Shown here in pieces: positions 1 to 64,000 of a stretch of 64,000 nucleotides of DNA. The notes under the pieces were generated by a model. It ran no database searches. It was not told the origin of the DNA and saw only the letters and a list, made by a program, of their open reading frames with translations. Numbering within the stretch: the first letter of the stretch is position 1; every line of letters starts with the position of its first letter. Made by a program: the position numbers and the translations under genes. The stretch covers positions 4,800,001-4,864,000 of the forward strand of contig OZ220741.1 of NCBI GenBank assembly GCA_965116885.1, read 5' to 3'. Source of the DNA: Candidatus Latescibacterota bacterium (GTDB taxonomy: Bacteria > Latescibacterota > UBA2968).

Positions 1-1218
1 GAACACCCCTCTGCCCTCTGTATTCGCAAAATACGTGGCAATACTCACAATACACACCCCAAACACCGCTGAAAACACCTGCCCCAACCGCATCAGGCTC
101 TTGCCCTGCATAGTCGCCCGTCCAAATAACCGGCACAGCGTCGGATAAATATCATTCGTAAAAATCGCCGCATTGCGGTTCAACCCCGAATCCATCGAAC
201 TCATCGTCGCCGCAAACATCGCCACCACCATCAGCCCCGTCATACCCAGCGGCAACACATTCAAACTCGCAATAGCATACGCCGCTTCCGCAGCCTTGGG
301 AATATCGACCGCCATCACCTCGGCGTGAAACAAAAGCCGCGCAGTCATCGGCGGAATAAACCAGATAAAAGCACCCGCCGTCATCAGCACAAAGCCCAGC
401 CACGCCGCCTTTTGCGCCTCGCGTCCATCCTTCACCAGAAAATACCGCTGCGCCGACGTAAGCGTATTGTATCCAATCACATTCTTCAGCAGCATCGCGA
501 TAGCCCACGCATACGTATAAGCCCGCAGCGGAAACTGGTCGGGTGCATTAAACACACCATAAGCCGACGACAGCCCCATATCCTGAATGCCCTGAAACAA
601 CGCACCCACGCCGCCGAGCTTCACCAGACACAACACCCCCACCAGAATAGTAATGGGAATAAGAATAAGCGTCTGCAAAAAATCCGTAGCCGTCACCGCC
701 CAGCTCCCCCCAATCAGCGAATAGAGCAACACCACCGCCCCCACCACCACGATCACCTGCTCAATTTTATATCCAAACACCGCCGAACAGAAAATCGCCA
801 ACCCCAGAAGATGCAGCGACGAATACAGCGTTTGCATCACAAAAGACATCCACGCGTAAAATTGCTGCGTCGAAATGCCAAAGCGCAGACGAATAACCTC
901 TGGACCCGTAATCGCCCGGATCTGCCGAAACCACTTGGCGAGAAACAAACCGTTGATTGCAAACCCCACTGAATTTGCCAGATAAATCACCAGCACACTC
1001 CAGCCAGCTTCATAAGCCGCACCCGCCGCGCCCGAAAAAGTCCACGCACTAAACGCCGTCATAAACGCACTCGACCCCACCAGCCACCAGGTGCCCTTAC
1101 AGCCGTTTCGAAAATAATCACTCACATTTTCATTAAAACGGCGAAACACCATCCCCACCCCAACCAACACGGCCAAATAACACCCGATCACAACATATTC
1201 AACCGATGTTTCACTCAT
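1..1218 (-). CDS. Sodium:solute symporter (SSS) family transporter, 3' end outside window
   Basis: Not in ORF track (no stop in window). Read manually from ATG 1218: MSETSVEYVVIGCYLAVLVGVGMVFRRFNENVSDYFRNGCKGTWWLVGSSAFMTAFSAWTFSGAAGAAYEAG..., a typical SSS N-terminus; GGAGA RBS upstream. Confidence 0.9.
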   Translation of the reverse strand, partial: MSETSVEYVVIGCYLAVLVGVGMVFRRFNENVSDYFRNGCKGTWWLVGSSAFMTAFSAWTFSGAAGAAYEAGWSVLVIYLANSVGFAINGLFLAKWFRQIRAITGPEVIRLRFGISTQQFYAWMSFVMQTLYSSLHLLGLAIFCSAVFGYKIEQVIVVVGAVVLLYSLIGGSWAVTATDFLQTLILIPITILVGVLCLVKLGGVGALFQGIQDMGLSSAYGVFNAPDQFPLRAYTYAWAIAMLLKNVIGYNTLTSAQRYFLVKDGREAQKAAWLGFVLMTAGAFIWFIPPMTARLLFHAEVMAVDIPKAAEAAYAIASLNVLPLGMTGLMVVAMFAATMSSMDSGLNRNAAIFTNDIYPTLCRLFGRATMQGKSLMRLGQVFSAVFGVCIVSIATYFANTEGRGVF

Positions 1219-1239
1219 AAGGAGTTCTCCGATTAACCA

Positions 1240-3216
1240 TCACCAGTGATGCACCAGATGCCCTTGCCCAAAGAAAAACAACACATCCACGATAAAAATC
1301 AACCCAATACCCAGAACATAACCGAGCATCAGCCCCATAAACAAAGGCAGAGATTGGCGATAAAGTCCAATACCGCCAATTTTTAACAAAACGGATTTCA
1401 CCATCCACGCCACAAAAACCGTAAACACCTGCCGCTGCAAAATACCCGTAGTAAACACCGTCAACCCAATGGGACTCAACGGCCACCTCAAAAACCGATA
1501 GCGCAAAAAACTACACAAAACGGTGAGACCCGCGCCAATACCAAAAAACATCAGCCTATCCAGACTGATGCCAAAGGGATTTTGCAATTTCTTCACCACA
1601 TTGCTAAAAATCACCACATTCCCGGAATTAAACGTATAAACATTAAAATTGTACGCGCCGTACATATACCCCAGATACAGCGTGAACACCGCCGAAATAA
1701 CCATCGACACCACCAGGGCGCACATCGTTGTCCAGAATAGCGAGCGGGTCTTGAGCTTGAGCCTCGCGCCCATCTGCGCGATATGTGCCAGCGTAGAAGC
1801 ACCAAAAGTATTGCCCAGGCCAAACGTCGAATAAGACAGCGCCAGAGACGCGGCGCTATTGGTATCCATCTGCCGAATACCAATCGTATAAAACGTAAAG
1901 CTCTGCGGCGTAATGGGCATCCGCGCATAAGCCAAACCCGACTCAGCCACAAACCGCGTCACCCCCACCGTCATCAAAATCAGCGCAAAAAGAAAAACGC
2001 CAGACACGAGCGCGGACATACCCGAATGCCACAACCAGAAAAACAGAAACGCCGCCCCCACAATAATCCCCCACACCGCCGCCCGATAAGACAACAACTC
2101 ATCCGAATCATCCACATCATCATCGCCGCGCATCGCCTTGCGCCACACATCCCGCAAATGCGCACGCGCCATCCACATACTCAACGCCGTAAATACAAAA
2201 AAAGCCCCCATCGCCTGCCAGCCCAACGCAGCGCCACCGCGAGACCCCCAGATATCGGACGCCCCAATAGTATATCCCAAACGGTCAAAAACACCGGTTT
2301 GCACAATGCCCAGCGCGTAGAAAAACCACAAACTGAACAACACATCGAGATTGGTAAAAAAGGCGAACCCCAGCACAAAAAAATTCAATTTAATCGTAAC
2401 ACTCGGAAATCCGCGCCCAAGTGGCAAAGCCCATCTGTCCATCAACGGAATAGGTGGAAAAGTATGCCAAAAATAACCCACGATATTCCACACCACCACA
2501 ACCACGGGAATGGTCAGTCCAACCCAGAACAAGCGAGAATGCAGGAGCCTGTATTTTCCTGCTTCAATCTCCTCCAACATCGTCAGCGGTGCTTCAGCCA
2601 GGGGAAAAGGCAGGCGTTCTCGATCCACCCACTGCCGCCGCAACACAGCCATCAGTGCCACGCTCACCAGTGCCAGTGCAATGAGAAAAACACCCCACCA
2701 CACAAGCGGCGTCATCCACGCATCCCAGGGAATATCAACCCCTGGGGGCTTGCCCTCAAAAAAATACGTCATCTGATCGGCGTGATTGGGCGGTGCGGCC
2801 CATTTGGGCAATCCATCCAACAAATAATCGCCCCACTGATTCTCGGGCGAAGCGTAATAATACGGCGCGGCAATCCCCCCAATAAACAAACCCATAAAAT
2901 TCGCCGCAGGCACAGCCCCTGCAATCCAACCCATTGAAAAAACCACCACCATCTCACCTTGCGACAGCGCCCACTGCGGCTTTACCCGCGCCATCAGAAC
3001 ATTCAACGGCCACGCCAGCACCGTGAAAACCACCATAGTCGCCATGGGCAAATGGGCAAAAACCATACGCGACGAATGCACGATATAGGCCGAATAAGCG
3101 GGCAACAAATTCACCAGAAACGTTACCGCAATCCCCACGCAAAAAGCGCGTGTGGTCACGCTCAGATGTTTGCTCTCCGGGTGCAAATCCCCATCCAACG
3201 CTTTCAACTCGGCCAT
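1240..3216 (-). CDS. Polytopic inner-membrane protein, DUF6785/DUF6784-type (putative transporter), 658 aa
   Basis: Many hydrophobic helices; motifs LRRQWVDRERLPFPL and RYRFLRWPLSPIG; clear paralog at 44120-46105. Confidence 0.75.
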   Translation of the reverse strand: MAELKALDGDLHPESKHLSVTTRAFCVGIAVTFLVNLLPAYSAYIVHSSRMVFAHLPMATMVVFTVLAWPLNVLMARVKPQWALSQGEMVVVFSMGWIAGAVPAANFMGLFIGGIAAPYYYASPENQWGDYLLDGLPKWAAPPNHADQMTYFFEGKPPGVDIPWDAWMTPLVWWGVFLIALALVSVALMAVLRRQWVDRERLPFPLAEAPLTMLEEIEAGKYRLLHSRLFWVGLTIPVVVVVWNIVGYFWHTFPPIPLMDRWALPLGRGFPSVTIKLNFFVLGFAFFTNLDVLFSLWFFYALGIVQTGVFDRLGYTIGASDIWGSRGGAALGWQAMGAFFVFTALSMWMARAHLRDVWRKAMRGDDDVDDSDELLSYRAAVWGIIVGAAFLFFWLWHSGMSALVSGVFLFALILMTVGVTRFVAESGLAYARMPITPQSFTFYTIGIRQMDTNSAASLALSYSTFGLGNTFGASTLAHIAQMGARLKLKTRSLFWTTMCALVVSMVISAVFTLYLGYMYGAYNFNVYTFNSGNVVIFSNVVKKLQNPFGISLDRLMFFGIGAGLTVLCSFLRYRFLRWPLSPIGLTVFTTGILQRQVFTVFVAWMVKSVLLKIGGIGLYRQSLPLFMGLMLGYVLGIGLIFIVDVLFFFGQGHLVHHW

Positions 3217-3278
3217 CGCAATCTCTCAAAAACTCAGGGCAGGTCCTGCGCTACAATATCTTCCGTGCAATGTACCTC

Positions 3279-3319
3279 AAAAAGCAAGTGTGTGCAAGGC
3301 ATCCATCCCCTGCACACAC
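3279..3319 (-). terminator. Hairpin or intrinsic terminator between the PorV-like gene and the membrane protein gene
   Basis: Inverted repeat GTGTGTGCA..TGCACACAC (3288-3319) followed on the minus strand by TTGCTTTTT. Confidence 0.6.
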
Positions 3320-3365
3320 CGGTTGTGGTTCAGGATCTATCAGCGATCCACTCACAGACCGCTAT

Positions 3366-4328
3366 TTAAAACGACCCACTAACAGCCAGGCGCAACGGCG
3401 CATCGAAATACACACCGCCATCGCTATAAGACAGATCCACGCGGATATCGCGCCCGCCAAAATCGTACTTCAGGCCAGCGCCCAAACTGTAATCCTCCAC
3501 GTCGTAGTTGACCTTATATCCACCGCGCAATGCGAGCATATTGGAAATCCAAAGCTCACCCCCAAAATTCCACCGCTGACCGTAATCAGTAGCCATAATG
3601 GTCTCGGCCGCAAGCGTCAAATACGTCGGGTCGCCTTGCTCGCCATAGACCTCACCTGCCAGCCCAAAATTGAAATTGATCGGCGGTGAATACTGCTCGG
3701 TTTCCACAGTAACATCAGCACCCACATTGCGTGCGGCAGCGGCAATACGCAAACTGCGATAGCCCGTATATGCCGAAATGCCCAGGTCAAACTGAAATGT
3801 ACTCGTCGTCTTGAGCACCAGATCTTCCTGCACCCACCGCGCCTGCACGCCCCACGACACTTTATCGGTCATCTGACGCGCAAACATAAACCCAATGGCC
3901 GTATCGCCGCCCTGGATCATACGCCCGGTACCTGTGGCTTGAAAAATCGTCGTTTCCTCCACCTCTTCGGGCACAAAGCTCACAATTGAAACGCCAAACG
4001 TATTGCCGCCCCATTTGTAAGCCAACGCCCCCGAATACAATCCCGAATTGACCAGCCAGCGCGTGTAGGACAGCGCGTATTCACCGCCCGAAACAAATCC
4101 CAGCGCACCGGGATTGTAAAAAGACGCATCAATACCGCCGTTCATAGCGACAAAGGCTTCGCCCATAGCCACGGCACGGGGCGACGCACCGATTTTGAGA
4201 AATGCCAGCGACGACTGGCCCTTCACCGGCAAAATCGTACCGTATTCGCCAAAATCCGACTGTGCAAAGGCCGGTCCTGTCATCAGCCCGACCACCAGCA
4301 TCAGCACCAGTAATATTCGTTTGTTCAT
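3366..4328 (-). CDS. PorV/PorQ-family (UPF0164-like) outer-membrane beta-barrel
   Basis: Signal peptide; FLKIGASPRAVAMGEAFVA...YNPGAL signature; LALRGGY; C-terminal Phe. Confidence 0.85.
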   Translation of the reverse strand: MNKRILLVLMLVVGLMTGPAFAQSDFGEYGTILPVKGQSSLAFLKIGASPRAVAMGEAFVAMNGGIDASFYNPGALGFVSGGEYALSYTRWLVNSGLYSGALAYKWGGNTFGVSIVSFVPEEVEETTIFQATGTGRMIQGGDTAIGFMFARQMTDKVSWGVQARWVQEDLVLKTTSTFQFDLGISAYTGYRSLRIAAAARNVGADVTVETEQYSPPINFNFGLAGEVYGEQGDPTYLTLAAETIMATDYGQRWNFGGELWISNMLALRGGYKVNYDVEDYSLGAGLKYDFGGRDIRVDLSYSDGGVYFDAPLRLAVSGSF

Positions 4329-4338
4329 GTCAGGCTCC

Positions 4339-6714
4339 CTATCTCAAAATGTAAAACGTCCCCGTCACCGTTTGCCCCATACTTTCGGGCGTCAGCGATT
4401 CAACGACGTAAAAATAAATCCCGCTGGCCACATCAGGCGAAGTCACATTGCGTTCAATTTGGAACCACGATGCTTCGCCCGAATTGGCATCGTCGTGCAG
4501 GATTTCACCCACAATATCGCCCGCCACATTGAAAATCAGCACGCGGCTTTTGGGGGGCAATCCCAGAAAGCGGATCTTTTTTGAACTCTGGTAATTATAA
4601 CCCGATTCCGACAAACTAAACGGATTGGGCACCACGCGCACGCGCTTTTCCGGCCATGACGGCGCCAGACCCGGCTGAAACGGACTGAGATCCAGGTTCA
4701 CGCGCTGCTCGGGGGCAGAATATCCACCTTCGAGTCCAGCCTGTAAATGACCCTGCACTTCTTCGGGCAAATCGCCCATGCTCGACATGCCATTGCTCCA
4801 TGAACTGCGCGATTTGGCAAAAGCCCGCACATTGTAAAAGTATCGGAACCCGGCAACCGCCGTATTATCGCGCCACACGTATTGACCGCCCGAATAGTCC
4901 CAGGTAGATCCGGAGGTACCTGCAGTGACAGTACCTACGTCTTCCCATGGACCAAATTCCTGATAGGCAGATCGGAACACGCGATATCCCACCACATCGG
5001 CATCGCCAAAATCGGGGTTTACCGACGATTCAGCATCGTCGTTCCACGTCAATGTAATCTCGGCATCCTGATTCACCCCAGGCGAAAACTTCACATCGGG
5101 CGGATAATCGGGCAGATCGTACATATTGTCGTACGCAAATTGCGCGGCCTTCAAATGCGCCACAAGAGCGGCTTCGCCCTTGCTCAACCGCGCCAATCGT
5201 TCTTCTACGGGCAGAGGAATGTCTTTCAGACAAAATGTCTGCACATCCACTGCATAAGCCGACTGGCCTTCTCGGGATATCGCCTGCGCGCCTGTCCCGG
5301 CGACATAAGCCACCACGATCTTGGCCTTCTCGCCCACAGCCAGATTATACGGCCCAAAAGTGAGTGCATTGGCCATCGCATTGACGGTGGTTGGATTGGC
5401 ATCCGTTGTTCCCGAAAAAGTTTCGTAAATGCCCTGCTCTGAATCGCTCTGCAAATTCGGCAAATCCGTATTCAAACCCCAGAAATCGCGCGTTTCCCAC
5501 CACTTTGACGTCCTGGGTTGTTCGCCCACCGGATTGACGTATTTGCCCTGATCATTGGCATTGAACACATGCGACGGTCCACCATCGCGATAGGCCAATG
5601 GCGCAACGCCCACATACTGCGGCGATCTCATTTGCCCGTCAAACACGCCGCCCGGTAATCTCTTCGCATTGCCGTGTACGCTTTCAATATAAACGGGTTG
5701 TCCGGTGTCCTCTTCAGCGCGCTGGATACTGTCGCCATCCCACTGATAATTCATCTTCAAATCTATGTATTCAGCAGGTCCGTCGTAATTCGGCGCACCC
5801 GTATAGCGGTATTGATCGTCTTGTGGCTGATACGATCCGGGCATGCCAGATCCGATGCTGTTCCAATTGCCCTCGCCCGACATGCTTACCGTAAAGCCCT
5901 GAACAAATGAGAAATACGCCCCGGTCAGGTTATGTCCAGCACCGCCGTTCACATCTGCAACACCATCGCCATCGGAATCACCCGTGTTCTCAAATTCCAC
6001 TTCCAGAATAAAGAAATCGTCAAACCCCTGATAACTCCAGGCCATGGCTTTGCGCGTGATCGTAACACCGTGTTTGGTCGTCCACCTGCTAAAAACGATA
6101 TCTTCTGCGCGGTCGTCCTTATCGGCGTCCATGTACTGACCCCACCGATGGTTGAGGACCTCATAGGGCACACCAGTTCTCGGCGCGTCGGTTTGCAATG
6201 CTGCGCCGGGATACCAGTTGGGCATAATTGCTCCCGCACCCAATCCATGGGGTGGCACCTCGACCTGATATCCCCAGCTGGCTTCGAGACTGTTGGCAAT
6301 ATCGTAATACATCGGTGCGATATCCGCCGAAGGCGTCCACGGTCCCGAATACGATACCCCGTATTCGCCGCCGACATTGGTCAACACCCATATACCTTCC
6401 CCTCCCGACAAATTCTGTGCCTCATTTTTTTGTTCAGCCCAGCTAAAACCGTTCTTTTTGCCGAAATACTCGATATAGTCCGCACCCGCCATATTGAGCA
6501 TAAGGCCATTGCCCATGCCCGGATACGTCAAGCGGGGTGCGCCGCGAGAACTTCGGTCGTCCCAGACACCGCCCTGAGTTCCTTCATTGCGAAATCCGGT
6601 CCAGAGTTGCCCGCGGGTGAGTTGCCGCAGATTCTGCGTGTCCAGGGAATAGGCATTAAACGCCCACCCGACAACTATCAGGATCAGGACAGCAGCTTGA
6701 AATCTCCTGTTCAT
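4339..6714 (-). CDS. Secreted protein with Fn3-like domain and T9SS type A-like C-terminal domain
   Basis: Start MNRRFQ (GGAGG RBS), signal peptide; GYRVFRS...FRYFYNVRAF Fn3-like segment; CTD VRVVPNPF..IRFLGLP..IFNVAGDIV..ASGIYFYVVES..GTFYILR. Confidence 0.75.
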   Translation of the reverse strand: MNRRFQAAVLILIVVGWAFNAYSLDTQNLRQLTRGQLWTGFRNEGTQGGVWDDRSSRGAPRLTYPGMGNGLMLNMAGADYIEYFGKKNGFSWAEQKNEAQNLSGGEGIWVLTNVGGEYGVSYSGPWTPSADIAPMYYDIANSLEASWGYQVEVPPHGLGAGAIMPNWYPGAALQTDAPRTGVPYEVLNHRWGQYMDADKDDRAEDIVFSRWTTKHGVTITRKAMAWSYQGFDDFFILEVEFENTGDSDGDGVADVNGGAGHNLTGAYFSFVQGFTVSMSGEGNWNSIGSGMPGSYQPQDDQYRYTGAPNYDGPAEYIDLKMNYQWDGDSIQRAEEDTGQPVYIESVHGNAKRLPGGVFDGQMRSPQYVGVAPLAYRDGGPSHVFNANDQGKYVNPVGEQPRTSKWWETRDFWGLNTDLPNLQSDSEQGIYETFSGTTDANPTTVNAMANALTFGPYNLAVGEKAKIVVAYVAGTGAQAISREGQSAYAVDVQTFCLKDIPLPVEERLARLSKGEAALVAHLKAAQFAYDNMYDLPDYPPDVKFSPGVNQDAEITLTWNDDAESSVNPDFGDADVVGYRVFRSAYQEFGPWEDVGTVTAGTSGSTWDYSGGQYVWRDNTAVAGFRYFYNVRAFAKSRSSWSNGMSSMGDLPEEVQGHLQAGLEGGYSAPEQRVNLDLSPFQPGLAPSWPEKRVRVVPNPFSLSESGYNYQSSKKIRFLGLPPKSRVLIFNVAGDIVGEILHDDANSGEASWFQIERNVTSPDVASGIYFYVVESLTPESMGQTVTGTFYILR

Positions 6715-6731
6715 ATCACTATCCTCCAATT

Positions 6732-9700
6732 TTAAAACTGAATTTCCAGACCGATTTCCACTTCGCGCGGCTGATACCTGTAGCGCGTGGCTTCATTCGG
6801 ATCGCCATAAAGCAAATACTCAGTATCATCTGGCGGGGGCAACCGCAGCCCGTACTGTATATACGTGAAATCCGAATCTCGGCTCTCCGTACTCCTCTCA
6901 TTGAACAAATTGCTCACCTCCACAAATAGCGTGGGACGCAAATTGCCAATGGCTCGAAAATCTTTGGCCGCGTACAGATCCGTCTTCATCACCGTTGCTC
7001 CCGTGCGAAATTCGCGCGGGCCAATCGGGGGAACATACTCAAACGGCTCGCCGCTGAAAATGCGGTAGATCATGCTCACGCGCAGACCGCCGAATGGATT
7101 GATCGCACCCATTTTGGGACCATAAGCCATCGGCGTGGCATAATACAACTGAAGCGACAACTGATTCCTGCGTTGTCCACCGGTAGGCTCAGCAGAAAAA
7201 ACCTGCCCATTTGACGCTGTCCATATCCCATTATCATTGGTTTTAATAGGCGGCTGCCAGGGTCCTGCACCTGGCCCCTGTGACCCGGCCTGCTCGGTCC
7301 AAGACACGATATTTGCCTCGGCTCTGGCACTGATGTCAGCCACCTGTTCAGACGTGAGTGGCACGGGCCTTTCCGAACCATCGGATTGCACTTCCCAATC
7401 GGTCCAGTAGTGTCCGGCACTGATAAAATCGGCATCGGGAAGCACATACCAGTTCGCAGAGTGCTTGCCGTAGTGAATACCGCCCGGATCGCGCACCCAT
7501 TCGGCATTGTAGGACAAATTGAACTGGAAATTATTGCTAAACGTCTTTTTCAGCGACAATTCGAGACCGCGCGCTGTCTGCCAGTAGGTATTGCGTATGG
7601 CATTGACCTGAGCAGACTGGCCTTTGAGGGGATCTACCCAATAAGAAATATTGTTGCTGGCGTACAATCCCTCATCGCGCCGATAATGTGCCGTAATGCT
7701 CGCCGTATAATCGGCCACAAAATTCCAATCCACCCCCATTTCCATACTCGTCGTACGCTGGGGCTTCATGCCATCGGATGGCTGCCGCGCCGTGGTATGC
7801 ACTTCCATAGCATTCCACTTTTCGGTCTCATCAATCATGCCGTTGCCATTGAGGTCGTTGTCCGGTGCCTCGCTCGAGAACTGCCTGCGATGGGTTTCGA
7901 GAAGCACGGGGAAGACATTCGACCGACCAATAAAATAGTGTGCTGCCAGACGGTCTGTAATCGGATGCGACAGACCCACGCGCGGACTCAATGCCGTCAT
8001 CGTTGGTGTTGAACTATCGAGGTGATCCATCTCATACCGCGCCCGCGTAAACGTGCTGTACATCGGCGATTTGCCCAGCGCCTCTCCCATTGAGCCATTG
8101 CGACCATAATTGTAATAATCCCAGCGCAAACCCAGATTGGCGACCAGGCCTCCGTATTCTATCTTATCCTGCACATACAGGTTCAGCGTCCACGGCTTCA
8201 CATTTTTGCCCAGTTCAAAACCATCGGCCACAAACTCGAGAAAGCGGCTCTTGGTATTGTCAAAATCTTCTCGCGTGCGGTGATACGACCGCTGCGTGAG
8301 CACCAATCCCGTCTGTATCAAATGCGACCGGTTGACCTGGCTCACAAAATCGTACTTGATGCCGTATTTTATATCTTCCTCTTCGGTGTATTCGCGCAAC
8401 AGCGTGGGCAAATTGAAAAAGCCCGCCTTATCTTTGCGCACGGCTTCAGTGGCATCCGGCACATCGAACGCATCGCGATCGTATTTGTTGTAGAAAAATC
8501 TCAGATCGTAATACGTATTTTCGCCCAATGTATGCGTCAGCGTCAACACCTGGAGTTGCCGGGACAATGTATAAGTGCCCGAAGCTGAAAAATCCTCGGG
8601 AAAGAAAATATTTTGTGCATTATTGCGCGTCGATCCCTGAAACCGATCCGACCGCTGATACATCCCCAGGGCTTTAACCTTGATATTTGCACTGGGCCGA
8701 TACGTCAACGTTCCCTGCATGCGCGGCGGATCGTCCGACACCTGTTCAGCCGCCGGGAACCTGGCCGGGCTGCGGGCATAACTCACACTGGCAAAATACG
8801 AAAGATCGGGTGTGAGCGGGCCGCCCAATGTACCTTCTAAGCGGTGCCCGCGCTTGTCCGTATAATCAACGCGCTCGTGCGCCATGCGCTCGACATCGTC
8901 AGATGTCCCCAGGACGCGGTCCGGTCCCGGATCCATATATGTTTCATTCACCCAATCGGGATTGTCCCACTGCACATTGTCTTCAAATCTGGGGCTTTCA
9001 TAAACGTCTCTGCCCCAGTGTTTTTTCCCCGAAGGCGTGAACTTATACTCCACCCGCCCAGAGAAATTGCCCCGGCCTTCTTTTGTCACCACACTCACAA
9101 TGCCCGCACCCGCATTGCCAAATTCCGCATTCATCCCGCCAGTGAGCACACTCAATTCCTGAATAGCCGTAGTATTCACACCCGTGAGCAAGCTCCGATC
9201 GACCTCAATCCCATCGATATAATAGCCCACCTGCGTCCCCGTTTGCGCCCGCGTTGTACTTCCGCGAATGCGATTGGTGCCATCCAGTGCCATACCCGGT
9301 TGCAATGCAATCAACTGCGATGTCGATCTCACCTGCGGCACAGCCTGAATATCTGCCGAAGAAACCACGTATTTGCTCGTGGTTTTATCTGGCTCCACAG
9401 GCGGACGCTCCGCAACAACAATCAACTCGGCCAATTCGAGACTGGCTTCTTTCAGTGCAAAATTTACTGTAGATGTATAATCCACAATCACCTGTACCGC
9501 TTCTTTCTTCTCTGTGCCATAGCCCACCATCGTCGCCGTAAGGGTGTACATGCCGGGATCTACAGCCAGAATTAAATAGCGGCCTTCGGCATCGGTAGTA
9601 GCTCCTTTGCGGGTCCCTTCGAGCGCCACATTCGCGCCCGGCAAGGACTCACCCGTAGCGGCATCTGTGATGACACCCGTGATTTTACCCGCTGTTGTCG

Positions 9701-9758
9701 CCATGGCCGATGTATCCATCAGCAACAACAAAATAAATCCCAATATTAACCGCTTCAT
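6732..9758 (-). CDS. TonB-dependent receptor with N-terminal carboxypeptidase-regulatory-like domain
   Basis: Start MKRLILG after GAGGAG; GKITGVITD..LPGANV; plug IQELSVLTGGMNAEFGNAGAGIVSVVTKEG; YVQDKIEY..NLGLRWDY; SPRVGLSHPI; C-terminal Phe. Confidence 0.92.
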   Translation of the reverse strand: MKRLILGFILLLLMDTSAMATTAGKITGVITDAATGESLPGANVALEGTRKGATTDAEGRYLILAVDPGMYTLTATMVGYGTEKKEAVQVIVDYTSTVNFALKEASLELAELIVVAERPPVEPDKTTSKYVVSSADIQAVPQVRSTSQLIALQPGMALDGTNRIRGSTTRAQTGTQVGYYIDGIEVDRSLLTGVNTTAIQELSVLTGGMNAEFGNAGAGIVSVVTKEGRGNFSGRVEYKFTPSGKKHWGRDVYESPRFEDNVQWDNPDWVNETYMDPGPDRVLGTSDDVERMAHERVDYTDKRGHRLEGTLGGPLTPDLSYFASVSYARSPARFPAAEQVSDDPPRMQGTLTYRPSANIKVKALGMYQRSDRFQGSTRNNAQNIFFPEDFSASGTYTLSRQLQVLTLTHTLGENTYYDLRFFYNKYDRDAFDVPDATEAVRKDKAGFFNLPTLLREYTEEEDIKYGIKYDFVSQVNRSHLIQTGLVLTQRSYHRTREDFDNTKSRFLEFVADGFELGKNVKPWTLNLYVQDKIEYGGLVANLGLRWDYYNYGRNGSMGEALGKSPMYSTFTRARYEMDHLDSSTPTMTALSPRVGLSHPITDRLAAHYFIGRSNVFPVLLETHRRQFSSEAPDNDLNGNGMIDETEKWNAMEVHTTARQPSDGMKPQRTTSMEMGVDWNFVADYTASITAHYRRDEGLYASNNISYWVDPLKGQSAQVNAIRNTYWQTARGLELSLKKTFSNNFQFNLSYNAEWVRDPGGIHYGKHSANWYVLPDADFISAGHYWTDWEVQSDGSERPVPLTSEQVADISARAEANIVSWTEQAGSQGPGAGPWQPPIKTNDNGIWTASNGQVFSAEPTGGQRRNQLSLQLYYATPMAYGPKMGAINPFGGLRVSMIYRIFSGEPFEYVPPIGPREFRTGATVMKTDLYAAKDFRAIGNLRPTLFVEVSNLFNERSTESRDSDFTYIQYGLRLPPPDDTEYLLYGDPNEATRYRYQPREVEIGLEIQF

Positions 9759-9778
9759 AATCCTCTCCTCTTTGAGAT

Positions 9779-10471
9779 CTACCAGTACAATTTGAATGCC
9801 GTCCTGAAATCGAACATCGCAATGGGAAATACCCCGGGCAGATTCCACGCCTCCATCGGCCGCAAATCACCTAAAATCATGTGATAGCGCCCGCGGATAT
9901 CCAGCCCGAATCGCCCCTGCACCACCGTCATGCCCAACCCAAAATTCGCCCCCAGAGCCGTATGTTCATCCTCTCGATCATCCAGCATCAGATCCGCATT
10001 CAAAGGCTCCTCTTTTTGTCCCGGATAAATCAGACCAGTAATCCGATCCTGATAATCGTAAAACCCCGCACCCACAGCGACATAAGGCAAAAGCTGCAAA
10101 TCGCTGCTGGACTTGCGGGTATTGAGATATGCCAGGGCATTGATCAAAAAGCTGTTGAGATTAAATCGAGAATTTGCATCTGGACTCAAATATTTTTGCT
10201 TATCAATGGGCCACGTAAACGCCAGACCTTCGATCTTTCCGTCATCCATTGTCAGGTGATGGTATTCAAACTCCATCGTAGCGCGCGAACTGACCTGATA
10301 ATCCAGCACCGCACCATATACCTGAGAAGCCGAATACCGATCGTGAAACCCCAGCACGGGCACACTGCGGTTAAAAAACACGCCAGCGCCGTATTGAGCT
10401 TCCTGGGCAGAAACCGGCACTGCGACCAACAATGCCAGTAGCCACACCTTCAACATCAAATATCTATTCAT
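9779..10471 (-). CDS. Small outer-membrane beta-barrel protein (OmpA/OMP_b-brl-like)
   Basis: Start MNRYLM after AAAGGAGG; signal peptide; PYVAVGAG, LGANFGLG, LDIRGRYH strands; aromatic C-terminus; paralog at 35486. Confidence 0.75.
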   Translation of the reverse strand: MNRYLMLKVWLLALLVAVPVSAQEAQYGAGVFFNRSVPVLGFHDRYSASQVYGAVLDYQVSSRATMEFEYHHLTMDDGKIEGLAFTWPIDKQKYLSPDANSRFNLNSFLINALAYLNTRKSSSDLQLLPYVAVGAGFYDYQDRITGLIYPGQKEEPLNADLMLDDREDEHTALGANFGLGMTVVQGRFGLDIRGRYHMILGDLRPMEAWNLPGVFPIAMFDFRTAFKLYW

Positions 10472-10540
10472 ACGTATTCCTCCTTTTAACATGTTTCCTG
10501 CGTCCAGTATATTGACGACTCATATCATATTGCCTCCTTT
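10464..10540 (-). promoter_or_regulatory. Leader with SD, Met-Ile-stop minigene (10520-10528) and overlapping 19-codon uORF (10464-10523)
   Basis: Minus strand AAAGGAGG-CAAT-ATG ATA TGA; ATGA overlap starts MSRQYTGRRKHVKRRNTYE*, which overlaps the OMP start codon. Confidence 0.5.
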
Positions 10541-10625
10541 CCAGGGAGCACAACGGGTTATCTCTATCGAAGCGATGTACAACTTCGTAGAAGCTCAATC
10601 GTCGATATTTCCTCCTTTCTCACTA

Positions 10626-10654
10626 TTGACAAAAACAGGTGAAATTGTTAAAAT
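10626..10654 (+). promoter_or_regulatory. Sigma70-type promoter
   Basis: TTGACA-17 bp-TAAAAT with TG at the extended -10 position. Confidence 0.75.
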
Positions 10655-10660
10655 CTGTCC

Positions 10661-10752
10661 TTTTTGTCGTATAACGGGTTTCTGAATCCCTTATACGGCG
10701 ACCTGGTCGTTAGCCCGATCTCGCCAAAGTTCAGAGGCTAACGGCCTTTTTA
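10661..10752 (+). ncRNA. Candidate about 90-nt two-hairpin small or antisense RNA
   Basis: Directly after the promoter; hairpin 1 at 10666-10702; hairpin 2 GGTCGTTAGCC..GGCTAACGGCC (10705-10746) with CGCCAAA apical loop followed by TTTTT. Confidence 0.6.
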
Positions 10753-10791
10753 ATTTGACCAAACAGAAAATTCGAATGTTCCAACCCTTGC

Positions 10792-11562
10792 TCAAACTCC
10801 TAACTTCTTGATAAACGCCAAATTCTTCGCGTGATCGGCATTTGGATCATCGCCCGAAGGCGTCTCCAGAACGATGTACCCATCGTACCCGATCTCGCGC
10901 ATCGCCGCATCCACCGAATCAAAATCCACGCGCCCGTCCCCCAACGCCTGTCGGTCTGTATCCTTCGCGTGAATCATCCCGACACCCTCACTTCCCAGCT
11001 TCAAAATTTCCTCAGCCGGATCCTGTCCGCGCGTCATCGTATTGCCCGTATCGTGATAGACCTTCACTGCAGGAGACCCCACGCGGTCCAAAATCATCAC
11101 CAGTTGATCTGCGCTAAACGTCGTCTCCAGATCCAAAATCACGCCGTGTTCTTCCGCAACCTCACCCAGTGCTTTGAACCCATCCACCAGTTGATCCCAC
11201 GTCGAATCTGGCCACGCATCCATATCTCTCGGAAACATCGGCACCAGAATATGCCGCGTATCAACCGCCGCACACGACCCAATTACATGCGTTAAAATCT
11301 CGACACCCTCGGCGCACTTTTCCGCTTCTGGCAATGCGGGATGAAATTGTGAAAACACCCCCGGCGACAGTGAAGAAATCTCAACACCCGCCGCATCTGC
11401 CAATCCCTTCAGTTTCTCTGCCCCGCCATCCTCCCACAAAATATTCTCTCCATAGTCTCGCCCAACACAAAACTCCACCCCATCAAACCCAATATCCTTC
11501 GCCACTGAAAATACCGCTTCCAGCGGTGCTTTTAACATAGTATCTCGAATACCGTATTTCAC
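10792..11562 (-). CDS. Sugar phosphate isomerase/epimerase (xylose isomerase-like TIM barrel)
   Basis: GTG start after AAAGGAG; GFDGVE, LDLET, DTGN, IHAKD, GYDGYIVLE motifs. Confidence 0.88.
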   Translation of the reverse strand: MKYGIRDTMLKAPLEAVFSVAKDIGFDGVEFCVGRDYGENILWEDGGAEKLKGLADAAGVEISSLSPGVFSQFHPALPEAEKCAEGVEILTHVIGSCAAVDTRHILVPMFPRDMDAWPDSTWDQLVDGFKALGEVAEEHGVILDLETTFSADQLVMILDRVGSPAVKVYHDTGNTMTRGQDPAEEILKLGSEGVGMIHAKDTDRQALGDGRVDFDSVDAAMREIGYDGYIVLETPSGDDPNADHAKNLAFIKKLGV

Positions 11563-11596
11563 AATAGATCTCCTTTGAATAACCCTTGAAACGCTG

Positions 11597-12712
11597 TCAA
11601 CAGAAGATTTCGTCTCCAATATCTAATTGCGGCAACACCGCACCCAACACCTTCGCAAAGGCTTGCCGCTCGGCGGATGGCCCCACGGTCACGCGAATGC
11701 AGCGGTCGAGCGGAGCCACGCCCGGCATCCGCACGAAGACCCCGTGCTGCAAAAGCATCTGCATCAGCCGCCGCGCTCGCGCGCCACTACCCACGTCGAG
11801 GGCCACAAAATTAGTCCCCGAAGACACCGTTTGCAACCCCAATTCCGCCGCCAGCACCGCGTATTCCCGTCGGCCTTCCTCTACTTGCCGCACCACCGAG
11901 CGCACGAACGCATCGTCGCCCAGCGAAGCAAGTGCCCCGGCCTGGGCGATGCGATTGACGCCAAAGTGATTGCGCACCTTGTCGAGCGCGACCACCACAT
12001 CGCGGTGTGCCAGCGCGTAGCCGACCCGGGCCCCAGCCATGCCGTGCGCCTTGGAAAACGTCCGCAACCGCACCACCTGTGCCCGTTCCACTTCCAGCGG
12101 CAACAGGGCATCCTCCGGCGCGAAGTCGATATACGCCTCGTCGAGCAGCAACACACAATCCGGCGGCAACCCCGCGATAAAATCCCGCAACTCGTCGGCT
12201 CGCTGATAGGTGCCCATGGGGTTGTCGGGATTGGCCACGTAGATCAGCCTGGGGCGCACTTGCCGCGCCTTGTCCAACAGGGCAGGCAAGTCCTCCCGAT
12301 CCGCGCGATAGGGCACCTTGTGCAACACCGCCCCGTGCCCCTCAACGTGGTAGTTAAACGTGGGATAGGCCCCCAGCGACGTCACCACTGCGTCGCCCGG
12401 CTCGGCAAAAAGGCGCACCAAAAGCCCCAACAGTTCGTCAATCCCCGCACCCAGGACGACCTCTTCCCGCGCCACCCCGTGCCGCACCGCCAACGCCGAG
12501 CGCAGCTCGTATCCCTCTGGATCGTTGTACCAATGCACTTGCTCCACCGCCTCTACCATGGCCTGCCGCGCCCGCGGCGAGATACCAAAATTGCTCTCGT
12601 TAGCCCCAACTCGCAGGACGAGCGGCTGCCCTTGCTCCCGCTCCAATGCCTCGGGAGGCACAAAAGGAACGGTCGCTGGCAGGGCGCAGACGATGTGCGT
12701 AAACGGCAACAC
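11597..12712 (-). CDS. PLP-dependent class I/II aminotransferase, histidinol-phosphate aminotransferase-like
   Basis: ANES, ANPDNPMG, DEAYIDF, RTFSKAHGMAGARVGY, IRVTVG. Confidence 0.88.
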   Translation of the reverse strand: MLPFTHIVCALPATVPFVPPEALEREQGQPLVLRVGANESNFGISPRARQAMVEAVEQVHWYNDPEGYELRSALAVRHGVAREEVVLGAGIDELLGLLVRLFAEPGDAVVTSLGAYPTFNYHVEGHGAVLHKVPYRADREDLPALLDKARQVRPRLIYVANPDNPMGTYQRADELRDFIAGLPPDCVLLLDEAYIDFAPEDALLPLEVERAQVVRLRTFSKAHGMAGARVGYALAHRDVVVALDKVRNHFGVNRIAQAGALASLGDDAFVRSVVRQVEEGRREYAVLAAELGLQTVSSGTNFVALDVGSGARARRLMQMLLQHGVFVRMPGVAPLDRCIRVTVGPSAERQAFAKVLGAVLPQLDIGDEIFC

Positions 12713-12715
12713 GGG

Positions 12716-13534
12716 TTAAGACCACACGTAGATTTCGTCGTCTTCTTCGGCATAGCCAATGAAGACGGCGAGCACCACCCGCGGATCGTCCCCCTGCACC
12801 GCAGGGACCTCGTGGATGCAGCGCGTATTGAAGAAATACAAATCGCCCGGCTCGAGCGCGACCTCGCAGTGCGCCACGCCATGCGCGGCCGCATATTCGT
12901 GAAAACGGCCCTCGGCGATATACGGCTGTATCTCCTCGGTCCACAGACAGCGATGCAACACAGCCTGCACCCCAGGCCCTGCGGAATCCGCGTTCTGCAC
13001 GCACAGCACACCGGCAAATTGGTGGGTAAAGCGCGCCACCTCGTAGTTGAACCGCTTTTCGCGCAGAACGACGTGGTCGATGTGCGGACTATAGGCGTGG
13101 GTCTCGTAGTGGATGCGAAAGATGGCCGGGCCGTACAAGCGCCCGTCGCGCTCGCGCGCCGTCTTAATCTCCTTATTGGAAGCCAACGCCCGCAAGTGCC
13201 GATAGAGCAGTTGCACCGGGTCGAGCAAACCCGCAAAAAGGGTAGCAAAAAGCGCGTGCGTCTCCTCCGCATCTGCCAGGAACGCCTCTTGGTCGCCGCC
13301 CAGGTTGCCGAGGCTGGTGCCAATGTCGATGCGCGTGCGCTCGTCGCCCGCAGCGCGCAGCAACCCGCGCTCGGCAAAGCGTTCCATCAGCCGCTGGCAA
13401 TCGGCTGGCGTACAGACCTGGGGCAACAGAATCGCCGGTATCTCCGCCCGAGCCAGGGCGCCGAGCGGATCGGCGCACTCGTCCGGCCCCACGGGCCGCC
13501 AAGCGGCTCTTGTGTGACCCTGTGGATACTTCAA
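12716..13534 (-). CDS. Fe(II)/2-oxoglutarate oxygenase family protein
   Basis: PHID (HxD), then PGDLYFFN..IHEV..R jelly-roll motif; TTG start. Confidence 0.7.
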   Translation of the reverse strand: MKYPQGHTRAAWRPVGPDECADPLGALARAEIPAILLPQVCTPADCQRLMERFAERGLLRAAGDERTRIDIGTSLGNLGGDQEAFLADAEETHALFATLFAGLLDPVQLLYRHLRALASNKEIKTARERDGRLYGPAIFRIHYETHAYSPHIDHVVLREKRFNYEVARFTHQFAGVLCVQNADSAGPGVQAVLHRCLWTEEIQPYIAEGRFHEYAAAHGVAHCEVALEPGDLYFFNTRCIHEVPAVQGDDPRVVLAVFIGYAEEDDEIYVWS

Positions 13535-13567
13535 TGCGGATCCTTCCTTTTAGCCTTTGCAGATGCC

Positions 13568-14941
13568 CTACGCCCAATTCTTCGGCCAGTCAAAATGCGC
13601 GTTGATATCTTCCACGTATTTCATCGGCTCATTGGGTTCGATATTAAACAGTGCATCCAGCACCTCCACCCCGTGCTCATAAGACCTTGTCTCCTTACTT
13701 TCGAGCACGCCAAATAGCATCATCGACTTATCGCCCGACAAAACCGCCTCGAGCGTACGCTCCATATTGAGCCAATCGGGATAAATGCACTCCAGCATAA
13801 TCTTCTTAGGCAATGGCGGCACGCGCAAAGGCTGAATACCCTTCTTATTCACAATCGCGGGCACTTCCACCGCCACATCGTCGGGAATACCCGGCAACAC
13901 GCCGTGATTGGGGACATTCACCTGAAACTGCCCTTCCACATTGTTCACCAGCCCATTCATAATCGGAATATGCTGCTCGTGCGTCATCTGATCGCCAAAA
14001 AGATCAACCGGCCGAATTTTCTCATCATAAGCCGCCGCCTTCATCTGCTCGTATTTTTTTGCCTTGCCTGCCAGCACCGCATCGCGGCCAGCCGGCGTGT
14101 CTTTACCGCCATTGGGATCATACCAGTATTTCCGCGCCTCCAAATCCGTATGATACCACCAGCCGCCCCGCCGGGGCGTATCGCCAATGGGCATCAAACC
14201 ATACATCCTGTATTGATGAATCGACGCACGCGACATCTGCGTGGGAATCGCCTTGCCCTCTCGGGCCAACCGCTCCCAATACGCCTCGCTCTCCTCGGCA
14301 ATCCATCGATCCAACTTCGGATACATATCCTCATTTTCATAGATAAAATCCGTCATCCAAATATTGTGATTCAACCCCGGTGCCTGCCACGTCACCTCAT
14401 CCGGGTCCAATCCCAATGTGCGCGCCACCCCCGCGTAGCCATAATGCCCGTGGCACAACCCGCATACCTTAATCCCCGTCTCCCGCGTCATCAATGTAGT
14501 TCCGGCAAAAACTGGATTACCCGCCAGCAAAATCCACGCATCGGGACACAGCTTCTCCATATCCTGCGCCACATCCAGCATCAGTTGCAAATTGTGATAC
14601 TCGGGCATCCCGGTCTTATCGTAAAAATAACCGAGCTTCGCCGTCATCTTGCGCCGCCGCTGCATAAAATACTCATTGTGCGTCACCGTTGCCGTATTGA
14701 TAACAAAATCGGCATCCTTTAATGCAGCCTCCCGGCTCGTCGTTTTCTCAAACGTCATATCCGCGCTCAAATCCTCAGCATACCGCCGCCCGAGTTCGTA
14801 AATCACATCGAGCACTTCCTCATTGATATCCATAAAACAAACATGGCTACCATTCAACTCCTTTGTCAGACACAAATCCTTCACCAACCCGAGCGAAAAC
14901 ACCACGCTACCCGCACCAAAAATCGTCACCTTATTTGCCAT
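13568..14941 (-). CDS. Glycoside hydrolase family 4 (NAD+/Mn2+-dependent alpha-glycosidase)
   Basis: Start MANKVTIFGAGSVVFS; DADFVIN, AGNP, GLCHG, GLNHNIW, VNVPNHG..AVEVP. Confidence 0.9.
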   Translation of the reverse strand: MANKVTIFGAGSVVFSLGLVKDLCLTKELNGSHVCFMDINEEVLDVIYELGRRYAEDLSADMTFEKTTSREAALKDADFVINTATVTHNEYFMQRRRKMTAKLGYFYDKTGMPEYHNLQLMLDVAQDMEKLCPDAWILLAGNPVFAGTTLMTRETGIKVCGLCHGHYGYAGVARTLGLDPDEVTWQAPGLNHNIWMTDFIYENEDMYPKLDRWIAEESEAYWERLAREGKAIPTQMSRASIHQYRMYGLMPIGDTPRRGGWWYHTDLEARKYWYDPNGGKDTPAGRDAVLAGKAKKYEQMKAAAYDEKIRPVDLFGDQMTHEQHIPIMNGLVNNVEGQFQVNVPNHGVLPGIPDDVAVEVPAIVNKKGIQPLRVPPLPKKIMLECIYPDWLNMERTLEAVLSGDKSMMLFGVLESKETRSYEHGVEVLDALFNIEPNEPMKYVEDINAHFDWPKNWA

Positions 14942-14959
14942 TGCACACTCCCTAATGTC

Positions 14960-14994
14960 AATTGAGAATTGAGAATTAAAAATTAAAAATTGGC
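14960..14994. repeat. AATTnnn heptamer tandem repeat
   Basis: AATTGAG AATTGAG AATTAAA AATTAAA AATTGGC; a related array lies at 16826-16853. Confidence 0.6.
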
Positions 14995-15011
14995 CCAACT
15001 TCCCGCCCCCA

Positions 15012-15041
15012 ATGAACTGCTACGGTTCATCAGCAGTTCAT
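15012..15041. repeat. REP-like palindromic element ATGAACTGC..GCAGTT, copy 1
   Basis: ATGAACTGCT..AGCAGTTCAT; related copies at 16794-16814 and 26920-26940. Confidence 0.55.
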
Positions 15042-15157
15042 CATTCACATTCCTTAAAACGTGTAGAGACCAGACGCCTCAAACAATTTACGACATAGCA
15101 TCTAAAACCGCCAGTCATTCAGAAATAGGTCTTATGATAAAAAACAGCGCAAAGACC

Positions 15158-15195
15158 TTGACTTGACGTGTAATATATGTATAATTATATGTATC
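15158..15195 (+). promoter_or_regulatory. Promoter and probable operator of the TA operon
   Basis: TTGACT-16-TATAAT overlapped by two copies of TATATGTAT. Confidence 0.5.
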
Positions 15196-15244
15196 AAAAT
15201 ATGTCAATCAATATGAAATTGTGTAAAGTAAGGAAAGTAGTGTT

Positions 15245-15679
15245 GTGAATATAGATTACGTAAATACCCCTTCTGATATTGCAGAAGCAATTGAACAGGC
15301 AGAAATCATTGAGGACTTTCTGCCATCACTCTATCAACTTGATCTGAAGGAAGCGACGGGGAACAGGTTTGATTCTTTCATGGTCAGAGAAAAAAGCCCT
15401 ATAACAAACTTTGAATGGGATAAAAACAAAAATCATATCAACCAATCTAAACACCAGGTCTCATTTTCCGAAGCCCGGCTTGCGTTTGAGGATTCTCATC
15501 GCATCATTGCCATTGACCATAAACACAGCACACCTGAAGAAACGCGATATTTTTGTTTTGGAAAGGTTGGAGATCGCGTCTTAACAGTCCGATTTACCTA
15601 TCGGACAGACAACATTCGCATATTCGGTGCCGGTTATTGGCGCGAAGGAAGGAAGCGTTATGAACAACAAAAAATATGA
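15245..15679 (+). CDS. brnT: BrnT-family ribonuclease toxin with antitoxin-derived N-terminal extension (alternative start ATG 15380)
   Basis: FEWDKNKNHINQSKHQVSFSEA..HS..EETRYFCFG..LTVRFTYR..IRIFGA. Confidence 0.85.
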   Translation: MNIDYVNTPSDIAEAIEQAEIIEDFLPSLYQLDLKEATGNRFDSFMVREKSPITNFEWDKNKNHINQSKHQVSFSEARLAFEDSHRIIAIDHKHSTPEETRYFCFGKVGDRVLTVRFTYRTDNIRIFGAGYWREGRKRYEQQKI

Positions 15680-15905
15680 GCAAGCACCTTCTGATATTGC
15701 AGAAGCAATTGAACAGGCAGAAATCATTGAGGATTTTCTACCGCCACCTGATCAACTCGTCCTCAAAGAAGAGACCGTAAGGATCACACTGAACCTCAAC
15801 AAAAAGAGTGTCGATTTCTTCAAGCTAAGAGCAAAAGAAAACGGCATTCCCTATCAGCGTATGATCCGCAAAGTGCTCGATATTTACGCCGAGCGATTTG
15901 TATAA
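15660..15905 (+). CDS. BrnA/CopG-like ribbon-helix-helix antitoxin
   Basis: Start MNNKKYE overlapping the toxin end; ITLNL..SVDFFK..GIPYQRMIRKVLD. Confidence 0.85.
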   Translation: MNNKKYEQAPSDIAEAIEQAEIIEDFLPPPDQLVLKEETVRITLNLNKKSVDFFKLRAKENGIPYQRMIRKVLDIYAERFV

Positions 15906-15946
15906 ACCGCTCCGAATTGTGATCTCTCCTGACCAATCGTATAGAC

Positions 15947-16735
15947 TCAACGATTCAGACGCCTTTTCCATTCATCGCCATCAAATTGCGGGTGATACAC
16001 CTCGCTGAAAAACCGACGGTGCTCTGGCGAAAGCGAATTGATCATCTCGTCCGTAAACCCGGGTTTGTGATGGCGCACATTGATGTGATTATAAGCGTAA
16101 AACAGAGCCATCCGCGGCACATCCTGTGTCCAAACACAAGACGTATGACGCACAGCCTCGGAAAAAACCAGCAGAGAACCCGGCGGACAGCCATACGTAT
16201 CCCATACCCCCGAATCGGGATCGTCGAACAAAGGCAGCTTTTTCCGGTAATTGGACTTGTGGCTCCCCGGAATAAACGCCGTCCCTCCTTTGCCCTTCTC
16301 CACGCCATTTAATTCCCAAACCACCCTCGTCATCCCGGAGTAAATCCGCCCATCGTGGTATTGATAGCTATAATTGGGATTCACGGACTTACCCCCGGCA
16401 TGCGGCGTCCATCCCCTGTGATTATCACCCTTAAAGCGATAAGACAAAAACGCGCCTTCCAGGCGAATCTTCTCGGTCTCATCGTCGATAACCGTATGTA
16501 ACACCCGCATAATCGCCGGATGATCGATCAATTTCGACGCTGGACCACCCGGCAAACAACGCGCCTCGGGTGGTAGAGAATCTCTATCAGTACGCAATTT
16601 CTCACACTGTTCCACAATCGGCGCCATCTCATCCTCGCTCAAAACAGCCGGAAAGAGAATATATCCTCTCAGGTCAAACATCACGGTCTCTTTTTCCGTC
16701 AAAGTCGGCGTCCACTCTTTTGTCGAAATACCCAT
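15947..16735 (-). CDS. Phytanoyl-CoA dioxygenase (PhyH)-like protein, HxG variant
   Basis: FDLRGYILFPAVL, TPHAG, GGTAFIPGSHK, PPGSLLVFSEAVRH. Confidence 0.8.
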   Translation of the reverse strand: MGISTKEWTPTLTEKETVMFDLRGYILFPAVLSEDEMAPIVEQCEKLRTDRDSLPPEARCLPGGPASKLIDHPAIMRVLHTVIDDETEKIRLEGAFLSYRFKGDNHRGWTPHAGGKSVNPNYSYQYHDGRIYSGMTRVVWELNGVEKGKGGTAFIPGSHKSNYRKKLPLFDDPDSGVWDTYGCPPGSLLVFSEAVRHTSCVWTQDVPRMALFYAYNHINVRHHKPGFTDEMINSLSPEHRRFFSEVYHPQFDGDEWKRRLNR

Positions 16736-16793
16736 CGCAAAATCTCCTGTTCTGCGGTCAACGGTCAGTAGCCAGCCCTGCTCCCACCTTTTA

Positions 16794-16853
16794 ATGAACT
16801 GCTACGCAGTTGCACACTGTTCCCCAATTCCTAATTTTTAATTTTTAATTCCT
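16794..16853. repeat. REP-like element copy 2 plus heptamer array
   Basis: ATGAACTGCTACGCAGTTGCA, then AATTCCT AATTTTT AATTTTT AATTCCT. Confidence 0.5.
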
Positions 16854-18152
16854 TTCTACCCACCATTTGTCCCGATGCTTTTCTGCCAACACCTTGAGTT
16901 CTTGCGCCACCTCGGGATACTCATCAATCACATTCGTCGTCTCGTAGGGATCGTTTTCCATATCAAAAAGCGACAACTCGATATGCGCGGTCTTGTATTC
17001 CCCTGGCTCTCCGTCATTGCCCGCTTCCACAAGCGTGCGATAATCGTGTGGCAAATGCAACTTCCACTTGCCATCGCCACTGACCACCCCATCGAAAGTT
17101 CGCCCGGTTGACACCGGATAATACACATGCGAATTCGTCGCATCCGGCTGGCACGTCACAATATCCCAAACATCGACCCCATCAATCGTATAATCCGGTA
17201 AATCCGCCCCCGCCAACTTTGCAAACGTCGGCAAAAAATCCACCGAACAAAATGCCTGATGCGATACTTCACCCGCGGGAATGCCATTGGGATAGTGCAT
17301 CACACACGCCGAACGCGTACCCCCGTCAAAACCCGTCCCCTTCGCCTCGCGATAAGGCGTCTTCCCCGCGTGATTGCCATAAGAAATCCAGGGACCATTA
17401 TCCGACGTAAAAACCACAACCGTATCATCTGCCACGCCTGCTTTTTCAAGCGCATTCATAATCTCACCCACACACCAATCGATCTCCATCATCACATCGG
17501 CATACAAACCCTCCCCCGATTTTCCGTCAAACTTATCGCTGCAAAACAGTGGCACATGCGGCATATTGTGGGGTACATACAGGAAAAACGGCTCACCGGC
17601 ATGACGCCCGATAAAATCGACCGCATGCTCTGTGTACCACGTCGTCAGCATCTTCTGCTGCTCTGGCGACACATCGTCAATAACGATCTCGCCATCTTTC
17701 CAGAACTGCAATTCCATCGTATCAAAATGCCTGCTCTGCGGATGGTACTTCCACATATCATTGGAATACATTAAACCCGACGACTCGTCAAAACCCCGAG
17801 CGGGCGGGCGCGTATCCTCGTGATCGCCAATATGCCACTTGCCAAAAACTCCCGTTGCATATCCCGCGGGCTTGAGCACCTCGGCAATCGTGGCAAAACT
17901 CGGATCCAACCCTCGCGCCCGGGGCGGAATCGCGCCATAAACCTTATGCCTGCCCGGATAACACCCCGTCAACAATGATGCTCGCGACGCCGAACAAATT
18001 GCCTGAGGCACGTAAAACTGGTGATAACAACACCCCCCTGCCGCCAATTTTTCCACATTGGGCGTCGGATACGCCGTCTCTCCAAATGGCCGAAAATCCG
18101 CCCATCCAGAATCATCTAAAAAAATCACCACAAAATTTGGTCTTCGGTCCAA
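16845..18152 (-). CDS. Cys-type sulfatase (arylsulfatase A-like), no signal peptide
   Basis: PNFVVIFLDD, CSASRASLLTG, GKWHIG, SDNG; TTG start after AAAGGAGG. Confidence 0.92.
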   Translation of the reverse strand: MDRRPNFVVIFLDDSGWADFRPFGETAYPTPNVEKLAAGGCCYHQFYVPQAICSASRASLLTGCYPGRHKVYGAIPPRARGLDPSFATIAEVLKPAGYATGVFGKWHIGDHEDTRPPARGFDESSGLMYSNDMWKYHPQSRHFDTMELQFWKDGEIVIDDVSPEQQKMLTTWYTEHAVDFIGRHAGEPFFLYVPHNMPHVPLFCSDKFDGKSGEGLYADVMMEIDWCVGEIMNALEKAGVADDTVVVFTSDNGPWISYGNHAGKTPYREAKGTGFDGGTRSACVMHYPNGIPAGEVSHQAFCSVDFLPTFAKLAGADLPDYTIDGVDVWDIVTCQPDATNSHVYYPVSTGRTFDGVVSGDGKWKLHLPHDYRTLVEAGNDGEPGEYKTAHIELSLFDMENDPYETTNVIDEYPEVAQELKVLAEKHRDKWWVERN

Positions 18153-18260
18153 GATATAATCCTCCTTTTTACAATATGCATTGTTCTTGACGACAACGCC
18201 CTACTACCCGATTATTATAGAACGCCCCCACTTCATCAGTCACTCTCTATGGAGTTTTCA

Positions 18261-19163
18261 ATGGCAACCATCTCCAGCGAAGCCACCTCTCGCGTCACCG
18301 AAGACGACGTGGCCTTTTATCGCGAAAATGGATACCTCGTAATCCCCGATGCACTCACCCCCAAAGAAGTCGAAATTCTGCGCGCCGAAACCACTGCCCT
18401 GTGTCGCGGGGAGCGCGGCGACATAGGCAATTTACCAGCCATCTCGCCCGACGATACCGATGAGGACGTAATCAAGCGCATCCTGTGTATCCACCACGTA
18501 CACAGAAACTCGCCCATCATGTACGACGCGCTATCCCACCCCGTAATGGTCGATGGCCTCACCAGCGTCATCGGACCCAATGTCAAATGCATGCAATCCA
18601 TGCTCTTCATCAAAAGCGCGGGAAAACCCGGACAAGCATGGCATCAGGATGAAATCTACATCCCCACCCGCGATCAGTCACTCACGGGCGGCTGGTTTGC
18701 CCTGGACGATGCCACCACTGAAAACGGCTGTTTGTGGGTCATTCCCGGATCGCACAAACGCGGCATATTGTGGCCCCAACACGTACAGCACGACAAGCGC
18801 TTTGACTGCGCCCATGAAACCTTCCGATTCCCCTACACAGATGACGACGCCATCCCCGTCGAAGTCAAAACAGGCGCTCTCGTCTTCTTTCACGGCTACT
18901 TACTCCACCGCTCGTTCCCCAACCGCGCCAAATCCGGCTTTCGCCGCGTACTCGTCAATCACTACATGAGCGCGGAATCCCTCCTCCCCTGGCACAATTT
19001 GAAACCCGGCGAACGCATGGCAACCGCAGACATGCGGGAAATCATCATGGTCGCAGGTGAAGACCCCTATGCGTACAAAGGCACCAAAATAACGGGAAAA
19101 CCACATGTGCGCACGGCTGGCGATGGCGGATGCGGCGACGGCAGACAAGACGTGCGTTCCTGA
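18261..19163 (+). CDS. Phytanoyl-CoA dioxygenase (PhyH) family protein
   Basis: WHQD, DDATTENGCLWVIPGSH, LLHRS..N..RR; start MATISS after GGAG (18249 is an alternative). Confidence 0.9.
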   Translation: MATISSEATSRVTEDDVAFYRENGYLVIPDALTPKEVEILRAETTALCRGERGDIGNLPAISPDDTDEDVIKRILCIHHVHRNSPIMYDALSHPVMVDGLTSVIGPNVKCMQSMLFIKSAGKPGQAWHQDEIYIPTRDQSLTGGWFALDDATTENGCLWVIPGSHKRGILWPQHVQHDKRFDCAHETFRFPYTDDDAIPVEVKTGALVFFHGYLLHRSFPNRAKSGFRRVLVNHYMSAESLLPWHNLKPGERMATADMREIIMVAGEDPYAYKGTKITGKPHVRTAGDGGCGDGRQDVRS

Positions 19164-19168
19164 AACGC

Positions 19169-20584
19169 TCACTGATATTGATCGCCCGGCGCGGGCAAGT
19201 ACGTTTTCGCAATCTCCGGATCGGTCTCTGTATCCTCAATCAGTTCCAAAAGCGCCCTGTGCAACCGCCTTGCTTCTTCTGAATTTTCGGCAATCACATT
19301 ATTTTCCTGACCGGGATCTTCCGGCATATAAAACAACTCATCCACGCGACGCTCTGGCATATTGCGGCAATCGTAGCGCTCAGTGCGAATCCGTTTGGGA
19401 CCTTTGTATTTGAGATCTTTATTCGGCCAATACACCAGTGTCCACGTACCATCGGTTATTGTAGCGGGCACAGTGCCCCAGCTATCATTCAAATTCCGTC
19501 CGCTAATTGCAAACTCCCGGTGTTGCACCGTCTTGCCCGACAAAACATCGGCAAATGATTCCCCCTGCACGCCATCGGGCACATCCAATCCCGCCAAACT
19601 GCAAAGCGTCGGAAATACATCCACCGGCTGCACCAGGCTATCCACCTGTTTGCCCGCCATCGCCCCATCCGGATGATACACCACGAACGGAATATGAATC
19701 ATCGGATCGTAAAGCTGCCCCCAATCTCCCCAGGGCTTGCCCTGCAAACCGTGGTCGCCAAAATAGTGCCCGTGATCTGCCATCAGCAAAAAAACCGTAT
19801 TCTCCTTCAAGCCCAACACATCTATCGTATCCCACAACATCCCCAACCACCGATCCGTCATCGTCACCTCAGCCGCGTACAGTGCGCGCACGTGATTGAG
19901 TTCCTCATCCGTCATGTAATTGCTGAACCCATAACACGGATAAATAAGCTCATCGCCTTCATAACCCGGATCGTACATATCCACATAATACTGCGGCGGA
20001 TCCCACGGCTCGTGCGGATCCCACGAATCAATCCACAGAAAAAACCCATCCTTCACATAATTCCGCTCCAGCCAGTGCATCGCCTCGGTAAACACGCGAG
20101 GTCCCAGATAATCCGATTCAAACAAACGCCCGCGCTGATTCGCCAGATAGCGCATCACCCCGGATTTTACTTTATCCTCACTGGCCGGCCATTTGATCTC
20201 CTGCAATGCATCGCTAATCCACGGCTCACCACCCTGCCCGCGAATCCACGAAATAGAACCAAATCCGCGATCCAGAAAATTGCCCTGGGTCATAAACATC
20301 GGCGTATCAAAAACCAGCCCTGTTGTATATCCTTCGCGACGAAAACGCTCGGCCATCGTGGGCAAATTCTGCTCCATTTTATCCCATGTATTAAACGGAT
20401 GTCCCCACCGTCCCGTAAACAAATCGCGTCGGCACGGCAGGGTTGGAAACGACCCCGAATACGCCTTTGAAAACACCAGCGACTCACGCGCGATGCGATC
20501 CATATTCGGCGTCCTTGCCCGGTCGCCATAAGCACCCACGTGATCTGCCCGCAACGAATCCAGCATGACACAAATAACGTTCAT
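19169..20584 (-). CDS. Sulfatase-like hydrolase with Thr at the nucleophile position
   Basis: Start MNVICVMLDSLRADH; SFPTLPCRRDLFTG; DPHEPW; ADHG. Confidence 0.85.
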   Translation of the reverse strand: MNVICVMLDSLRADHVGAYGDRARTPNMDRIARESLVFSKAYSGSFPTLPCRRDLFTGRWGHPFNTWDKMEQNLPTMAERFRREGYTTGLVFDTPMFMTQGNFLDRGFGSISWIRGQGGEPWISDALQEIKWPASEDKVKSGVMRYLANQRGRLFESDYLGPRVFTEAMHWLERNYVKDGFFLWIDSWDPHEPWDPPQYYVDMYDPGYEGDELIYPCYGFSNYMTDEELNHVRALYAAEVTMTDRWLGMLWDTIDVLGLKENTVFLLMADHGHYFGDHGLQGKPWGDWGQLYDPMIHIPFVVYHPDGAMAGKQVDSLVQPVDVFPTLCSLAGLDVPDGVQGESFADVLSGKTVQHREFAISGRNLNDSWGTVPATITDGTWTLVYWPNKDLKYKGPKRIRTERYDCRNMPERRVDELFYMPEDPGQENNVIAENSEEARRLHRALLELIEDTETDPEIAKTYLPAPGDQYQ

Positions 20585-20600
20585 ATATTTCTCCTCATCT

Positions 20601-21584
20601 TTAAATATGCCCAACGCCTCGCAACACAGCCTCTTGAACCAGCAACTCGTGTTCATAAGATCGATCCGGCGCGCACTCACCCCGAATAGCCGGTAAAAAC
20701 GCCTCCAATTCCAGATCGTACAAATCCTGCCGAGATTGCTGCGCCACATCGACAAATTGAACACCCGCTTCATACCCATCGCGCGCCTCGTCCAAACACA
20801 GACGGATTTTCTCCGCAGGCTCCATCGGCTCCATAATCGCACTCCCCTTTGTACCGTACACCTCAAACCGACGCGCATTGGGCCGCGGCTCCAGCGCCGC
20901 AATATCGACAATGGCAATTGCTCGCTCAAATTCAAAAATACCCACGCCATTATCGGTAAAACCCTCGACATCGAGCATATCTTCGCGCAAAAACGGCGTT
21001 ACGCGCTCGGGCCTACCCAAAAGATGGACAATCTGATCGAGCTGATGCCCGCACAAATCGAAAAACACCCCACCCTGATGCACCGCGACAACTTTTTTCT
21101 GCGCTCTACCCAAAAACGTGGACATATGCGCTCGAACCGCAAACACATCGCCCAACAAACCCGAATGCACCCACTCTGCGATCTTGCAATACCCATCGTG
21201 ATACCGAAACATGTACCCCATCTGAATCAACAAATCCCCCTCCCGTGCCCGCGCGATAATCCGCTGCCACTGATCCCAATTTTCCCCAGCGGGCTTGTCA
21301 TACCACACGTGCTTCCCCGCTTGAATAATGGCCTCTGTCTGATCCAGACTCTCGACATTTGCACCCTCTGATGCAACAGCCACAATTTCATCATCGTCCA
21401 GCATCTCCGCTTCCGACTCAAACCAATAAACGCCTTCGTAACGGCCCGATTGCGCCATCTCCTCTCGGCGACTCTCATCGGGCTCAAACACCCCAACCAC
21501 CTCCACCTCTGCATTGGTCTGCATCGACTGCAACTTTCCGGCTGCGTGACCGTGTTTTGTACCGTATTGCGCCATTTTAACCAT
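20601..21584 (-). CDS. Gfo/Idh/MocA family oxidoreductase
   Basis: AGKHVWYDKP, GYMFRY, DLCGHQLD, FEVYGTKG. Confidence 0.88.
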   Translation of the reverse strand: MVKMAQYGTKHGHAAGKLQSMQTNAEVEVVGVFEPDESRREEMAQSGRYEGVYWFESEAEMLDDDEIVAVASEGANVESLDQTEAIIQAGKHVWYDKPAGENWDQWQRIIARAREGDLLIQMGYMFRYHDGYCKIAEWVHSGLLGDVFAVRAHMSTFLGRAQKKVVAVHQGGVFFDLCGHQLDQIVHLLGRPERVTPFLREDMLDVEGFTDNGVGIFEFERAIAIVDIAALEPRPNARRFEVYGTKGSAIMEPMEPAEKIRLCLDEARDGYEAGVQFVDVAQQSRQDLYDLELEAFLPAIRGECAPDRSYEHELLVQEAVLRGVGHI

Positions 21585-21595
21585 AGCTCACCCTC

Positions 21596-22432
21596 CTAAA
21601 TGTCAACAAACCCTCGTTGTGCCCGTTCTTGTTCCGCCACATCCAGAATGCGTCGAATCAGCAAACTTTCCAGACGTGGTATATTCGCCTTCCCACTTTC
21701 AAAAAGATCCATAATCGCCCCGGTAGAACGCGGGAAAATCACCGCCCGGTCCACCTCCATATACCGCGTCTCCTCCGTCGTCGTCACAACAGCAGCCTGC
21801 GGCGTCCTGTGTTTTTCATTCAGATTGATCACCGCCGTTCGGTTGCCCGTAAAATCGATCAAAATCTGATTGTACTTCCCCTTACTCCGGCGCATCAGCC
21901 GTTTTGCCCTGGTCCCCATACAGCTTACCACAATTTCTGTCGGGTGAATACCATACTCATCAAAAGACCGCCCACTCTGCCAGACAACAAGATGTTTCAC
22001 TTTCCGAGGACCGACTTCCCGCACAAAATCCTGCACATTGCTATACCGCAGTGCAGACGAAGTCTGTATTGGAACGCGGTACTTATCTGCAAGCGCGAAT
22101 ATCTGTTGCGCTGTCTCGATATCGGGCGCAAAAGTCTTATCCACATAAGTCGCCTTGCCAAACGGAAAAATAGCCTCACACATAGCCAGATGGCGCTCTG
22201 GAGTCCTCGGTGCCAGAATGAGATAATAATCAACCGCATCGTTCAGAGCCTGAACATCTGGAAAATAGGGCACCCCATTTTCCTCTGCCCAGGCGAGACT
22301 CGATTTCTGGCGAATACCCGTACAACCCATCACCTCAAATCCCCGGTCCTTCAACTCATTCCTGAACGCACTCAAATACACATTTGCGTGAAAATTATTC
22401 AGATCGAGATCGTAAAAACCGACGCGTTTCAA
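21596..22432 (-). CDS. Gfo/Idh/MocA-like NAD-binding oxidoreductase
   Basis: TTG start after AAAGGAGG; GKATYVDKTFA, SSALRY, YGIH. Confidence 0.75.
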   Translation of the reverse strand: MKRVGFYDLDLNNFHANVYLSAFRNELKDRGFEVMGCTGIRQKSSLAWAEENGVPYFPDVQALNDAVDYYLILAPRTPERHLAMCEAIFPFGKATYVDKTFAPDIETAQQIFALADKYRVPIQTSSALRYSNVQDFVREVGPRKVKHLVVWQSGRSFDEYGIHPTEIVVSCMGTRAKRLMRRSKGKYNQILIDFTGNRTAVINLNEKHRTPQAAVVTTTEETRYMEVDRAVIFPRSTGAIMDLFESGKANIPRLESLLIRRILDVAEQERAQRGFVDI

Positions 22433-22458
22433 GCGGCGACCTCCTTTCAAAATAGGGA

Positions 22459-23964
22459 TTACCTCAACCCCAGCCGTACATACTGTTCCGGGGGCGCATC
22501 ACACGCTTCCATCCCCTGAATCAACAGATCCACCATTCGTTTTTCAACCTCCGGATCCTCCAGTGGCTTTTCCTGTTTTGGGTCCTGTTCCAAATCGTAT
22601 AACAAAGTCCCAAAATCATGGATTCTCAACAATCTGGGACTAAAACTCTTGCTATCCCGCCCAGTGTGAATCTTCAGCACCTCACACCCTTTGGTAAAAC
22701 TGAGCGGTTCGGAAAGCGCCATCTTGCCCACCAATTCCTCTGGGGCAAAATGAGACCGAATGTGGGTTGGCATCAACGTATATTCAAACAAAGGTTGATT
22801 TTCCCGGTCTGCCGCTGCCCGCATATACACATACCGCCCATCCGTCACATTGCCCTGATGCCCGTGCATCCCAAAAACCGCGGCCTCCCGCACCGCCGTA
22901 TCGTTATCCACCGCATCGCCAAGTGGTTTGCCAAGCATATCCACTGTCGGCTCCAAACCAAAAAAGTCCAGCAACGTCGGCCCCAGATCAATCGACGGCT
23001 GCACCAGTGCCTCCCGCCGTTCCCCTTTCTTACCACACCGCGGATCCCAGATAAAAAACGGTGTATGGGCCACTTCCTCATAAAAGGGCATCCACATCTT
23101 TGCCCAGCAATCGTGCTCACTCAGCAAAAACCCGTGATCGGTCCACACCGCCAGCAACGTATCTTCCCACATCTCCAATTCATCCATCAAATCCAGCACA
23201 TCGCCCAGTTTGGCATCGCACATCGCCAGCAACGAAGCATATTCAAACCGCATATGCTCAATTTGCTCCCGCGTCTCTTTCACCGGTTCATAGCTCGGCC
23301 AATCGTGCAACGGACCGTCGTAATCGCGATAATGTTCGGCGTAGAGATCCTTAAACTTGCGCTGGGAGAAAAACGGCTCGTGGGGATCAAATGTTTCAAT
23401 CTGCAAAAACCAATGGTCTTCCGTATAGTTCCGCCGAATAAAATCAATCCCCGCCTCAAACGTCTTCGACTGGGGTTGATCTTCTTCTCGCCGCATAAAC
23501 TGCCGATTGATCAAATCCTGCCGGGACAGGTCATCCTCGCCCGAATTTCGCCCATACGTATTTTCCGTAGAAGGATCTGCCACCTGCCCCTTCCACAGAT
23601 CTCCTTCCTGCCCCCTGAAAAACTGCCAGGTGCTATACTGGGTGTGATACGTACACCCGCCATCTTCCCAATAATGCTGATGATCGCTCACCAGATGGCT
23701 CGAAATACCATGCTCCTGTAACATGCGGGGCACCGAATCGTCAAATGGCTCCAGCGGGCCCCAGGAACGATGCAAAAAATTGGGCCGCCCCGTATGAAAA
23801 TCCCGCCTGGCCGGCATACACGGCATCGAACACACATAAGATCTGTCAAACGTCACCGCGCGCTCTGCCAACCGTTTAAAATTTGGCGTATGCGTCCAAT
23901 CACACCCATAGGGCGACAACAGATGTCGATTTAGTGAATCAAACATCACCACAACTGCCTTCAT
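22459..23964 (-). CDS. Cys-type sulfatase, no signal peptide
   Basis: Start MKAVVVMFDSLNR; CMPARRDFHTG; FDPHEPF; TDHG. Confidence 0.92.
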   Translation of the reverse strand: MKAVVVMFDSLNRHLLSPYGCDWTHTPNFKRLAERAVTFDRSYVCSMPCMPARRDFHTGRPNFLHRSWGPLEPFDDSVPRMLQEHGISSHLVSDHQHYWEDGGCTYHTQYSTWQFFRGQEGDLWKGQVADPSTENTYGRNSGEDDLSRQDLINRQFMRREEDQPQSKTFEAGIDFIRRNYTEDHWFLQIETFDPHEPFFSQRKFKDLYAEHYRDYDGPLHDWPSYEPVKETREQIEHMRFEYASLLAMCDAKLGDVLDLMDELEMWEDTLLAVWTDHGFLLSEHDCWAKMWMPFYEEVAHTPFFIWDPRCGKKGERREALVQPSIDLGPTLLDFFGLEPTVDMLGKPLGDAVDNDTAVREAAVFGMHGHQGNVTDGRYVYMRAAADRENQPLFEYTLMPTHIRSHFAPEELVGKMALSEPLSFTKGCEVLKIHTGRDSKSFSPRLLRIHDFGTLLYDLEQDPKQEKPLEDPEVEKRMVDLLIQGMEACDAPPEQYVRLGLR

Positions 23965-23980
23965 ATCTCCTCCTATTGGT

Positions 23981-24799
23981 TCAAATCCCCACTTCCAAAC
24001 GATGGGTTGTATCCACAACCGGATCATCTCCCTCAATAAACCGCGCCATAGTATTGTGTGTCGCCGGTCGAGTTTTGAAATCCGCAATCCACGGCTGCCT
24101 GAAATAAGCCTGTTTTTCACGGGGCAAATTTTCCAGCACCACCGGTGGAATATTCAACCGGTGCCAGTGCGTCGCCAAATGCGAATACGCGTGCAAAATC
24201 GTCACCCGGGGCGTATCGCGCTGCCACACAGGACCTGCGTGACACACATTTTCCGTAAAAAATAGCGCGCTCCCCGGCGGGCATTCATACGTCACCAAAA
24301 ACGGACTGCGCTCCCCCTCCTTCAACGACAAATGCGCCTTGTGCATTGGGAAATTGGCCTTGTGACTCCCCACAATAAAATGGGTACCCCCATCCCCTTT
24401 ATTCACCCCCGACAGTTCAAAAATCACCCGAACCATCCCCGCATGGATGCGCCCATTTTGAACCCGATACCCAAAAATCGGATCGATCTGCCCCCGCGCC
24501 CCTCCGTGCAATTCACCATGTGACTGGCCCTTCTTTCTCCAAACACACCCGGCTGCCTCCAGCCGAATCTCCGGCCCGATAATCTCGTGCAAAACATCGA
24601 TCACTTTTGGATGATCAATCAACACACTCGCCGGTCCACCTGGCACGGCCCGATGTTCGGGAGGCAAAGATTCGGGATTGTGCTTAATCCGATCAATCTG
24701 ATCTACAATCGCCGCCACTTCACCTTTCGATAAAATCGCCGGACGAACCAGAAACCCCGTCAAATCAAATCTAAATCTCTCCTCTTCGCTCAAACCCAT
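23981..24799 (-). CDS. PhyH-like protein, HxG variant (paralog of 15947-16735)
   Basis: Start MGLSEEE; ELHGG; GGTHFIVGSHK; CPPGSALFFTENVCH. Confidence 0.8.
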   Translation of the reverse strand: MGLSEEERFRFDLTGFLVRPAILSKGEVAAIVDQIDRIKHNPESLPPEHRAVPGGPASVLIDHPKVIDVLHEIIGPEIRLEAAGCVWRKKGQSHGELHGGARGQIDPIFGYRVQNGRIHAGMVRVIFELSGVNKGDGGTHFIVGSHKANFPMHKAHLSLKEGERSPFLVTYECPPGSALFFTENVCHAGPVWQRDTPRVTILHAYSHLATHWHRLNIPPVVLENLPREKQAYFRQPWIADFKTRPATHNTMARFIEGDDPVVDTTHRLEVGI

Positions 24800-24964
24800 A
24801 GCGGAATCCTTTCTCACAAGAGCAATCTGTTTTGATATATCACCATTAGAATATAACGCCATCCAACCGAAGTCAAACGAGATAACTCTGCCTTGACTTC
24901 CCAATTTCAAATCCCTAACATACAATTGCTTTTGATCCATCATAGTGAGAGACAACAAAAGACC

Positions 24965-26137
24965 ATGAAAACAGATTACGAATACATCGTCCTCGGTTGT
25001 GGGGGCATCGGCAGTGCAACAGCGTATTGGCTCTCGCGCCGAAAAAGCAAAGACGTCCTGGGCATAGAACAATTTGAACACGGTCATCACCACGGCGGCT
25101 CTCAGGATCACTCGCGCATCATCCGCCTGACCTATTACTACCCCCAATATATCCGCCTAGCACCCGCCTCGTACACCGCCTGGCATACGCTCGAAGAGGA
25201 ATCCAGCGTCCAGATGGTCTTCAAAACGGGTAGCATCCAATTTTCACCCGTCGATCATCCCTACCGATATGAAATCGACAAATACACGGGCGCAATGAAT
25301 GAAACAGGTGTTCCCTACGATCGCGTTGACGCCGATGAAATCGCGAAACGCTTTCCGCAATTCCGTCTAAAATACGAAGTCGATGGTATCTATCAGGCCG
25401 ATACCGGATTGGTAGATGCAAGCCGGGGAAATGCGACCCATGTAGCCATGGCGCGTTATCGCGGTGCCACCATCCTGGACAACTGTGAAGCCACGCGCAT
25501 TCGCCCAACCAACACCGGTGTCACAATCGAAACCAAACAGGGCAATTTCTCATGCCGCAAACTCATCGTCACAGCCGGTGCCTGGACAGATCGCCTGCTC
25601 GCCAGCGTGAACATAGATCTTTCTCTCACCGTAACCCAGGAGCAAGTCACATACTACGCCACGCCAAACCTGCCGGACTTTGCCATTGGGAAATTCCCCA
25701 TATTCATCTCTCATGCCGACGAATCTATCTACGGATTCCCCATCTATGGCGAAGTCGCCACCAAAGTCGGCATTGACGCATCAGGTCCCGCAGTAACAAC
25801 CGATACGCGCACCTATGACCCCGATGCCGAACGCGAACGTCGCCAGGAAGCCTGGCTCAAAGAAAATATCCCCGGATTCCTCGGCCCAAAGCTCTATACC
25901 AAAACCTGTCTCTACACAATGCCCAAAGATCGCCATTTCGTAATCGATACACTCCCCGAGCATCCCCAGATCATCGTCTGCGTAGGCGCCGGGCATGCGT
26001 ACAAATTCTCTGGCATCCTGGGCAAAATCCTCAGCGAACTCGCCATTGATGGGCACACGGATTATCCGATAGAACCTTTTGCACTACAACGCGACGCCAT
26101 CACTGATCCCAATTTTAAACCCGTCTTCCGAATGTGA
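24965..26137 (+). CDS. Monomeric sarcosine oxidase / N-methyl-L-tryptophan oxidase family flavoprotein
   Basis: Start MKTDYEY; GCGGIGS, GGSQDHSRIIR, KTCLYT (covalent-FAD Cys), GHAYKF. Confidence 0.9.
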   Translation: MKTDYEYIVLGCGGIGSATAYWLSRRKSKDVLGIEQFEHGHHHGGSQDHSRIIRLTYYYPQYIRLAPASYTAWHTLEEESSVQMVFKTGSIQFSPVDHPYRYEIDKYTGAMNETGVPYDRVDADEIAKRFPQFRLKYEVDGIYQADTGLVDASRGNATHVAMARYRGATILDNCEATRIRPTNTGVTIETKQGNFSCRKLIVTAGAWTDRLLASVNIDLSLTVTQEQVTYYATPNLPDFAIGKFPIFISHADESIYGFPIYGEVATKVGIDASGPAVTTDTRTYDPDAERERRQEAWLKENIPGFLGPKLYTKTCLYTMPKDRHFVIDTLPEHPQIIVCVGAGHAYKFSGILGKILSELAIDGHTDYPIEPFALQRDAITDPNFKPVFRM

Positions 26138-26138
26138 T

Positions 26139-26870
26139 ATGCCTGACAATATCCTGCGTCTAAACATGTGGAGCGGTCCCCGCAATGTCTCAACCGCCCT
26201 CATGTACTCATTCGCACAGCGGTCAGACACCCGCGTAATCGACGAACCCCTCTACGGCCATTATCTGCGCGTGTCTTCTGCCGCACACCCTGGCGCAAAC
26301 GAAGTCATGTCCGACCTGGAATGCCATGGCGAAACCGTCATCCGCGATATCATCCTCGGTCCCTGTGATCGCCCTGTGCTCTTCATGAAACAGATGGCTC
26401 ACCACCTCGTCGAAATAAGTCGCGACTTTTTTGCACACACCCACAATGTCCTGCTCACGCGCGACCCCGTTGACATGTTGCCCTCACTCGTCAACCAGCT
26501 CAAAATCCCCACCCTGCGCGACACGGGCTACAAAATGCAAGCCCAACTCCTGAGCGAGTTTCACGCCATAGGTCAAAAATACCCCGTACTCGATTCCCGA
26601 GAACTCCTCAAAAATCCACAGCATGTCCTCACAAAACTCTGCGACGCCCTGAACATACCCTTTGACCCCGCAATGCTCACCTGGAAATCCGGACCTCGCC
26701 CCGAAGACGGAATATGGGCGAAACACTGGTATCACAACGTCCACAAATCCACCGGCTTTCAACCCTATCGCCCCAAAACCGAACCCTTTCCCGATCGTTT
26801 GCGCCCGCTCCTCGAAGAATGCCAACCCTATTACGACCAGCTTTATGCTCAGGCAATTAAGGTGGAATGA
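26139..26870 (+). CDS. Sulfotransferase-like P-loop protein
   Basis: WSGPRNVSTALMYSF, DEPLYGHYL, KQMAHH, DGIWAKHWY. Confidence 0.8.
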   Translation: MPDNILRLNMWSGPRNVSTALMYSFAQRSDTRVIDEPLYGHYLRVSSAAHPGANEVMSDLECHGETVIRDIILGPCDRPVLFMKQMAHHLVEISRDFFAHTHNVLLTRDPVDMLPSLVNQLKIPTLRDTGYKMQAQLLSEFHAIGQKYPVLDSRELLKNPQHVLTKLCDALNIPFDPAMLTWKSGPRPEDGIWAKHWYHNVHKSTGFQPYRPKTEPFPDRLRPLLEECQPYYDQLYAQAIKVE

Positions 26871-26919
26871 TTTGCCCAATGGGATACTGTTCCATCAGGC
26901 ACAGGAGCAAGTCCTTGGG

Positions 26920-26978
26920 ATGAACTGCTGGCGCAGTTGTATATCGTCCCGTTGATTCGTCTATTCGTTGATTCGTCC
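26920..26978. repeat. REP-like element copy 3 plus octamer array
   Basis: ATGAACTGCTGGCGCAGTTGTA, then CGTTG ATTCGTCT ATTCGTTG ATTCGTCC. Confidence 0.45.
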
Positions 26979-26990
26979 AAAGGAGTCCCC

Positions 26991-27893
26991 GTGTCTATCC
27001 AATTACCCGATCCCCGAAACGAAAACATCCTCATCCACGTCAGCGGAGAACTGCTCCCGCGCGAAGACGCCAAAATATCCGTCTTTGACAGCGCAGTCCA
27101 GGGCGGCGATGCCGTATGGGAGGGCCTGCGCGTGTACAACGGTAAAATCTTCCAACTCGACGCGCACCTCGACCGCCTCTTCGACTCTGCCAAAGCCCTG
27201 GCCTTTGCGGATATCCCCTCTCGTGAAGCGATCAAAACCGCCATCTTTGAAACCCTCAAAGCCAACAACATGCGCGATGAAGTGCATATCCGGCTCACGC
27301 TCACGCGGGGAAAAAAAACCTCATCGGGCATGAGTCCGCACTTTAATCAATACGGCTCCTGCCTCATTGTGCTACCAGAATGGAAACCCCCTGTTTATTC
27401 CCCAGACGGCATCCGCCTGATCACCGCCTCTGTTCGCCGCAATCCGCCCATGTGCATCGACTCCAAAATCCATCACAACAATTTGATCAACAACATCCTC
27501 GCCAAAATCGAAGCCAATGTCGCAGGCGTTGATGACGCGATCATGCTCGACATCTTCGGATATGTTTCCGAAACCAATGCCACCAATATCTTCATAATAA
27601 AAAAAGGGGCACTCATCACGCCCCACGCGGATTCCTGCCTACCCGGCATAACAAGAGGTGTAGTAATCGATCTCGCACGCGACTTGGGCATCGAAGTTAC
27701 CGAACGCAACATATCACTTACCGAAGTCTATACCGCAGACGAAGGTTTTACCACGGGCACCATGGGCGAACTCTCACCCATCCTCGAAGTAGATGGCCGC
27801 ACCATCGGCAACGGCAAACCCGGTCCCATCACCAACCGCCTGCGCGAACAATACGCCCAACACACCGCCGAACAGGGCGATCCCATTCCTTAG
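26991..27893 (+). CDS. Class IV aminotransferase (branched-chain/D-amino acid aminotransferase-like)
   Basis: GTG after AAGGAG; GGDAVWEGLR, HLDRL, SETNATN, LPGITR, ADEGFTTGT. Confidence 0.9.
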   Translation: MSIQLPDPRNENILIHVSGELLPREDAKISVFDSAVQGGDAVWEGLRVYNGKIFQLDAHLDRLFDSAKALAFADIPSREAIKTAIFETLKANNMRDEVHIRLTLTRGKKTSSGMSPHFNQYGSCLIVLPEWKPPVYSPDGIRLITASVRRNPPMCIDSKIHHNNLINNILAKIEANVAGVDDAIMLDIFGYVSETNATNIFIIKKGALITPHADSCLPGITRGVVIDLARDLGIEVTERNISLTEVYTADEGFTTGTMGELSPILEVDGRTIGNGKPGPITNRLREQYAQHTAEQGDPIP

Positions 27894-27982
27894 GGCCGCA
27901 TAAAAAATACAAAAGACCAACGTACAAACGTCGGCCTTTTGTCATTTGAGCTATTGGTATTGTTGATTAGATCAAAACATCT

Positions 27983-28561
27983 TCAAATCTCCCAGTTCGA
28001 AGTATAAGACCGGTCCTGGAGTCGCTCTGCAAGTTCAATTAGCACATCCAGCGATTTATACAATCTCGCCTTCCTCTTGTCGTCGAGTTCACCGTCCTCA
28101 ACCCAATTGGCATCGTGAACATACACGTTATACGGGCTGATAATACACTTGAAATCCAGCATAAGGGACGTTGCCAGCGACGCAAACGCCATATAGCTGT
28201 GCGGCAATCCACCCGCATTGACAAACATGACAATTTTATCGTAGAAAGCTCCTCTGAGAGAACCGTCTGGTGGGGTAGAGCCTATATACTCGACAAATTT
28301 CTTGAGTTCCGAACAACACGCCCAATTGTACACTGGGCTGGCCAATATTACAGCATCTGCGGCAGCTATGACTCTGTGGCACGATAAGTAAACCTCTGAT
28401 GAATAGATCTCATCGTCATCAAAATTTGGTGGGTCAAATTGCCGAAGATCGAGAAAGTCAACAGAAATACCCTTGTCCTCCAGAGCGGTTTGGCACATGG
28501 CAGCGAGCACCCTACTGCGACTATCGGTATTGAGACTACTACTGACGACTGAAATTTTCAT
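27983..28561 (-). CDS. NADPH-dependent FMN reductase (flavodoxin-like)
   Basis: SSSLNTDSRS P-loop; ADAVILASPVYN..LKKFVE. Confidence 0.85.
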   Translation of the reverse strand: MKISVVSSSLNTDSRSRVLAAMCQTALEDKGISVDFLDLRQFDPPNFDDDEIYSSEVYLSCHRVIAAADAVILASPVYNWACCSELKKFVEYIGSTPPDGSLRGAFYDKIVMFVNAGGLPHSYMAFASLATSLMLDFKCIISPYNVYVHDANWVEDGELDDKRKARLYKSLDVLIELAERLQDRSYTSNWEI

Positions 28562-28846
28562 CTGGATTTTTCTCCAAAGCATAGTGTCGATATGTTATGT
28601 GTAAAAAAATAGCTTCTTTGTAATCCCAATACATCGTCATCAAGTACAAAAATAACCTGTTCTTTTGGACAGGTTATTGAAGCCTGAAAAACACTTTTTT
28701 TATTAACTGACGTCCATGTAAGTCGTACTGAAAGCAGGTGTGTAGCCCGAATACGACCATCATCAGAATCCTACCGCTTCGCCTTCCTTCGCAGGAACTG
28801 GCGAGCGAAAGACACATAGAAACGACTCTCACTGCTGAACCGCATA

Positions 28847-29380
28847 TCAGACAGACTCGATACGTTCCCAAAAGTGGAGATAATCAGATGAACTAACACC
28901 AACATTTTCGATATTGAAGTTCGCACGCACACGCCCGTGGATATCGAAAGCGTACCATCTCAAACCGTCTGTAAGAATACCGACACGGGCGCGAAGGACC
29001 TCGCAGTAACGCAACACTTGGTAAACTCCATCAGACCAATAATAGCGACGCCTGACAGGAAGTCCGTGCGTTCTGGACAGCAGATCGTTACCGGGGCGTT
29101 TGGCTTCGATGACTATCCTTCCCCAGAGAAAACCAAGAAAGTAATCCGCTCGAATATCTTTGTAGTGATATTCTTGGCGAATCTCAAAGGGTGAACGAAA
29201 GAATGACGGGTCGAGAAGCGGGTCAATGAAGTATTTGCGGGTAGTGCCTTCGTCTCGAAACTCTGGCATAGACAACGCCCAATGGCGTGGGCGCCAATGA
29301 TACGAGCAATACGCCTTCTGGAATCGCACACGACCAGCAAGTGCGCGAATCGTTTGATGAAGATTGTAGTGATCAATCAC
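28847..29380 (-). CDS. Stand-alone type I restriction R N-terminal (HSDR_N-like) PD-(D/E)xK nuclease domain
   Basis: E..TR..FIDPLL, EY..RADY, VIEAKR, QVLRY, GILTDGLRW. Confidence 0.7.
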   Translation of the reverse strand: MIDHYNLHQTIRALAGRVRFQKAYCSYHWRPRHWALSMPEFRDEGTTRKYFIDPLLDPSFFRSPFEIRQEYHYKDIRADYFLGFLWGRIVIEAKRPGNDLLSRTHGLPVRRRYYWSDGVYQVLRYCEVLRARVGILTDGLRWYAFDIHGRVRANFNIENVGVSSSDYLHFWERIESV

Positions 29381-29439
29381 TTCTCACCTTAAGATAAAGC
29401 CCGGGAGCAATCACCCTTGGGCAAGGCGAACTACAGTTG

Positions 29440-29593
29440 GTAAACCTCTGAGGTATAGATCTCATCGTCGTCGAAATTTAGGGGTCGAATTGTCAGAGAT
29501 CAATAAAGTCAACAGAAATGTCCCTGTTCTACAGAGCGGTTTGGCACATGGCAGCGAGCATCCTACTACGACTATCGGTATTGACGACTACTA
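29440..29593 (-). pseudogene. Degenerate copy of the 5' part of the FMN reductase gene
   Basis: Aligns with 28388-28541 (e.g. shared CAGAGCGGTTTGGCACATGGCAGCGAGCA and CGACTATCGGTATTGA) with indels. Confidence 0.85.
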
Positions 29594-29640
29594 TAAAGGA
29601 CGATGGTGGCTTTTTGACGTATTGCAGCTTTCACTGTGTC

Positions 29641-30003
29641 CTACTTATAGACCAGGTGATCAGAAGTACGGTCATGATCTATTTGTACATGAAGCCTTCC
29701 TGGTCGGTGAGATACCGGTTCCCGAATAACGATTTCCACATCGCGCCCAAGTGCCGTCAACAGACGCAGGAGACGCTCCATGGAATACTCACGAAAGTCC
29801 CCTCTCAGGAGACGCGAAACATCAGGTTGGGACAGACCGAGCAATTTCGCCGCCTCGACCTGCTTGAGTCTGCGCTGGCGAATAATCTTGTCAATGCGAG
29901 TGACAAGTTCTGCCTTTAACAAGTGAGCCTCAGCATCAGGCCGCCCCAGGTCGGCGAACACGTTACCACTTCCACGTTCGATATTGATCTCTTTTGTCTT
30001 CAT
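29641..30003 (-). CDS. XRE-family HTH protein, HigA-like antitoxin (orphan)
   Basis: GSGNVFADLG..LKAEL..LKQVEAAKLLGLSQPDVSRLLRG..SMERL..LGRDVEIVI. Confidence 0.85.
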   Translation of the reverse strand: MKTKEINIERGSGNVFADLGRPDAEAHLLKAELVTRIDKIIRQRRLKQVEAAKLLGLSQPDVSRLLRGDFREYSMERLLRLLTALGRDVEIVIREPVSHRPGRLHVQIDHDRTSDHLVYK

Positions 30004-30033
30004 TGCTCTACCCTTCGCCATAGACGTCCCTGT

Positions 30034-30855
30034 TCAACCATGAAAAACTTGCACTTGATCGGACGCTTTTCCCGACACAGTCGCAGGATTGAGTGCTCCC
30101 TCCCCAAAGAGGCGCGGAAACGTCTGACCAGTCTTCAAAGAACGCGTTCTCGCATCCATATAAGTCGCGCTAAAAGCCCTCCGGGGCGACGGAGTCGAAT
30201 TGAGAGCCGAACGGTGGAGCAAAAAATTGTGCAACAGAATAGCCTCTCCCGCCTCGGTCTCCAGATCGATCACATCCTCTGGCCCGGCGTACCTGGCCTG
30301 ATCCTCTTCGGAGGTATAGTGCCGCTTATTGAGAATACCCAGATTATTGCTACCCGGCACAATCTGCATACAGCCACTATCAACAGTGGCAGCATCCAGC
30401 CCAGTCCACACCGTGATAATCGGATTGGTATCAATCCCCCAACCCACGCCGATATCCTGATGCCAGGGCAAAATCGTGCCACTCTCAGCGGGTTTGTTCA
30501 TAAACATAGAACGAAAAACCGAAACATTTTCGCCGATATAGCGACGGGTAATCTGGCGGATAAGAGGATGCTGCATATAAGTGAGAAAGAGAGGATCCTG
30601 TTCCAGATCATCGATGCGTCGATAATGGAGCGTCGGCTCCTGATTCCCCAGTGTGCGATCCATTCTGACATCCGGCGTTTTGGGATTGAGCTGAAAACGC
30701 ATATTTTTATAGCGGACGCGCCCCAGCATAATATCGTCAATGCGTTGCTGCAGGGCGGCCAGTTCCCCAGGCGACAGGAGATGTCCCAGGCGCAGATATC
30801 CCTCAGCCATAAATTGTTCGTGATGCGAGTCGTCAAACGACATGAGAGGATTCAC
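30034..30855 (-). CDS. PhyH family dioxygenase
   Basis: GTG after GAGGAGG; PWHQD, DAATVDSGCMQIVPGS, LLHRS..N..RR. Confidence 0.88.
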   Translation of the reverse strand: MNPLMSFDDSHHEQFMAEGYLRLGHLLSPGELAALQQRIDDIMLGRVRYKNMRFQLNPKTPDVRMDRTLGNQEPTLHYRRIDDLEQDPLFLTYMQHPLIRQITRRYIGENVSVFRSMFMNKPAESGTILPWHQDIGVGWGIDTNPIITVWTGLDAATVDSGCMQIVPGSNNLGILNKRHYTSEEDQARYAGPEDVIDLETEAGEAILLHNFLLHRSALNSTPSPRRAFSATYMDARTRSLKTGQTFPRLFGEGALNPATVSGKASDQVQVFHG

Positions 30856-31036
30856 TGCGTGACCTCCTCAAAAAGTTGAACAGCTTGTGTAATTGACTTC
30901 CAAACTATCACCGGGACTCGCCAGAAGCAACTGAAAAACACCAAGTCCCGCGAAACGGCCCTGCTTGACAGAGACTAAATCTATATATATGATGCCTGAT
31001 ACAGCAAATCGCCAAACACCAGAAAGGTAGAAAGCC

Positions 31037-32413
31037 ATGAGCAATGTACGAGAATTTGGAGCCAGAGGAGATGGCATCGCCGATGATACAAAAGCAATTG
31101 AGGACGCGCTGGCAAAAGGAGATGGAACGCTACAATTTCCAAAAGGCGACTATCTCATTACGCACACGATTAACGTAAACTTAGCCGACAGCGGACGGGT
31201 AAGCATAGATGGATCGGGTGGCGCAGCAAAAATCCTCATGGGTGGTGCAGGACCCGCGTTTCACATCACGGGCACACACAGACGCTCAGCCGACCCCAAA
31301 ACCTTTGAACTGCGCGTCTGGACCCACGAAAGAATGCCCACAATATCAAACCTGGAGATCGAAGGCAAACACCCCGAAGCAGATGGCTTCTTGCTAACAG
31401 GCACCATGCAGGCGACCTTCGAAGGCGTACTCTTGCGAAAGCTAAACCACGCCATCCACATACGCGACCGCGCCCGAAATGTGCTTATCTCCCACTGCCA
31501 TCTGCACGACAATCGCGGCGCAGGCATTTTCCTCGATCACGTAGATCTACACCAAATCATCGTAACGGGTTCCCACATCAGCTATTGCAAACGCGGAGGC
31601 ATCAAAATCATCGGCTCGCAAATCCGCAACTTGCAAATCACTGGCAACGACATCGAATACAACTACGACGCAAATGCAGACCGATCCGCAGACATCTGGA
31701 TCGACACCAGCGACGGAGTCTCCTCAGTCCGCGAAGGCACCATATCTGGCAACACCATCCAGGCAAAACCCTCGCCTGGCGGCGCAAATATATTGATGAT
31801 CGGCCACTCTCCCCAAACGAATAACAAAGTAGGCATGTTCACCATCGCGGGAAATTTGATCGGCTCGCAACAAAATAACATCCACCTCATTGCAGCCAGA
31901 GGCGTCACCATCACGGGAAATGCGATCTACAATGGAGTCAACAGAAACCTCCTGGTGGAACACGCGCAAAACATCGTAATCGGCAGCAACAGCTTTGACC
32001 ACAATCCCGATTACGGTCCCTCGCGCTGCACTGGCGTCCAATTTATAAACAGCACAGACAGTATTATGAGCGGATCAACGCTTCAAGAATTCAAAGGCAT
32101 TCAGGATGAAGAAGACGATCGTCAGGGTCTATTGGAAATCATCCGTTGCGCCCGACTCACTGTAAACGGCTGCCAGACCCTGGACGGCTATCCCAGCGCA
32201 ATATACGTATCCAACTCCGACGACACCAGCATCACCGGATGTACACTACTCGAAAGGCGGAAACAAAAAGAAACCGTTTCAACCATCCGCTGGAACGGCA
32301 CAGGCAGTGGCAATTTATTGAGCAACAACCGGATTGGAAACGGCACAGCAGGTGCATTATCCATAGACAAAGCCGCTGACGTTCAAACCAGCCATAATCG
32401 GATGGATAACTAA
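31037..32413 (+). CDS. Right-handed parallel beta-helix protein (pectate lyase superfamily-like), no signal peptide
   Basis: NVREFGARGDGIADDTKAI..FPKGDY; repeated ITGNxI/ISGNxI. Confidence 0.8.
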   Translation: MSNVREFGARGDGIADDTKAIEDALAKGDGTLQFPKGDYLITHTINVNLADSGRVSIDGSGGAAKILMGGAGPAFHITGTHRRSADPKTFELRVWTHERMPTISNLEIEGKHPEADGFLLTGTMQATFEGVLLRKLNHAIHIRDRARNVLISHCHLHDNRGAGIFLDHVDLHQIIVTGSHISYCKRGGIKIIGSQIRNLQITGNDIEYNYDANADRSADIWIDTSDGVSSVREGTISGNTIQAKPSPGGANILMIGHSPQTNNKVGMFTIAGNLIGSQQNNIHLIAARGVTITGNAIYNGVNRNLLVEHAQNIVIGSNSFDHNPDYGPSRCTGVQFINSTDSIMSGSTLQEFKGIQDEEDDRQGLLEIIRCARLTVNGCQTLDGYPSAIYVSNSDDTSITGCTLLERRKQKETVSTIRWNGTGSGNLLSNNRIGNGTAGALSIDKAADVQTSHNRMDN

Positions 32414-32423
32414 GGAGATAAAC

Positions 32424-33539
32424 TTGTCTTTAAAACCCGACCACTCAAAAGTACCTGGCGTCGTGATAGATCACATACCCGCCAGTACAAAACAATACGT
32501 GGGTAGCCCGAGCATCGTCATCATGCCCAACGGCGACTACACAACATCCCATGATTTTTTTGGACCGGGAACGAACTATGATCGCATGGCCGTATTTCGT
32601 TCGCGTGACAAAGGCGAAACCTGGACGCAGATATCCGAACTGATCGGCCAATGGTGGTCCAATCTGTTTTTGCACAAAGGCGACCTCTATCTGCTCGGCA
32701 CAAGCCGCGAATGTGGCTATGCCGTAATTCGGCGATCTACGGACGGGGGTAAAACATGGACAGTGCCTAAAGACAAACACACCGGACAAATCTCTGCGGA
32801 GGATCGCTATCACTGTGCCCCAATGCCAGTCGTCGCTCACAATGGCTATCTCTGGCGCGCATTTGAATTGACACATGGTCCGAGAGAAGAGTGGAAAGCG
32901 CAGGTTCTTTCCGTACCCGAAGATGCAGATCTGCTTCAAGCTGAGAACTGGCGATTTAGCGAAGCGTATCAACACCTCTGGTCAAGTTCACAGTGGATTG
33001 AAGGCAATATTGTGATCACGCCAGATAATAAACTGGTAAACATCTTGCGTTCAAATTTACGAAATGTCTCGCCCGAAGAGATACAGGCGGGAAGCGATAA
33101 AGCGGCTATTTTGCACATCTCAGAAGATGGCAAAACATTGACACACGATCGGGACAGAGACCTGATCGATTTTCCGGGTGGCGGTGTAAAATTCACAATT
33201 CGATTTGACGATCAAACACGGCGCTATTGGTCACTGGGAGGCAAACAAACCGATCCGCTGGCAAAACGAAACACACTGGTCTTGACATCGTCTGCAAATT
33301 TGCAAACCTGGCGAATCGAATCCGTGATCCTGCACCATCCCGACCCAAAGAAACACGCATTTCAATACGTTGACTGGCAATTTGAAGGAACAGATCTCAT
33401 AGTGGCATCGCGCACAGCCTATGACGATGGCCTGGGAGGCGCGCACAATGACCATGACGCGAACTATTTGACATTTCACCGAATTAAAAATTTCAAAGAT
33501 CGAACGATAGACGACCCGCCCTTAAATGAGAAAGAGTAG
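32424..33539 (+). CDS. BNR/Asp-box beta-propeller (sialidase-like glycosidase)
   Basis: SRDKGETW and STDGGKTW Asp-boxes; FQYVDW; TTG start after TAAGGAG; GSP replaces the canonical RIP. Confidence 0.75.
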   Translation: MSLKPDHSKVPGVVIDHIPASTKQYVGSPSIVIMPNGDYTTSHDFFGPGTNYDRMAVFRSRDKGETWTQISELIGQWWSNLFLHKGDLYLLGTSRECGYAVIRRSTDGGKTWTVPKDKHTGQISAEDRYHCAPMPVVAHNGYLWRAFELTHGPREEWKAQVLSVPEDADLLQAENWRFSEAYQHLWSSSQWIEGNIVITPDNKLVNILRSNLRNVSPEEIQAGSDKAAILHISEDGKTLTHDRDRDLIDFPGGGVKFTIRFDDQTRRYWSLGGKQTDPLAKRNTLVLTSSANLQTWRIESVILHHPDPKKHAFQYVDWQFEGTDLIVASRTAYDDGLGGAHNDHDANYLTFHRIKNFKDRTIDDPPLNEKE

Positions 33540-33556
33540 CTCTCGGAGAGGATATA

Positions 33557-35200
33557 ATGCAAGCAATTCAGAACCTGCAGCCAGACAGGGTATTTTACAA
33601 TGGCAACCTGATCACCATGGCCGACCGCGGCGGGACTGCGGTTGCCGTATTGAATGGGTCTATATGCGCTGTGGGATCTGATCGTGAAATTATGGACCTT
33701 GCAGGACCCGACACCGAGCACACCGACCTGGCGGGAAAAACCATGCTACCCGGGTTTTACGACACGCATGGACACTTCCCAAGCGCAGGACTCGTGGCTG
33801 TTTCCTCTGTAAATTGCAATTCTCCGCCAATGGGACCCGTGGAAAAAATCGATGATATTGTCCAGCTATTGGCAGAACGGGCCAAAGGAATACCAGAGGG
33901 CCAGTGGGTATTGGGTAGGGGTTACGACGATACCCTGCTGGAGGAGAAACGGCATCCCACACGAACAGACCTGGATCGAGCTTCACAGAACCACCCGATT
34001 TGCATCGTCCACACCTCGGGCCATTTTGCTGCAGCAAATACACGCGCATTGGAACGCGCCGGAGTCCATTCCGATACGCCCAATCCAACGGGTGGCGTAA
34101 TTCGCAAGGATCTCATCACGGGAGAGCCGGACGGTGTTCTGGAAGAGACCGCAATGCGCCCGGTGAGAAACCTGATTCCGCCATTGAACGAAGCCCAGTG
34201 GTTTGAGGGATTAGAGATCGCCGTAGATGAATATATCCGCGAAGGTGTAACCTCAATAGTAATCGCCGGCTGTAACCGCCGCGACATTGCGCGACTGCAA
34301 ACCGCTATCGACAGCGGCAAGCTGCCGTTGCGCGTGGTTTGCATGACCGGGAAAAGCAAGCCGGGGCAACCGTCGATTCTGGAGACAAGTGGATTGAAAA
34401 CGGGTTTTGGAACAGACCGCTTGCGATTGGGAGCGGTAAAAATGTTTCAGGATGGATCCATCCAGGGCTATACGGGTTATCTGAGCAAACCCTATCACGA
34501 ACCATTTATGGGCGATACCCAGTATCGCGGCTATCCAATGCGTAGTCGAGAAGCATTGGTAGAGATGGTGGATGAAGCCCATCGGGCGGGCAAGCAGATT
34601 GCGATACACGGCAATGGAGACGCGGCGATTGACGATATTTTATCTGCCTATGAACAGGCGCAACAAAAAACACCCCGCACAGATACGCGGCATCGCATTG
34701 AGCACTGCCAAACCGTAAGAGAAGACCAACTCGATAAAATGCAGACACTGGGCGTGACACCCTCTTTCTTCGTTCAGCACACCTATTACTGGGGAGACCG
34801 CCACGAGGCGATTTTCTTAGGACCAGAGCGGGCGCATCGCATCAGCCCATTGAAATCGGCGTCTGATCGAGGAATTCGCTATACCATCCACAACGACTCG
34901 CCAGTAACCCCGACCAAATCGCTCTTTTCCGTCTGGTCCGCAGTGAACCGTCTCTCGCGCAGTGGGCAGTGTATGGGCGAAGCACAGCGAATCGGTCTGG
35001 AACAGGCATTTCGGGCAATCACAATTGACGCAGCCTGGCAAAACTTTGAAGAAGATGTAAAAGGATCAATCGAGGTGGGCAAACTGGCGGACTTTGTGGT
35101 TTTAGAATCAGATCCATTTGCAGGAGATATATTGGCTATAAAGGATATTGCCGTACAGGAAACAATTGTGGGAGGCAAAACATTTTATCGCAAAGCGTGA
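33557..35200 (+). CDS. Amidohydrolase family 3 (YtcJ-like)
   Basis: PGFYDTHGH, KMFQDGS, IHGNGD, RHRIEH, HNDSP, GSIEVGKLADFVVL. Confidence 0.92.
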   Translation: MQAIQNLQPDRVFYNGNLITMADRGGTAVAVLNGSICAVGSDREIMDLAGPDTEHTDLAGKTMLPGFYDTHGHFPSAGLVAVSSVNCNSPPMGPVEKIDDIVQLLAERAKGIPEGQWVLGRGYDDTLLEEKRHPTRTDLDRASQNHPICIVHTSGHFAAANTRALERAGVHSDTPNPTGGVIRKDLITGEPDGVLEETAMRPVRNLIPPLNEAQWFEGLEIAVDEYIREGVTSIVIAGCNRRDIARLQTAIDSGKLPLRVVCMTGKSKPGQPSILETSGLKTGFGTDRLRLGAVKMFQDGSIQGYTGYLSKPYHEPFMGDTQYRGYPMRSREALVEMVDEAHRAGKQIAIHGNGDAAIDDILSAYEQAQQKTPRTDTRHRIEHCQTVREDQLDKMQTLGVTPSFFVQHTYYWGDRHEAIFLGPERAHRISPLKSASDRGIRYTIHNDSPVTPTKSLFSVWSAVNRLSRSGQCMGEAQRIGLEQAFRAITIDAAWQNFEEDVKGSIEVGKLADFVVLESDPFAGDILAIKDIAVQETIVGGKTFYRKA

Positions 35201-35231
35201 TAACAACCGCAGAATATAATCATTTAGAAAG

Positions 35232-35272
35232 AAAAGAACGGCAACGTTTCAGCAGTTTGCCGTTCTTTTTTT
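35232..35272. terminator. Intrinsic terminator, potentially bidirectional
   Basis: AAAAGAACGGCAA..TTGCCGTTCTTTTTTT. Confidence 0.85.
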
Positions 35273-35307
35273 AGTGATCACAATATACCGGACAGAATTC
35301 ATTTTAC

Positions 35308-35336
35308 TTGCATTCTCAAATCAAGTGCATTAATAT
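35308..35336 (+). promoter_or_regulatory. Candidate sigma70 promoter of receptor operon 2
   Basis: TTGCAT-17-TAATAT with an ACTTG..CAAGT inverted repeat over it, in an AT-rich tract. Confidence 0.4.
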
Positions 35337-35403
35337 ACCAAAGTAATATATTTTATGTCTAAAATAAGTTTTAAATATTATAAAAAACTAAAATTAATAT
35401 CGG

Positions 35404-35453
35404 TAAGGAGGTCAAATGATCTGATGCTATTGCGTCTTCGGAAATCTATTTGA
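35404..35453 (+). promoter_or_regulatory. Leader with perfect SD, Met-Ile-stop minigene (35416-35424) and overlapping 9-codon uORF (35424-35453)
   Basis: TAAGGAGGT-CAA-ATG ATC TGA; TGATG overlap starts MLLRLRKSI*. Confidence 0.5.
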
Positions 35454-35485
35454 CACAACAATATCCATAAGCAAAGGAGGCTCTG

Positions 35486-36184
35486 TTGAAAAAGATATTC
35501 TCGATTTTATGCATTGTCGTGCTGTTGCCTGCGCATTCGACAACAGCACGAGAAGGTGCTTTTGGCGCTGGCGGCTTTTTCGACCTCTACATTCCCGTCT
35601 TCAACTTTAAAGATATGTACGATAGTGGTACAAAATTTGGAGGCACAGCGCATTATATTTATCACAAGCGCAAGATGGTCGAAGTAGAATTTCACCATGC
35701 CCGCTTTAACAATGGTAGCCTTGAAACACGCACCTTCAGTTTCAGCGACGGTAAAGAGTACACCAGCCCACAAGCCGAAGCCAACATGACCATTAACAGC
35801 ATCAATGCCAACTGGCTATTTGCACTGCGGGAACAGGGGTTTGGCCAGGGCACAACGCTCTATCTCACATTTGGCGCGGGCCTTCACGATTATTCCAGCA
35901 AAGTCAGCGGTCTGATCTTTGCCGGTCAAACACCTTCAGGTGCTGGCGCGCCCCCCGACCCAACCATCCTCCTGGAACCCATCAACGACACGCGCACAGC
36001 CTTTAGTGCCAGCTTTGGCGGCGGGGTTCAAATCGGTATGGGGGACAAAGCCGCGTTAGATTTGCGTGCACGCTATAATATTGTGATGGGAGAGTTGCGC
36101 CCCTTCCTTGTTTGGGGCATTGAAAAAACATATCCCTTCAACCTCATTGATATCGGTGCAGGTATCAAATTCAACTTAAATTAA
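35486..36184 (+). CDS. Small outer-membrane beta-barrel protein
   Basis: TTG after AAAGGAGG; signal peptide; LYLTFGAG, LDLRARYNIVMGELRP (cf. LDIRGRYHMILGDLRP in 9779-10471). Confidence 0.75.
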   Translation: MKKIFSILCIVVLLPAHSTTAREGAFGAGGFFDLYIPVFNFKDMYDSGTKFGGTAHYIYHKRKMVEVEFHHARFNNGSLETRTFSFSDGKEYTSPQAEANMTINSINANWLFALREQGFGQGTTLYLTFGAGLHDYSSKVSGLIFAGQTPSGAGAPPDPTILLEPINDTRTAFSASFGGGVQIGMGDKAALDLRARYNIVMGELRPFLVWGIEKTYPFNLIDIGAGIKFNLN

Positions 36185-36196
36185 GGAGAGCCGCGA

Positions 36197-39100
36197 ATGA
36201 AACGAATCGTTATGCTTTTCATACTTCTGTGTTTTGCCTCTCACCTCCAGGCAGGCACCACGGGTAAAATTGCTGGTATCATCAAAGACGACCGGGGCAA
36301 TCCGCTTCCCGGCGCCAATGTAATCGTAGAAGGCACGCGACTCGGCGCCGTGGCAGATGCCGATGGTAGCTATTTTATCATCAATATCCTGCCGGGAAGA
36401 TACACACTCACGGCCTCGCTTATCGGATATACCAATCAGACCCAGAGCGATGTATCGGTCAAAACGGATTTCACCACGCCTCTCAACTTTGAACTCAAAG
36501 AAACCACCGTCGAATTGGCCGAACTCACAGTCGTGGCCGAACGCCCACCCGTGGAAAAAGACAAAACCACGAGCAAATACATCATGGGTGGTGATACGAT
36601 TGATCGCCTATCTACAGCGGCAAACACCTCAGAACTCATGAGCCTTCAGGCCGGCGTCTCTCTCGACAACAACGAACCCGCCATTCGCGGCAGCTATCAG
36701 GGCAACCGGGGCAACTCGGAAACACTCGTCTATGTGGATGGCGTCGTCATGGATGCGGGCACTGCCCGGGGCGATGTTCAATTTGTCGGGGTCAACAGCC
36801 ACGCCGTGCAAGAAATCACCGTCATCACTGGCGGGATGGAAGCCGAATACGGCAATGCCACATCTGGCACCATTCACATCATCACCCGAGAAGGCGGCAA
36901 AAATTTTCACGGCAAAGGCGGCTTCACCTATATTCCACCGGGCAAAAAACACTGGGGTGGCAATGTCTATGACAGCCCCATCCACAAAGGCAGAATGAAA
37001 TGGGGCGATGCGACATGGGAAAATGAAACATACACAGATCCCGGTCCAGATCGTCAGATGGGAACGGGCGACGACATCACCCGCCTGGCACACGAGCGCA
37101 CGGACTACACCGGCATTCACGGTTATGAAGTCGATGGGTCTCTCTCGGGTCCATTGTTGGGAAATGCTTCCTTTTTTGTTACGGCACAGCACGAGGGACA
37201 AGCCTCGCATTTTCCCTCTCCCACCAAACGCGGCATCTTCCACCAGGCCGTCTCGACATCTCCACAAACCGCCCGCTGGATCGAATCGCCCTACAACATC
37301 AAAGGCACCTACAAACTGGCCTGGGATGTGCAGTCCAACATAAAAGTTAAAGTCGGCGGGGTCTATGCGCGCCACGAAGCCTATCAGGTCGGCGAGGGGG
37401 AAAGCTGGGTACAGGGCGTCAAGCGCACCGTTGGTCGGGAACTCCAGGGCATCGACATCTTTCTTCCCGCAAACGAAGCCGGTGCAGGCATCGCCAACGT
37501 CAAACACGACCTGGCGTACATATCCCTCACACATACCCTGAGCAACAAAACCTTTTACGAAGCCCGGCTATCTTATTACCGCGACGCCACAGACACCACC
37601 AATGTGCCGGGTGTCACCAGCCAATTTGGCGGCGGCATTACAGAACCACTCAGAAAAGATCAGGACGGGGTATTCACCATTGGCCCCAGACGGGTCTCCA
37701 TCTGGATCAACGACCACCGCGCCCGCCTCAACTTCAAACTCGATTATTCCAGCCAGATCAACAAGAACCACTTTATCAAAACGGGCATTGATCTGACGCG
37801 ACACACCTACTGGTGGAACCAGATCAACTGGCCGCAGGCGGGCAAATCGCGCTATCAACTCGCGGGCGTGCCCTACGAAATGGGCGAACCCATTCACCCC
37901 ATCCAATCCGCCTTTTACCTCCAGGACAAAATGGAATTTGAAGGCATCATCGTCAACCTGGGCATCCGCTACGACAGACACGACCACAACGGCGATTTTT
38001 ACTCCCCACTTGCCAACAATGCCTGGGGCGGAGCACCCATGACCAACTCGTGGTCCCGGCAACGCAAATTTATGCCGCGCACGACTGTATCCACCAAATC
38101 GGCCTGGAGTCCTCGTCTGGGCGTTTCACATCCCATTACAGCCAATGCCATCATTCGATTTTCCTACGGCATCTTTCACCAGATGCCCGGGTTCTGGCAC
38201 CTCTATTCCTACGAATGGCGAGGCGTTGCACCCCCGGAAGACTTCAACAACAATGGCCAAATCGACGATACCGAATGGCTCAATAAAAACAACCAGCGAG
38301 CCACCACGGGCAATCCCCACCTGGATTACAAACGCTCCACCAATTTCGAGGTGGGCACAGACTGGAACTTCTATCAAGACTTTGTCCTGAGCTTCACCAC
38401 TTATCAGCAAAGCGTTGACGGTCAGGTTCGATTCGGCAATGCCCTGTGGCGAGATCCCAGCCGCAAAAGTCAGGTGGGGCGCAACACACCGCTGGGTTAT
38501 GTTTTTACAGACAATCGCGGATTTGAAATGAGCCTGCGAAAGGACTTCAGCCAGAACTTCTCCTTCCAGGTCGCGTACAACCACCAGTGGCAGTCGGGAG
38601 GCAACGCGGGAATCAACCGGATTATTTACTTTCCCAACTCGCAATTTGTCGCATCAGATCTCTATTTCATCCAGCACACCAAAGACACCAACGGCGATGG
38701 CTCAGTAAATGCCAGCGACGACGGCTCAGAAGCAAAAGTGCCGCTCACACCGCAGCAAATTCAGGACATCGGCGCCGAAGCAGACCGCTATATCCAGACC
38801 ATCCGAGAGGGTACCAACCCCGACTGGAATCCGCTGACCGACAGCGAAATTCAGGAAGTGGAAAATCTTCCAGGTGTCTTCTTTTTCACCCGCAACACCA
38901 CCTCTGATCGAAGTGCGGGACGCGGTGGTGCCGCAGAAACCGCTGGTTTTGGTGACCGGCGCGGCACTATGAAAATTGCATTTACGTATGAAACGCCAAT
39001 GCATTACGGTCCAGCCCTCGGCGGTTTCCGGCTCAATGTGATCAACACCCTGAAAACGGGACGTCGAATCAACATTCCGCATCCCACACAGGGCAATGTC

Positions 39101-39418
39101 GAGCGATTTGGTCCTATGGAAACCAAGACCCACCTGTCTTTGGAAAAACGCTTCCGCACAGGTCGAACCGAAGCCACCCTGTTTATGAACGTGTACAACT
39201 TCTTCAATCAGCGCGACCCGGCCACCGAATATTTCTGGCGCGGTCCCTGGTTTGATCGACACAGACAGGGACCACAGGCCGAACTCTGGTATCTCTACGG
39301 CATGGACATGCCCAAACCCACGGACAAAAATTATATCAACTTCGGCGATACCAAAGAATACCACCGCTGGGCTGGTCGCCCCCGAGAGATCAGCGTAGGT
39401 CTCCAGCTCGGATTTTAA
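36197..39418 (+). CDS. TonB-dependent receptor
   Basis: GTTGKIAG..LPGANV; VQEITVITGGMEAEYGNATSGTIHIITREG; YLQDKMEF; SPRLGVSHPI; C-terminal Phe. Confidence 0.92.
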   Translation: MKRIVMLFILLCFASHLQAGTTGKIAGIIKDDRGNPLPGANVIVEGTRLGAVADADGSYFIINILPGRYTLTASLIGYTNQTQSDVSVKTDFTTPLNFELKETTVELAELTVVAERPPVEKDKTTSKYIMGGDTIDRLSTAANTSELMSLQAGVSLDNNEPAIRGSYQGNRGNSETLVYVDGVVMDAGTARGDVQFVGVNSHAVQEITVITGGMEAEYGNATSGTIHIITREGGKNFHGKGGFTYIPPGKKHWGGNVYDSPIHKGRMKWGDATWENETYTDPGPDRQMGTGDDITRLAHERTDYTGIHGYEVDGSLSGPLLGNASFFVTAQHEGQASHFPSPTKRGIFHQAVSTSPQTARWIESPYNIKGTYKLAWDVQSNIKVKVGGVYARHEAYQVGEGESWVQGVKRTVGRELQGIDIFLPANEAGAGIANVKHDLAYISLTHTLSNKTFYEARLSYYRDATDTTNVPGVTSQFGGGITEPLRKDQDGVFTIGPRRVSIWINDHRARLNFKLDYSSQINKNHFIKTGIDLTRHTYWWNQINWPQAGKSRYQLAGVPYEMGEPIHPIQSAFYLQDKMEFEGIIVNLGIRYDRHDHNGDFYSPLANNAWGGAPMTNSWSRQRKFMPRTTVSTKSAWSPRLGVSHPITANAIIRFSYGIFHQMPGFWHLYSYEWRGVAPPEDFNNNGQIDDTEWLNKNNQRATTGNPHLDYKRSTNFEVGTDWNFYQDFVLSFTTYQQSVDGQVRFGNALWRDPSRKSQVGRNTPLGYVFTDNRGFEMSLRKDFSQNFSFQVAYNHQWQSGGNAGINRIIYFPNSQFVASDLYFIQHTKDTNGDGSVNASDDGSEAKVPLTPQQIQDIGAEADRYIQTIREGTNPDWNPLTDSEIQEVENLPGVFFFTRNTTSDRSAGRGGAAETAGFGDRRGTMKIAFTYETPMHYGPALGGFRLNVINTLKTGRRINIPHPTQGNVERFGPMETKTHLSLEKRFRTGRTEATLFMNVYNFFNQRDPATEYFWRGPWFDRHRQGPQAELWYLYGMDMPKPTDKNYINFGDTKEYHRWAGRPREISVGLQLGF

Positions 39419-39441
39419 TTTCGTTATCAAGGAGCAATAAC

Positions 39442-41751
39442 ATGTATCCATTAAAACACGTCGGATGGATGGGTGTTCTATGTGTGCTGGTATTTGCATC
39501 CGAAATCTGTGCCCAGCAACCCGAACTTCAACGCCACCTGACCCGAGGCAAGCTCTGGGCCACCTTTCGCAATACCGGCACCCAGGGCCTGCGCGACGAC
39601 AGTCGCCTGGGCGCAGATGCCGGCTTGATGTATCCCGGCTGGGGCATTGGCGAACGCGACTTCAGGGAATACTGGATCATTGGACAGGACGCCGACCACC
39701 GATATCACACCAGCCAGGGTGAGGGTTTTTGGGTTTTTACCAGAGAAGGAGGGTCATACAATGTATCGACCTCCAACCCGCGCTACAATACCGACGACAT
39801 CTTTGAAATGATCTACGATGCCGCTTCGGGACCAGAGCGCGATTTGGGCATTGAAACCCGGTCGTTCCTCACGGGCAATACCACGGCTAATTACTGGCCC
39901 GGAGCACCTGCACTGGTGGCCGACGAACCCATCGAAATCCACAATTACGATTACGGACGCTATATTCCCAATGACAATGAGGCCGAAGAAATCATCATCT
40001 CCAAATGGACGACAGAACGCGGCCTCACCATTACCCGCAAAGCCAGAGCGTGGAGCTATCCGGACTACGACGACTTTATTATTCTGGAAGTCATCATCGA
40101 AAACACCGGAGATAACAACGGAGACGGCGTACCCGATGCAGAGCTGCCTGTTGATCACCAGGACGTTTACTTTGCCTTTGTGAACAACCTGGCTCCATCG
40201 TGGGCCGGGCACCGCTGGCAAAACCAAACCGTACCGTGGGCGTATTCAGATCCGATCATCCTGGACGACTGGTACAAATACAGCGAAGCGTCCAATTTCG
40301 ATGGCCTGCCCGCACTTCGGGGGAAAAAAATCTCTTATGTCTATGACAGCGATCTGCTCTCTTCTGCCGGAGACGACACGGGGCAGCCTTTCGATAGGAA
40401 CAACGCCCAGTCAGCCTATATCAACCGGGGCCAACTCAGCCACGGCGAACTACTGGCTTTCCAGTACATTGGCCTGGCACCCCTCGATTACGACCCTACC
40501 GACGGGTTCACCAACGACACCGAGACCTACGTGGCTCCCAAAACAATGGATCAGCCCGCCTTCGCCAACTGGTGGGAGATCTTCGGACGCTTCGATTGGA
40601 ACACGCCAGATATTACCAACTTGAATAGCGACGAAAATCTCTACAATGAATTTATTGGTTTGGGTAGAGTTCCAGCCGATCAACCCAACCCCGATCATAT
40701 CAGCCGCGTAACCTTCGCACACACTTATGGGCCTTACGATCTGGCCCCCGGTGAAAAAGCCAAAGTCGTGGTCGCCTGGGTCGCCGGATCGGGTGCCGAA
40801 TTTGCCGGTCCCGGCGGCAGTCCCATGGATGTTTACGAATGGGCGCGCCAGGGCAATCAAAGCCAGGTCGCCGACGGCGAACGGGCGATGGCACAGCATC
40901 TGGAACGCGCGCAATTTGCCTACGACAACAATTACGACCTGCCCGACGCGCCTCCCGATGTCGCCGTATTTGTAGATAGCGACGAAAACGGGAACAACGC
41001 CATCACATGGTCTGACCGGGCTGAAAAGTCCCCCGATCCGGATTATACGGGCGATGAAGCCCTGGATGTGCAGGGCTATCGGGTCTATCGCACCCAGAAC
41101 AACCACCTGGGCCCCTGGGAACTCGTGGCTGATATCCCCAAAGGAACTACCCCATCCAACGCGGAATACGCACCCAACACGCCCTGGACATCGCCCACGA
41201 TCTCCTACGCCGATGGGGGAACCTACACCTATCGAGACGTGGAATCCGTACCTGGTTTCAGGTACTGGTATTCGGTGCGCACCTACGATTCCGGACACAG
41301 CGACTGGAACGGCACAGGCCGAGCCATCCCTTCTCTGGAATCCGGACACAGCGCACCCGAACAGCGCATGAATGTTTCGAGAAGTCCCATTGTGATTGCA
41401 ACCGCTGAAAAAGACGCACTGGCCGAACAGGTACGCGTAGTCCCCAATCCTTTTCGAGACGATCCGGGAGACGCCGACCACAGGTATCCACCGGCCAGCA
41501 ACAATATTCGCTTTGTCAATATTCCCCGAAAGGCCAAAATCTCCATCTTTTCCATCTCCGGAGATCTAATCGCCGTCATCAACCACCCGCAACGCGCCAC
41601 CGATCCCGACAGGGGCGAAGCCACCTGGGATCAGCGCACGCGCACATTTTCCGGGCGCGTCGCCGCCGGACGCTACTACTACGTGGTAGAATCTCTGGTT
41701 GCTGGCGAAACGGGCAAAAAGCAAACCGGGATGTTTATGATCATCAAATAG
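39442..41751 (+). CDS. Secreted protein with Fn3-like domain and T9SS type A-like CTD (paralog of 4339-6714)
   Basis: LTRGKLWATFRNTGTQG, ITRKARAWSYPDYDDFIILE, YGPYDLAPGEKAKVVVA, VRVVPNPF..IRFVNIP..AAGRYYYVVES..GMFMIIK. Confidence 0.78.
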   Translation: MYPLKHVGWMGVLCVLVFASEICAQQPELQRHLTRGKLWATFRNTGTQGLRDDSRLGADAGLMYPGWGIGERDFREYWIIGQDADHRYHTSQGEGFWVFTREGGSYNVSTSNPRYNTDDIFEMIYDAASGPERDLGIETRSFLTGNTTANYWPGAPALVADEPIEIHNYDYGRYIPNDNEAEEIIISKWTTERGLTITRKARAWSYPDYDDFIILEVIIENTGDNNGDGVPDAELPVDHQDVYFAFVNNLAPSWAGHRWQNQTVPWAYSDPIILDDWYKYSEASNFDGLPALRGKKISYVYDSDLLSSAGDDTGQPFDRNNAQSAYINRGQLSHGELLAFQYIGLAPLDYDPTDGFTNDTETYVAPKTMDQPAFANWWEIFGRFDWNTPDITNLNSDENLYNEFIGLGRVPADQPNPDHISRVTFAHTYGPYDLAPGEKAKVVVAWVAGSGAEFAGPGGSPMDVYEWARQGNQSQVADGERAMAQHLERAQFAYDNNYDLPDAPPDVAVFVDSDENGNNAITWSDRAEKSPDPDYTGDEALDVQGYRVYRTQNNHLGPWELVADIPKGTTPSNAEYAPNTPWTSPTISYADGGTYTYRDVESVPGFRYWYSVRTYDSGHSDWNGTGRAIPSLESGHSAPEQRMNVSRSPIVIATAEKDALAEQVRVVPNPFRDDPGDADHRYPPASNNIRFVNIPRKAKISIFSISGDLIAVINHPQRATDPDRGEATWDQRTRTFSGRVAAGRYYYVVESLVAGETGKKQTGMFMIIK

Positions 41752-41767
41752 TGCAAAGGAGATACAC

Positions 41768-42709
41768 GTGAAACGCTTACAAACAACGCTCATCCTGGTC
41801 TTCACTGCCTTTGTCCTATCGGCAACAGGCGCAGAAGCCGGGTTAAAAAAACTCGGTAATGCCGGGTTCACCTTCCTCAAAGTCTCTCAAAGCGCGCGCG
41901 CAGTTGCTATGGGCGATGCTTACACCGCAGTGGGCACGGGTGTCGATGCCATGTTCTGGAATCCAGCGGGCATCACGCAAATCAATCGCGCCGCTTTTAG
42001 CCTGGGATACAACAACTGGATGGTCAACTCCCAATTTTATTCGGGTGCATTTGCCTACAATTTGGGAACACAGGCCATAGGCATCACGGTCTTGTCTTTC
42101 ACACCCGATGAATTTGAAGAAACCACCATTTTTCAGCCCAATGGCACGGGCAATATCATTAAAGACAGCGACTTTGCTGTTGGCCTGACCTATGCCATCA
42201 AATTCACCGACAGATTGTCATTTGGCGCCCAGGGCAGATATATTCGAGAGACGCTCTATACCGATGTCAACAGCGGCCTGGATATCTCGATAGGCACGCT
42301 CTTTTACACCGGATTCCGCTCTTTGCGACTGGCCATGACACTAAAGAATTTCGGACAGGATATCGTCATTATCGATGACACAGCCTTCCGCCCCCTCATC
42401 TACAGCATCGCGGCTTCAATGGAACTCTACGGCAATCTGGGCGATCCAGTTTCACTTACCGTAGCTGCGGAGAATGCCTTTTTTGTGGATTTCGAAGGCC
42501 GCATTCACACAGGCGCCGAACTCTGGTTGCACAATATTCTCGCACTACGCGGCGGCTGGAAATTCAACAACGACACCGAGAGTTTTGCCCTGGGATTTGG
42601 CCTCAAATACGCCCTCAATGAGCGTCCCTTTACCCTGGACTTTGCGTATAGCGATATGGGAGAGCTATTGGACCCCACCTATCGGATAACCATTGGCGGT
42701 TCCTTCTAA
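41768..42709 (+). CDS. PorV/PorQ-family outer-membrane beta-barrel
   Basis: FLKVSQSARAVAMGDA..FWNPAG; LALRGG; C-terminal GSF. Confidence 0.85.
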   Translation: MKRLQTTLILVFTAFVLSATGAEAGLKKLGNAGFTFLKVSQSARAVAMGDAYTAVGTGVDAMFWNPAGITQINRAAFSLGYNNWMVNSQFYSGAFAYNLGTQAIGITVLSFTPDEFEETTIFQPNGTGNIIKDSDFAVGLTYAIKFTDRLSFGAQGRYIRETLYTDVNSGLDISIGTLFYTGFRSLRLAMTLKNFGQDIVIIDDTAFRPLIYSIAASMELYGNLGDPVSLTVAAENAFFVDFEGRIHTGAELWLHNILALRGGWKFNNDTESFALGFGLKYALNERPFTLDFAYSDMGELLDPTYRITIGGSF

Positions 42710-42723
42710 GAAGCGGTCGCGAT

Positions 42724-44103
42724 ATGAAACAGGTCCTTTTGTCGCTGTGTCTCGCGCTGGCTCTCATCGCACCAATTTCAGGCGAAGATATCCCCGTTAT
42801 GGCACAGGGAGCCATCCCATTTTGGGTCGATAGAGCTGGGTTTTATGCGCCAGACAGCCTGAACTATGGCGAACTATATCTCCAATGCTTTTGCCAGCAC
42901 CTCACATTTAAAGAATCAAATGACAGCCAGCGGGCTGCCTACCGCGTCGAAGCAACCTTTTACACCGAACGCGATACCATTCCCTTCAAATGGGAAAAAC
43001 AGATTGTCACAGGCGCGGGAATAGATCTGCGCGACCAAATGATTACAGAGGCGTTGCGCTTCAGAATCGCTCCTGGCACCTACCGGGGTCGCGTTCGCCT
43101 GAAAGATTTGCAGGCCAATGCTGAAGGCACCTGTGAACTTGCCTTTACAATGCCCGAATTTGACAACGCCGCCTTGATCATAAGCGACATCCAGTTTGCC
43201 CATCGGATTGACGTCGCGAACTCACAGACCAGCAGCAGCCTGGTCAAAAATGGGTTCAAAATTATTCCCAATACGCGCAGGTCAATAGACACAATCTTAA
43301 ACATCTACTTTGAACTCTACGGCCTTGCCGAAGGCGAGGGACGGGCTGCAACTTTTGACCTCGCCTATACCCTCCTGGATACCGCGGGACAGCGGATCAA
43401 AAACTTTCCCTCAGCGCGCTACCGCAAACCCGGCACAACTGCAATTAAAACCGAATCTCTCGATCTCAAAGGTGTACCGTCAGGGCATTATGTACTGCAA
43501 ATCACTACCCGCGATAATGGTACTGGCAAAATGACCACGCGCCAGAGAACCTTTTCAATTGTAAATGTGCAAAAACCCACACTGGCAACAGACCCCGCCT
43601 CTTTAAAACGCTATTACAAACAAATCCGCTACATCGCCACAAAAGCTGAACGCGAAACCTATGCCTCCTTGAGCACCGCCGAGAAAGTGAAATTTATTCT
43701 CTCTTTCTGGAAAAAACATGACCCAACGCCTCTAACGCCCGAAAATGAATTTGCCACCGAACATTTCAGGCGCATCCGCTATGCAGACGAACGCTTCTCT
43801 GCGCGTCCAGGACAAAAGGGATCGGATACCGATCAGGGGCGCATCCACATCAAATACGGCCTGCCAACAGACATTGAGCGCAGTCCGTTTAGTGCCACCG
43901 GCAAAGCTTTTGAAATTTGGACCTACGAACACCTCAACTACTACAAGTTTGTATTTCTGGATCGCCTCGGAGATGGCGTTTATGAAATGATCCACGCCAC
44001 CATGCCAGGAGAACGCTACAACCCCAACTGGCGAGACGAACAAGCCATCGGTGACCAAACCGACCCCACATCGCTGCCATCTGAGGCATATTCTCCGCCA
44101 TAA
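42724..44103 (+). CDS. GWxTD domain-containing exported protein
   Basis: Signal peptide; FWKKHDPTPLTPENEF..RIRYA..GSDTDQGRIHIKYGLP..EIWTY. Confidence 0.85.
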   Translation: MKQVLLSLCLALALIAPISGEDIPVMAQGAIPFWVDRAGFYAPDSLNYGELYLQCFCQHLTFKESNDSQRAAYRVEATFYTERDTIPFKWEKQIVTGAGIDLRDQMITEALRFRIAPGTYRGRVRLKDLQANAEGTCELAFTMPEFDNAALIISDIQFAHRIDVANSQTSSSLVKNGFKIIPNTRRSIDTILNIYFELYGLAEGEGRAATFDLAYTLLDTAGQRIKNFPSARYRKPGTTAIKTESLDLKGVPSGHYVLQITTRDNGTGKMTTRQRTFSIVNVQKPTLATDPASLKRYYKQIRYIATKAERETYASLSTAEKVKFILSFWKKHDPTPLTPENEFATEHFRRIRYADERFSARPGQKGSDTDQGRIHIKYGLPTDIERSPFSATGKAFEIWTYEHLNYYKFVFLDRLGDGVYEMIHATMPGERYNPNWRDEQAIGDQTDPTSLPSEAYSPP

Positions 44104-44119
44104 GCAATCGATCAAACCT

Positions 44120-46105
44120 ATGGCAAAAACGCCAGTCTCTCAATACAGATCAGAATACCTGTCCAAACCCAAGACAAGTGGCGTAAGCCTTCGCGCCATT
44201 GTATTGGGTCTCGCGCTCGTTGTCCTGATCAACCTCTGGATGCCCTATTCAGAGTACATCGTGCGGGCATCGCGCATGAACCTCAGTCATTTTCCGGTCG
44301 CAGTATTCATCCTCTTTCTCCTCATACGCTACTTGCTCACCCCCCTGCTATCAGCCTGGAACCCCACCCTTCTTTTAACCCCTTCTGAACAGTTCGTCAT
44401 CATTGCAATGGGACTTGCAGGTGGTGTCGTGCCCGGATCAGGTGTACTCGGTTTTCTCTTTGGAACCATTGCTACCCCGTATTATTTTGCCACGCCAGAA
44501 AACCGCTGGGCAGACTTCTTTCACGCCCACCTTCCCACCTATTTGGTGCCGCCCAATACCAACGGCGCAATGCGCGATTTTTACGAAGGCGCACTGCCCG
44601 GCACGCCAATCCCCTGGTCTATATGGGGCGCGCCCCTTTTTTGGTGGCTTGTTTTCATCGCCGCCATTGTCTTTGTTTCGGCCTGTATTGCAGTCATCTT
44701 GCGCCGCCAGTGGTCTGAAAATGAGCGTTTGGCATTTCCTCTGTTAAGTCCGACTCTGCATATTGTTTCTCCAGAACAGACACGCGATAATCCCTTGCAG
44801 TACAGAGGTCTCTACTGGGCGGGATTCGCTCTTTCCTCTGGCATTCTCGCCTGGAATATTCTCCATTTCTTCTGGCCTATCGTGCCCGATATTAAACTGA
44901 CACTTCCCTTTTTTTATTTCTCCAAAGGTTATCCCCCCATCTTTCCCCGATTCAATATTTACGTCATGGGATTTGCCTATTTTGCCAACCTCGACGTGCT
45001 TTTCAGCATGTGGTTCTTCCATCTCCTTTTTTACCAAATCCCAGGTGGCCTCTTAAATCGCATTGGATTTGACATGTCCGGCCGCGGCGACCCCTATGGT
45101 GCGCTTCACTTTTCCGGCGCGGGCTGGTTGTGTTTTGGCGCTCTGTGTTTTTTTGTTTTTTGGGGATTGTATATCTCTCGCCATCATCTCAAAGCGGTCC
45201 TTCTCAAAGCCATCAATCCACAACACCCCATTGACGACACCCGGGAACTCTTATCTTACCGCACCGCTATTTTGGGGCTGCTTATTGGAACAATTTTTAT
45301 TTTTCTCTGGTTGTATCAATCCGGCATGGGGGTCTCAACAATCGCCTTTTACATTGTAGCCACCTTTGTCATTTACGTAGGCGTGGCGCGTGTCGTCGCG
45401 CAAACTGGCATCCTTTTTGTGCAAGCCCCAATCAGCGCACAGGTTTTCACCATTTATTCTCTTGGCGCACACGCCCTTTCGATGCCCACGATGACATCGC
45501 TCGCCCTCTCCTACGCACTCACGAACTATATTCGCGGTCTGTTTATGCCCGCATTAATCCATATCGCCAAACTATCCGAATGGATCAAAGCCGACCACCG
45601 CAAACTTTTAGGCGCGGTCTTTTTGGGATTGGTCGTCGGCTGTCTGGCGTTTATTGTATATGTCATACCCCTGGGTTATGAAAGGGGGGCTTTCAATTTT
45701 AACGACATTCCGCTCAAATCGGGTATCAATCGGATCTATCCGGTGATTCTCAGCAAAATTGTCAATCCCTTTGATCCCGACTGGCAAAGACTGGGCTTTT
45801 TTGGCGGCGGCGCGGCATTGATGGGACTGCTCACATTCTTACAATATCGCTTCCCCTGGTGGCCCCTGCATCCCATTGGCCTGACTGTTTGCAGCACCAA
45901 TGTCGCCCGCAGCAATCAGGTCTCTATTTTTATTATTTGGGCATTTAAATTGTTCGTACTGCATTTTGGCGGTGTCTCTGCTTATCGTCGTTTTCAGCCC
46001 TTCTTTATTGGCCTTCTTACCGGTTATGGCCTGGGAGTCGCGCTGTCTTTTATTGTCGATGCCCTGTGGTTTTCCGGTCAGGGACATTACGTACACAGGT
46101 GGTAA
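44120..46105 (+). CDS. DUF6785/DUF6784-type polytopic membrane protein
   Basis: Start MAKTPV; LRRQWSENERLAFPL, FPWWPLHPIG, C-terminus GQGHYVHRW (cf. GQGHLVHHW). Confidence 0.75.
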   Translation: MAKTPVSQYRSEYLSKPKTSGVSLRAIVLGLALVVLINLWMPYSEYIVRASRMNLSHFPVAVFILFLLIRYLLTPLLSAWNPTLLLTPSEQFVIIAMGLAGGVVPGSGVLGFLFGTIATPYYFATPENRWADFFHAHLPTYLVPPNTNGAMRDFYEGALPGTPIPWSIWGAPLFWWLVFIAAIVFVSACIAVILRRQWSENERLAFPLLSPTLHIVSPEQTRDNPLQYRGLYWAGFALSSGILAWNILHFFWPIVPDIKLTLPFFYFSKGYPPIFPRFNIYVMGFAYFANLDVLFSMWFFHLLFYQIPGGLLNRIGFDMSGRGDPYGALHFSGAGWLCFGALCFFVFWGLYISRHHLKAVLLKAINPQHPIDDTRELLSYRTAILGLLIGTIFIFLWLYQSGMGVSTIAFYIVATFVIYVGVARVVAQTGILFVQAPISAQVFTIYSLGAHALSMPTMTSLALSYALTNYIRGLFMPALIHIAKLSEWIKADHRKLLGAVFLGLVVGCLAFIVYVIPLGYERGAFNFNDIPLKSGINRIYPVILSKIVNPFDPDWQRLGFFGGGAALMGLLTFLQYRFPWWPLHPIGLTVCSTNVARSNQVSIFIIWAFKLFVLHFGGVSAYRRFQPFFIGLLTGYGLGVALSFIVDALWFSGQGHYVHRW

Positions 46106-46135
46106 ACAAACGCGCGAAAGACAGTGCCAAATATT

Positions 46136-46165
46136 AAAAAGCCGACGTAAAAACATCGGCTTTTC
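46136..46165. terminator. Bidirectional terminator between convergent operons
   Basis: AAAAAGCCGA..TCGGCTTTT. Confidence 0.75.
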
Positions 46166-46187
46166 TTGAAAATCTGCCCTATCTACC

Positions 46188-46946
46188 TCAAAACGCGATC
46201 ATCAAACCCATGGGCGCAGGCTCAAAAACCACGCTATCAAACAAATTCAGAACCCAAATCGCACCGAGCACACCGATCAAGATGTTCACCCGCTTTTCAC
46301 TGGACTTAACCTCTCGATGACGCGCCTCCCACTCGGTATAGCGCGTCCCGTCCTCATTTGTATATCGCTGGTTTACATGATAAAGTATAGTCGTCTGATT
46401 GTAGTGCTCGCGGGCACTCTGAAAATCCCGATACTGCACCCCCAGCACGACAGACGTACCAACCACGGCACCGAGAAACGCATATCCCTTTTTCTTATAC
46501 CCCCGGTAAAACTGCCCCCATCCGGGAACGAACAAAGACCGCATCCCAGAAAACAAGCGTTTGGTCTTCATGCGGCGTGCCGCCTCCTCACCGTGCAACA
46601 AAGCCCACCAGAACGTGCCTGGATCTGCATTTTCAAAATAGCCCCGATCCAATCGATTATTCAGGGCAAAAGCCTCTCGAAACGCCCAATCGGCACGCAG
46701 AGAATCCCCCGTCGCAAGATAACAACAGCCCAGATCATAAAACAGACGTGCACGCGAATCCCGATTCATCGGCGTCAGCTTCGGCGAGAGTTGCGCCACA
46801 CCCGGTACAGCCAACAAATACCCTATCGCACCTCCATAATCCCCCTGTTTGTAGCGCACCTCGGCCTCTTGAACATAAGGCGGAACATCCTCTGCACCTG
46901 CAATACCAAAAGCACCGATAAGCGCTACAAAAACAAAAAATCTCAT
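46188..46946 (-). CDS. Exported TPR-like protein with C-terminal membrane segment (PGWGQFY, DUF5683-like)
   Basis: Start MRFFVF; YDLGCCYLATGD TPR-like helix; SLFVPGWGQFYRG..KG. Confidence 0.65.
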   Translation of the reverse strand: MRFFVFVALIGAFGIAGAEDVPPYVQEAEVRYKQGDYGGAIGYLLAVPGVAQLSPKLTPMNRDSRARLFYDLGCCYLATGDSLRADWAFREAFALNNRLDRGYFENADPGTFWWALLHGEEAARRMKTKRLFSGMRSLFVPGWGQFYRGYKKKGYAFLGAVVGTSVVLGVQYRDFQSAREHYNQTTILYHVNQRYTNEDGTRYTEWEARHREVKSSEKRVNILIGVLGAIWVLNLFDSVVFEPAPMGLMIAF

Positions 46947-46959
46947 CTCAATCTCCCAA

Positions 46960-48513
46960 TCAATTTGGATCGGCCTGGACAAAAGGCACCAGGAACGGAG
47001 GTGCACTCTTAAACAGAACAATATGATTTTGTGCATCCCATACATACACACCACCATCATGAGAAACAGCCAAACCCACAGGATCTAAAACCACATCATC
47101 TATAACACGCCATCGCAAGACGGGCTGTCCGTCAGCATTAAAAACCATAACTCGATCCCGAGCCAGTACAAATACAGCCCTGGGACCACTGCCAACCCAT
47201 ACGGGAAAAACACCATCGGGCAACACAACCTCTTCCCAAACAGGCTGTGACCCCATGTGGCTTGTATCCGTGCGAAACACCTCTCCCTGCGTCGTCACCA
47301 TCCAGATATCAGATCCCAAAACCGCCAGACTCTGGATCGCGCCTGCAATGCCCGTATCATAAGCCCCACGTTCAATAATGGCATTTACATTAAATGAGAA
47401 TGCCTTTAACCTCTGTCCAACACCCACCCAAATCGTGCCATCGGATGCAATCGTCATCGCAGTAGGCATTTCAGAATCCGCAACGCGCCAGGCATCGTAT
47501 TGCCAGGGAATCTCAGAGATGCTCAACTGAGTTGACCGAAACGCAGAAAACTGCACCTCTTGGGTCTCTGGCAAAATGCCGCAGAGCAATACAGTGGGAA
47601 GAACACGGATTCCATAAGAGACCGCGACAACAGAAAGAGATTCCAATCGCAACCCCGCGCGATTGGGCACGGGCAATGCGCGCGAGCTACCCTCATATCC
47701 CGTATGGTTGACCTCGCGTATGGAAATGGCATCAGATGTCGCGAGTAACGCCAGGGCGGAACTTGCAAAAGTCGTAGCGGAGGTCAAAGCCACAAATACA
47801 TTCGGTGCTTCGGCAATACTGAAATTGAGTCGCCGTTGATATGGGTATATAAACATCTCGCGACTATCGAGCACCACATCGCGATCCATCGTATTCCGCA
47901 AGCGATACGTATATTTGCGGTTGCCTTCCATAATCACATCGGTAAAACTCACAACTTCGGGATCTTCAGACTGAAAAATCACCTGCGCTGCCGCATCATC
48001 TACAGAACGCAACAACTCATAGCGGCGGGGAACACCTGCCGCCAAATGCCAGTTGACAGTCGCTGTGCCCTCTTCAGGCAAAAACTGGATCGTCTCCAAT
48101 ATCGCACCGGGAATCTGCACCGAGCCTACGGTTGCTCTTGCTGGTTTCTTTCCGGCGGTTTCTGTATGCAGGCTATAACGGTGCAATTCACCAGACTGGA
48201 TATCAAAATGCGCGATCGGCATCATTTTCCACACATCTGCACGGGGGGTCGCTTCCCGCGAAGGCGCAGGCAAATCACGCCAGGGAAATCCGCGCCAGCC
48301 ATCGCGCTCACTGCGCCAAAAACGATAGCGCGCCACAGGTTCAATACCCAGATATTCCCATTCGAGTACAACCGCATTCTGCTCCTCGTCATATCTCAGA
48401 TCAAAGGGGACCACAATCCGCGAATTGGCCGGATCAGTAGCGAGATCGCGCCGGGAATCACACCCGGCCAACAACAAAAGACACAATAAAAAATATGTGA
48501 CACTATTGCCCAT
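46960..48513 (-). CDS. Lipoprotein with Fn3-like and beta-propeller (NHL-like) regions
   Basis: Lipobox LAGC; YELLRS..FTD..YTYRL; PVGLAVSHDGGVYVWD. Confidence 0.65.
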   Translation of the reverse strand: MGNSVTYFLLCLLLLAGCDSRRDLATDPANSRIVVPFDLRYDEEQNAVVLEWEYLGIEPVARYRFWRSERDGWRGFPWRDLPAPSREATPRADVWKMMPIAHFDIQSGELHRYSLHTETAGKKPARATVGSVQIPGAILETIQFLPEEGTATVNWHLAAGVPRRYELLRSVDDAAAQVIFQSEDPEVVSFTDVIMEGNRKYTYRLRNTMDRDVVLDSREMFIYPYQRRLNFSIAEAPNVFVALTSATTFASSALALLATSDAISIREVNHTGYEGSSRALPVPNRAGLRLESLSVVAVSYGIRVLPTVLLCGILPETQEVQFSAFRSTQLSISEIPWQYDAWRVADSEMPTAMTIASDGTIWVGVGQRLKAFSFNVNAIIERGAYDTGIAGAIQSLAVLGSDIWMVTTQGEVFRTDTSHMGSQPVWEEVVLPDGVFPVWVGSGPRAVFVLARDRVMVFNADGQPVLRWRVIDDVVLDPVGLAVSHDGGVYVWDAQNHIVLFKSAPPFLVPFVQADPN

Positions 48514-51500
48514 ATCGAAATACTATCTCCTTTGAAACACGACGCTGTGCATTTAAGTCTTCCACGACAATTTTCGCCCGGTTACGCCCCTGTTTCGCCT
48601 CGGTCAGATCGACAAACTGATAGACCTGCACGCTCGGCTGTGTATCCACCTGTTCAAACGTCATCGACACTTCGGGATTGACATCTTGCCCGGTCAACAG
48701 CATGCGCAAACCCTCTACCTGTTCCAGAGCCGCAATCTGAATCGTCACGCGATAGCGCGTCTGCCCAAACGCGTCTGCCACGAGGTTATACACCTCAAAA
48801 TACAACCCCATCTCCTGTCCAATGAGAAATGCGCGCGTAGGCAAAGGCAGCACCCGCAAATTCTCTCGGCGAAAAGAATCATCCACATCCGTCTCATCTA
48901 TCTGAGCAGCCAATACCGGATCGCTCATCTGCAATTTCGAATCGCCATAAGGTTCAACCGCAAGAACCTGCTGAAACATACCCACGCGATTGGCACTGAC
49001 ATTCTCCGCCTTCACCGTCAAATGATACGTGCCGGGCGGCACGGGCAAGGTCAACAAATCGATTAGCATAGCATTCGAATCAGATGGTGTGTCTTTTCGC
49101 ACAACCGTTCGATGCGTGCGAAATGCGCGGTTTGTAACCGAATCGTAAAGCGCCATCGCCAGCGTCAAATCGCCTCTGCCGATCTTCTCCACATCTGTCG
49201 GCAAACCATAAGCCACATCCACCTGCGTCATGAAATACCCCCCGCGCGCATCGGCCACATCAAAATAAAATTCCAACTCTCGCGTCTGCCACCACGGTCG
49301 GTATTGCTCTGACATCTCGCTCACAGCCTGCATATAAACCGTTTCCGGCGCATTTTCCTGAATTCGCGTTATAGACCGCATCCCCATTGGCTGGCGCAGC
49401 GGAATCGGTGCAAAATTGAAATGCCCCGATCCCATCTCATCTGTAAATGTAATCTCCATCCCCCCGCCAACCGTCACATACACCCACGATTCCCAGGGCA
49501 CGAGGCTATTATCTTCACCAGACGTAACCGGCAAATATCCATCGCCCCTCGTGTGAGAATCCACAGATCTTCTCCCCACCATCATGTCAAACGAATCGGC
49601 CATCATCGCGCGAGAACTCCGCACGGGAAACACCGTGCCCACAAGCGCACCCTCAGGCTGACGCGTGTACAACTGCGCGTACAACGCGTCTTTCACCCGC
49701 TGCACCGCAACACTCATCACCCCGGGTGCGCGACCAGACCGCGAGCGATAATCCGGCTCGCCATAGCGCAAATACACCTCACCGCGCCGATCCCATGGAT
49801 ACGCCGACGCGGCGAAATACTGCCGCGCCATCCACACCCGCTGATAGTGTTCTTGCAACCGCTCATTCACTTCTGTAGTCGGATCCAGATCCTTTTGCAT
49901 CCAGAACCGATCGATAAAATCTTGCTTCTCCGCATCAGAATGCGCATTATAGATCGCACGCTGTGCATCTGACAAAATAGGGGTTGGATCGACGTACAAC
50001 GCCAGCGTCTGTGCATCAATCCGCACCAAAAACCGATTCCAATACTCCGAAGCACGCTCGTAATCCCCTGCCCGATAAGCCCATTGTGCCGCAACAGGCA
50101 ACAAATCGAGCGCCTCGGGATGGCGTTTCATAAATGGCAAAATCTGTCGCGCTATCGCCTGCTGATCCTCCATACGCAACAACACAGCACCCAGCTTTGT
50201 CACCGCATCAACATCATCCGGTTCCAGAGACAAATAGTGCGTATAATACGCTGCGGCTGTTGTATTGTCCTGAGACAAAGCGTAAAAATCATCGCGCGCA
50301 AACCAGTCTCCCAACAACTGATAGGGCGCGCTATACGTCGAATCAATCGCAAGTGCCCGATACGCCATATCCACGCACTGATCCGTACCGATATCAAAAT
50401 ACACCGACGCCATCTGGTAATACAAATCTGCGCGCATCGTATCTGCCTCTATGGCGCGATAAAAATACGAAACCGCGCGCTGCCTCAGCGCGGGACGTCG
50501 CGCATAAACTCGCCCCAAGCCTTCATAAGCCAGTACTTCACTATCCTCAAAAGACTCCGCCTGCAAAAATGCCTCTTCAGCATCGCTCAGAAGCCCGCGT
50601 TCCAGCGCGACCATACCCCGATTTACCCAGCCCGGGCCATCTTGCGGTTCTGGCTGATTTGCCCAGGCATCTGTCTGAGTACCCGATTTAACCTTTGCCA
50701 GCCCCGCGACCAGATCTGCGGCAATTGTCTGCGACAAATCGTCAAACCGATCCTTGCGCCAGACGCGCCGACCATTGGCACTGCCCGCCCACAAAATACG
50801 ACCAGAAGACGTATCAATCAGCCGCAGTGCAACCCCCACAGCATTGATCGCATTGTCCTTGCCAGTAGCCATCAAACTACCGCACAAAACAGCATCTGAT
50901 CTATGCGCCAACAGCATTCGCTCAGCAGCACTCAGACGCGCACCTACCGGCTGTGACATATCCAATCCATCAAATAACCCATCACCTATCATACCCTCTC
51001 TAATCAACCGCTCATACCCGCCCACCAGTGCTTTTTGCGAAGTGTGCAAAGGTGAGAATACCGCCTGCAACGGCCATTCATCCGACCGCATCATCTTACC
51101 GTGCCGATTGGCTTCCTGAAACCCGAGTTGCGCCATCAAATTGCCCAGTGCAATCTCTCCAATATCGCGCTGGGCATAGATCCACTGCCACTCGACATCA
51201 TCTCGCGCCTTGCCCGTCCAAATGGGTTCTCCAGTATCCAGATCCACAATCCGCACATGCAATGTGCGCGTCCCGGCATCAGAAACAAATCCGATCAACG
51301 CCTGCTCTGCACGAGCCGCTGTTTTCAACAAAAACAAATCATAGTCTTTCAACGCCTGTTTTGTCTCCACCATCCCCTTCATCCTGCGCCGTGGAATCGT
51401 ATCAGGCTCCACCAGTTCAAACCAGCGTCCCTGATAGGCAGGGATATCCCGATGGCGCATCAACTCATCCACCAATCGGTCAGCCATAAAAACCCCGTAA

Positions 51501-51625
51501 TCAGGGTCTTTCTCTGCAAGTAGTGGAAACACTGCCAGACGGGGAACCGCTTCGCGCTGCGGCACATCCTCACACTGCACCGCTGAGGAAAACACGAGCA
51601 ATAATATTAAAAGTGGATATCTCAT
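48503..51625 (-). CDS. Large exported TPR + GWxTD-like domain protein
   Basis: Signal peptide; TPR helices; FWMQKDLDPTTEVNERLQEHYQRV..WDRRGEVYLRYGEP; N-terminal LAVFP..LRLID CsgG/TolB_N-like units. Confidence 0.75.
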   Translation of the reverse strand: MRYPLLILLLVFSSAVQCEDVPQREAVPRLAVFPLLAEKDPDYGVFMADRLVDELMRHRDIPAYQGRWFELVEPDTIPRRRMKGMVETKQALKDYDLFLLKTAARAEQALIGFVSDAGTRTLHVRIVDLDTGEPIWTGKARDDVEWQWIYAQRDIGEIALGNLMAQLGFQEANRHGKMMRSDEWPLQAVFSPLHTSQKALVGGYERLIREGMIGDGLFDGLDMSQPVGARLSAAERMLLAHRSDAVLCGSLMATGKDNAINAVGVALRLIDTSSGRILWAGSANGRRVWRKDRFDDLSQTIAADLVAGLAKVKSGTQTDAWANQPEPQDGPGWVNRGMVALERGLLSDAEEAFLQAESFEDSEVLAYEGLGRVYARRPALRQRAVSYFYRAIEADTMRADLYYQMASVYFDIGTDQCVDMAYRALAIDSTYSAPYQLLGDWFARDDFYALSQDNTTAAAYYTHYLSLEPDDVDAVTKLGAVLLRMEDQQAIARQILPFMKRHPEALDLLPVAAQWAYRAGDYERASEYWNRFLVRIDAQTLALYVDPTPILSDAQRAIYNAHSDAEKQDFIDRFWMQKDLDPTTEVNERLQEHYQRVWMARQYFAASAYPWDRRGEVYLRYGEPDYRSRSGRAPGVMSVAVQRVKDALYAQLYTRQPEGALVGTVFPVRSSRAMMADSFDMMVGRRSVDSHTRGDGYLPVTSGEDNSLVPWESWVYVTVGGGMEITFTDEMGSGHFNFAPIPLRQPMGMRSITRIQENAPETVYMQAVSEMSEQYRPWWQTRELEFYFDVADARGGYFMTQVDVAYGLPTDVEKIGRGDLTLAMALYDSVTNRAFRTHRTVVRKDTPSDSNAMLIDLLTLPVPPGTYHLTVKAENVSANRVGMFQQVLAVEPYGDSKLQMSDPVLAAQIDETDVDDSFRRENLRVLPLPTRAFLIGQEMGLYFEVYNLVADAFGQTRYRVTIQIAALEQVEGLRMLLTGQDVNPEVSMTFEQVDTQPSVQVYQFVDLTEAKQGRNRAKIVVEDLNAQRRVSKEIVFRYGQ

Positions 51626-51666
51626 TGAAGTTCTCTCGTTCTAGTGAAGTGTTTATGGTTTGGACA

Positions 51667-52359
51667 TCAATTATTAATCGCCTGTCGCGTCGCTTCCAGG
51701 AGCGTTTCGTATCTTTGAGGACCACCGCGCAATACGCGGACAATCTCACCTTTGGCATCAATAAAAAAGGACCTGGGAATACCAGTGTTCTCATACGCAT
51801 TGTTCACTTCTCCCGCCGCGTCGAGAACAAAAGTCCAGGTATAGCCATATCTTGTGACAAAACGCAGCACCAGGCTGCGCGATTCTTGCAGGTCAATACC
51901 GACGATCTGGATGGCGTCGCCCATAGTATCTTGCAACTTTTGCATGTCGGGCATTTCAGCAATACAAGGACCGCACCAGGTTGCCCAGAAGTTGAGAAAC
52001 ACGGGTTTGCCGCGCTGTTCATAGAGATTGAACGCTTCGCCAGTGAGGGTTCTCAGCGTAAAGTCAGGAGCTTGCATCCCAACTTCAATGCCAACGGGAG
52101 CGTCGGTGGTTGGCGGAGGGGTTGGCGCGGTGGTTGTCTGCCCGTAGAATTGGGCAAAAATGACAAAGTCCCGAAAATTGACTGCGCCATCCCCATTTAA
52201 ATCAAACTGGGTCTGGGTTGTCCCATAGCCCTGTGAAAATGCGATAAAATCGGCAAAGTCCACTTTGCCGCTGTTGTTGAAATCACAATCTGCTACGGTT
52301 GGTGCTGCGTGTACATAGGCAGGTAGGAGCAGGAAAATCAATGTCATGATATACTTCAT
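51667..52359 (-). CDS. Exported dockerin/EF-hand + TlpA-family thiol-disulfide oxidoreductase
   Basis: DFNNSGKVDFADF and DLNGDGAVNFRDF; APDFTL..NFWATWCGPCIAEMP. Confidence 0.88.
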   Translation of the reverse strand: MKYIMTLIFLLLPAYVHAAPTVADCDFNNSGKVDFADFIAFSQGYGTTQTQFDLNGDGAVNFRDFVIFAQFYGQTTTAPTPPPTTDAPVGIEVGMQAPDFTLRTLTGEAFNLYEQRGKPVFLNFWATWCGPCIAEMPDMQKLQDTMGDAIQIVGIDLQESRSLVLRFVTRYGYTWTFVLDAAGEVNNAYENTGIPRSFFIDAKGEIVRVLRGGPQRYETLLEATRQAINN

Positions 52360-54404
52360 GGCATTCCTCCGTTCACGATATCCTCGTTTTCTGGATGGGG
52401 CATGCGCCGCTCTTTCTTCTCTACTGCGGGCTTCAACGCGCCAAACCGCACATCAACCCCTCTATCTCGAAGGGCTGGAATATGCGTGTTGAGCGATGTG
52501 GCACTTAAGGGGTTATTCCGTACATCAACCCAATCTCCACGGCCCAATCCCCTGTTTGCAACCAGAGGCGAAAGGTCTGTGATGTTGTTGTTGTAAAGAA
52601 ACAGATAGTCCAGACTGGTCCAGCTAGACAGCGCAGATACGTCTGAAATGTCGTTGCGGGAAAGATTCAGTAATCTTAGACTGGTCAAGTTTGATAGCAC
52701 AGATACATCTGAAATGTCGTTGCTGTAAAGATTCAGCCGTTCCAGACTGGTCAAGTTTGATAGCGCAGACACATCTGAAATGTCGTTGTTGGAAAGATGT
52801 AGCTGTTCCAGATTGGTCAAGTTTGATAGCACAGACACATCTGAAATGTCGTTGCTGCCAAGATACAGTATTTCCAGACTGGTCAAGTTTGATAGTAGCG
52901 TAATGTCCGATATGCCAGTGTCGGCAAGATCCAACGTTCTCAGCCTGATTAAGTGCGACAGGGGTGAAAAGTCCGAGATGTTGTTGCTATTACGCGGAAA
53001 ACTGACCGTATCATCATAACCAAGATGCAGCCAGGTCAGATTAGTTGCAAGCTCAAGCCCGGTCAAATCACTGATGTTCGCGTTCGGAGCCTCGAGTTCT
53101 GACAAGAATGCCATCTCAAAACTGGTGATCGGTTCATCTGAAGCCTTGCCCAAATTTGTTTTAATGGCTGCACGCAAGTTGGCATCTGGGATATTTGCTT
53201 CTGATAGGTTGGACAAGCGAGACAGCAATGAGCTGTCTCTGATTATGGTGCCGTAAAGACTGAGCGATATCAATCTGGTTAAACCCGACAACGGCGATAT
53301 ATCCGAGAAGAAATTGTCGTGAAGTCTGAGGCTTCTCAGGTTGGTTAAGCCCGATAGCGGTGTGATGTCCGAGATGATATTATTCGACAGGTCCAGTGAT
53401 GTCAGATTGGTTAAGCCCGATAGCGGTGTGATGTCCGAGATGATATTATAGGACAGGTCCAGCGATGTCAATTTGATTAAGCCCGATAGCGGGGTAATGT
53501 CCGAAATGATATTATAGGACAGGTTCAGTGGTATCAGACCAGTTGCAAACTCGAGCCCGGTCAAATCGCTGATCTCCGAGCTTGACGCTTCAAGGCTTGT
53601 CAAACTCGCCATCTCTGCCCTCGTGATTGGCGCGCCTCTCGCCTTGCCCAGTGCAGTCTCGATTGCTACACGGAGGTTCGCATCTGGAATGGTAACCTGT
53701 GTTTCCTCTCTACCGCCACCGGTTTCTGTGCCAAAGCTGCTGCTAAAAATTAGAAAATCGCCAAAGCCAATCGCGTCGTCGCTGTCCAGGTCGTACTTCG
53801 CTTCATATTTCCCATCGCCCCGACGGGTCCCAAAATGCCCCACAAACGCCAGGAAGTCGATAAAATTAACCACACCATCTTCATTAAAATCCAGAGTAAG
53901 GACCTGTAACTTTAATTCAACGCTCGTATTCAGGGTTATAGTCTCAAATCTGCCACCCCGACCGAGTTCTGCGCGCACCAACCGAATCGCTGTGCCCGAA
54001 AACGCGGCTGTCGTGCGAAAGCGAGCCGTGCCTACCAAACCGCTGTTGGCAGTTGCTTGACCACCCAAAGCCGCAATGCCGATCTCCACAAAAGTTGGAT
54101 TCGTACCATGCTCTATGAGTGCTTGAGCATTGGGCAATACATTGTCCACGTCAAAGCCCTCGTAAGTCACCTGACTGGCATCGTATTCAAAACGCACGGC
54201 AAGTCCAATCGCATTTTGTATATCCTTGCCAAATATCTGAATGGCGACATCTCGATCCGCGGACACATTGATAGACGTAATCGCTTGATCACCTGCGGCA
54301 CCATCCACATCCAGTGAAACGGAAAAGCTGTTCTGTGCCAAAAGAGACAGGGGGTGTATCAAAAGTGCAAGTATTGATAAAGTTGACAGGATCAGGTTGC
54401 GCAT
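52356..54404 (-). CDS. Exported cohesin-like + dockerin/EF-hand + internalin-like LRR protein
   Basis: Signal peptide; FEYD beta-sandwich; DFNEDGVVNFIDF and DLDSDDAIGFGDF; two IPDANLR caps; 22-aa LRRs. Confidence 0.88.
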   Translation of the reverse strand: MRNLILSTLSILALLIHPLSLLAQNSFSVSLDVDGAAGDQAITSINVSADRDVAIQIFGKDIQNAIGLAVRFEYDASQVTYEGFDVDNVLPNAQALIEHGTNPTFVEIGIAALGGQATANSGLVGTARFRTTAAFSGTAIRLVRAELGRGGRFETITLNTSVELKLQVLTLDFNEDGVVNFIDFLAFVGHFGTRRGDGKYEAKYDLDSDDAIGFGDFLIFSSSFGTETGGGREETQVTIPDANLRVAIETALGKARGAPITRAEMASLTSLEASSSEISDLTGLEFATGLIPLNLSYNIISDITPLSGLIKLTSLDLSYNIISDITPLSGLTNLTSLDLSNNIISDITPLSGLTNLRSLRLHDNFFSDISPLSGLTRLISLSLYGTIIRDSSLLSRLSNLSEANIPDANLRAAIKTNLGKASDEPITSFEMAFLSELEAPNANISDLTGLELATNLTWLHLGYDDTVSFPRNSNNISDFSPLSHLIRLRTLDLADTGISDITLLSNLTSLEILYLGSNDISDVSVLSNLTNLEQLHLSNNDISDVSALSNLTSLERLNLYSNDISDVSVLSNLTSLRLLNLSRNDISDVSALSSWTSLDYLFLYNNNITDLSPLVANRGLGRGDWVDVRNNPLSATSLNTHIPALRDRGVDVRFGALKPAVEKKERRMPHPENEDIVNGGMP
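52610..53530. repeat. 66-bp intragenic tandem repeats (two LRR blocks)
   Basis: Near-identical units CTGGTCAAGTTTGATAGC..CATCTGAAATGTCGTTG (about 52610-52900) and AAGCCCGATAGCGG..ATGTCCGA (about 53345-53530). Confidence 0.8.
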
Positions 54405-54510
54405 CGGGGTCTCCTGCTGATGGGCCTTCTCACGTTGGTTTCAGACGTGTCCTTTGAAAGACCACCACGGCTTTGCTTACGGCGAAAGGGTTGAATATAG
54501 AAAAATATAA

Positions 54511-54527
54511 AGCAATTTCCGTGCCAA
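54511..54527 (-). promoter_or_regulatory. Sigma54 (-24/-12) promoter of the LRR operon
   Basis: Minus strand TTGGCACGGAAATTGCT. Confidence 0.8.
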
Positions 54528-54590
54528 AAACCTCTTCTCTATGTTTTACAATCAGTTACGAAAATTTGTGCCATGAACGCAGTTTAATAA

Positions 54591-54629
54591 GTGTCCGATT
54601 TTGATACAGTAGTGTCCGAAAATGAACAC
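54591..54629. promoter_or_regulatory. Candidate tandem enhancer (bEBP) sites
   Basis: GTGTCCGATTTTGATAC and GTGTCCGAAAATGAACAC, 65-100 bp upstream of the -24 box. Confidence 0.5.
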
Positions 54630-54661
54630 TTGAAATAAAAACCATATCCCGAATGATGTTG

Positions 54662-54744
54662 TGCGAAATAATTAGCATATAAATTTCAAAAAAATAACCA
54701 AATAAAAACTCGTTGTCAAGGCCAGGATGCGAAATAATTAGCAT
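54662..54744. promoter_or_regulatory. Two identical 17-bp operator-like sites flanking a candidate minus-strand sigma70 promoter
   Basis: TGCGAAATAATTAGCAT at 54662 and 54728; between them minus-strand TTGACA-17-TATTTT (54719-54691). Confidence 0.55.
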
Positions 54745-54818
54745 TTTTTGATACCCGGTAAAAACGGCGGTGGATCTTATGTCCACTGCCATTTTTTTAT
54801 TACAACCAAATTTGAAAA

Positions 54819-55316
54819 TCAAAGTTGGAAATTTAATCCAACAGAAAAAGGTTGCTCGAGGATACCTTCCCCCTTCGCAATGGGAATTGTCCAGAGTTTG
54901 TTGAGATTCAGGGCAACTCGCTCAGACAGTGAAATAAGCGCCCCGATCTTTGGCTGAAAGAAAACACCGGAATTGGCAGGTCGATAAATCGTGCCACCCG
55001 AAAGCGTATAATAAAATCCGAACCGCCCCACAATCTTATGAACATTGCGGATACCCACACCAAGCGTAAACTGACGCCTGCCATCTGATCCCCAAGGATG
55101 TTTGATTATCTGATCGCCATAAGCCATTGCGACTTCCAGGCCAATAGATGGTTTCAGCCCCAGCACGCCCAATAACTTTACTCGAGATTGGTAGCCATCA
55201 GTTGGAGAATTTGCAAATTCTCCCTCTACACCCACATAGTTGTGCTTCATCTCTTCGGCAGCAAGCGGACTGGACAAAAGCATCAAAAGCATCGGAAAAA
55301 AAAGTAAAGTTTTCAT
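54819..55316 (-). CDS. Exported hypothetical protein, probable small beta-barrel
   Basis: Signal peptide ending LAA; alternating beta-strands; ends FSVGLNFQL. Confidence 0.6.
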   Translation of the reverse strand: MKTLLFFPMLLMLLSSPLAAEEMKHNYVGVEGEFANSPTDGYQSRVKLLGVLGLKPSIGLEVAMAYGDQIIKHPWGSDGRRQFTLGVGIRNVHKIVGRFGFYYTLSGGTIYRPANSGVFFQPKIGALISLSERVALNLNKLWTIPIAKGEGILEQPFSVGLNFQL

Positions 55317-55365
55317 CTGGTGGTAACCCCCTGAAAATGTGTGACCCCGGCTGGATTATTGTATA

Positions 55366-55381
55366 AGCAAAATTCGTGCCG
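55366..55381 (-). promoter_or_regulatory. Sigma54 promoter
   Basis: Minus strand CGGCACGAATTTTGCT; palindrome TGTGCT-N5-AGCACA at 55470-55486 upstream. Confidence 0.7.
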
Positions 55382-55543
55382 TAAACTGTTTTTTGGAAAG
55401 AAATGATATAAATGCCTATTTTTATAGTATTTTGATTATCTCATTCTATTTAACAAAGAAAGCAACAGATGTGCTTTTTTAGCACAGATGTTGTAAAATT
55501 GATACAATATGGAGTTAGGCAAGTCCCCTGCTGCCTTCATCGT

Positions 55544-57361
55544 TCAACCACCATCATCCAAACGCCTGGGCGGAGACACCAGGGCCATTCCCCGGGCATA
55601 AGCCCAATGCCGGGCGGCTTTGGCGAGTTTGGGATTGCCAGACGCGAGCATCGCGCTGGCCATGCGCTCATCGCCTTCGTGCTCCAGAGCCTGAACAAGA
55701 GCAGAAGTTGCAAATGCGGAATACTCGCGAATAAAAAATGGGTGCGCCGCTGCAATAACATCCAGTTCGCGTTCTCGCAGAGCGCGTTTTAAGACCTCGA
55801 CAACCCGATCACCACCTATCTCAGAAAGCTTCATAGCCGCCGCAATGCGTTCCACCCCTTTACCATTCTCAAATACTGAAACCCACGCATCAATCTTCTC
55901 CTGTACATCGCGCCTGTTGCGCCAATCTGGCTCAATATCCCGAAGTGCTTTCAACGCCATCCGCACATTCGCCCCCTTGCTCACCATTTCCACCAGCACA
56001 GGTACCACACGCGCATCCCCCAATTTGACAAGTGCCCACGCCGCAGACCAGCGCACAAAAACCGAACCATCATTTAACGCTTGCGCCAGAGCATCCGCCG
56101 TTCGCGGATCGCCTATTTGTCCCAACGATTCTGCTGCAGCACTTCGGACATGTATCCCCGGATGGCCCAACAAGCGAATCAAAGCATCTACGCCTCGTCT
56201 GTCGTTTAAAACACCCAAAGTACGGGCAATTGATACCATCAATTCCTCTCCAGATCGCCCCTGCACATACATCTCCCGATCCACGACTGAGATCAGCATA
56301 TCAACAGCACTCGTATCGCGCAATGAGCCCAATGCCCGCGCTGCTGCTCCGCGAACAGATCTGTCTTCTCCCACAACGATATGCCTCAATACACCTGCCG
56401 CGCGCATATCTCTCATTTTACCCAGCGACTGAATGGCCTGCCGACGCACATCGCGATTTCGATCTTCTATTGCGGCGAGCAATGCCTGTACTGCCCGTTG
56501 ATCTTTCAAATCGCCCAAAAAACGCGCAGCGACCTTTCGCTCATCGTCATTGCCCTCTGTCACCCTGCGACACCAGTACATCACCAGTTCTTCGGCCCAT
56601 TCTCTCTCTCGCCAGTCGGGAACAACCGCGTTGAGACCCTCCAATGCACGGAGCCGAATGACTGCCTGCTTATCGCCCAACACATCATTTTGCATCAAAT
56701 CGCGCCGAAATCTCTCCATAGCCATCTCGACCTCTGGGCGCGCACGCCAATTTTTATCAATCTGCGCCAGCGCAAACAGAACCTTCTGGCGTATCTCTTC
56801 ATCGCCCAACAAATTTGCCAGAGGGCCAATCGCCCGGGGCGATCCAATGCGTCCCAAAGCCACTGCTGAAACCCAGCGCACCTGACTCGTTTCACCTTGT
56901 ATTTGCAAACACAGGACATCCACCGCAGCCGAATCACCGATCTGACCCAGCGCATCTACCGCAGCCAATCGCAATACAGGTACCTCCTCTTGCACAACAG
57001 CGACCAAAGCATCCACCGCAGTCGAATCTCCAATCTGACCCAGCGCATCTACCGCAGCCAATGCCAGAACAGCCCGCTTGTCCTGCAAAAAAGGAATGAG
57101 AACCCCAGTCGCTCGCCTGTCTTTCAGCATACCCAGCGCATCTATCGCAGCCAGCCGCACCCGCGCTTTTTCATCTTTCAATGCCCGAATCAAATGCGGC
57201 ACAGCATCCAACTGACCACTCTCCCCCAACTTCCCAATCCCATAAACCCGCACATCGACATCCACATGGCGCGACTGACGCACGTATTCATCAATACCCC
57301 GAGAGCAACCGCCCAACGCCAGCGCGAAAATCAGACAAATGTATAACTTTCTATTTTCCAT
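55544..57361 (-). CDS. HEAT/PBS-lyase repeat lipoprotein
   Basis: Lipobox LGGC; repeated VR.AA..ALGQIGD..AV..L. Confidence 0.9.
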   Translation of the reverse strand: MENRKLYICLIFALALGGCSRGIDEYVRQSRHVDVDVRVYGIGKLGESGQLDAVPHLIRALKDEKARVRLAAIDALGMLKDRRATGVLIPFLQDKRAVLALAAVDALGQIGDSTAVDALVAVVQEEVPVLRLAAVDALGQIGDSAAVDVLCLQIQGETSQVRWVSAVALGRIGSPRAIGPLANLLGDEEIRQKVLFALAQIDKNWRARPEVEMAMERFRRDLMQNDVLGDKQAVIRLRALEGLNAVVPDWREREWAEELVMYWCRRVTEGNDDERKVAARFLGDLKDQRAVQALLAAIEDRNRDVRRQAIQSLGKMRDMRAAGVLRHIVVGEDRSVRGAAARALGSLRDTSAVDMLISVVDREMYVQGRSGEELMVSIARTLGVLNDRRGVDALIRLLGHPGIHVRSAAAESLGQIGDPRTADALAQALNDGSVFVRWSAAWALVKLGDARVVPVLVEMVSKGANVRMALKALRDIEPDWRNRRDVQEKIDAWVSVFENGKGVERIAAAMKLSEIGGDRVVEVLKRALRERELDVIAAAHPFFIREYSAFATSALVQALEHEGDERMASAMLASGNPKLAKAARHWAYARGMALVSPPRRLDDGG

Positions 57362-57393
57362 CTATATATCTCTACTCAATTTAAGCCCCACGG

Positions 57394-57422
57394 TTGACTG
57401 CCTATCCAACAGTCTATATACT
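57394..57422 (+). promoter_or_regulatory. Sigma70 promoter of the small membrane peptide
   Basis: TTGACT-17-TATACT. Confidence 0.75.
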
Positions 57423-57495
57423 ATCGGCATAGGATTTGGCGTTCTGTGCGTTAGTGCTGCTTTATTCATCCTTACCTTTTTGGAGGACGATAGCA

Positions 57496-57603
57496 ATGGT
57501 TGAGACGATTATTGGTATGGCTTTGGTCACTGCCTTGTGCTGGATTGTCGCATTACTGGTGCGGCGACAAAAAGTAAAACGGTCAAATGATCTTCAAAAA
57601 TAA
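57496..57603 (+). CDS. 35-aa single-pass membrane peptide (type I toxin-like)
   Basis: Not in ORF track. GGAGG-9 nt-ATG; MVETIIGMALVTALCWIVALLVRRQKVKRSNDLQK*. Confidence 0.7.
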   Translation: MVETIIGMALVTALCWIVALLVRRQKVKRSNDLQK

Positions 57604-57648
57604 CCACTTGTTCAAAAAATTAATCTGGCTACTGTTCCACATCAACCA

Positions 57649-57685
57649 GACCCCCGAAATACACATTCCGGGGGCATTTCTTTTA
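57649..57685. terminator. Terminator hairpin between convergent genes
   Basis: CCCCCG..CGGGGG followed by CATTTCTTTT. Confidence 0.65.
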
Positions 57686-57696
57686 TCACATAAAAA

Positions 57697-58899
57697 TCAT
57701 TTCGTTTTCCTAAAACTTCCCACATCGTCAAATTGCGGCTCAATCACGACCTCACCTTTAGAGTTGATATACCCATGTTTATCATCAATTTTTAATACTG
57801 CCAAACCATTAGAAAAAGTGGAAATGTAGAAAGGATAATCAACTTGTGGCTCAATGACGAACTCACCTTTAGTATTGATATACCCTTTTTTATTATCATT
57901 TTCTCTTACAAGTGCCAATCCGTTATGAAAAGGAAACGCCATGTCAAATTGTGGCTCAATCACAACCTTGCCTTCCCGATTAATATACCCCCATTTGTCT
58001 CCGATCATTACACGCACCAGTCCCTCTGAAAAATACCAAGCATTATCAACGTACTTTGTGATGGTGCCTCCATCCGCCGACTCTTGAGAAGAATAGGCAT
58101 CATAAAATTGTGGCTCAATCACATACTTACCTTTAGCATCTATATATCCCCACTTACCCATGTAAGATCTCCCGATTTTTACGCCCGCCAATCCCTCTGA
58201 AAAATCCTTTGCCTCGTCAAACCGTGGCTCAATCACAATCTCGCCTTCAGGATTGATATACCCATACTTGCCACGGTAGTCTCCGATTCTCACTACCGCC
58301 AATCCCTCTGAAAAACGCCGGACAGAGTCAAATTTAGGCTTAATCACAATCTCGCCTTCAGGATTGATATATCCATACTTGCCACGGTAGTCTCCGATTC
58401 TCACCACCGCCAGTCCCTCTGAAAAATCCTCTGCCGAATCAAATAGTATCTCGATCACAATCTCGCCTTCAGGATTGATATATCCATACGTGAGATTGTC
58501 CTTGCTACCGATACCTACGACTGCCAACCCTTCAGAAAAAGAATGCGCATGGTCAAATTGTATATCAATCACGACCTCACCTTCTGCGTTGATATATCCC
58601 CACTTGCCGCTATCAGAGTCCCCGATTCTCACTACTGCCAATCCCTCTGAAAAAGACCAGGCAGAGTCAAACTTAGGCTCAATCACGATCTCACCGGCTG
58701 CATTGATATATCCCCACTTGTCTCCGATTTTTACCGCTGCCAACATCCCCTCCATTGTCACAGTATCCAGTTTTGTCTCAATCCTCACATCATCAGTTTT
58801 TAGATTCACCCTTTCATCTGACTCTGGGGCTAACTCCCCCGAATCAGAGCAAGAAAACAGAAGGGTTGAGAAAATCAGGATATATAAGATATTGTTCAT
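57697..58899 (-). CDS. WG-repeat (KWG) lipoprotein
   Basis: Start MNNILY; lipobox LFSC; repeats KWGYIN..GEIVIEP.FD.A..FSEGLA.V, with near-identical 111-bp DNA units at about 58200-58480. Confidence 0.9.
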   Translation of the reverse strand: MNNILYILIFSTLLFSCSDSGELAPESDERVNLKTDDVRIETKLDTVTMEGMLAAVKIGDKWGYINAAGEIVIEPKFDSAWSFSEGLAVVRIGDSDSGKWGYINAEGEVVIDIQFDHAHSFSEGLAVVGIGSKDNLTYGYINPEGEIVIEILFDSAEDFSEGLAVVRIGDYRGKYGYINPEGEIVIKPKFDSVRRFSEGLAVVRIGDYRGKYGYINPEGEIVIEPRFDEAKDFSEGLAGVKIGRSYMGKWGYIDAKGKYVIEPQFYDAYSSQESADGGTITKYVDNAWYFSEGLVRVMIGDKWGYINREGKVVIEPQFDMAFPFHNGLALVRENDNKKGYINTKGEFVIEPQVDYPFYISTFSNGLAVLKIDDKHGYINSKGEVVIEPQFDDVGSFRKTK

Positions 58900-59029
58900 T
58901 GCAACACCACCCCTTCTCGTGATAACACCTGTCCCCTTCTCACAACCCAATCAAATACGACATCTTGAGCAACACTACTCTACTGATCTGGGAGAAAATC
59001 GCCAGCTATTCTAACTATTCTTTTGGTAA

Positions 59030-60949
59030 TCAAAATTTGATCAACTGAGTCATCCATACAGCTACGGGTTTGCCATTGTGTTCGGCAGGCTTGAACAGAA
59101 ATTGCGATATTGCATCTATCGCCGCTTGTCGAAATACCTCCGATCCTATGGTTCTCAAAACCGTCACATCACTCACCGAACCATCCACATTAACTATGAA
59201 CTTCAAAAAGACTTTGCCTTCCAAACTATCTCTGATTGCCTCCTCGGGATACACAAGCTCAACCGAGTGCAGAAGCTTGGGCTTTGCTTCAACCATAAAA
59301 AATTCGAGCACCTTACTACTGTCAGCATCAGCAGACGCAGACGACGCGTTCTGTTGCTTTGGCTTGAACTTTTGTTTTTCTTCAATAAATTTTGCCAATG
59401 CAGCCTGCTGCTCTAGCTCTAATGCGTATCTGGAGCTTTGGGAACCCCCGACAAGTTCTTCACCATTACCAATCGCAATTGGTGGGATAAAGCTGACCGA
59501 ATAAAACAACTCTGATGCCAGTTCCAGTTCTGATCTTTCAAACTCAAACTGTTGCATCATCCATGCAGGCATAGCTTTGCCATCGTGTTTTGCAGGCTTG
59601 AATCGCCATTGCGATACCGCTTCTATGACCGTTTGATGAAATATCTCCGATCCCTTCAAAATGCGCACATCGCTCACTGAGCCATCCACGTTAATTAAAA
59701 ACCTCAATGACACTGTGCCTTCTACCTGATCTCTGATTGCCTTCTCTGGATACACCACTATAACATCAAGCATAACATCATTTACAAGAACGGCCTTTCT
59801 CGAAATCTCGGATTTTTCCCCGATTTCAATCTTTTCCTCAGCCTCGGTTAATTCTATAAACTCACGACTATCAGCATTGCCAGACGCAGGCAATGCACTC
59901 TGGTGCTCTGGTACGGGTTCGAGCTTTTTCTCTTCCTCGACCAATTCTATAATCTCAAGGCTATCTTCGTCCTGCGTGTACGCTTCCCGAATCGAAAAAG
60001 GCACAATCGCCAGACCGATGAGAACCGGAATTGTCAACTGCCATCTGGATCGTTTCACATTGTCATCCTTGAAATTAAGGACATACTCCAATCGTTTCTT
60101 GAGCGCAGTCCCACGCTCGTTGAAATACAGCGCACTCAGTGCAGGACGTCTATCGACAAATCCAAATAACAGCCGTCCATATTCGGCAGGCGTCAGATTC
60201 GTCTCGCGCAACACTGCCTCGTCACAGCGCAACTCGCACAAAAAAGTCAGCCTTCGATTCAGCAGCCAGACCAGCGGATTTATACAAAACAGCGCCATTG
60301 CAATCGCCTGAAAAATCAGCACCCAGATATCGCGATTATCCCGATGCGCCAACTCGTGTGCAACAACACCGCGCAACTCATCGGGCGACCAGGACGACCA
60401 ATGCGCTGGCAAATACAATCTCGGTTTTACAATACCGACCAGAAGCGGAGAACGCAGACTCGCTTTGGCATAAACCTTCATATCCCGTACCTTATCCAGC
60501 GATCCCGCCTCTCTCGCCAGATCAACCGGCACTGCCACACTGAGCGCGCGGTGAAACGCCGCATTCTTCCACAACGTCACACCCGCCCATACCACAACCG
60601 AAACACCCCACAGGCAAAACAGATAAAACGACAGTGGGGGAGGTGGCCCAGGTACAACAACCTTAACCTTATAAACCACATCATAATAAACAGGATCGCC
60701 AATATGTTCCGGCACACCATAAGAAGGAACGGGGTATAAAAACGTCAAAAACTCTGGTAGAGGAATAGCATAAAAAGGTGGCACAAACACCTTCGCCAAT
60801 GCCAGCAAATACAGAACATACCGCAACCGCGTATCCAGCGACATACAGCGATCCACTGCCCACACCAGCAAAATGAACAGCGACACTTCGACAAAATGCA
60901 CCGCATAAAGCGGCCACCACGCCTCGGCCAAATAGATCAACAAACCCAT
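59030..60949 (-). CDS. BlaR1/M56 metallopeptidase fused to two TonB C-terminal domains
   Basis: HELAH, NPLVW, ELRCD; two copies of YPE.AI...EG.V.L.F..NVDGSVSDV..F.PA. Confidence 0.9.
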   Translation of the reverse strand: MGLLIYLAEAWWPLYAVHFVEVSLFILLVWAVDRCMSLDTRLRYVLYLLALAKVFVPPFYAIPLPEFLTFLYPVPSYGVPEHIGDPVYYDVVYKVKVVVPGPPPPLSFYLFCLWGVSVVVWAGVTLWKNAAFHRALSVAVPVDLAREAGSLDKVRDMKVYAKASLRSPLLVGIVKPRLYLPAHWSSWSPDELRGVVAHELAHRDNRDIWVLIFQAIAMALFCINPLVWLLNRRLTFLCELRCDEAVLRETNLTPAEYGRLLFGFVDRRPALSALYFNERGTALKKRLEYVLNFKDDNVKRSRWQLTIPVLIGLAIVPFSIREAYTQDEDSLEIIELVEEEKKLEPVPEHQSALPASGNADSREFIELTEAEEKIEIGEKSEISRKAVLVNDVMLDVIVVYPEKAIRDQVEGTVSLRFLINVDGSVSDVRILKGSEIFHQTVIEAVSQWRFKPAKHDGKAMPAWMMQQFEFERSELELASELFYSVSFIPPIAIGNGEELVGGSQSSRYALELEQQAALAKFIEEKQKFKPKQQNASSASADADSSKVLEFFMVEAKPKLLHSVELVYPEEAIRDSLEGKVFLKFIVNVDGSVSDVTVLRTIGSEVFRQAAIDAISQFLFKPAEHNGKPVAVWMTQLIKF

Positions 60950-61335
60950 TACGCGCCTCCTTTCTCCCTCGCCTCAATCAGCGCGCGCAACTCATCCAGC
61001 TCTTTCCGAGAAAGCTCGCCCGAATCCACGAGATAGGTCGCCAGCGCCCCAAAGGAACCCTCGAACATGCGAGATACCAGCGTGCGCGTCTCGACCTGCG
61101 CCACATCTTCTCGCGACAGGGTCGGTGTGTACACATTCACCGGACCGATCTTCTGCCGATTGAGCACACCCTTTTCAAACAGAATATTCATAATCGTCTG
61201 CACAGTCGTATAAGCCTTCTCGCCATTGGGATACAGATAATCGACAACATCGCGCACCGTAACCTGACGGGCGAGATGCCACACACCATCCATCACTTCC
61301 CATTCGGCCTCAGATAGTCGTTTCTTAGCAGCCAT
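60949..61335 (-). CDS. BlaI/MecI/CopY family repressor
   Basis: LSEAEWEVM..W, AYTTVQTIM..L..KG, F.GS...L; TAATG coupling to the M56 gene. Confidence 0.92.
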   Translation of the reverse strand: MAAKKRLSEAEWEVMDGVWHLARQVTVRDVVDYLYPNGEKAYTTVQTIMNILFEKGVLNRQKIGPVNVYTPTLSREDVAQVETRTLVSRMFEGSFGALATYLVDSGELSRKELDELRALIEAREKGGA

Positions 61336-61356
61336 AAGACTCTCTCCTTGAAATAT

Positions 61357-61400
61357 TACTAATTATTTAGTATTATGACGAACCTAATAGGAGAAGTCAA
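61357..61400 (-). promoter_or_regulatory. Promoter and palindromic operator of the blaI-like operon
   Basis: Minus-strand TTGACT-17-CATAAT (61400-61372) abutting TACTAA-TTAT-TTAGTA (61357-61372). Confidence 0.75.
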
Positions 61401-61494
61401 GCAAAAATCTCATTTTATAAATAAAAAAAGAGCGAACAGGTCTCTTCAACCCACCGCTCAGTTGCGCGACGAATCAGTCATCTTTTTTCTTCGT

Positions 61495-61683
61495 TCAACC
61501 ATCATCCAAACGCCTGGGCGGAGATACCAGAGCCATACCCCGGGTATAAGCCCAATGCCGAGCGGCTTTGGCGAGTTTGGGATTGCCAGACGCGAGCATT
61601 GCGCTGGCCATGCGCTCATCGCCTTCGTGCGCCAGCGCAAACACGACAGTCTGGGGCATCTCTTTCAAGACCTTTGTAAGCAT
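61495..61683 (-). pseudogene. Remnant 3' end of the HEAT-repeat gene
   Basis: HEGDERMASAMLASGNPKLAKAARHWAY.RGMALVSPPRRLDDG near-identical (also at DNA level) to 55544-55683. Confidence 0.85.
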
Positions 61684-61732
61684 CTTTCTCCTGAGCATAA
61701 TCTATGACACATACCCAATATCGCACACAAAA

Positions 61733-62863
61733 TTATTTCGTTCTCCTAAAACTCCTCGCATCGTCAAATTGCGGCTCAATCACGACCTCGCCTTTCGCAT
61801 TGATATACCCATACTTATCATCAATTTTTAATACTGCCAAACCATTAGAAAGAGTGGAAATATAGAAAGGAGAATCAACCTGCGGCTCAATGACGAACTC
61901 GCCTTCGGTATTGATATACCCTTTTTTCTTTTCATTTTTTCTTACAAGTGCCAATCCATTCTTAAAAGAAAATGCCTTGTCAAATTGTGGCTCGATCACA
62001 ATCTTGCCTTCCCGATCAATATACCCCCACTTATCCCCGATCATGACCTGCGCCAACCCCTCTGAAAAAGCATTCGCCTTATGAAATTGTGGCTTGATCG
62101 CGATCTTACCTTTCCCATCAATATATCCCCACCTATCTCCAATTTCTACTGTTGCCAACCCCTCTGAAAAATATCCGAAAAAGTCAAATTTCAGCTCGAT
62201 AACGATCTCGCCTGCTGCGTTGATACATACCCACTTATATACCCACTTGCCCTTGACAAAATCCTCGATTCTTACTGTCGCCAATCCTTCAGAAAAAGAA
62301 AACGCCATATCAAACTGCGGATCAATCACAACCTTGCCTGCTACGTTGATATATCCCCACTTGCGATTGGTGCCATCCTCGATTCTTACTGCCGCCAATC
62401 CCTCTGAAAAAGAATGCGCCTTATCAAGTTGCGGCTCAATCACAATCTCGCCTGCCGCGTTGAGATATCCCCACTTGCCACTGATTAAGCCCCCAGTTCT
62501 TACTGTAGCCAACCCTTCGGAAAAAGAATGCGCCTGGCCAAATTGCGGCTCAATCACAACCTCACCTGCTGCGTTGACATACCCATACTTGCCCCTATCA
62601 GAGTCACCGATTCTCACTACCGCCAGTCCTCCGGAGAAAGACCTGGCATCGTCAAATTGCGGCTCAATCACAACCTCACCTGCTACATTGATATACCCCC
62701 ATTTGTCTCCAATTTTTACTGCCGCCAACTTTTCCTCAATTTCCACAGTATCCTGCTTTGTCTCAGTCTTCCCATCCTCGGTTTCCATTGAGAACAACTT
62801 CCCCGAATCGGAGTAGGGAAATAGCAGTGTTGAGAAAATCATAATGTATAAGATATTGTTCAT
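61733..62863 (-). CDS. WG-repeat protein (paralog of 57697-58899, lipobox Cys absent)
   Basis: Same repeats and C-terminus SFRRTK; N-terminus LLFPYSDSG versus LLFSCSDSG. Confidence 0.9.
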   Translation of the reverse strand: MNNILYIMIFSTLLFPYSDSGKLFSMETEDGKTETKQDTVEIEEKLAAVKIGDKWGYINVAGEVVIEPQFDDARSFSGGLAVVRIGDSDRGKYGYVNAAGEVVIEPQFGQAHSFSEGLATVRTGGLISGKWGYLNAAGEIVIEPQLDKAHSFSEGLAAVRIEDGTNRKWGYINVAGKVVIDPQFDMAFSFSEGLATVRIEDFVKGKWVYKWVCINAAGEIVIELKFDFFGYFSEGLATVEIGDRWGYIDGKGKIAIKPQFHKANAFSEGLAQVMIGDKWGYIDREGKIVIEPQFDKAFSFKNGLALVRKNEKKKGYINTEGEFVIEPQVDSPFYISTLSNGLAVLKIDDKYGYINAKGEVVIEPQFDDARSFRRTK

Positions 62864-62967
62864 TACAACACCTCCCTTTCTCGTGATAGAATCTCACAAC
62901 CCAATCAAATACGGTACCTTGAGCAGCACTGCGCGTCTGGTCTGATGAAAATCGTCAATCGTTCCAA

Positions 62968-64000
62968 CTATTCCAATCGAAACGTGATCGGCATAACCAT
63001 CCACACGGGCACGATTTTGCCATTGTGCTCCGCAGGCTTGAATCGATATTGCGAGATCCCATCTATCGCCGCCTGACGAAATACCTCCGACCCTATGACT
63101 CTCAAAACCCTCACATCGCTCACCGAACCATCTACATTAACCATAAACCTCAAAAACACTCGGCCTTCCAAACTATCTCTGAGTGCCTCCTCCGGATGCA
63201 CAGGCTCAACAGCGTGCAGGACCTTGGGTTTTACTTCAACCACAAAAAATTCGAGAACCTCACTACTGTCAGCATCAACAGGCACAGGCGGCGTGCTCTG
63301 TTGCTTTGGCAACCGAAACGTAATCGGCTGGGTCATCCATATAGCTACGGGTTCACCATTGTGTTCCGCGGGCTTGAACCGCACTTGCGATACCGCGTCT
63401 ATCGCCGCTTGACGAAACACCTCTGTTCCTCTCAAAACCCTCACATCGCTCACCGAACCATCCAAATTGACCATAAACTTCAAAAACACTTTGCCTTCCA
63501 AACTATCTCTGATCGCCTCTTTAGGATACACAAGCTTAACATCGTCCAGAAGTTTGGGTTTTACCTCAACCATATAAAATTCGAGAACCTTACTACTGTC
63601 AGCATCGCCAGATGCAGGCGGCGTGGTCTGTTGCTTTGGCAAGCGAAATATGATCGACTGCGTCATCCGAACGGGCACAACTTTGCCATTGAGTGTCCCC
63701 GGTTTGAACCGATATTGCGAGATCGCGTCTATAGCTGCCTGATGAAATTCCTCCGGACCTTTCAAAACCTTCATATCGCTCACCGAGCCATCTGCATTGA
63801 CCTTAAGCTCCAAACGCACAGTAACTCTTGGTGGGTACACAGATTTGACAGATTGCAAGAGTTCGGGCTTAGCTTCGACCTCGAAAAAATTGGGGATGTC
63901 AACCTCATTACCATCAGCGTCAATTGGCACAGGCGACGTGAGCTGGAGATCTGTGTCCGTGGAATCTAATGAAAACTCAATCGGCATAACCATCCACACG
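62968..64000 (-). CDS. Protein with tandem TonB C-terminal domains (three complete plus the end of a fourth), 5' end outside window
   Basis: Repeated EVKPK...YP...EG.V.L.F.VN.DGSVSDV...FKPA...V.VWM..PI.F. Confidence 0.88.
   Translation of the reverse strand, partial: VWMVMPIEFSLDSTDTDLQLTSPVPIDADGNEVDIPNFFEVEAKPELLQSVKSVYPPRVTVRLELKVNADGSVSDMKVLKGPEEFHQAAIDAISQYRFKPGTLNGKVVPVRMTQSIIFRLPKQQTTPPASGDADSSKVLEFYMVEVKPKLLDDVKLVYPKEAIRDSLEGKVFLKFMVNLDGSVSDVRVLRGTEVFRQAAIDAVSQVRFKPAEHNGEPVAIWMTQPITFRLPKQQSTPPVPVDADSSEVLEFFVVEVKPKVLHAVEPVHPEEALRDSLEGRVFLRFMVNVDGSVSDVRVLRVIGSEVFRQAAIDGISQYRFKPAEHNGKIVPVWMVMPITFRLE

Follow-up and report, generated by a model that had tools for sequence, protein, structure and literature searches.

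The window, by which we mean the whole 64,000-nucleotide stretch of DNA that was analysed, comes from a Latescibacterota bacterium whose genome contains 12 TBDR-partner-PorV operons. Positions 1240-10471, on the minus strand, encode a small outer-membrane barrel, a TonB-dependent receptor (TBDR), a non-lipidated protein that we call the partner, a PorV/PorQ-family barrel and a DUF6785 protein. All six genes named in a preliminary description of this DNA are present and co-oriented on the minus strand, including a sodium:solute symporter (SSS) gene that runs off the window. In unit order, from the small barrel to the SSS gene, the intergenic gaps are 20, 17, 10, 149 and 21 bases. The locus is laid out as follows.

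1-1218, minus strand: sodium:solute symporter, 5' part (586 aa in the genome; PF00474, 130 bits)
1240-3216, minus strand: DUF6785+DUF6784 inner-membrane protein, 658 aa (375 and 63 bits)
3287-3320, minus strand: hairpin of 13 pairs with a T-rich tail, between the PorV-like gene and the DUF6785 gene (consensus match only)
3366-4328, minus strand: PorV/PorQ-family barrel, 320 aa (NF033709, 148 bits; cut-off 90)
4339-6714, minus strand: partner protein, 791 aa counted from the ATG behind GGAGG (ORF of 796 aa)
6732-9758, minus strand: TBDR, 1008 aa (CarboxypepD_reg and Plug)
9779-10471, minus strand: small outer-membrane beta-barrel, OmpA-like, 230 aa, with signal peptide (PF13505, 31 bits; cut-off 28.7)
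10792-11619, minus strand: xylose-isomerase-like TIM barrel (PF01261), upstream of the unit

All four envelope proteins have signal peptides. Promoter-like sites occurred at chance level (11 vs 11.2). One RNA-library contig bridges the hairpin; both DUF6785 genes and the SSS gene are for the most part covered thinly or not at all by such contigs, which cannot rank the genes. Beyond the 3' end of the SSS gene, the genome carries a Zn-dehydrogenase gene and then a PhyH dioxygenase gene. The xylose-isomerase-like gene is kept in 15 of 17 loci orthologous to this first copy.

The same gene order had been described as recurring in a second copy within the window. Diverged paralogs of the main genes are indeed found there, but a gene for a GWxTD-domain protein lies between the PorV-family and DUF6785 genes and no SSS gene follows.

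35486-46105, plus strand: copy 2, whole (31-41% identity to copy 1)
35486-36184, plus strand: small barrel
36197-39418, plus strand: TBDR
39442-41751, plus strand: partner
41768-42709, plus strand: PorV-family barrel
42724-44103, plus strand: GWxTD-domain protein
44051-46105, plus strand: DUF6785 protein

Some relatives carry copy 2 as a single block at another site, and comparison of the relatives' genomes indicated that the cassette has been gained, lost or moved blockwise. An RNA joint from 35200 to 46188, which leaves out copy 2, was considered as a deletion and rejected, because two genomes (G068 and G079) carry the cassette elsewhere.

The receptor and its linkage to the partner and barrel genes

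The predicted receptor comprises a signal peptide, a SusC-type N-terminal extension, a TonB-box-like stretch, a plug and a barrel with a terminal Phe. The plug scored above cut-off with PF07715 (30 bits), PF00593 exceeded its cut-off in one paralog (L008), and profile comparison matched solved TBDRs across the N-terminal part. The last residue is F, W or Y in 40 of 43 receptors. A consensus ExVVxA precedes the plug in the receptors and presumably corresponds to a TonB box; the strict TonB-box pattern was matched by 18 of the 43. ExbB/MotA-family genes (four matches) and TonB_C proteins are present in the genome.

The small barrel has conserved long loops and marks one module clade. It had no informative relative among PDB sequences, and its distances did not track those of the TBDR, partner or PorV (p 0.07-0.63, 8 modules). 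It is likely an accessory subunit of that clade.

Linkage of the other three genes is far above chance in the genome: a PorV-family gene directly follows the partner-family gene in 13 of 13 cases, and a TBDR gene directly precedes it in 12 of 13. Conservation of gene order elsewhere, for which the preliminary description had looked to a wider survey, was borne out for the TBDR-partner-PorV triad in all 77 testable related loci (partner to PorV-family gene, 80/80; TBDR to partner, 77/77). In Marinimicrobia, the TBDR gene is directly upstream of the partner gene in 29 of 29 testable loci, and the triad also occurs in a Rhodothermus marinus plasmid and at a metagenome locus (L168). Among cultured bacteria, Rhodothermus marinus DSM 4252 is a carrier (RMAR_RS14120/14115/14110). 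A Rhodothermales-type homolog used in a metagenome scan retrieved nothing but its own locus. The partner family is unnamed; at 50% identity it forms 908 clusters (E up to 1e-30).

The PorV pairing had been called operon-specific. It is one-to-one in the host genome, but in Marinimicrobia regions PorV-like genes are common to several partners or missing: 16 chosen regions held 29 partner genes vs 15 PorV-like genes, with one PorV-like gene for two or three partners in several regions and none in two full-length regions. TBDR-partner pairs without a PorV-like gene also occur amid sugar genes (L150 and L151). Across 12 paralogous modules, the distances of TBDR barrel, partner body, tail and PorV-like barrel were correlated (Spearman 0.63-0.79, p <=0.001). 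Within the 8 small-barrel modules, the TBDR-partner correlation was 0.31 and not significant (p 0.21), which indicates that most of the overall correlation stems from two old clades.

Module neighbours include isomerase, SSS, dehydrogenase and sulfatase genes, as well as cellulase-like and GH38 domains, ROK, SIS and MFS. The unit resembles SusC/SusD (RagA/RagB) in its catabolic neighbours, in having many diverged copies per genome and in coupling a TBDR that bears a CarboxypepD-like N-terminal extension to a cognate secreted partner encoded directly after it. It differs in that the receptor falls under the SusC/RagA cut-off (TIGR04056, 97 and 74 bits vs 368, N-terminal part only) and in that the partner is a non-lipoprotein of supersandwich-FN3-CTD architecture. 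The SusD fold is a helical TPR-type fold. The only SusD_RagB match in the genome sits away from the unit. No paper describing the five-gene unit was found in a literature search whose coverage excluded most subscription papers.

The partner protein

The partner was modelled (pLDDT 92) as a glycosidase-type beta-supersandwich followed by an FN3 domain and a 7-stranded T9SS-like tail. In the numbering of the 796-aa ORF, the supersandwich and linker helices span ~28-535, FN3 ~545-640 and the T9SS-like CTD ~695-796. The supersandwich model, the lack of a SusD Pfam match and the lack of a lipobox agree with the earlier view that the unit is SusD-less, and the partner's non-lipidated character extends to the family, where a lipobox-like string was present in only 2 of 149 members.

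We found no Pfam or NCBIfam family and no PDB sequence match for the N-domain, which fell only into unnamed Atlas clusters. By structure, the supersandwich aligned with the N-domain of glucodextranase (Z 18.8, rmsd 2.9, 235 residues), and the aligned target ranges of the top matches end at about residue 300-390, ahead of the catalytic barrels. Whether the partner might prove to be a free enzyme had been raised at the outset; the model shows two linker helices and then FN3 and CTD, with no glycosidase catalytic barrel. Assignment to GH15/65/94 was rejected, as no (alpha/alpha)6 catalytic barrel follows the supersandwich in the model.

The partner could instead be another kind of surface enzyme, a lyase, epimerase or hydrolase that is anchored by the barrel, has its active site within the supersandwich and makes fragments for the receptor, in a role closer to SusG than to SusD. 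Some of the structural matches are indeed stand-alone supersandwich enzymes (galactose mutarotases, Z 13.5; a GH174 fucanase, Z 13.8), and several acidic positions are fairly conserved (D237, 0.83; D393, 0.83; E243, 0.73), as is N248 (0.91). However, among 150 sequences no residue apart from Pro or Gly is invariant in the N-domain, N248 is the sole polar residue conserved at >=90%, and there is no conserved His. The best structural matches are themselves non-catalytic N-domains, and the near one-to-one pairing with a receptor fits a cognate subunit better. We consider an enzymatic role unlikely and favor a subunit that captures substrate for the receptor.

The T9SS-like tail, the PorV-family barrel and the secretion machinery

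The tail consists of seven strands (residues 698-794 of the model). Its earlier designation as a CTD stands by profile and fold, but it scores below both curated type A cut-offs: none of the 13 paralogs passed TIGR04183 or PF18962 (best, 16 bits vs 23). Type B profiles gave 17 bits vs 27 (PF13585) and no match (TIGR04131). Profile comparison matched the tail to the PorZ CTD (5m11, 669-758; E 7e-4) and, by hhalign, to a genuine type A CTD from the host genome (85.6%, E 5.5e-6). Type A CTDs carry a Lys near the C-terminus (PMC10994853); position -6 of the partner tail is Thr here, and among 150 sequences it is Lys in 77 and Thr in 49. A PNP motif is present in the tail of 147 of the 150, and the tail invariably forms the very C-terminal end of the protein.

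The barrel belongs to the PorV/PorQ family, as had been proposed: the barrels of the two copies scored 148 and 164 bits with NF033709 (cut-off 90), and 12 of 12 tested module barrels passed. It fell below the PorV and PorQ equivalogs NF033710 and NF033711 (50 vs 250 and 59 vs 220 bits), and the PorP profile TIGR03519 gave <=19 bits among module barrels, far under its cut-off. Profile comparison matched solved PorV with E 8e-36; matches to TodX/FadL were weak (E 3e-5 to 3e-3). The host genome encodes SprA (TIGR04189, 634 bits vs a cut-off of 200), as do 118 of 121 phylum genomes. Searches of the genome gave no match to GldM or GldN, with GldK matched only by sub-cut-off FGE-sulfatase-like domains, and GldM was above cut-off in none of 61 phylum genomes; no positive control gave a match in either search. 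This counts against the T9SS reading, since a study of the translocon concludes that pulling carrier-substrate complexes off SprA takes energy (PMC10994853). Also encoded are a separate general PorV candidate, with no receptor beside its gene, and ~12 canonical type A proteins. A PorU-like protein (261 bits vs a cut-off of 420) is present as well and could cleave tails.

A tail under the curated cut-offs, a Gld motor that was not found and a barrel with weak TodX/FadL matches might also describe a partner that is not a T9SS substrate, with a periplasmic binding protein below the receptor, a generic Ig-like tail and a FadL-type channel. This seems to us very improbable: the barrel is ~30 orders of magnitude nearer PorV than FadL proteins, and SprA is near-universal in the phylum, in addition to the invariably C-terminal position of the tail and its PNP motif. 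Export through SprA remains our preferred reading.

The receptor itself might be the energy link for export, with TonB pulling the barrel-partner complex out of SprA in place of the missing GldLM motor. GldLM and ExbBD are homologous motors (PMC10202324), and SprA here comes without detectable GldKMN. Against this, no receptor lies next to the PorV gene in the case of the general PorV and the ~12 type A proteins, one family (f3) has SprA in 45 of 45 genomes yet the partner family in 1 of 45, and the TBDR-partner pairs amid sugar genes have no PorV-like gene. We regard such a role as extremely improbable, and favor a receptor that works in import.

For a private barrel, the general PorV shuttle invoked in the preliminary description is a less close precedent than PorP/SprF with type B CTDs or PorQ with PorZ. 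As in SprB-SprF and PG1035-PorP, a CTD gene is followed by its own FadL-family barrel gene (PMC9143113, PMC12618676), and there too an uncleaved CTD and surface anchorage have been proposed. Here, in contrast, the barrel is of the PorV/PorQ family, the tail is a ~100-aa, 7-stranded, type A-like domain, and the module is coupled to a TBDR, which the known type B cases are not. In the PorZ-PorQ and PorU-PorV attachment complex (PMC10202324), a type A-like CTD is retained on a PorV-family barrel, and PorZ gives the best tail matches. That complex is a single-copy housekeeping system for A-LPS attachment, whereas we find 12-13 cassettes, each beside a receptor, whose proteins do not reach the PorQ and PorZ equivalog cut-offs. 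In Neisseria, TbpA/TbpB with Slam (type XI) likewise joins a TBDR, a surface co-receptor and a dedicated barrel, TbpB being a lipoprotein moved by the Slam barrel. The present partner differs in not being a lipoprotein and in combining a T9SS-like tail with a barrel of the PorV family.

Because of the PorP/SprF and PorQ-PorZ precedents, we infer that the partner is retained on its barrel. Were the barrel a private export carrier only, the partner would be released as a soluble scavenger or adhesin that meets the receptor transiently, as haemophores do. The Marinimicrobia regions with one PorV-like gene for two or three partners, the PorU-like protein and the suggestion that CTDs bind PorV less tightly once they have left the translocon (PMC10994853) are consistent with release. 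Strict 1:1 co-encoding in the host genome, on the other hand, matches the stoichiometric carrier logic of type B substrates (PMC12618676), and with a general PorV candidate and type A proteins at hand, a released protein needs no private barrel. Release is, in our estimation, quite improbable, and we retain the reading of a barrel-held partner.

The proposed inner-membrane step and importer

The DUF6785 protein had been expected to complete import across the inner membrane, and it does have a secondary-transporter fold. The DUF6785/6784 model matched the OPT-fold barley Yellow Stripe 1 over its full length (PDB 7wsr/7wst; Z 23.1, rmsd 4.0, 554 residues, TM 0.61-0.67; Foldseek E 1.4e-7), the next match having a Z of 4.8. 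It differs from that family in its 9-12% identity to Yellow Stripe 1, in its 40 copies in the genome and in PF03169 (OPT), which matched 0 of 38 paralogs at E up to 1. There was no PDB sequence match, and the Atlas link to OPT (<0.9) is a lead only; a literature search for DUF6785 found nothing. Members of the OPT/YSL family are known to take up peptides and chelates, not sugars, in a proton-coupled manner, and the solved OPT-fold protein transports a metal chelate according to the title of its structure (7wst); both points weigh against a glycan-type substrate.

As a member of the unit, DUF6785 travels with the cassette in the host genus but is dispensable elsewhere and not fixed. Only 10 of the 40 copies lie within 12 kb of a module, and a search of 61 Marinimicrobia-phylum genomes, 56 of them with the partner family, found it in none, so obligate membership was rejected. 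The SSS gene, also listed earlier as part of the unit, is specific to copy 1; it was rejected as a core member, being present at 15 of 73 loci, 14 of which are copy-1 orthologs.

We consider it probable that this conserved multi-copy operon is an importer of glycan-type nutrients, with the SprA-exported partner as a SusD-like capture subunit held by a private PorV-like barrel. The T9SS-like tail would direct the folded partner out through the SprA translocon, and the co-encoded barrel would collect the partner and keep it at the surface with the tail uncleaved, by analogy with PorP/SprF and PorQ-PorZ (precedents for barrel-held CTD proteins: PMC9143113, PMC12618676, PMC10202324). The FN3 spacer may set the supersandwich over the receptor, where substrate would be bound and not cut, and TonB/ExbBD would open the receptor plug, as expected from its family. 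In Latescibacterota, the OPT-fold DUF6785 permease, recruited to most copies, may then move the product across the inner membrane; MFS or SSS carriers would take this step in other lineages.

A broader reading, which is possible but in our judgement falls somewhat short of probable, is that non-Bacteroidia FCB phyla use an SprA pathway without GldKLMN to build a second, independently invented SusCD-like machine. Its supersandwich-FN3-CTD family would supply lids for the receptors, held in place by private PorV-like barrels, and one clade would add a small barrel; OPT-fold permeases would complete it in Latescibacterota, and it would travel as a gene cassette.

In oceans, sediments and sponges, Marinimicrobia, Latescibacterota, KSB1, Rhodothermales and related groups are abundant as degraders; to our knowledge, they mostly lack SusD. 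If the triad is an importer, PUL predictors keyed to SusC/SusD would miss such loci, for which the triad would serve as a marker, and the range of substrates could be read from the diverged partner domains. With the OPT fold, a functional class can be assigned to the 40 DUF6785/6784 genes of this genome. T9SS has been called exclusive to Bacteroidota (PMC12618676). Our finding raises the question of how SprA cargo is released where no GldKLMN motor is found and, if the proposed function is correct, type IX secretion would gain a role in building importers, in phyla that recent papers have called T9SS-free.

The six-gene locus and its paralog

The preliminary description had proposed a set of six co-oriented genes, which the ORF list and family scans of the window bore out on the minus strand; start codons were checked.

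Genes of the copy 1 locus
9779-10471, minus: small OmpA-like barrel, first gene on the promoter side (family scan)
6732-9758, minus: TonB-dependent receptor (TBDR), second gene (family scan)
4339-6714, minus: partner protein of 791 aa, third gene, no family above cut-off
3366-4328, minus: PorV/PorQ-family barrel (NF033709, 148 bits vs. a cut-off of 90)
1240-3216, minus: DUF6785+DUF6784 membrane protein (family scan)
start at 1218, extending out of the window, minus: sodium:solute symporter (SSS; family scan)

The first four genes are separated by 10-20 bases, and a gap of 149 bases containing a hairpin lies between the PorV-like and DUF6785 genes. The same order had been claimed for copy 2 (35486-46105), where we found a paralogous set with 31-41% identity to copy 1 gene by gene; the order itself was not quite that of copy 1, with a GWxTD gene inserted and the SSS gene absent. 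GWxTD-domain proteins are encoded at 42724-44103 and 48503-51625 of the window, and BLAST found about 25 in the genome, repeatedly adjoining modules and DUF6785 genes.

The RNA libraries holding this stretch are labelled as sponge metagenomes. In both copies, contigs from four such libraries (two studies) covered all four genes for outer-membrane proteins, and in copy 1 the junctions barrel-TBDR, TBDR-partner and PorV-DUF6785 were each spanned by a single contig. This is compatible with operon expression; the contigs give neither a single transcript nor levels, and may derive from library DNA.

Elsewhere in the window, an aminotransferase gene and a WelO5-like halogenase/dioxygenase gene (11597-13534) are possibly a recent insertion, with a GC content of 0.61 in 12001-14000 vs. 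about 0.52. Dockerin/EF-hand-like motifs fused to thioredoxin and LRRs, together with a HEAT-repeat protein, occupy 51667-57361; repeat proteins of this kind are typical of sponge symbionts. The region 57697-63999 carries a WG-repeat protein cluster, a BlaI-type repressor accompanied by a fusion of BlaR1 M56 to TonB_C, and another protein in which the TonB_C domain occurs three times.

Conservation of the module and linkage to DUF6785

Among the PorV-anchored related loci, 80 of 133 were retained for counts, most of them kin, and the partner gene lay directly upstream of the PorV-like gene in all 80. Where enough sequence was available, a TBDR came next upstream in 77/77 loci and the small barrel in 76/77. 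DUF6785 was the next gene in 24/77 loci and lay within about 10 kb in 49/73; an SSS gene was found in 15/73. The host genome (one contig, 98% complete) contains 13 partner-family genes; each has a PorV-family gene immediately after it, 12 have a TBDR immediately before them, and eight also come with a small barrel. The thirteenth, together with its PorV gene, duplicates another partner-PorV pair, the proteins being near-identical. This recent duplication (L005:5088-8798 and L011:11568-15281) did not include the receptor, and it lies about 1.8 kb after a different operon, TBDR-1045 aa-PorV, with a sigma-54 activator in between; that further operon has a longer relative.

The partner family comprises 908 clusters at 50% identity (E up to 1e-30), with named members in KSB1, Marinimicrobia, Handelsmanbacteria, Rhodothermales and Bacteroidota MAGs. 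It was found in 57/121 Latescibacterota genomes (nine candidates scored per genome) and in 56/61 genomes of the Marinimicrobia phylum. Among the best 30 Marinimicrobia loci, all 29 testable cases had a TBDR directly upstream, and 21 of the 30 had a PorV-like gene no more than 1.5 kb downstream. Sixteen Marinimicrobia regions, nine of them picked for a missing PorV, were extended and held 29 partner, 25 TBDR and 15 PorV-like genes, frequently ordered TBDR-partner-X-PorV-TBDR-partner; two long regions (L150, L151) had ROK, MFS and cellulase-like genes and no PorV-like gene. An unnamed gene of 220-340 aa often stands between partner and PorV-like gene (L152:9120-10130, L156:8188-8841, L163:7712-8482 and similar) and had no Pfam match at 1e-7. 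In a quick-search tree of 43 barrels, all eight host small-barrel modules and the two Marinimicrobia loci having a small barrel fell into one 23-row clade (support 99).

DUF6785 moves with the cassette in this genus yet is separable, as judged from block boundaries and one loss. Genomes G010 and G001 matched copy 1 at the DNA level over the five-gene unit, between the stop codon of DUF6785 and the start of the small-barrel gene; the SSS gene was unmatched at that site and the dehydrogenase/PhyH matches were located elsewhere. In G045 the four outer-membrane genes were absent, with the isomerase 740 bases from DUF6785. In G068 and G079 the copy 2 flanks were joined and a six-gene block lay elsewhere in the chromosome, ending at the DUF6785 stop or within 30 bases of it. 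A same-strand DUF6785 gene followed within 10 kb for nine of the 14 host operon PorV genes vs. 0.55 expected (0/2000 shuffles). Only ten of 40 host DUF6785 genes were near a module, DUF6785 was found in 0/61 Marinimicrobia-phylum genomes, and three Latescibacterota genomes with no partner-family match had 13-42 DUF6785 matches. DUF6785 distances compared with those of the TBDR, partner or PorV gave 0.04-0.37, not significant over nine modules. The 40 host DUF6785/6784 paralogs (e.g., L130-L149) share 27-44% identity, and many adjoin sulfatases, PhyH dioxygenases, Gfo/Idh/MocA oxidoreductases or TPR/GWxTD proteins.

The DUF6785 model (pLDDT 89.8) identifies an OPT-fold protein, since barley Yellow Stripe 1 was its sole match (Foldseek E 1.4e-7, TM 0.61/0.67; Z 23.1 over 554 residues, next match 4.8).

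The partner and its putative anchor

The partner model, built from 98 sequences, had a pLDDT of 91.6 and a pTM of 0.93. Residues 28-535 were modeled as a beta-supersandwich with linker helices, followed by an FN3 domain and a seven-stranded tail. Its top structural matches comprised N-terminal domains from glucodextranase (Z 18.8, rmsd 2.9, 235 residues), from glucoamylase and from GH94 phosphorylases; mutarotases scored Z 12-13.5. The (alpha/alpha)6 catalytic barrel of the glucodextranase, glucoamylase and GH94 enzymes was absent from the model. Catalysis remains conceivable because several Asp/Glu residues are 70-83% conserved, and we consider an anchored enzyme unlikely. The invariant columns of the family fall in the FN3 domain and tail and none in the N-domain, a sequence pattern consistent with an unchanging anchor that carries a binding surface free to vary. 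We favor the reading, by analogy, that the partner is probably a non-catalytic, barrel-anchored capture subunit passing a glycan-type substrate to the TBDR.

The tail scored below both curated cut-offs for the C-terminal domain of T9SS substrates (CTD), and a periplasmic protein would be one reading, a very improbable one in our estimate; the family profile matched the PorZ CTD (E 7e-4) and a true type A CTD from the same genome (E 5.5e-6). A lipobox-like string occurred in only 2/149 members. The PorV-like profile aligned from end to end with solved PorV (E 8e-36) and gave only weak matches to FadL-type proteins; the barrel lacks one long insertion (about 60 residues) of solved PorV. The small barrel, at about 30% identity, retains long loops in which aromatic and Pro/Gly residues are conserved.

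Secretion machinery and proposed mechanism

Secretion components of the host genome
L017:9099-15344 (G000:C1:4451098-4457343): full-length SprA, the T9SS translocon, 2081 aa (TIGR04189, 634 bits)
L004:2710-11265: candidate general PorV, adjoining an inactivated M6-like metalloprotease with type A CTD and a TolB-like propeller protein
L166/L167 (G000:C1:4893645-4898603): PorU-like protein with type A CTD, 1909 aa (261 bits vs. a cut-off of 420)

SprA was found in 118/121 Latescibacterota genomes. The candidate general PorV, separate from the operon barrels and a better match (161 bits, below the equivalog cut-off), neighbours a type A protein. Matches to the type A CTD exceeded the cut-off in 12 cases in the host genome.

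Two papers describe a CTD protein, encoded before its own FadL-family barrel, that is collected from SprA and stays on the surface without CTD cleavage (PMC9143113, PMC12618676), and a third gives the PorZ-PorQ precedent for a CTD protein on its own barrel (PMC10202324). By analogy with PorP/SprF and PorQ, the unit would borrow this carrier logic; its own barrel and tail subtype differ. On the simplest reading, which adds the receptor-partner pairing of SusC/SusD to this carrier logic, the partner would be collected from SprA by its own PorV-like barrel and kept on the surface with an uncleaved CTD; a released scavenger appears quite unlikely. The anchored partner would then act as the capture subunit feeding the TBDR. 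The linkage, the folds and the family assignments stand as results, and the export, the anchoring, the contact with the receptor and the substrate as inferences from them and from the precedents.

The missing motor is the main gap in this mechanism, because PMC10994853 concludes that extraction from SprA is the step that needs energy, and PMC12635249 ties this to the GldK track. GldM and GldN had no match in the host genome and GldK had only sub-cut-off matches; GldM was above cut-off in 0/61 phylum genomes. These searches included no Gld-carrying control genome, so that absence is not proven. These results suggest a type IX translocon operating without the known motor in Latescibacterota. Four ExbB/MotA-family matches were present, and the receptor itself might serve as export energiser, which we regard as highly improbable.

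In SusC/SusD systems, the cognate surface partner of each receptor is encoded right behind the receptor gene. Our unit may work alike but is not a member; the single SusD match in the host genome lies away from it. Full-text literature searches, judged at the level of search results, returned no description of the operon or of DUF6785.

A related triad occurs on Rhodothermus marinus plasmid pRMAR01 (L099:6215-15889), in which a TBDR is joined by a 1132-aa hypothetical protein whose tail matches and by a PorV/PorQ protein. Next come genes for a peptidoglycan-recognition-family protein and a serine hydrolase. The triad offers a test case in a cultured organism, perhaps for cell-wall fragments.
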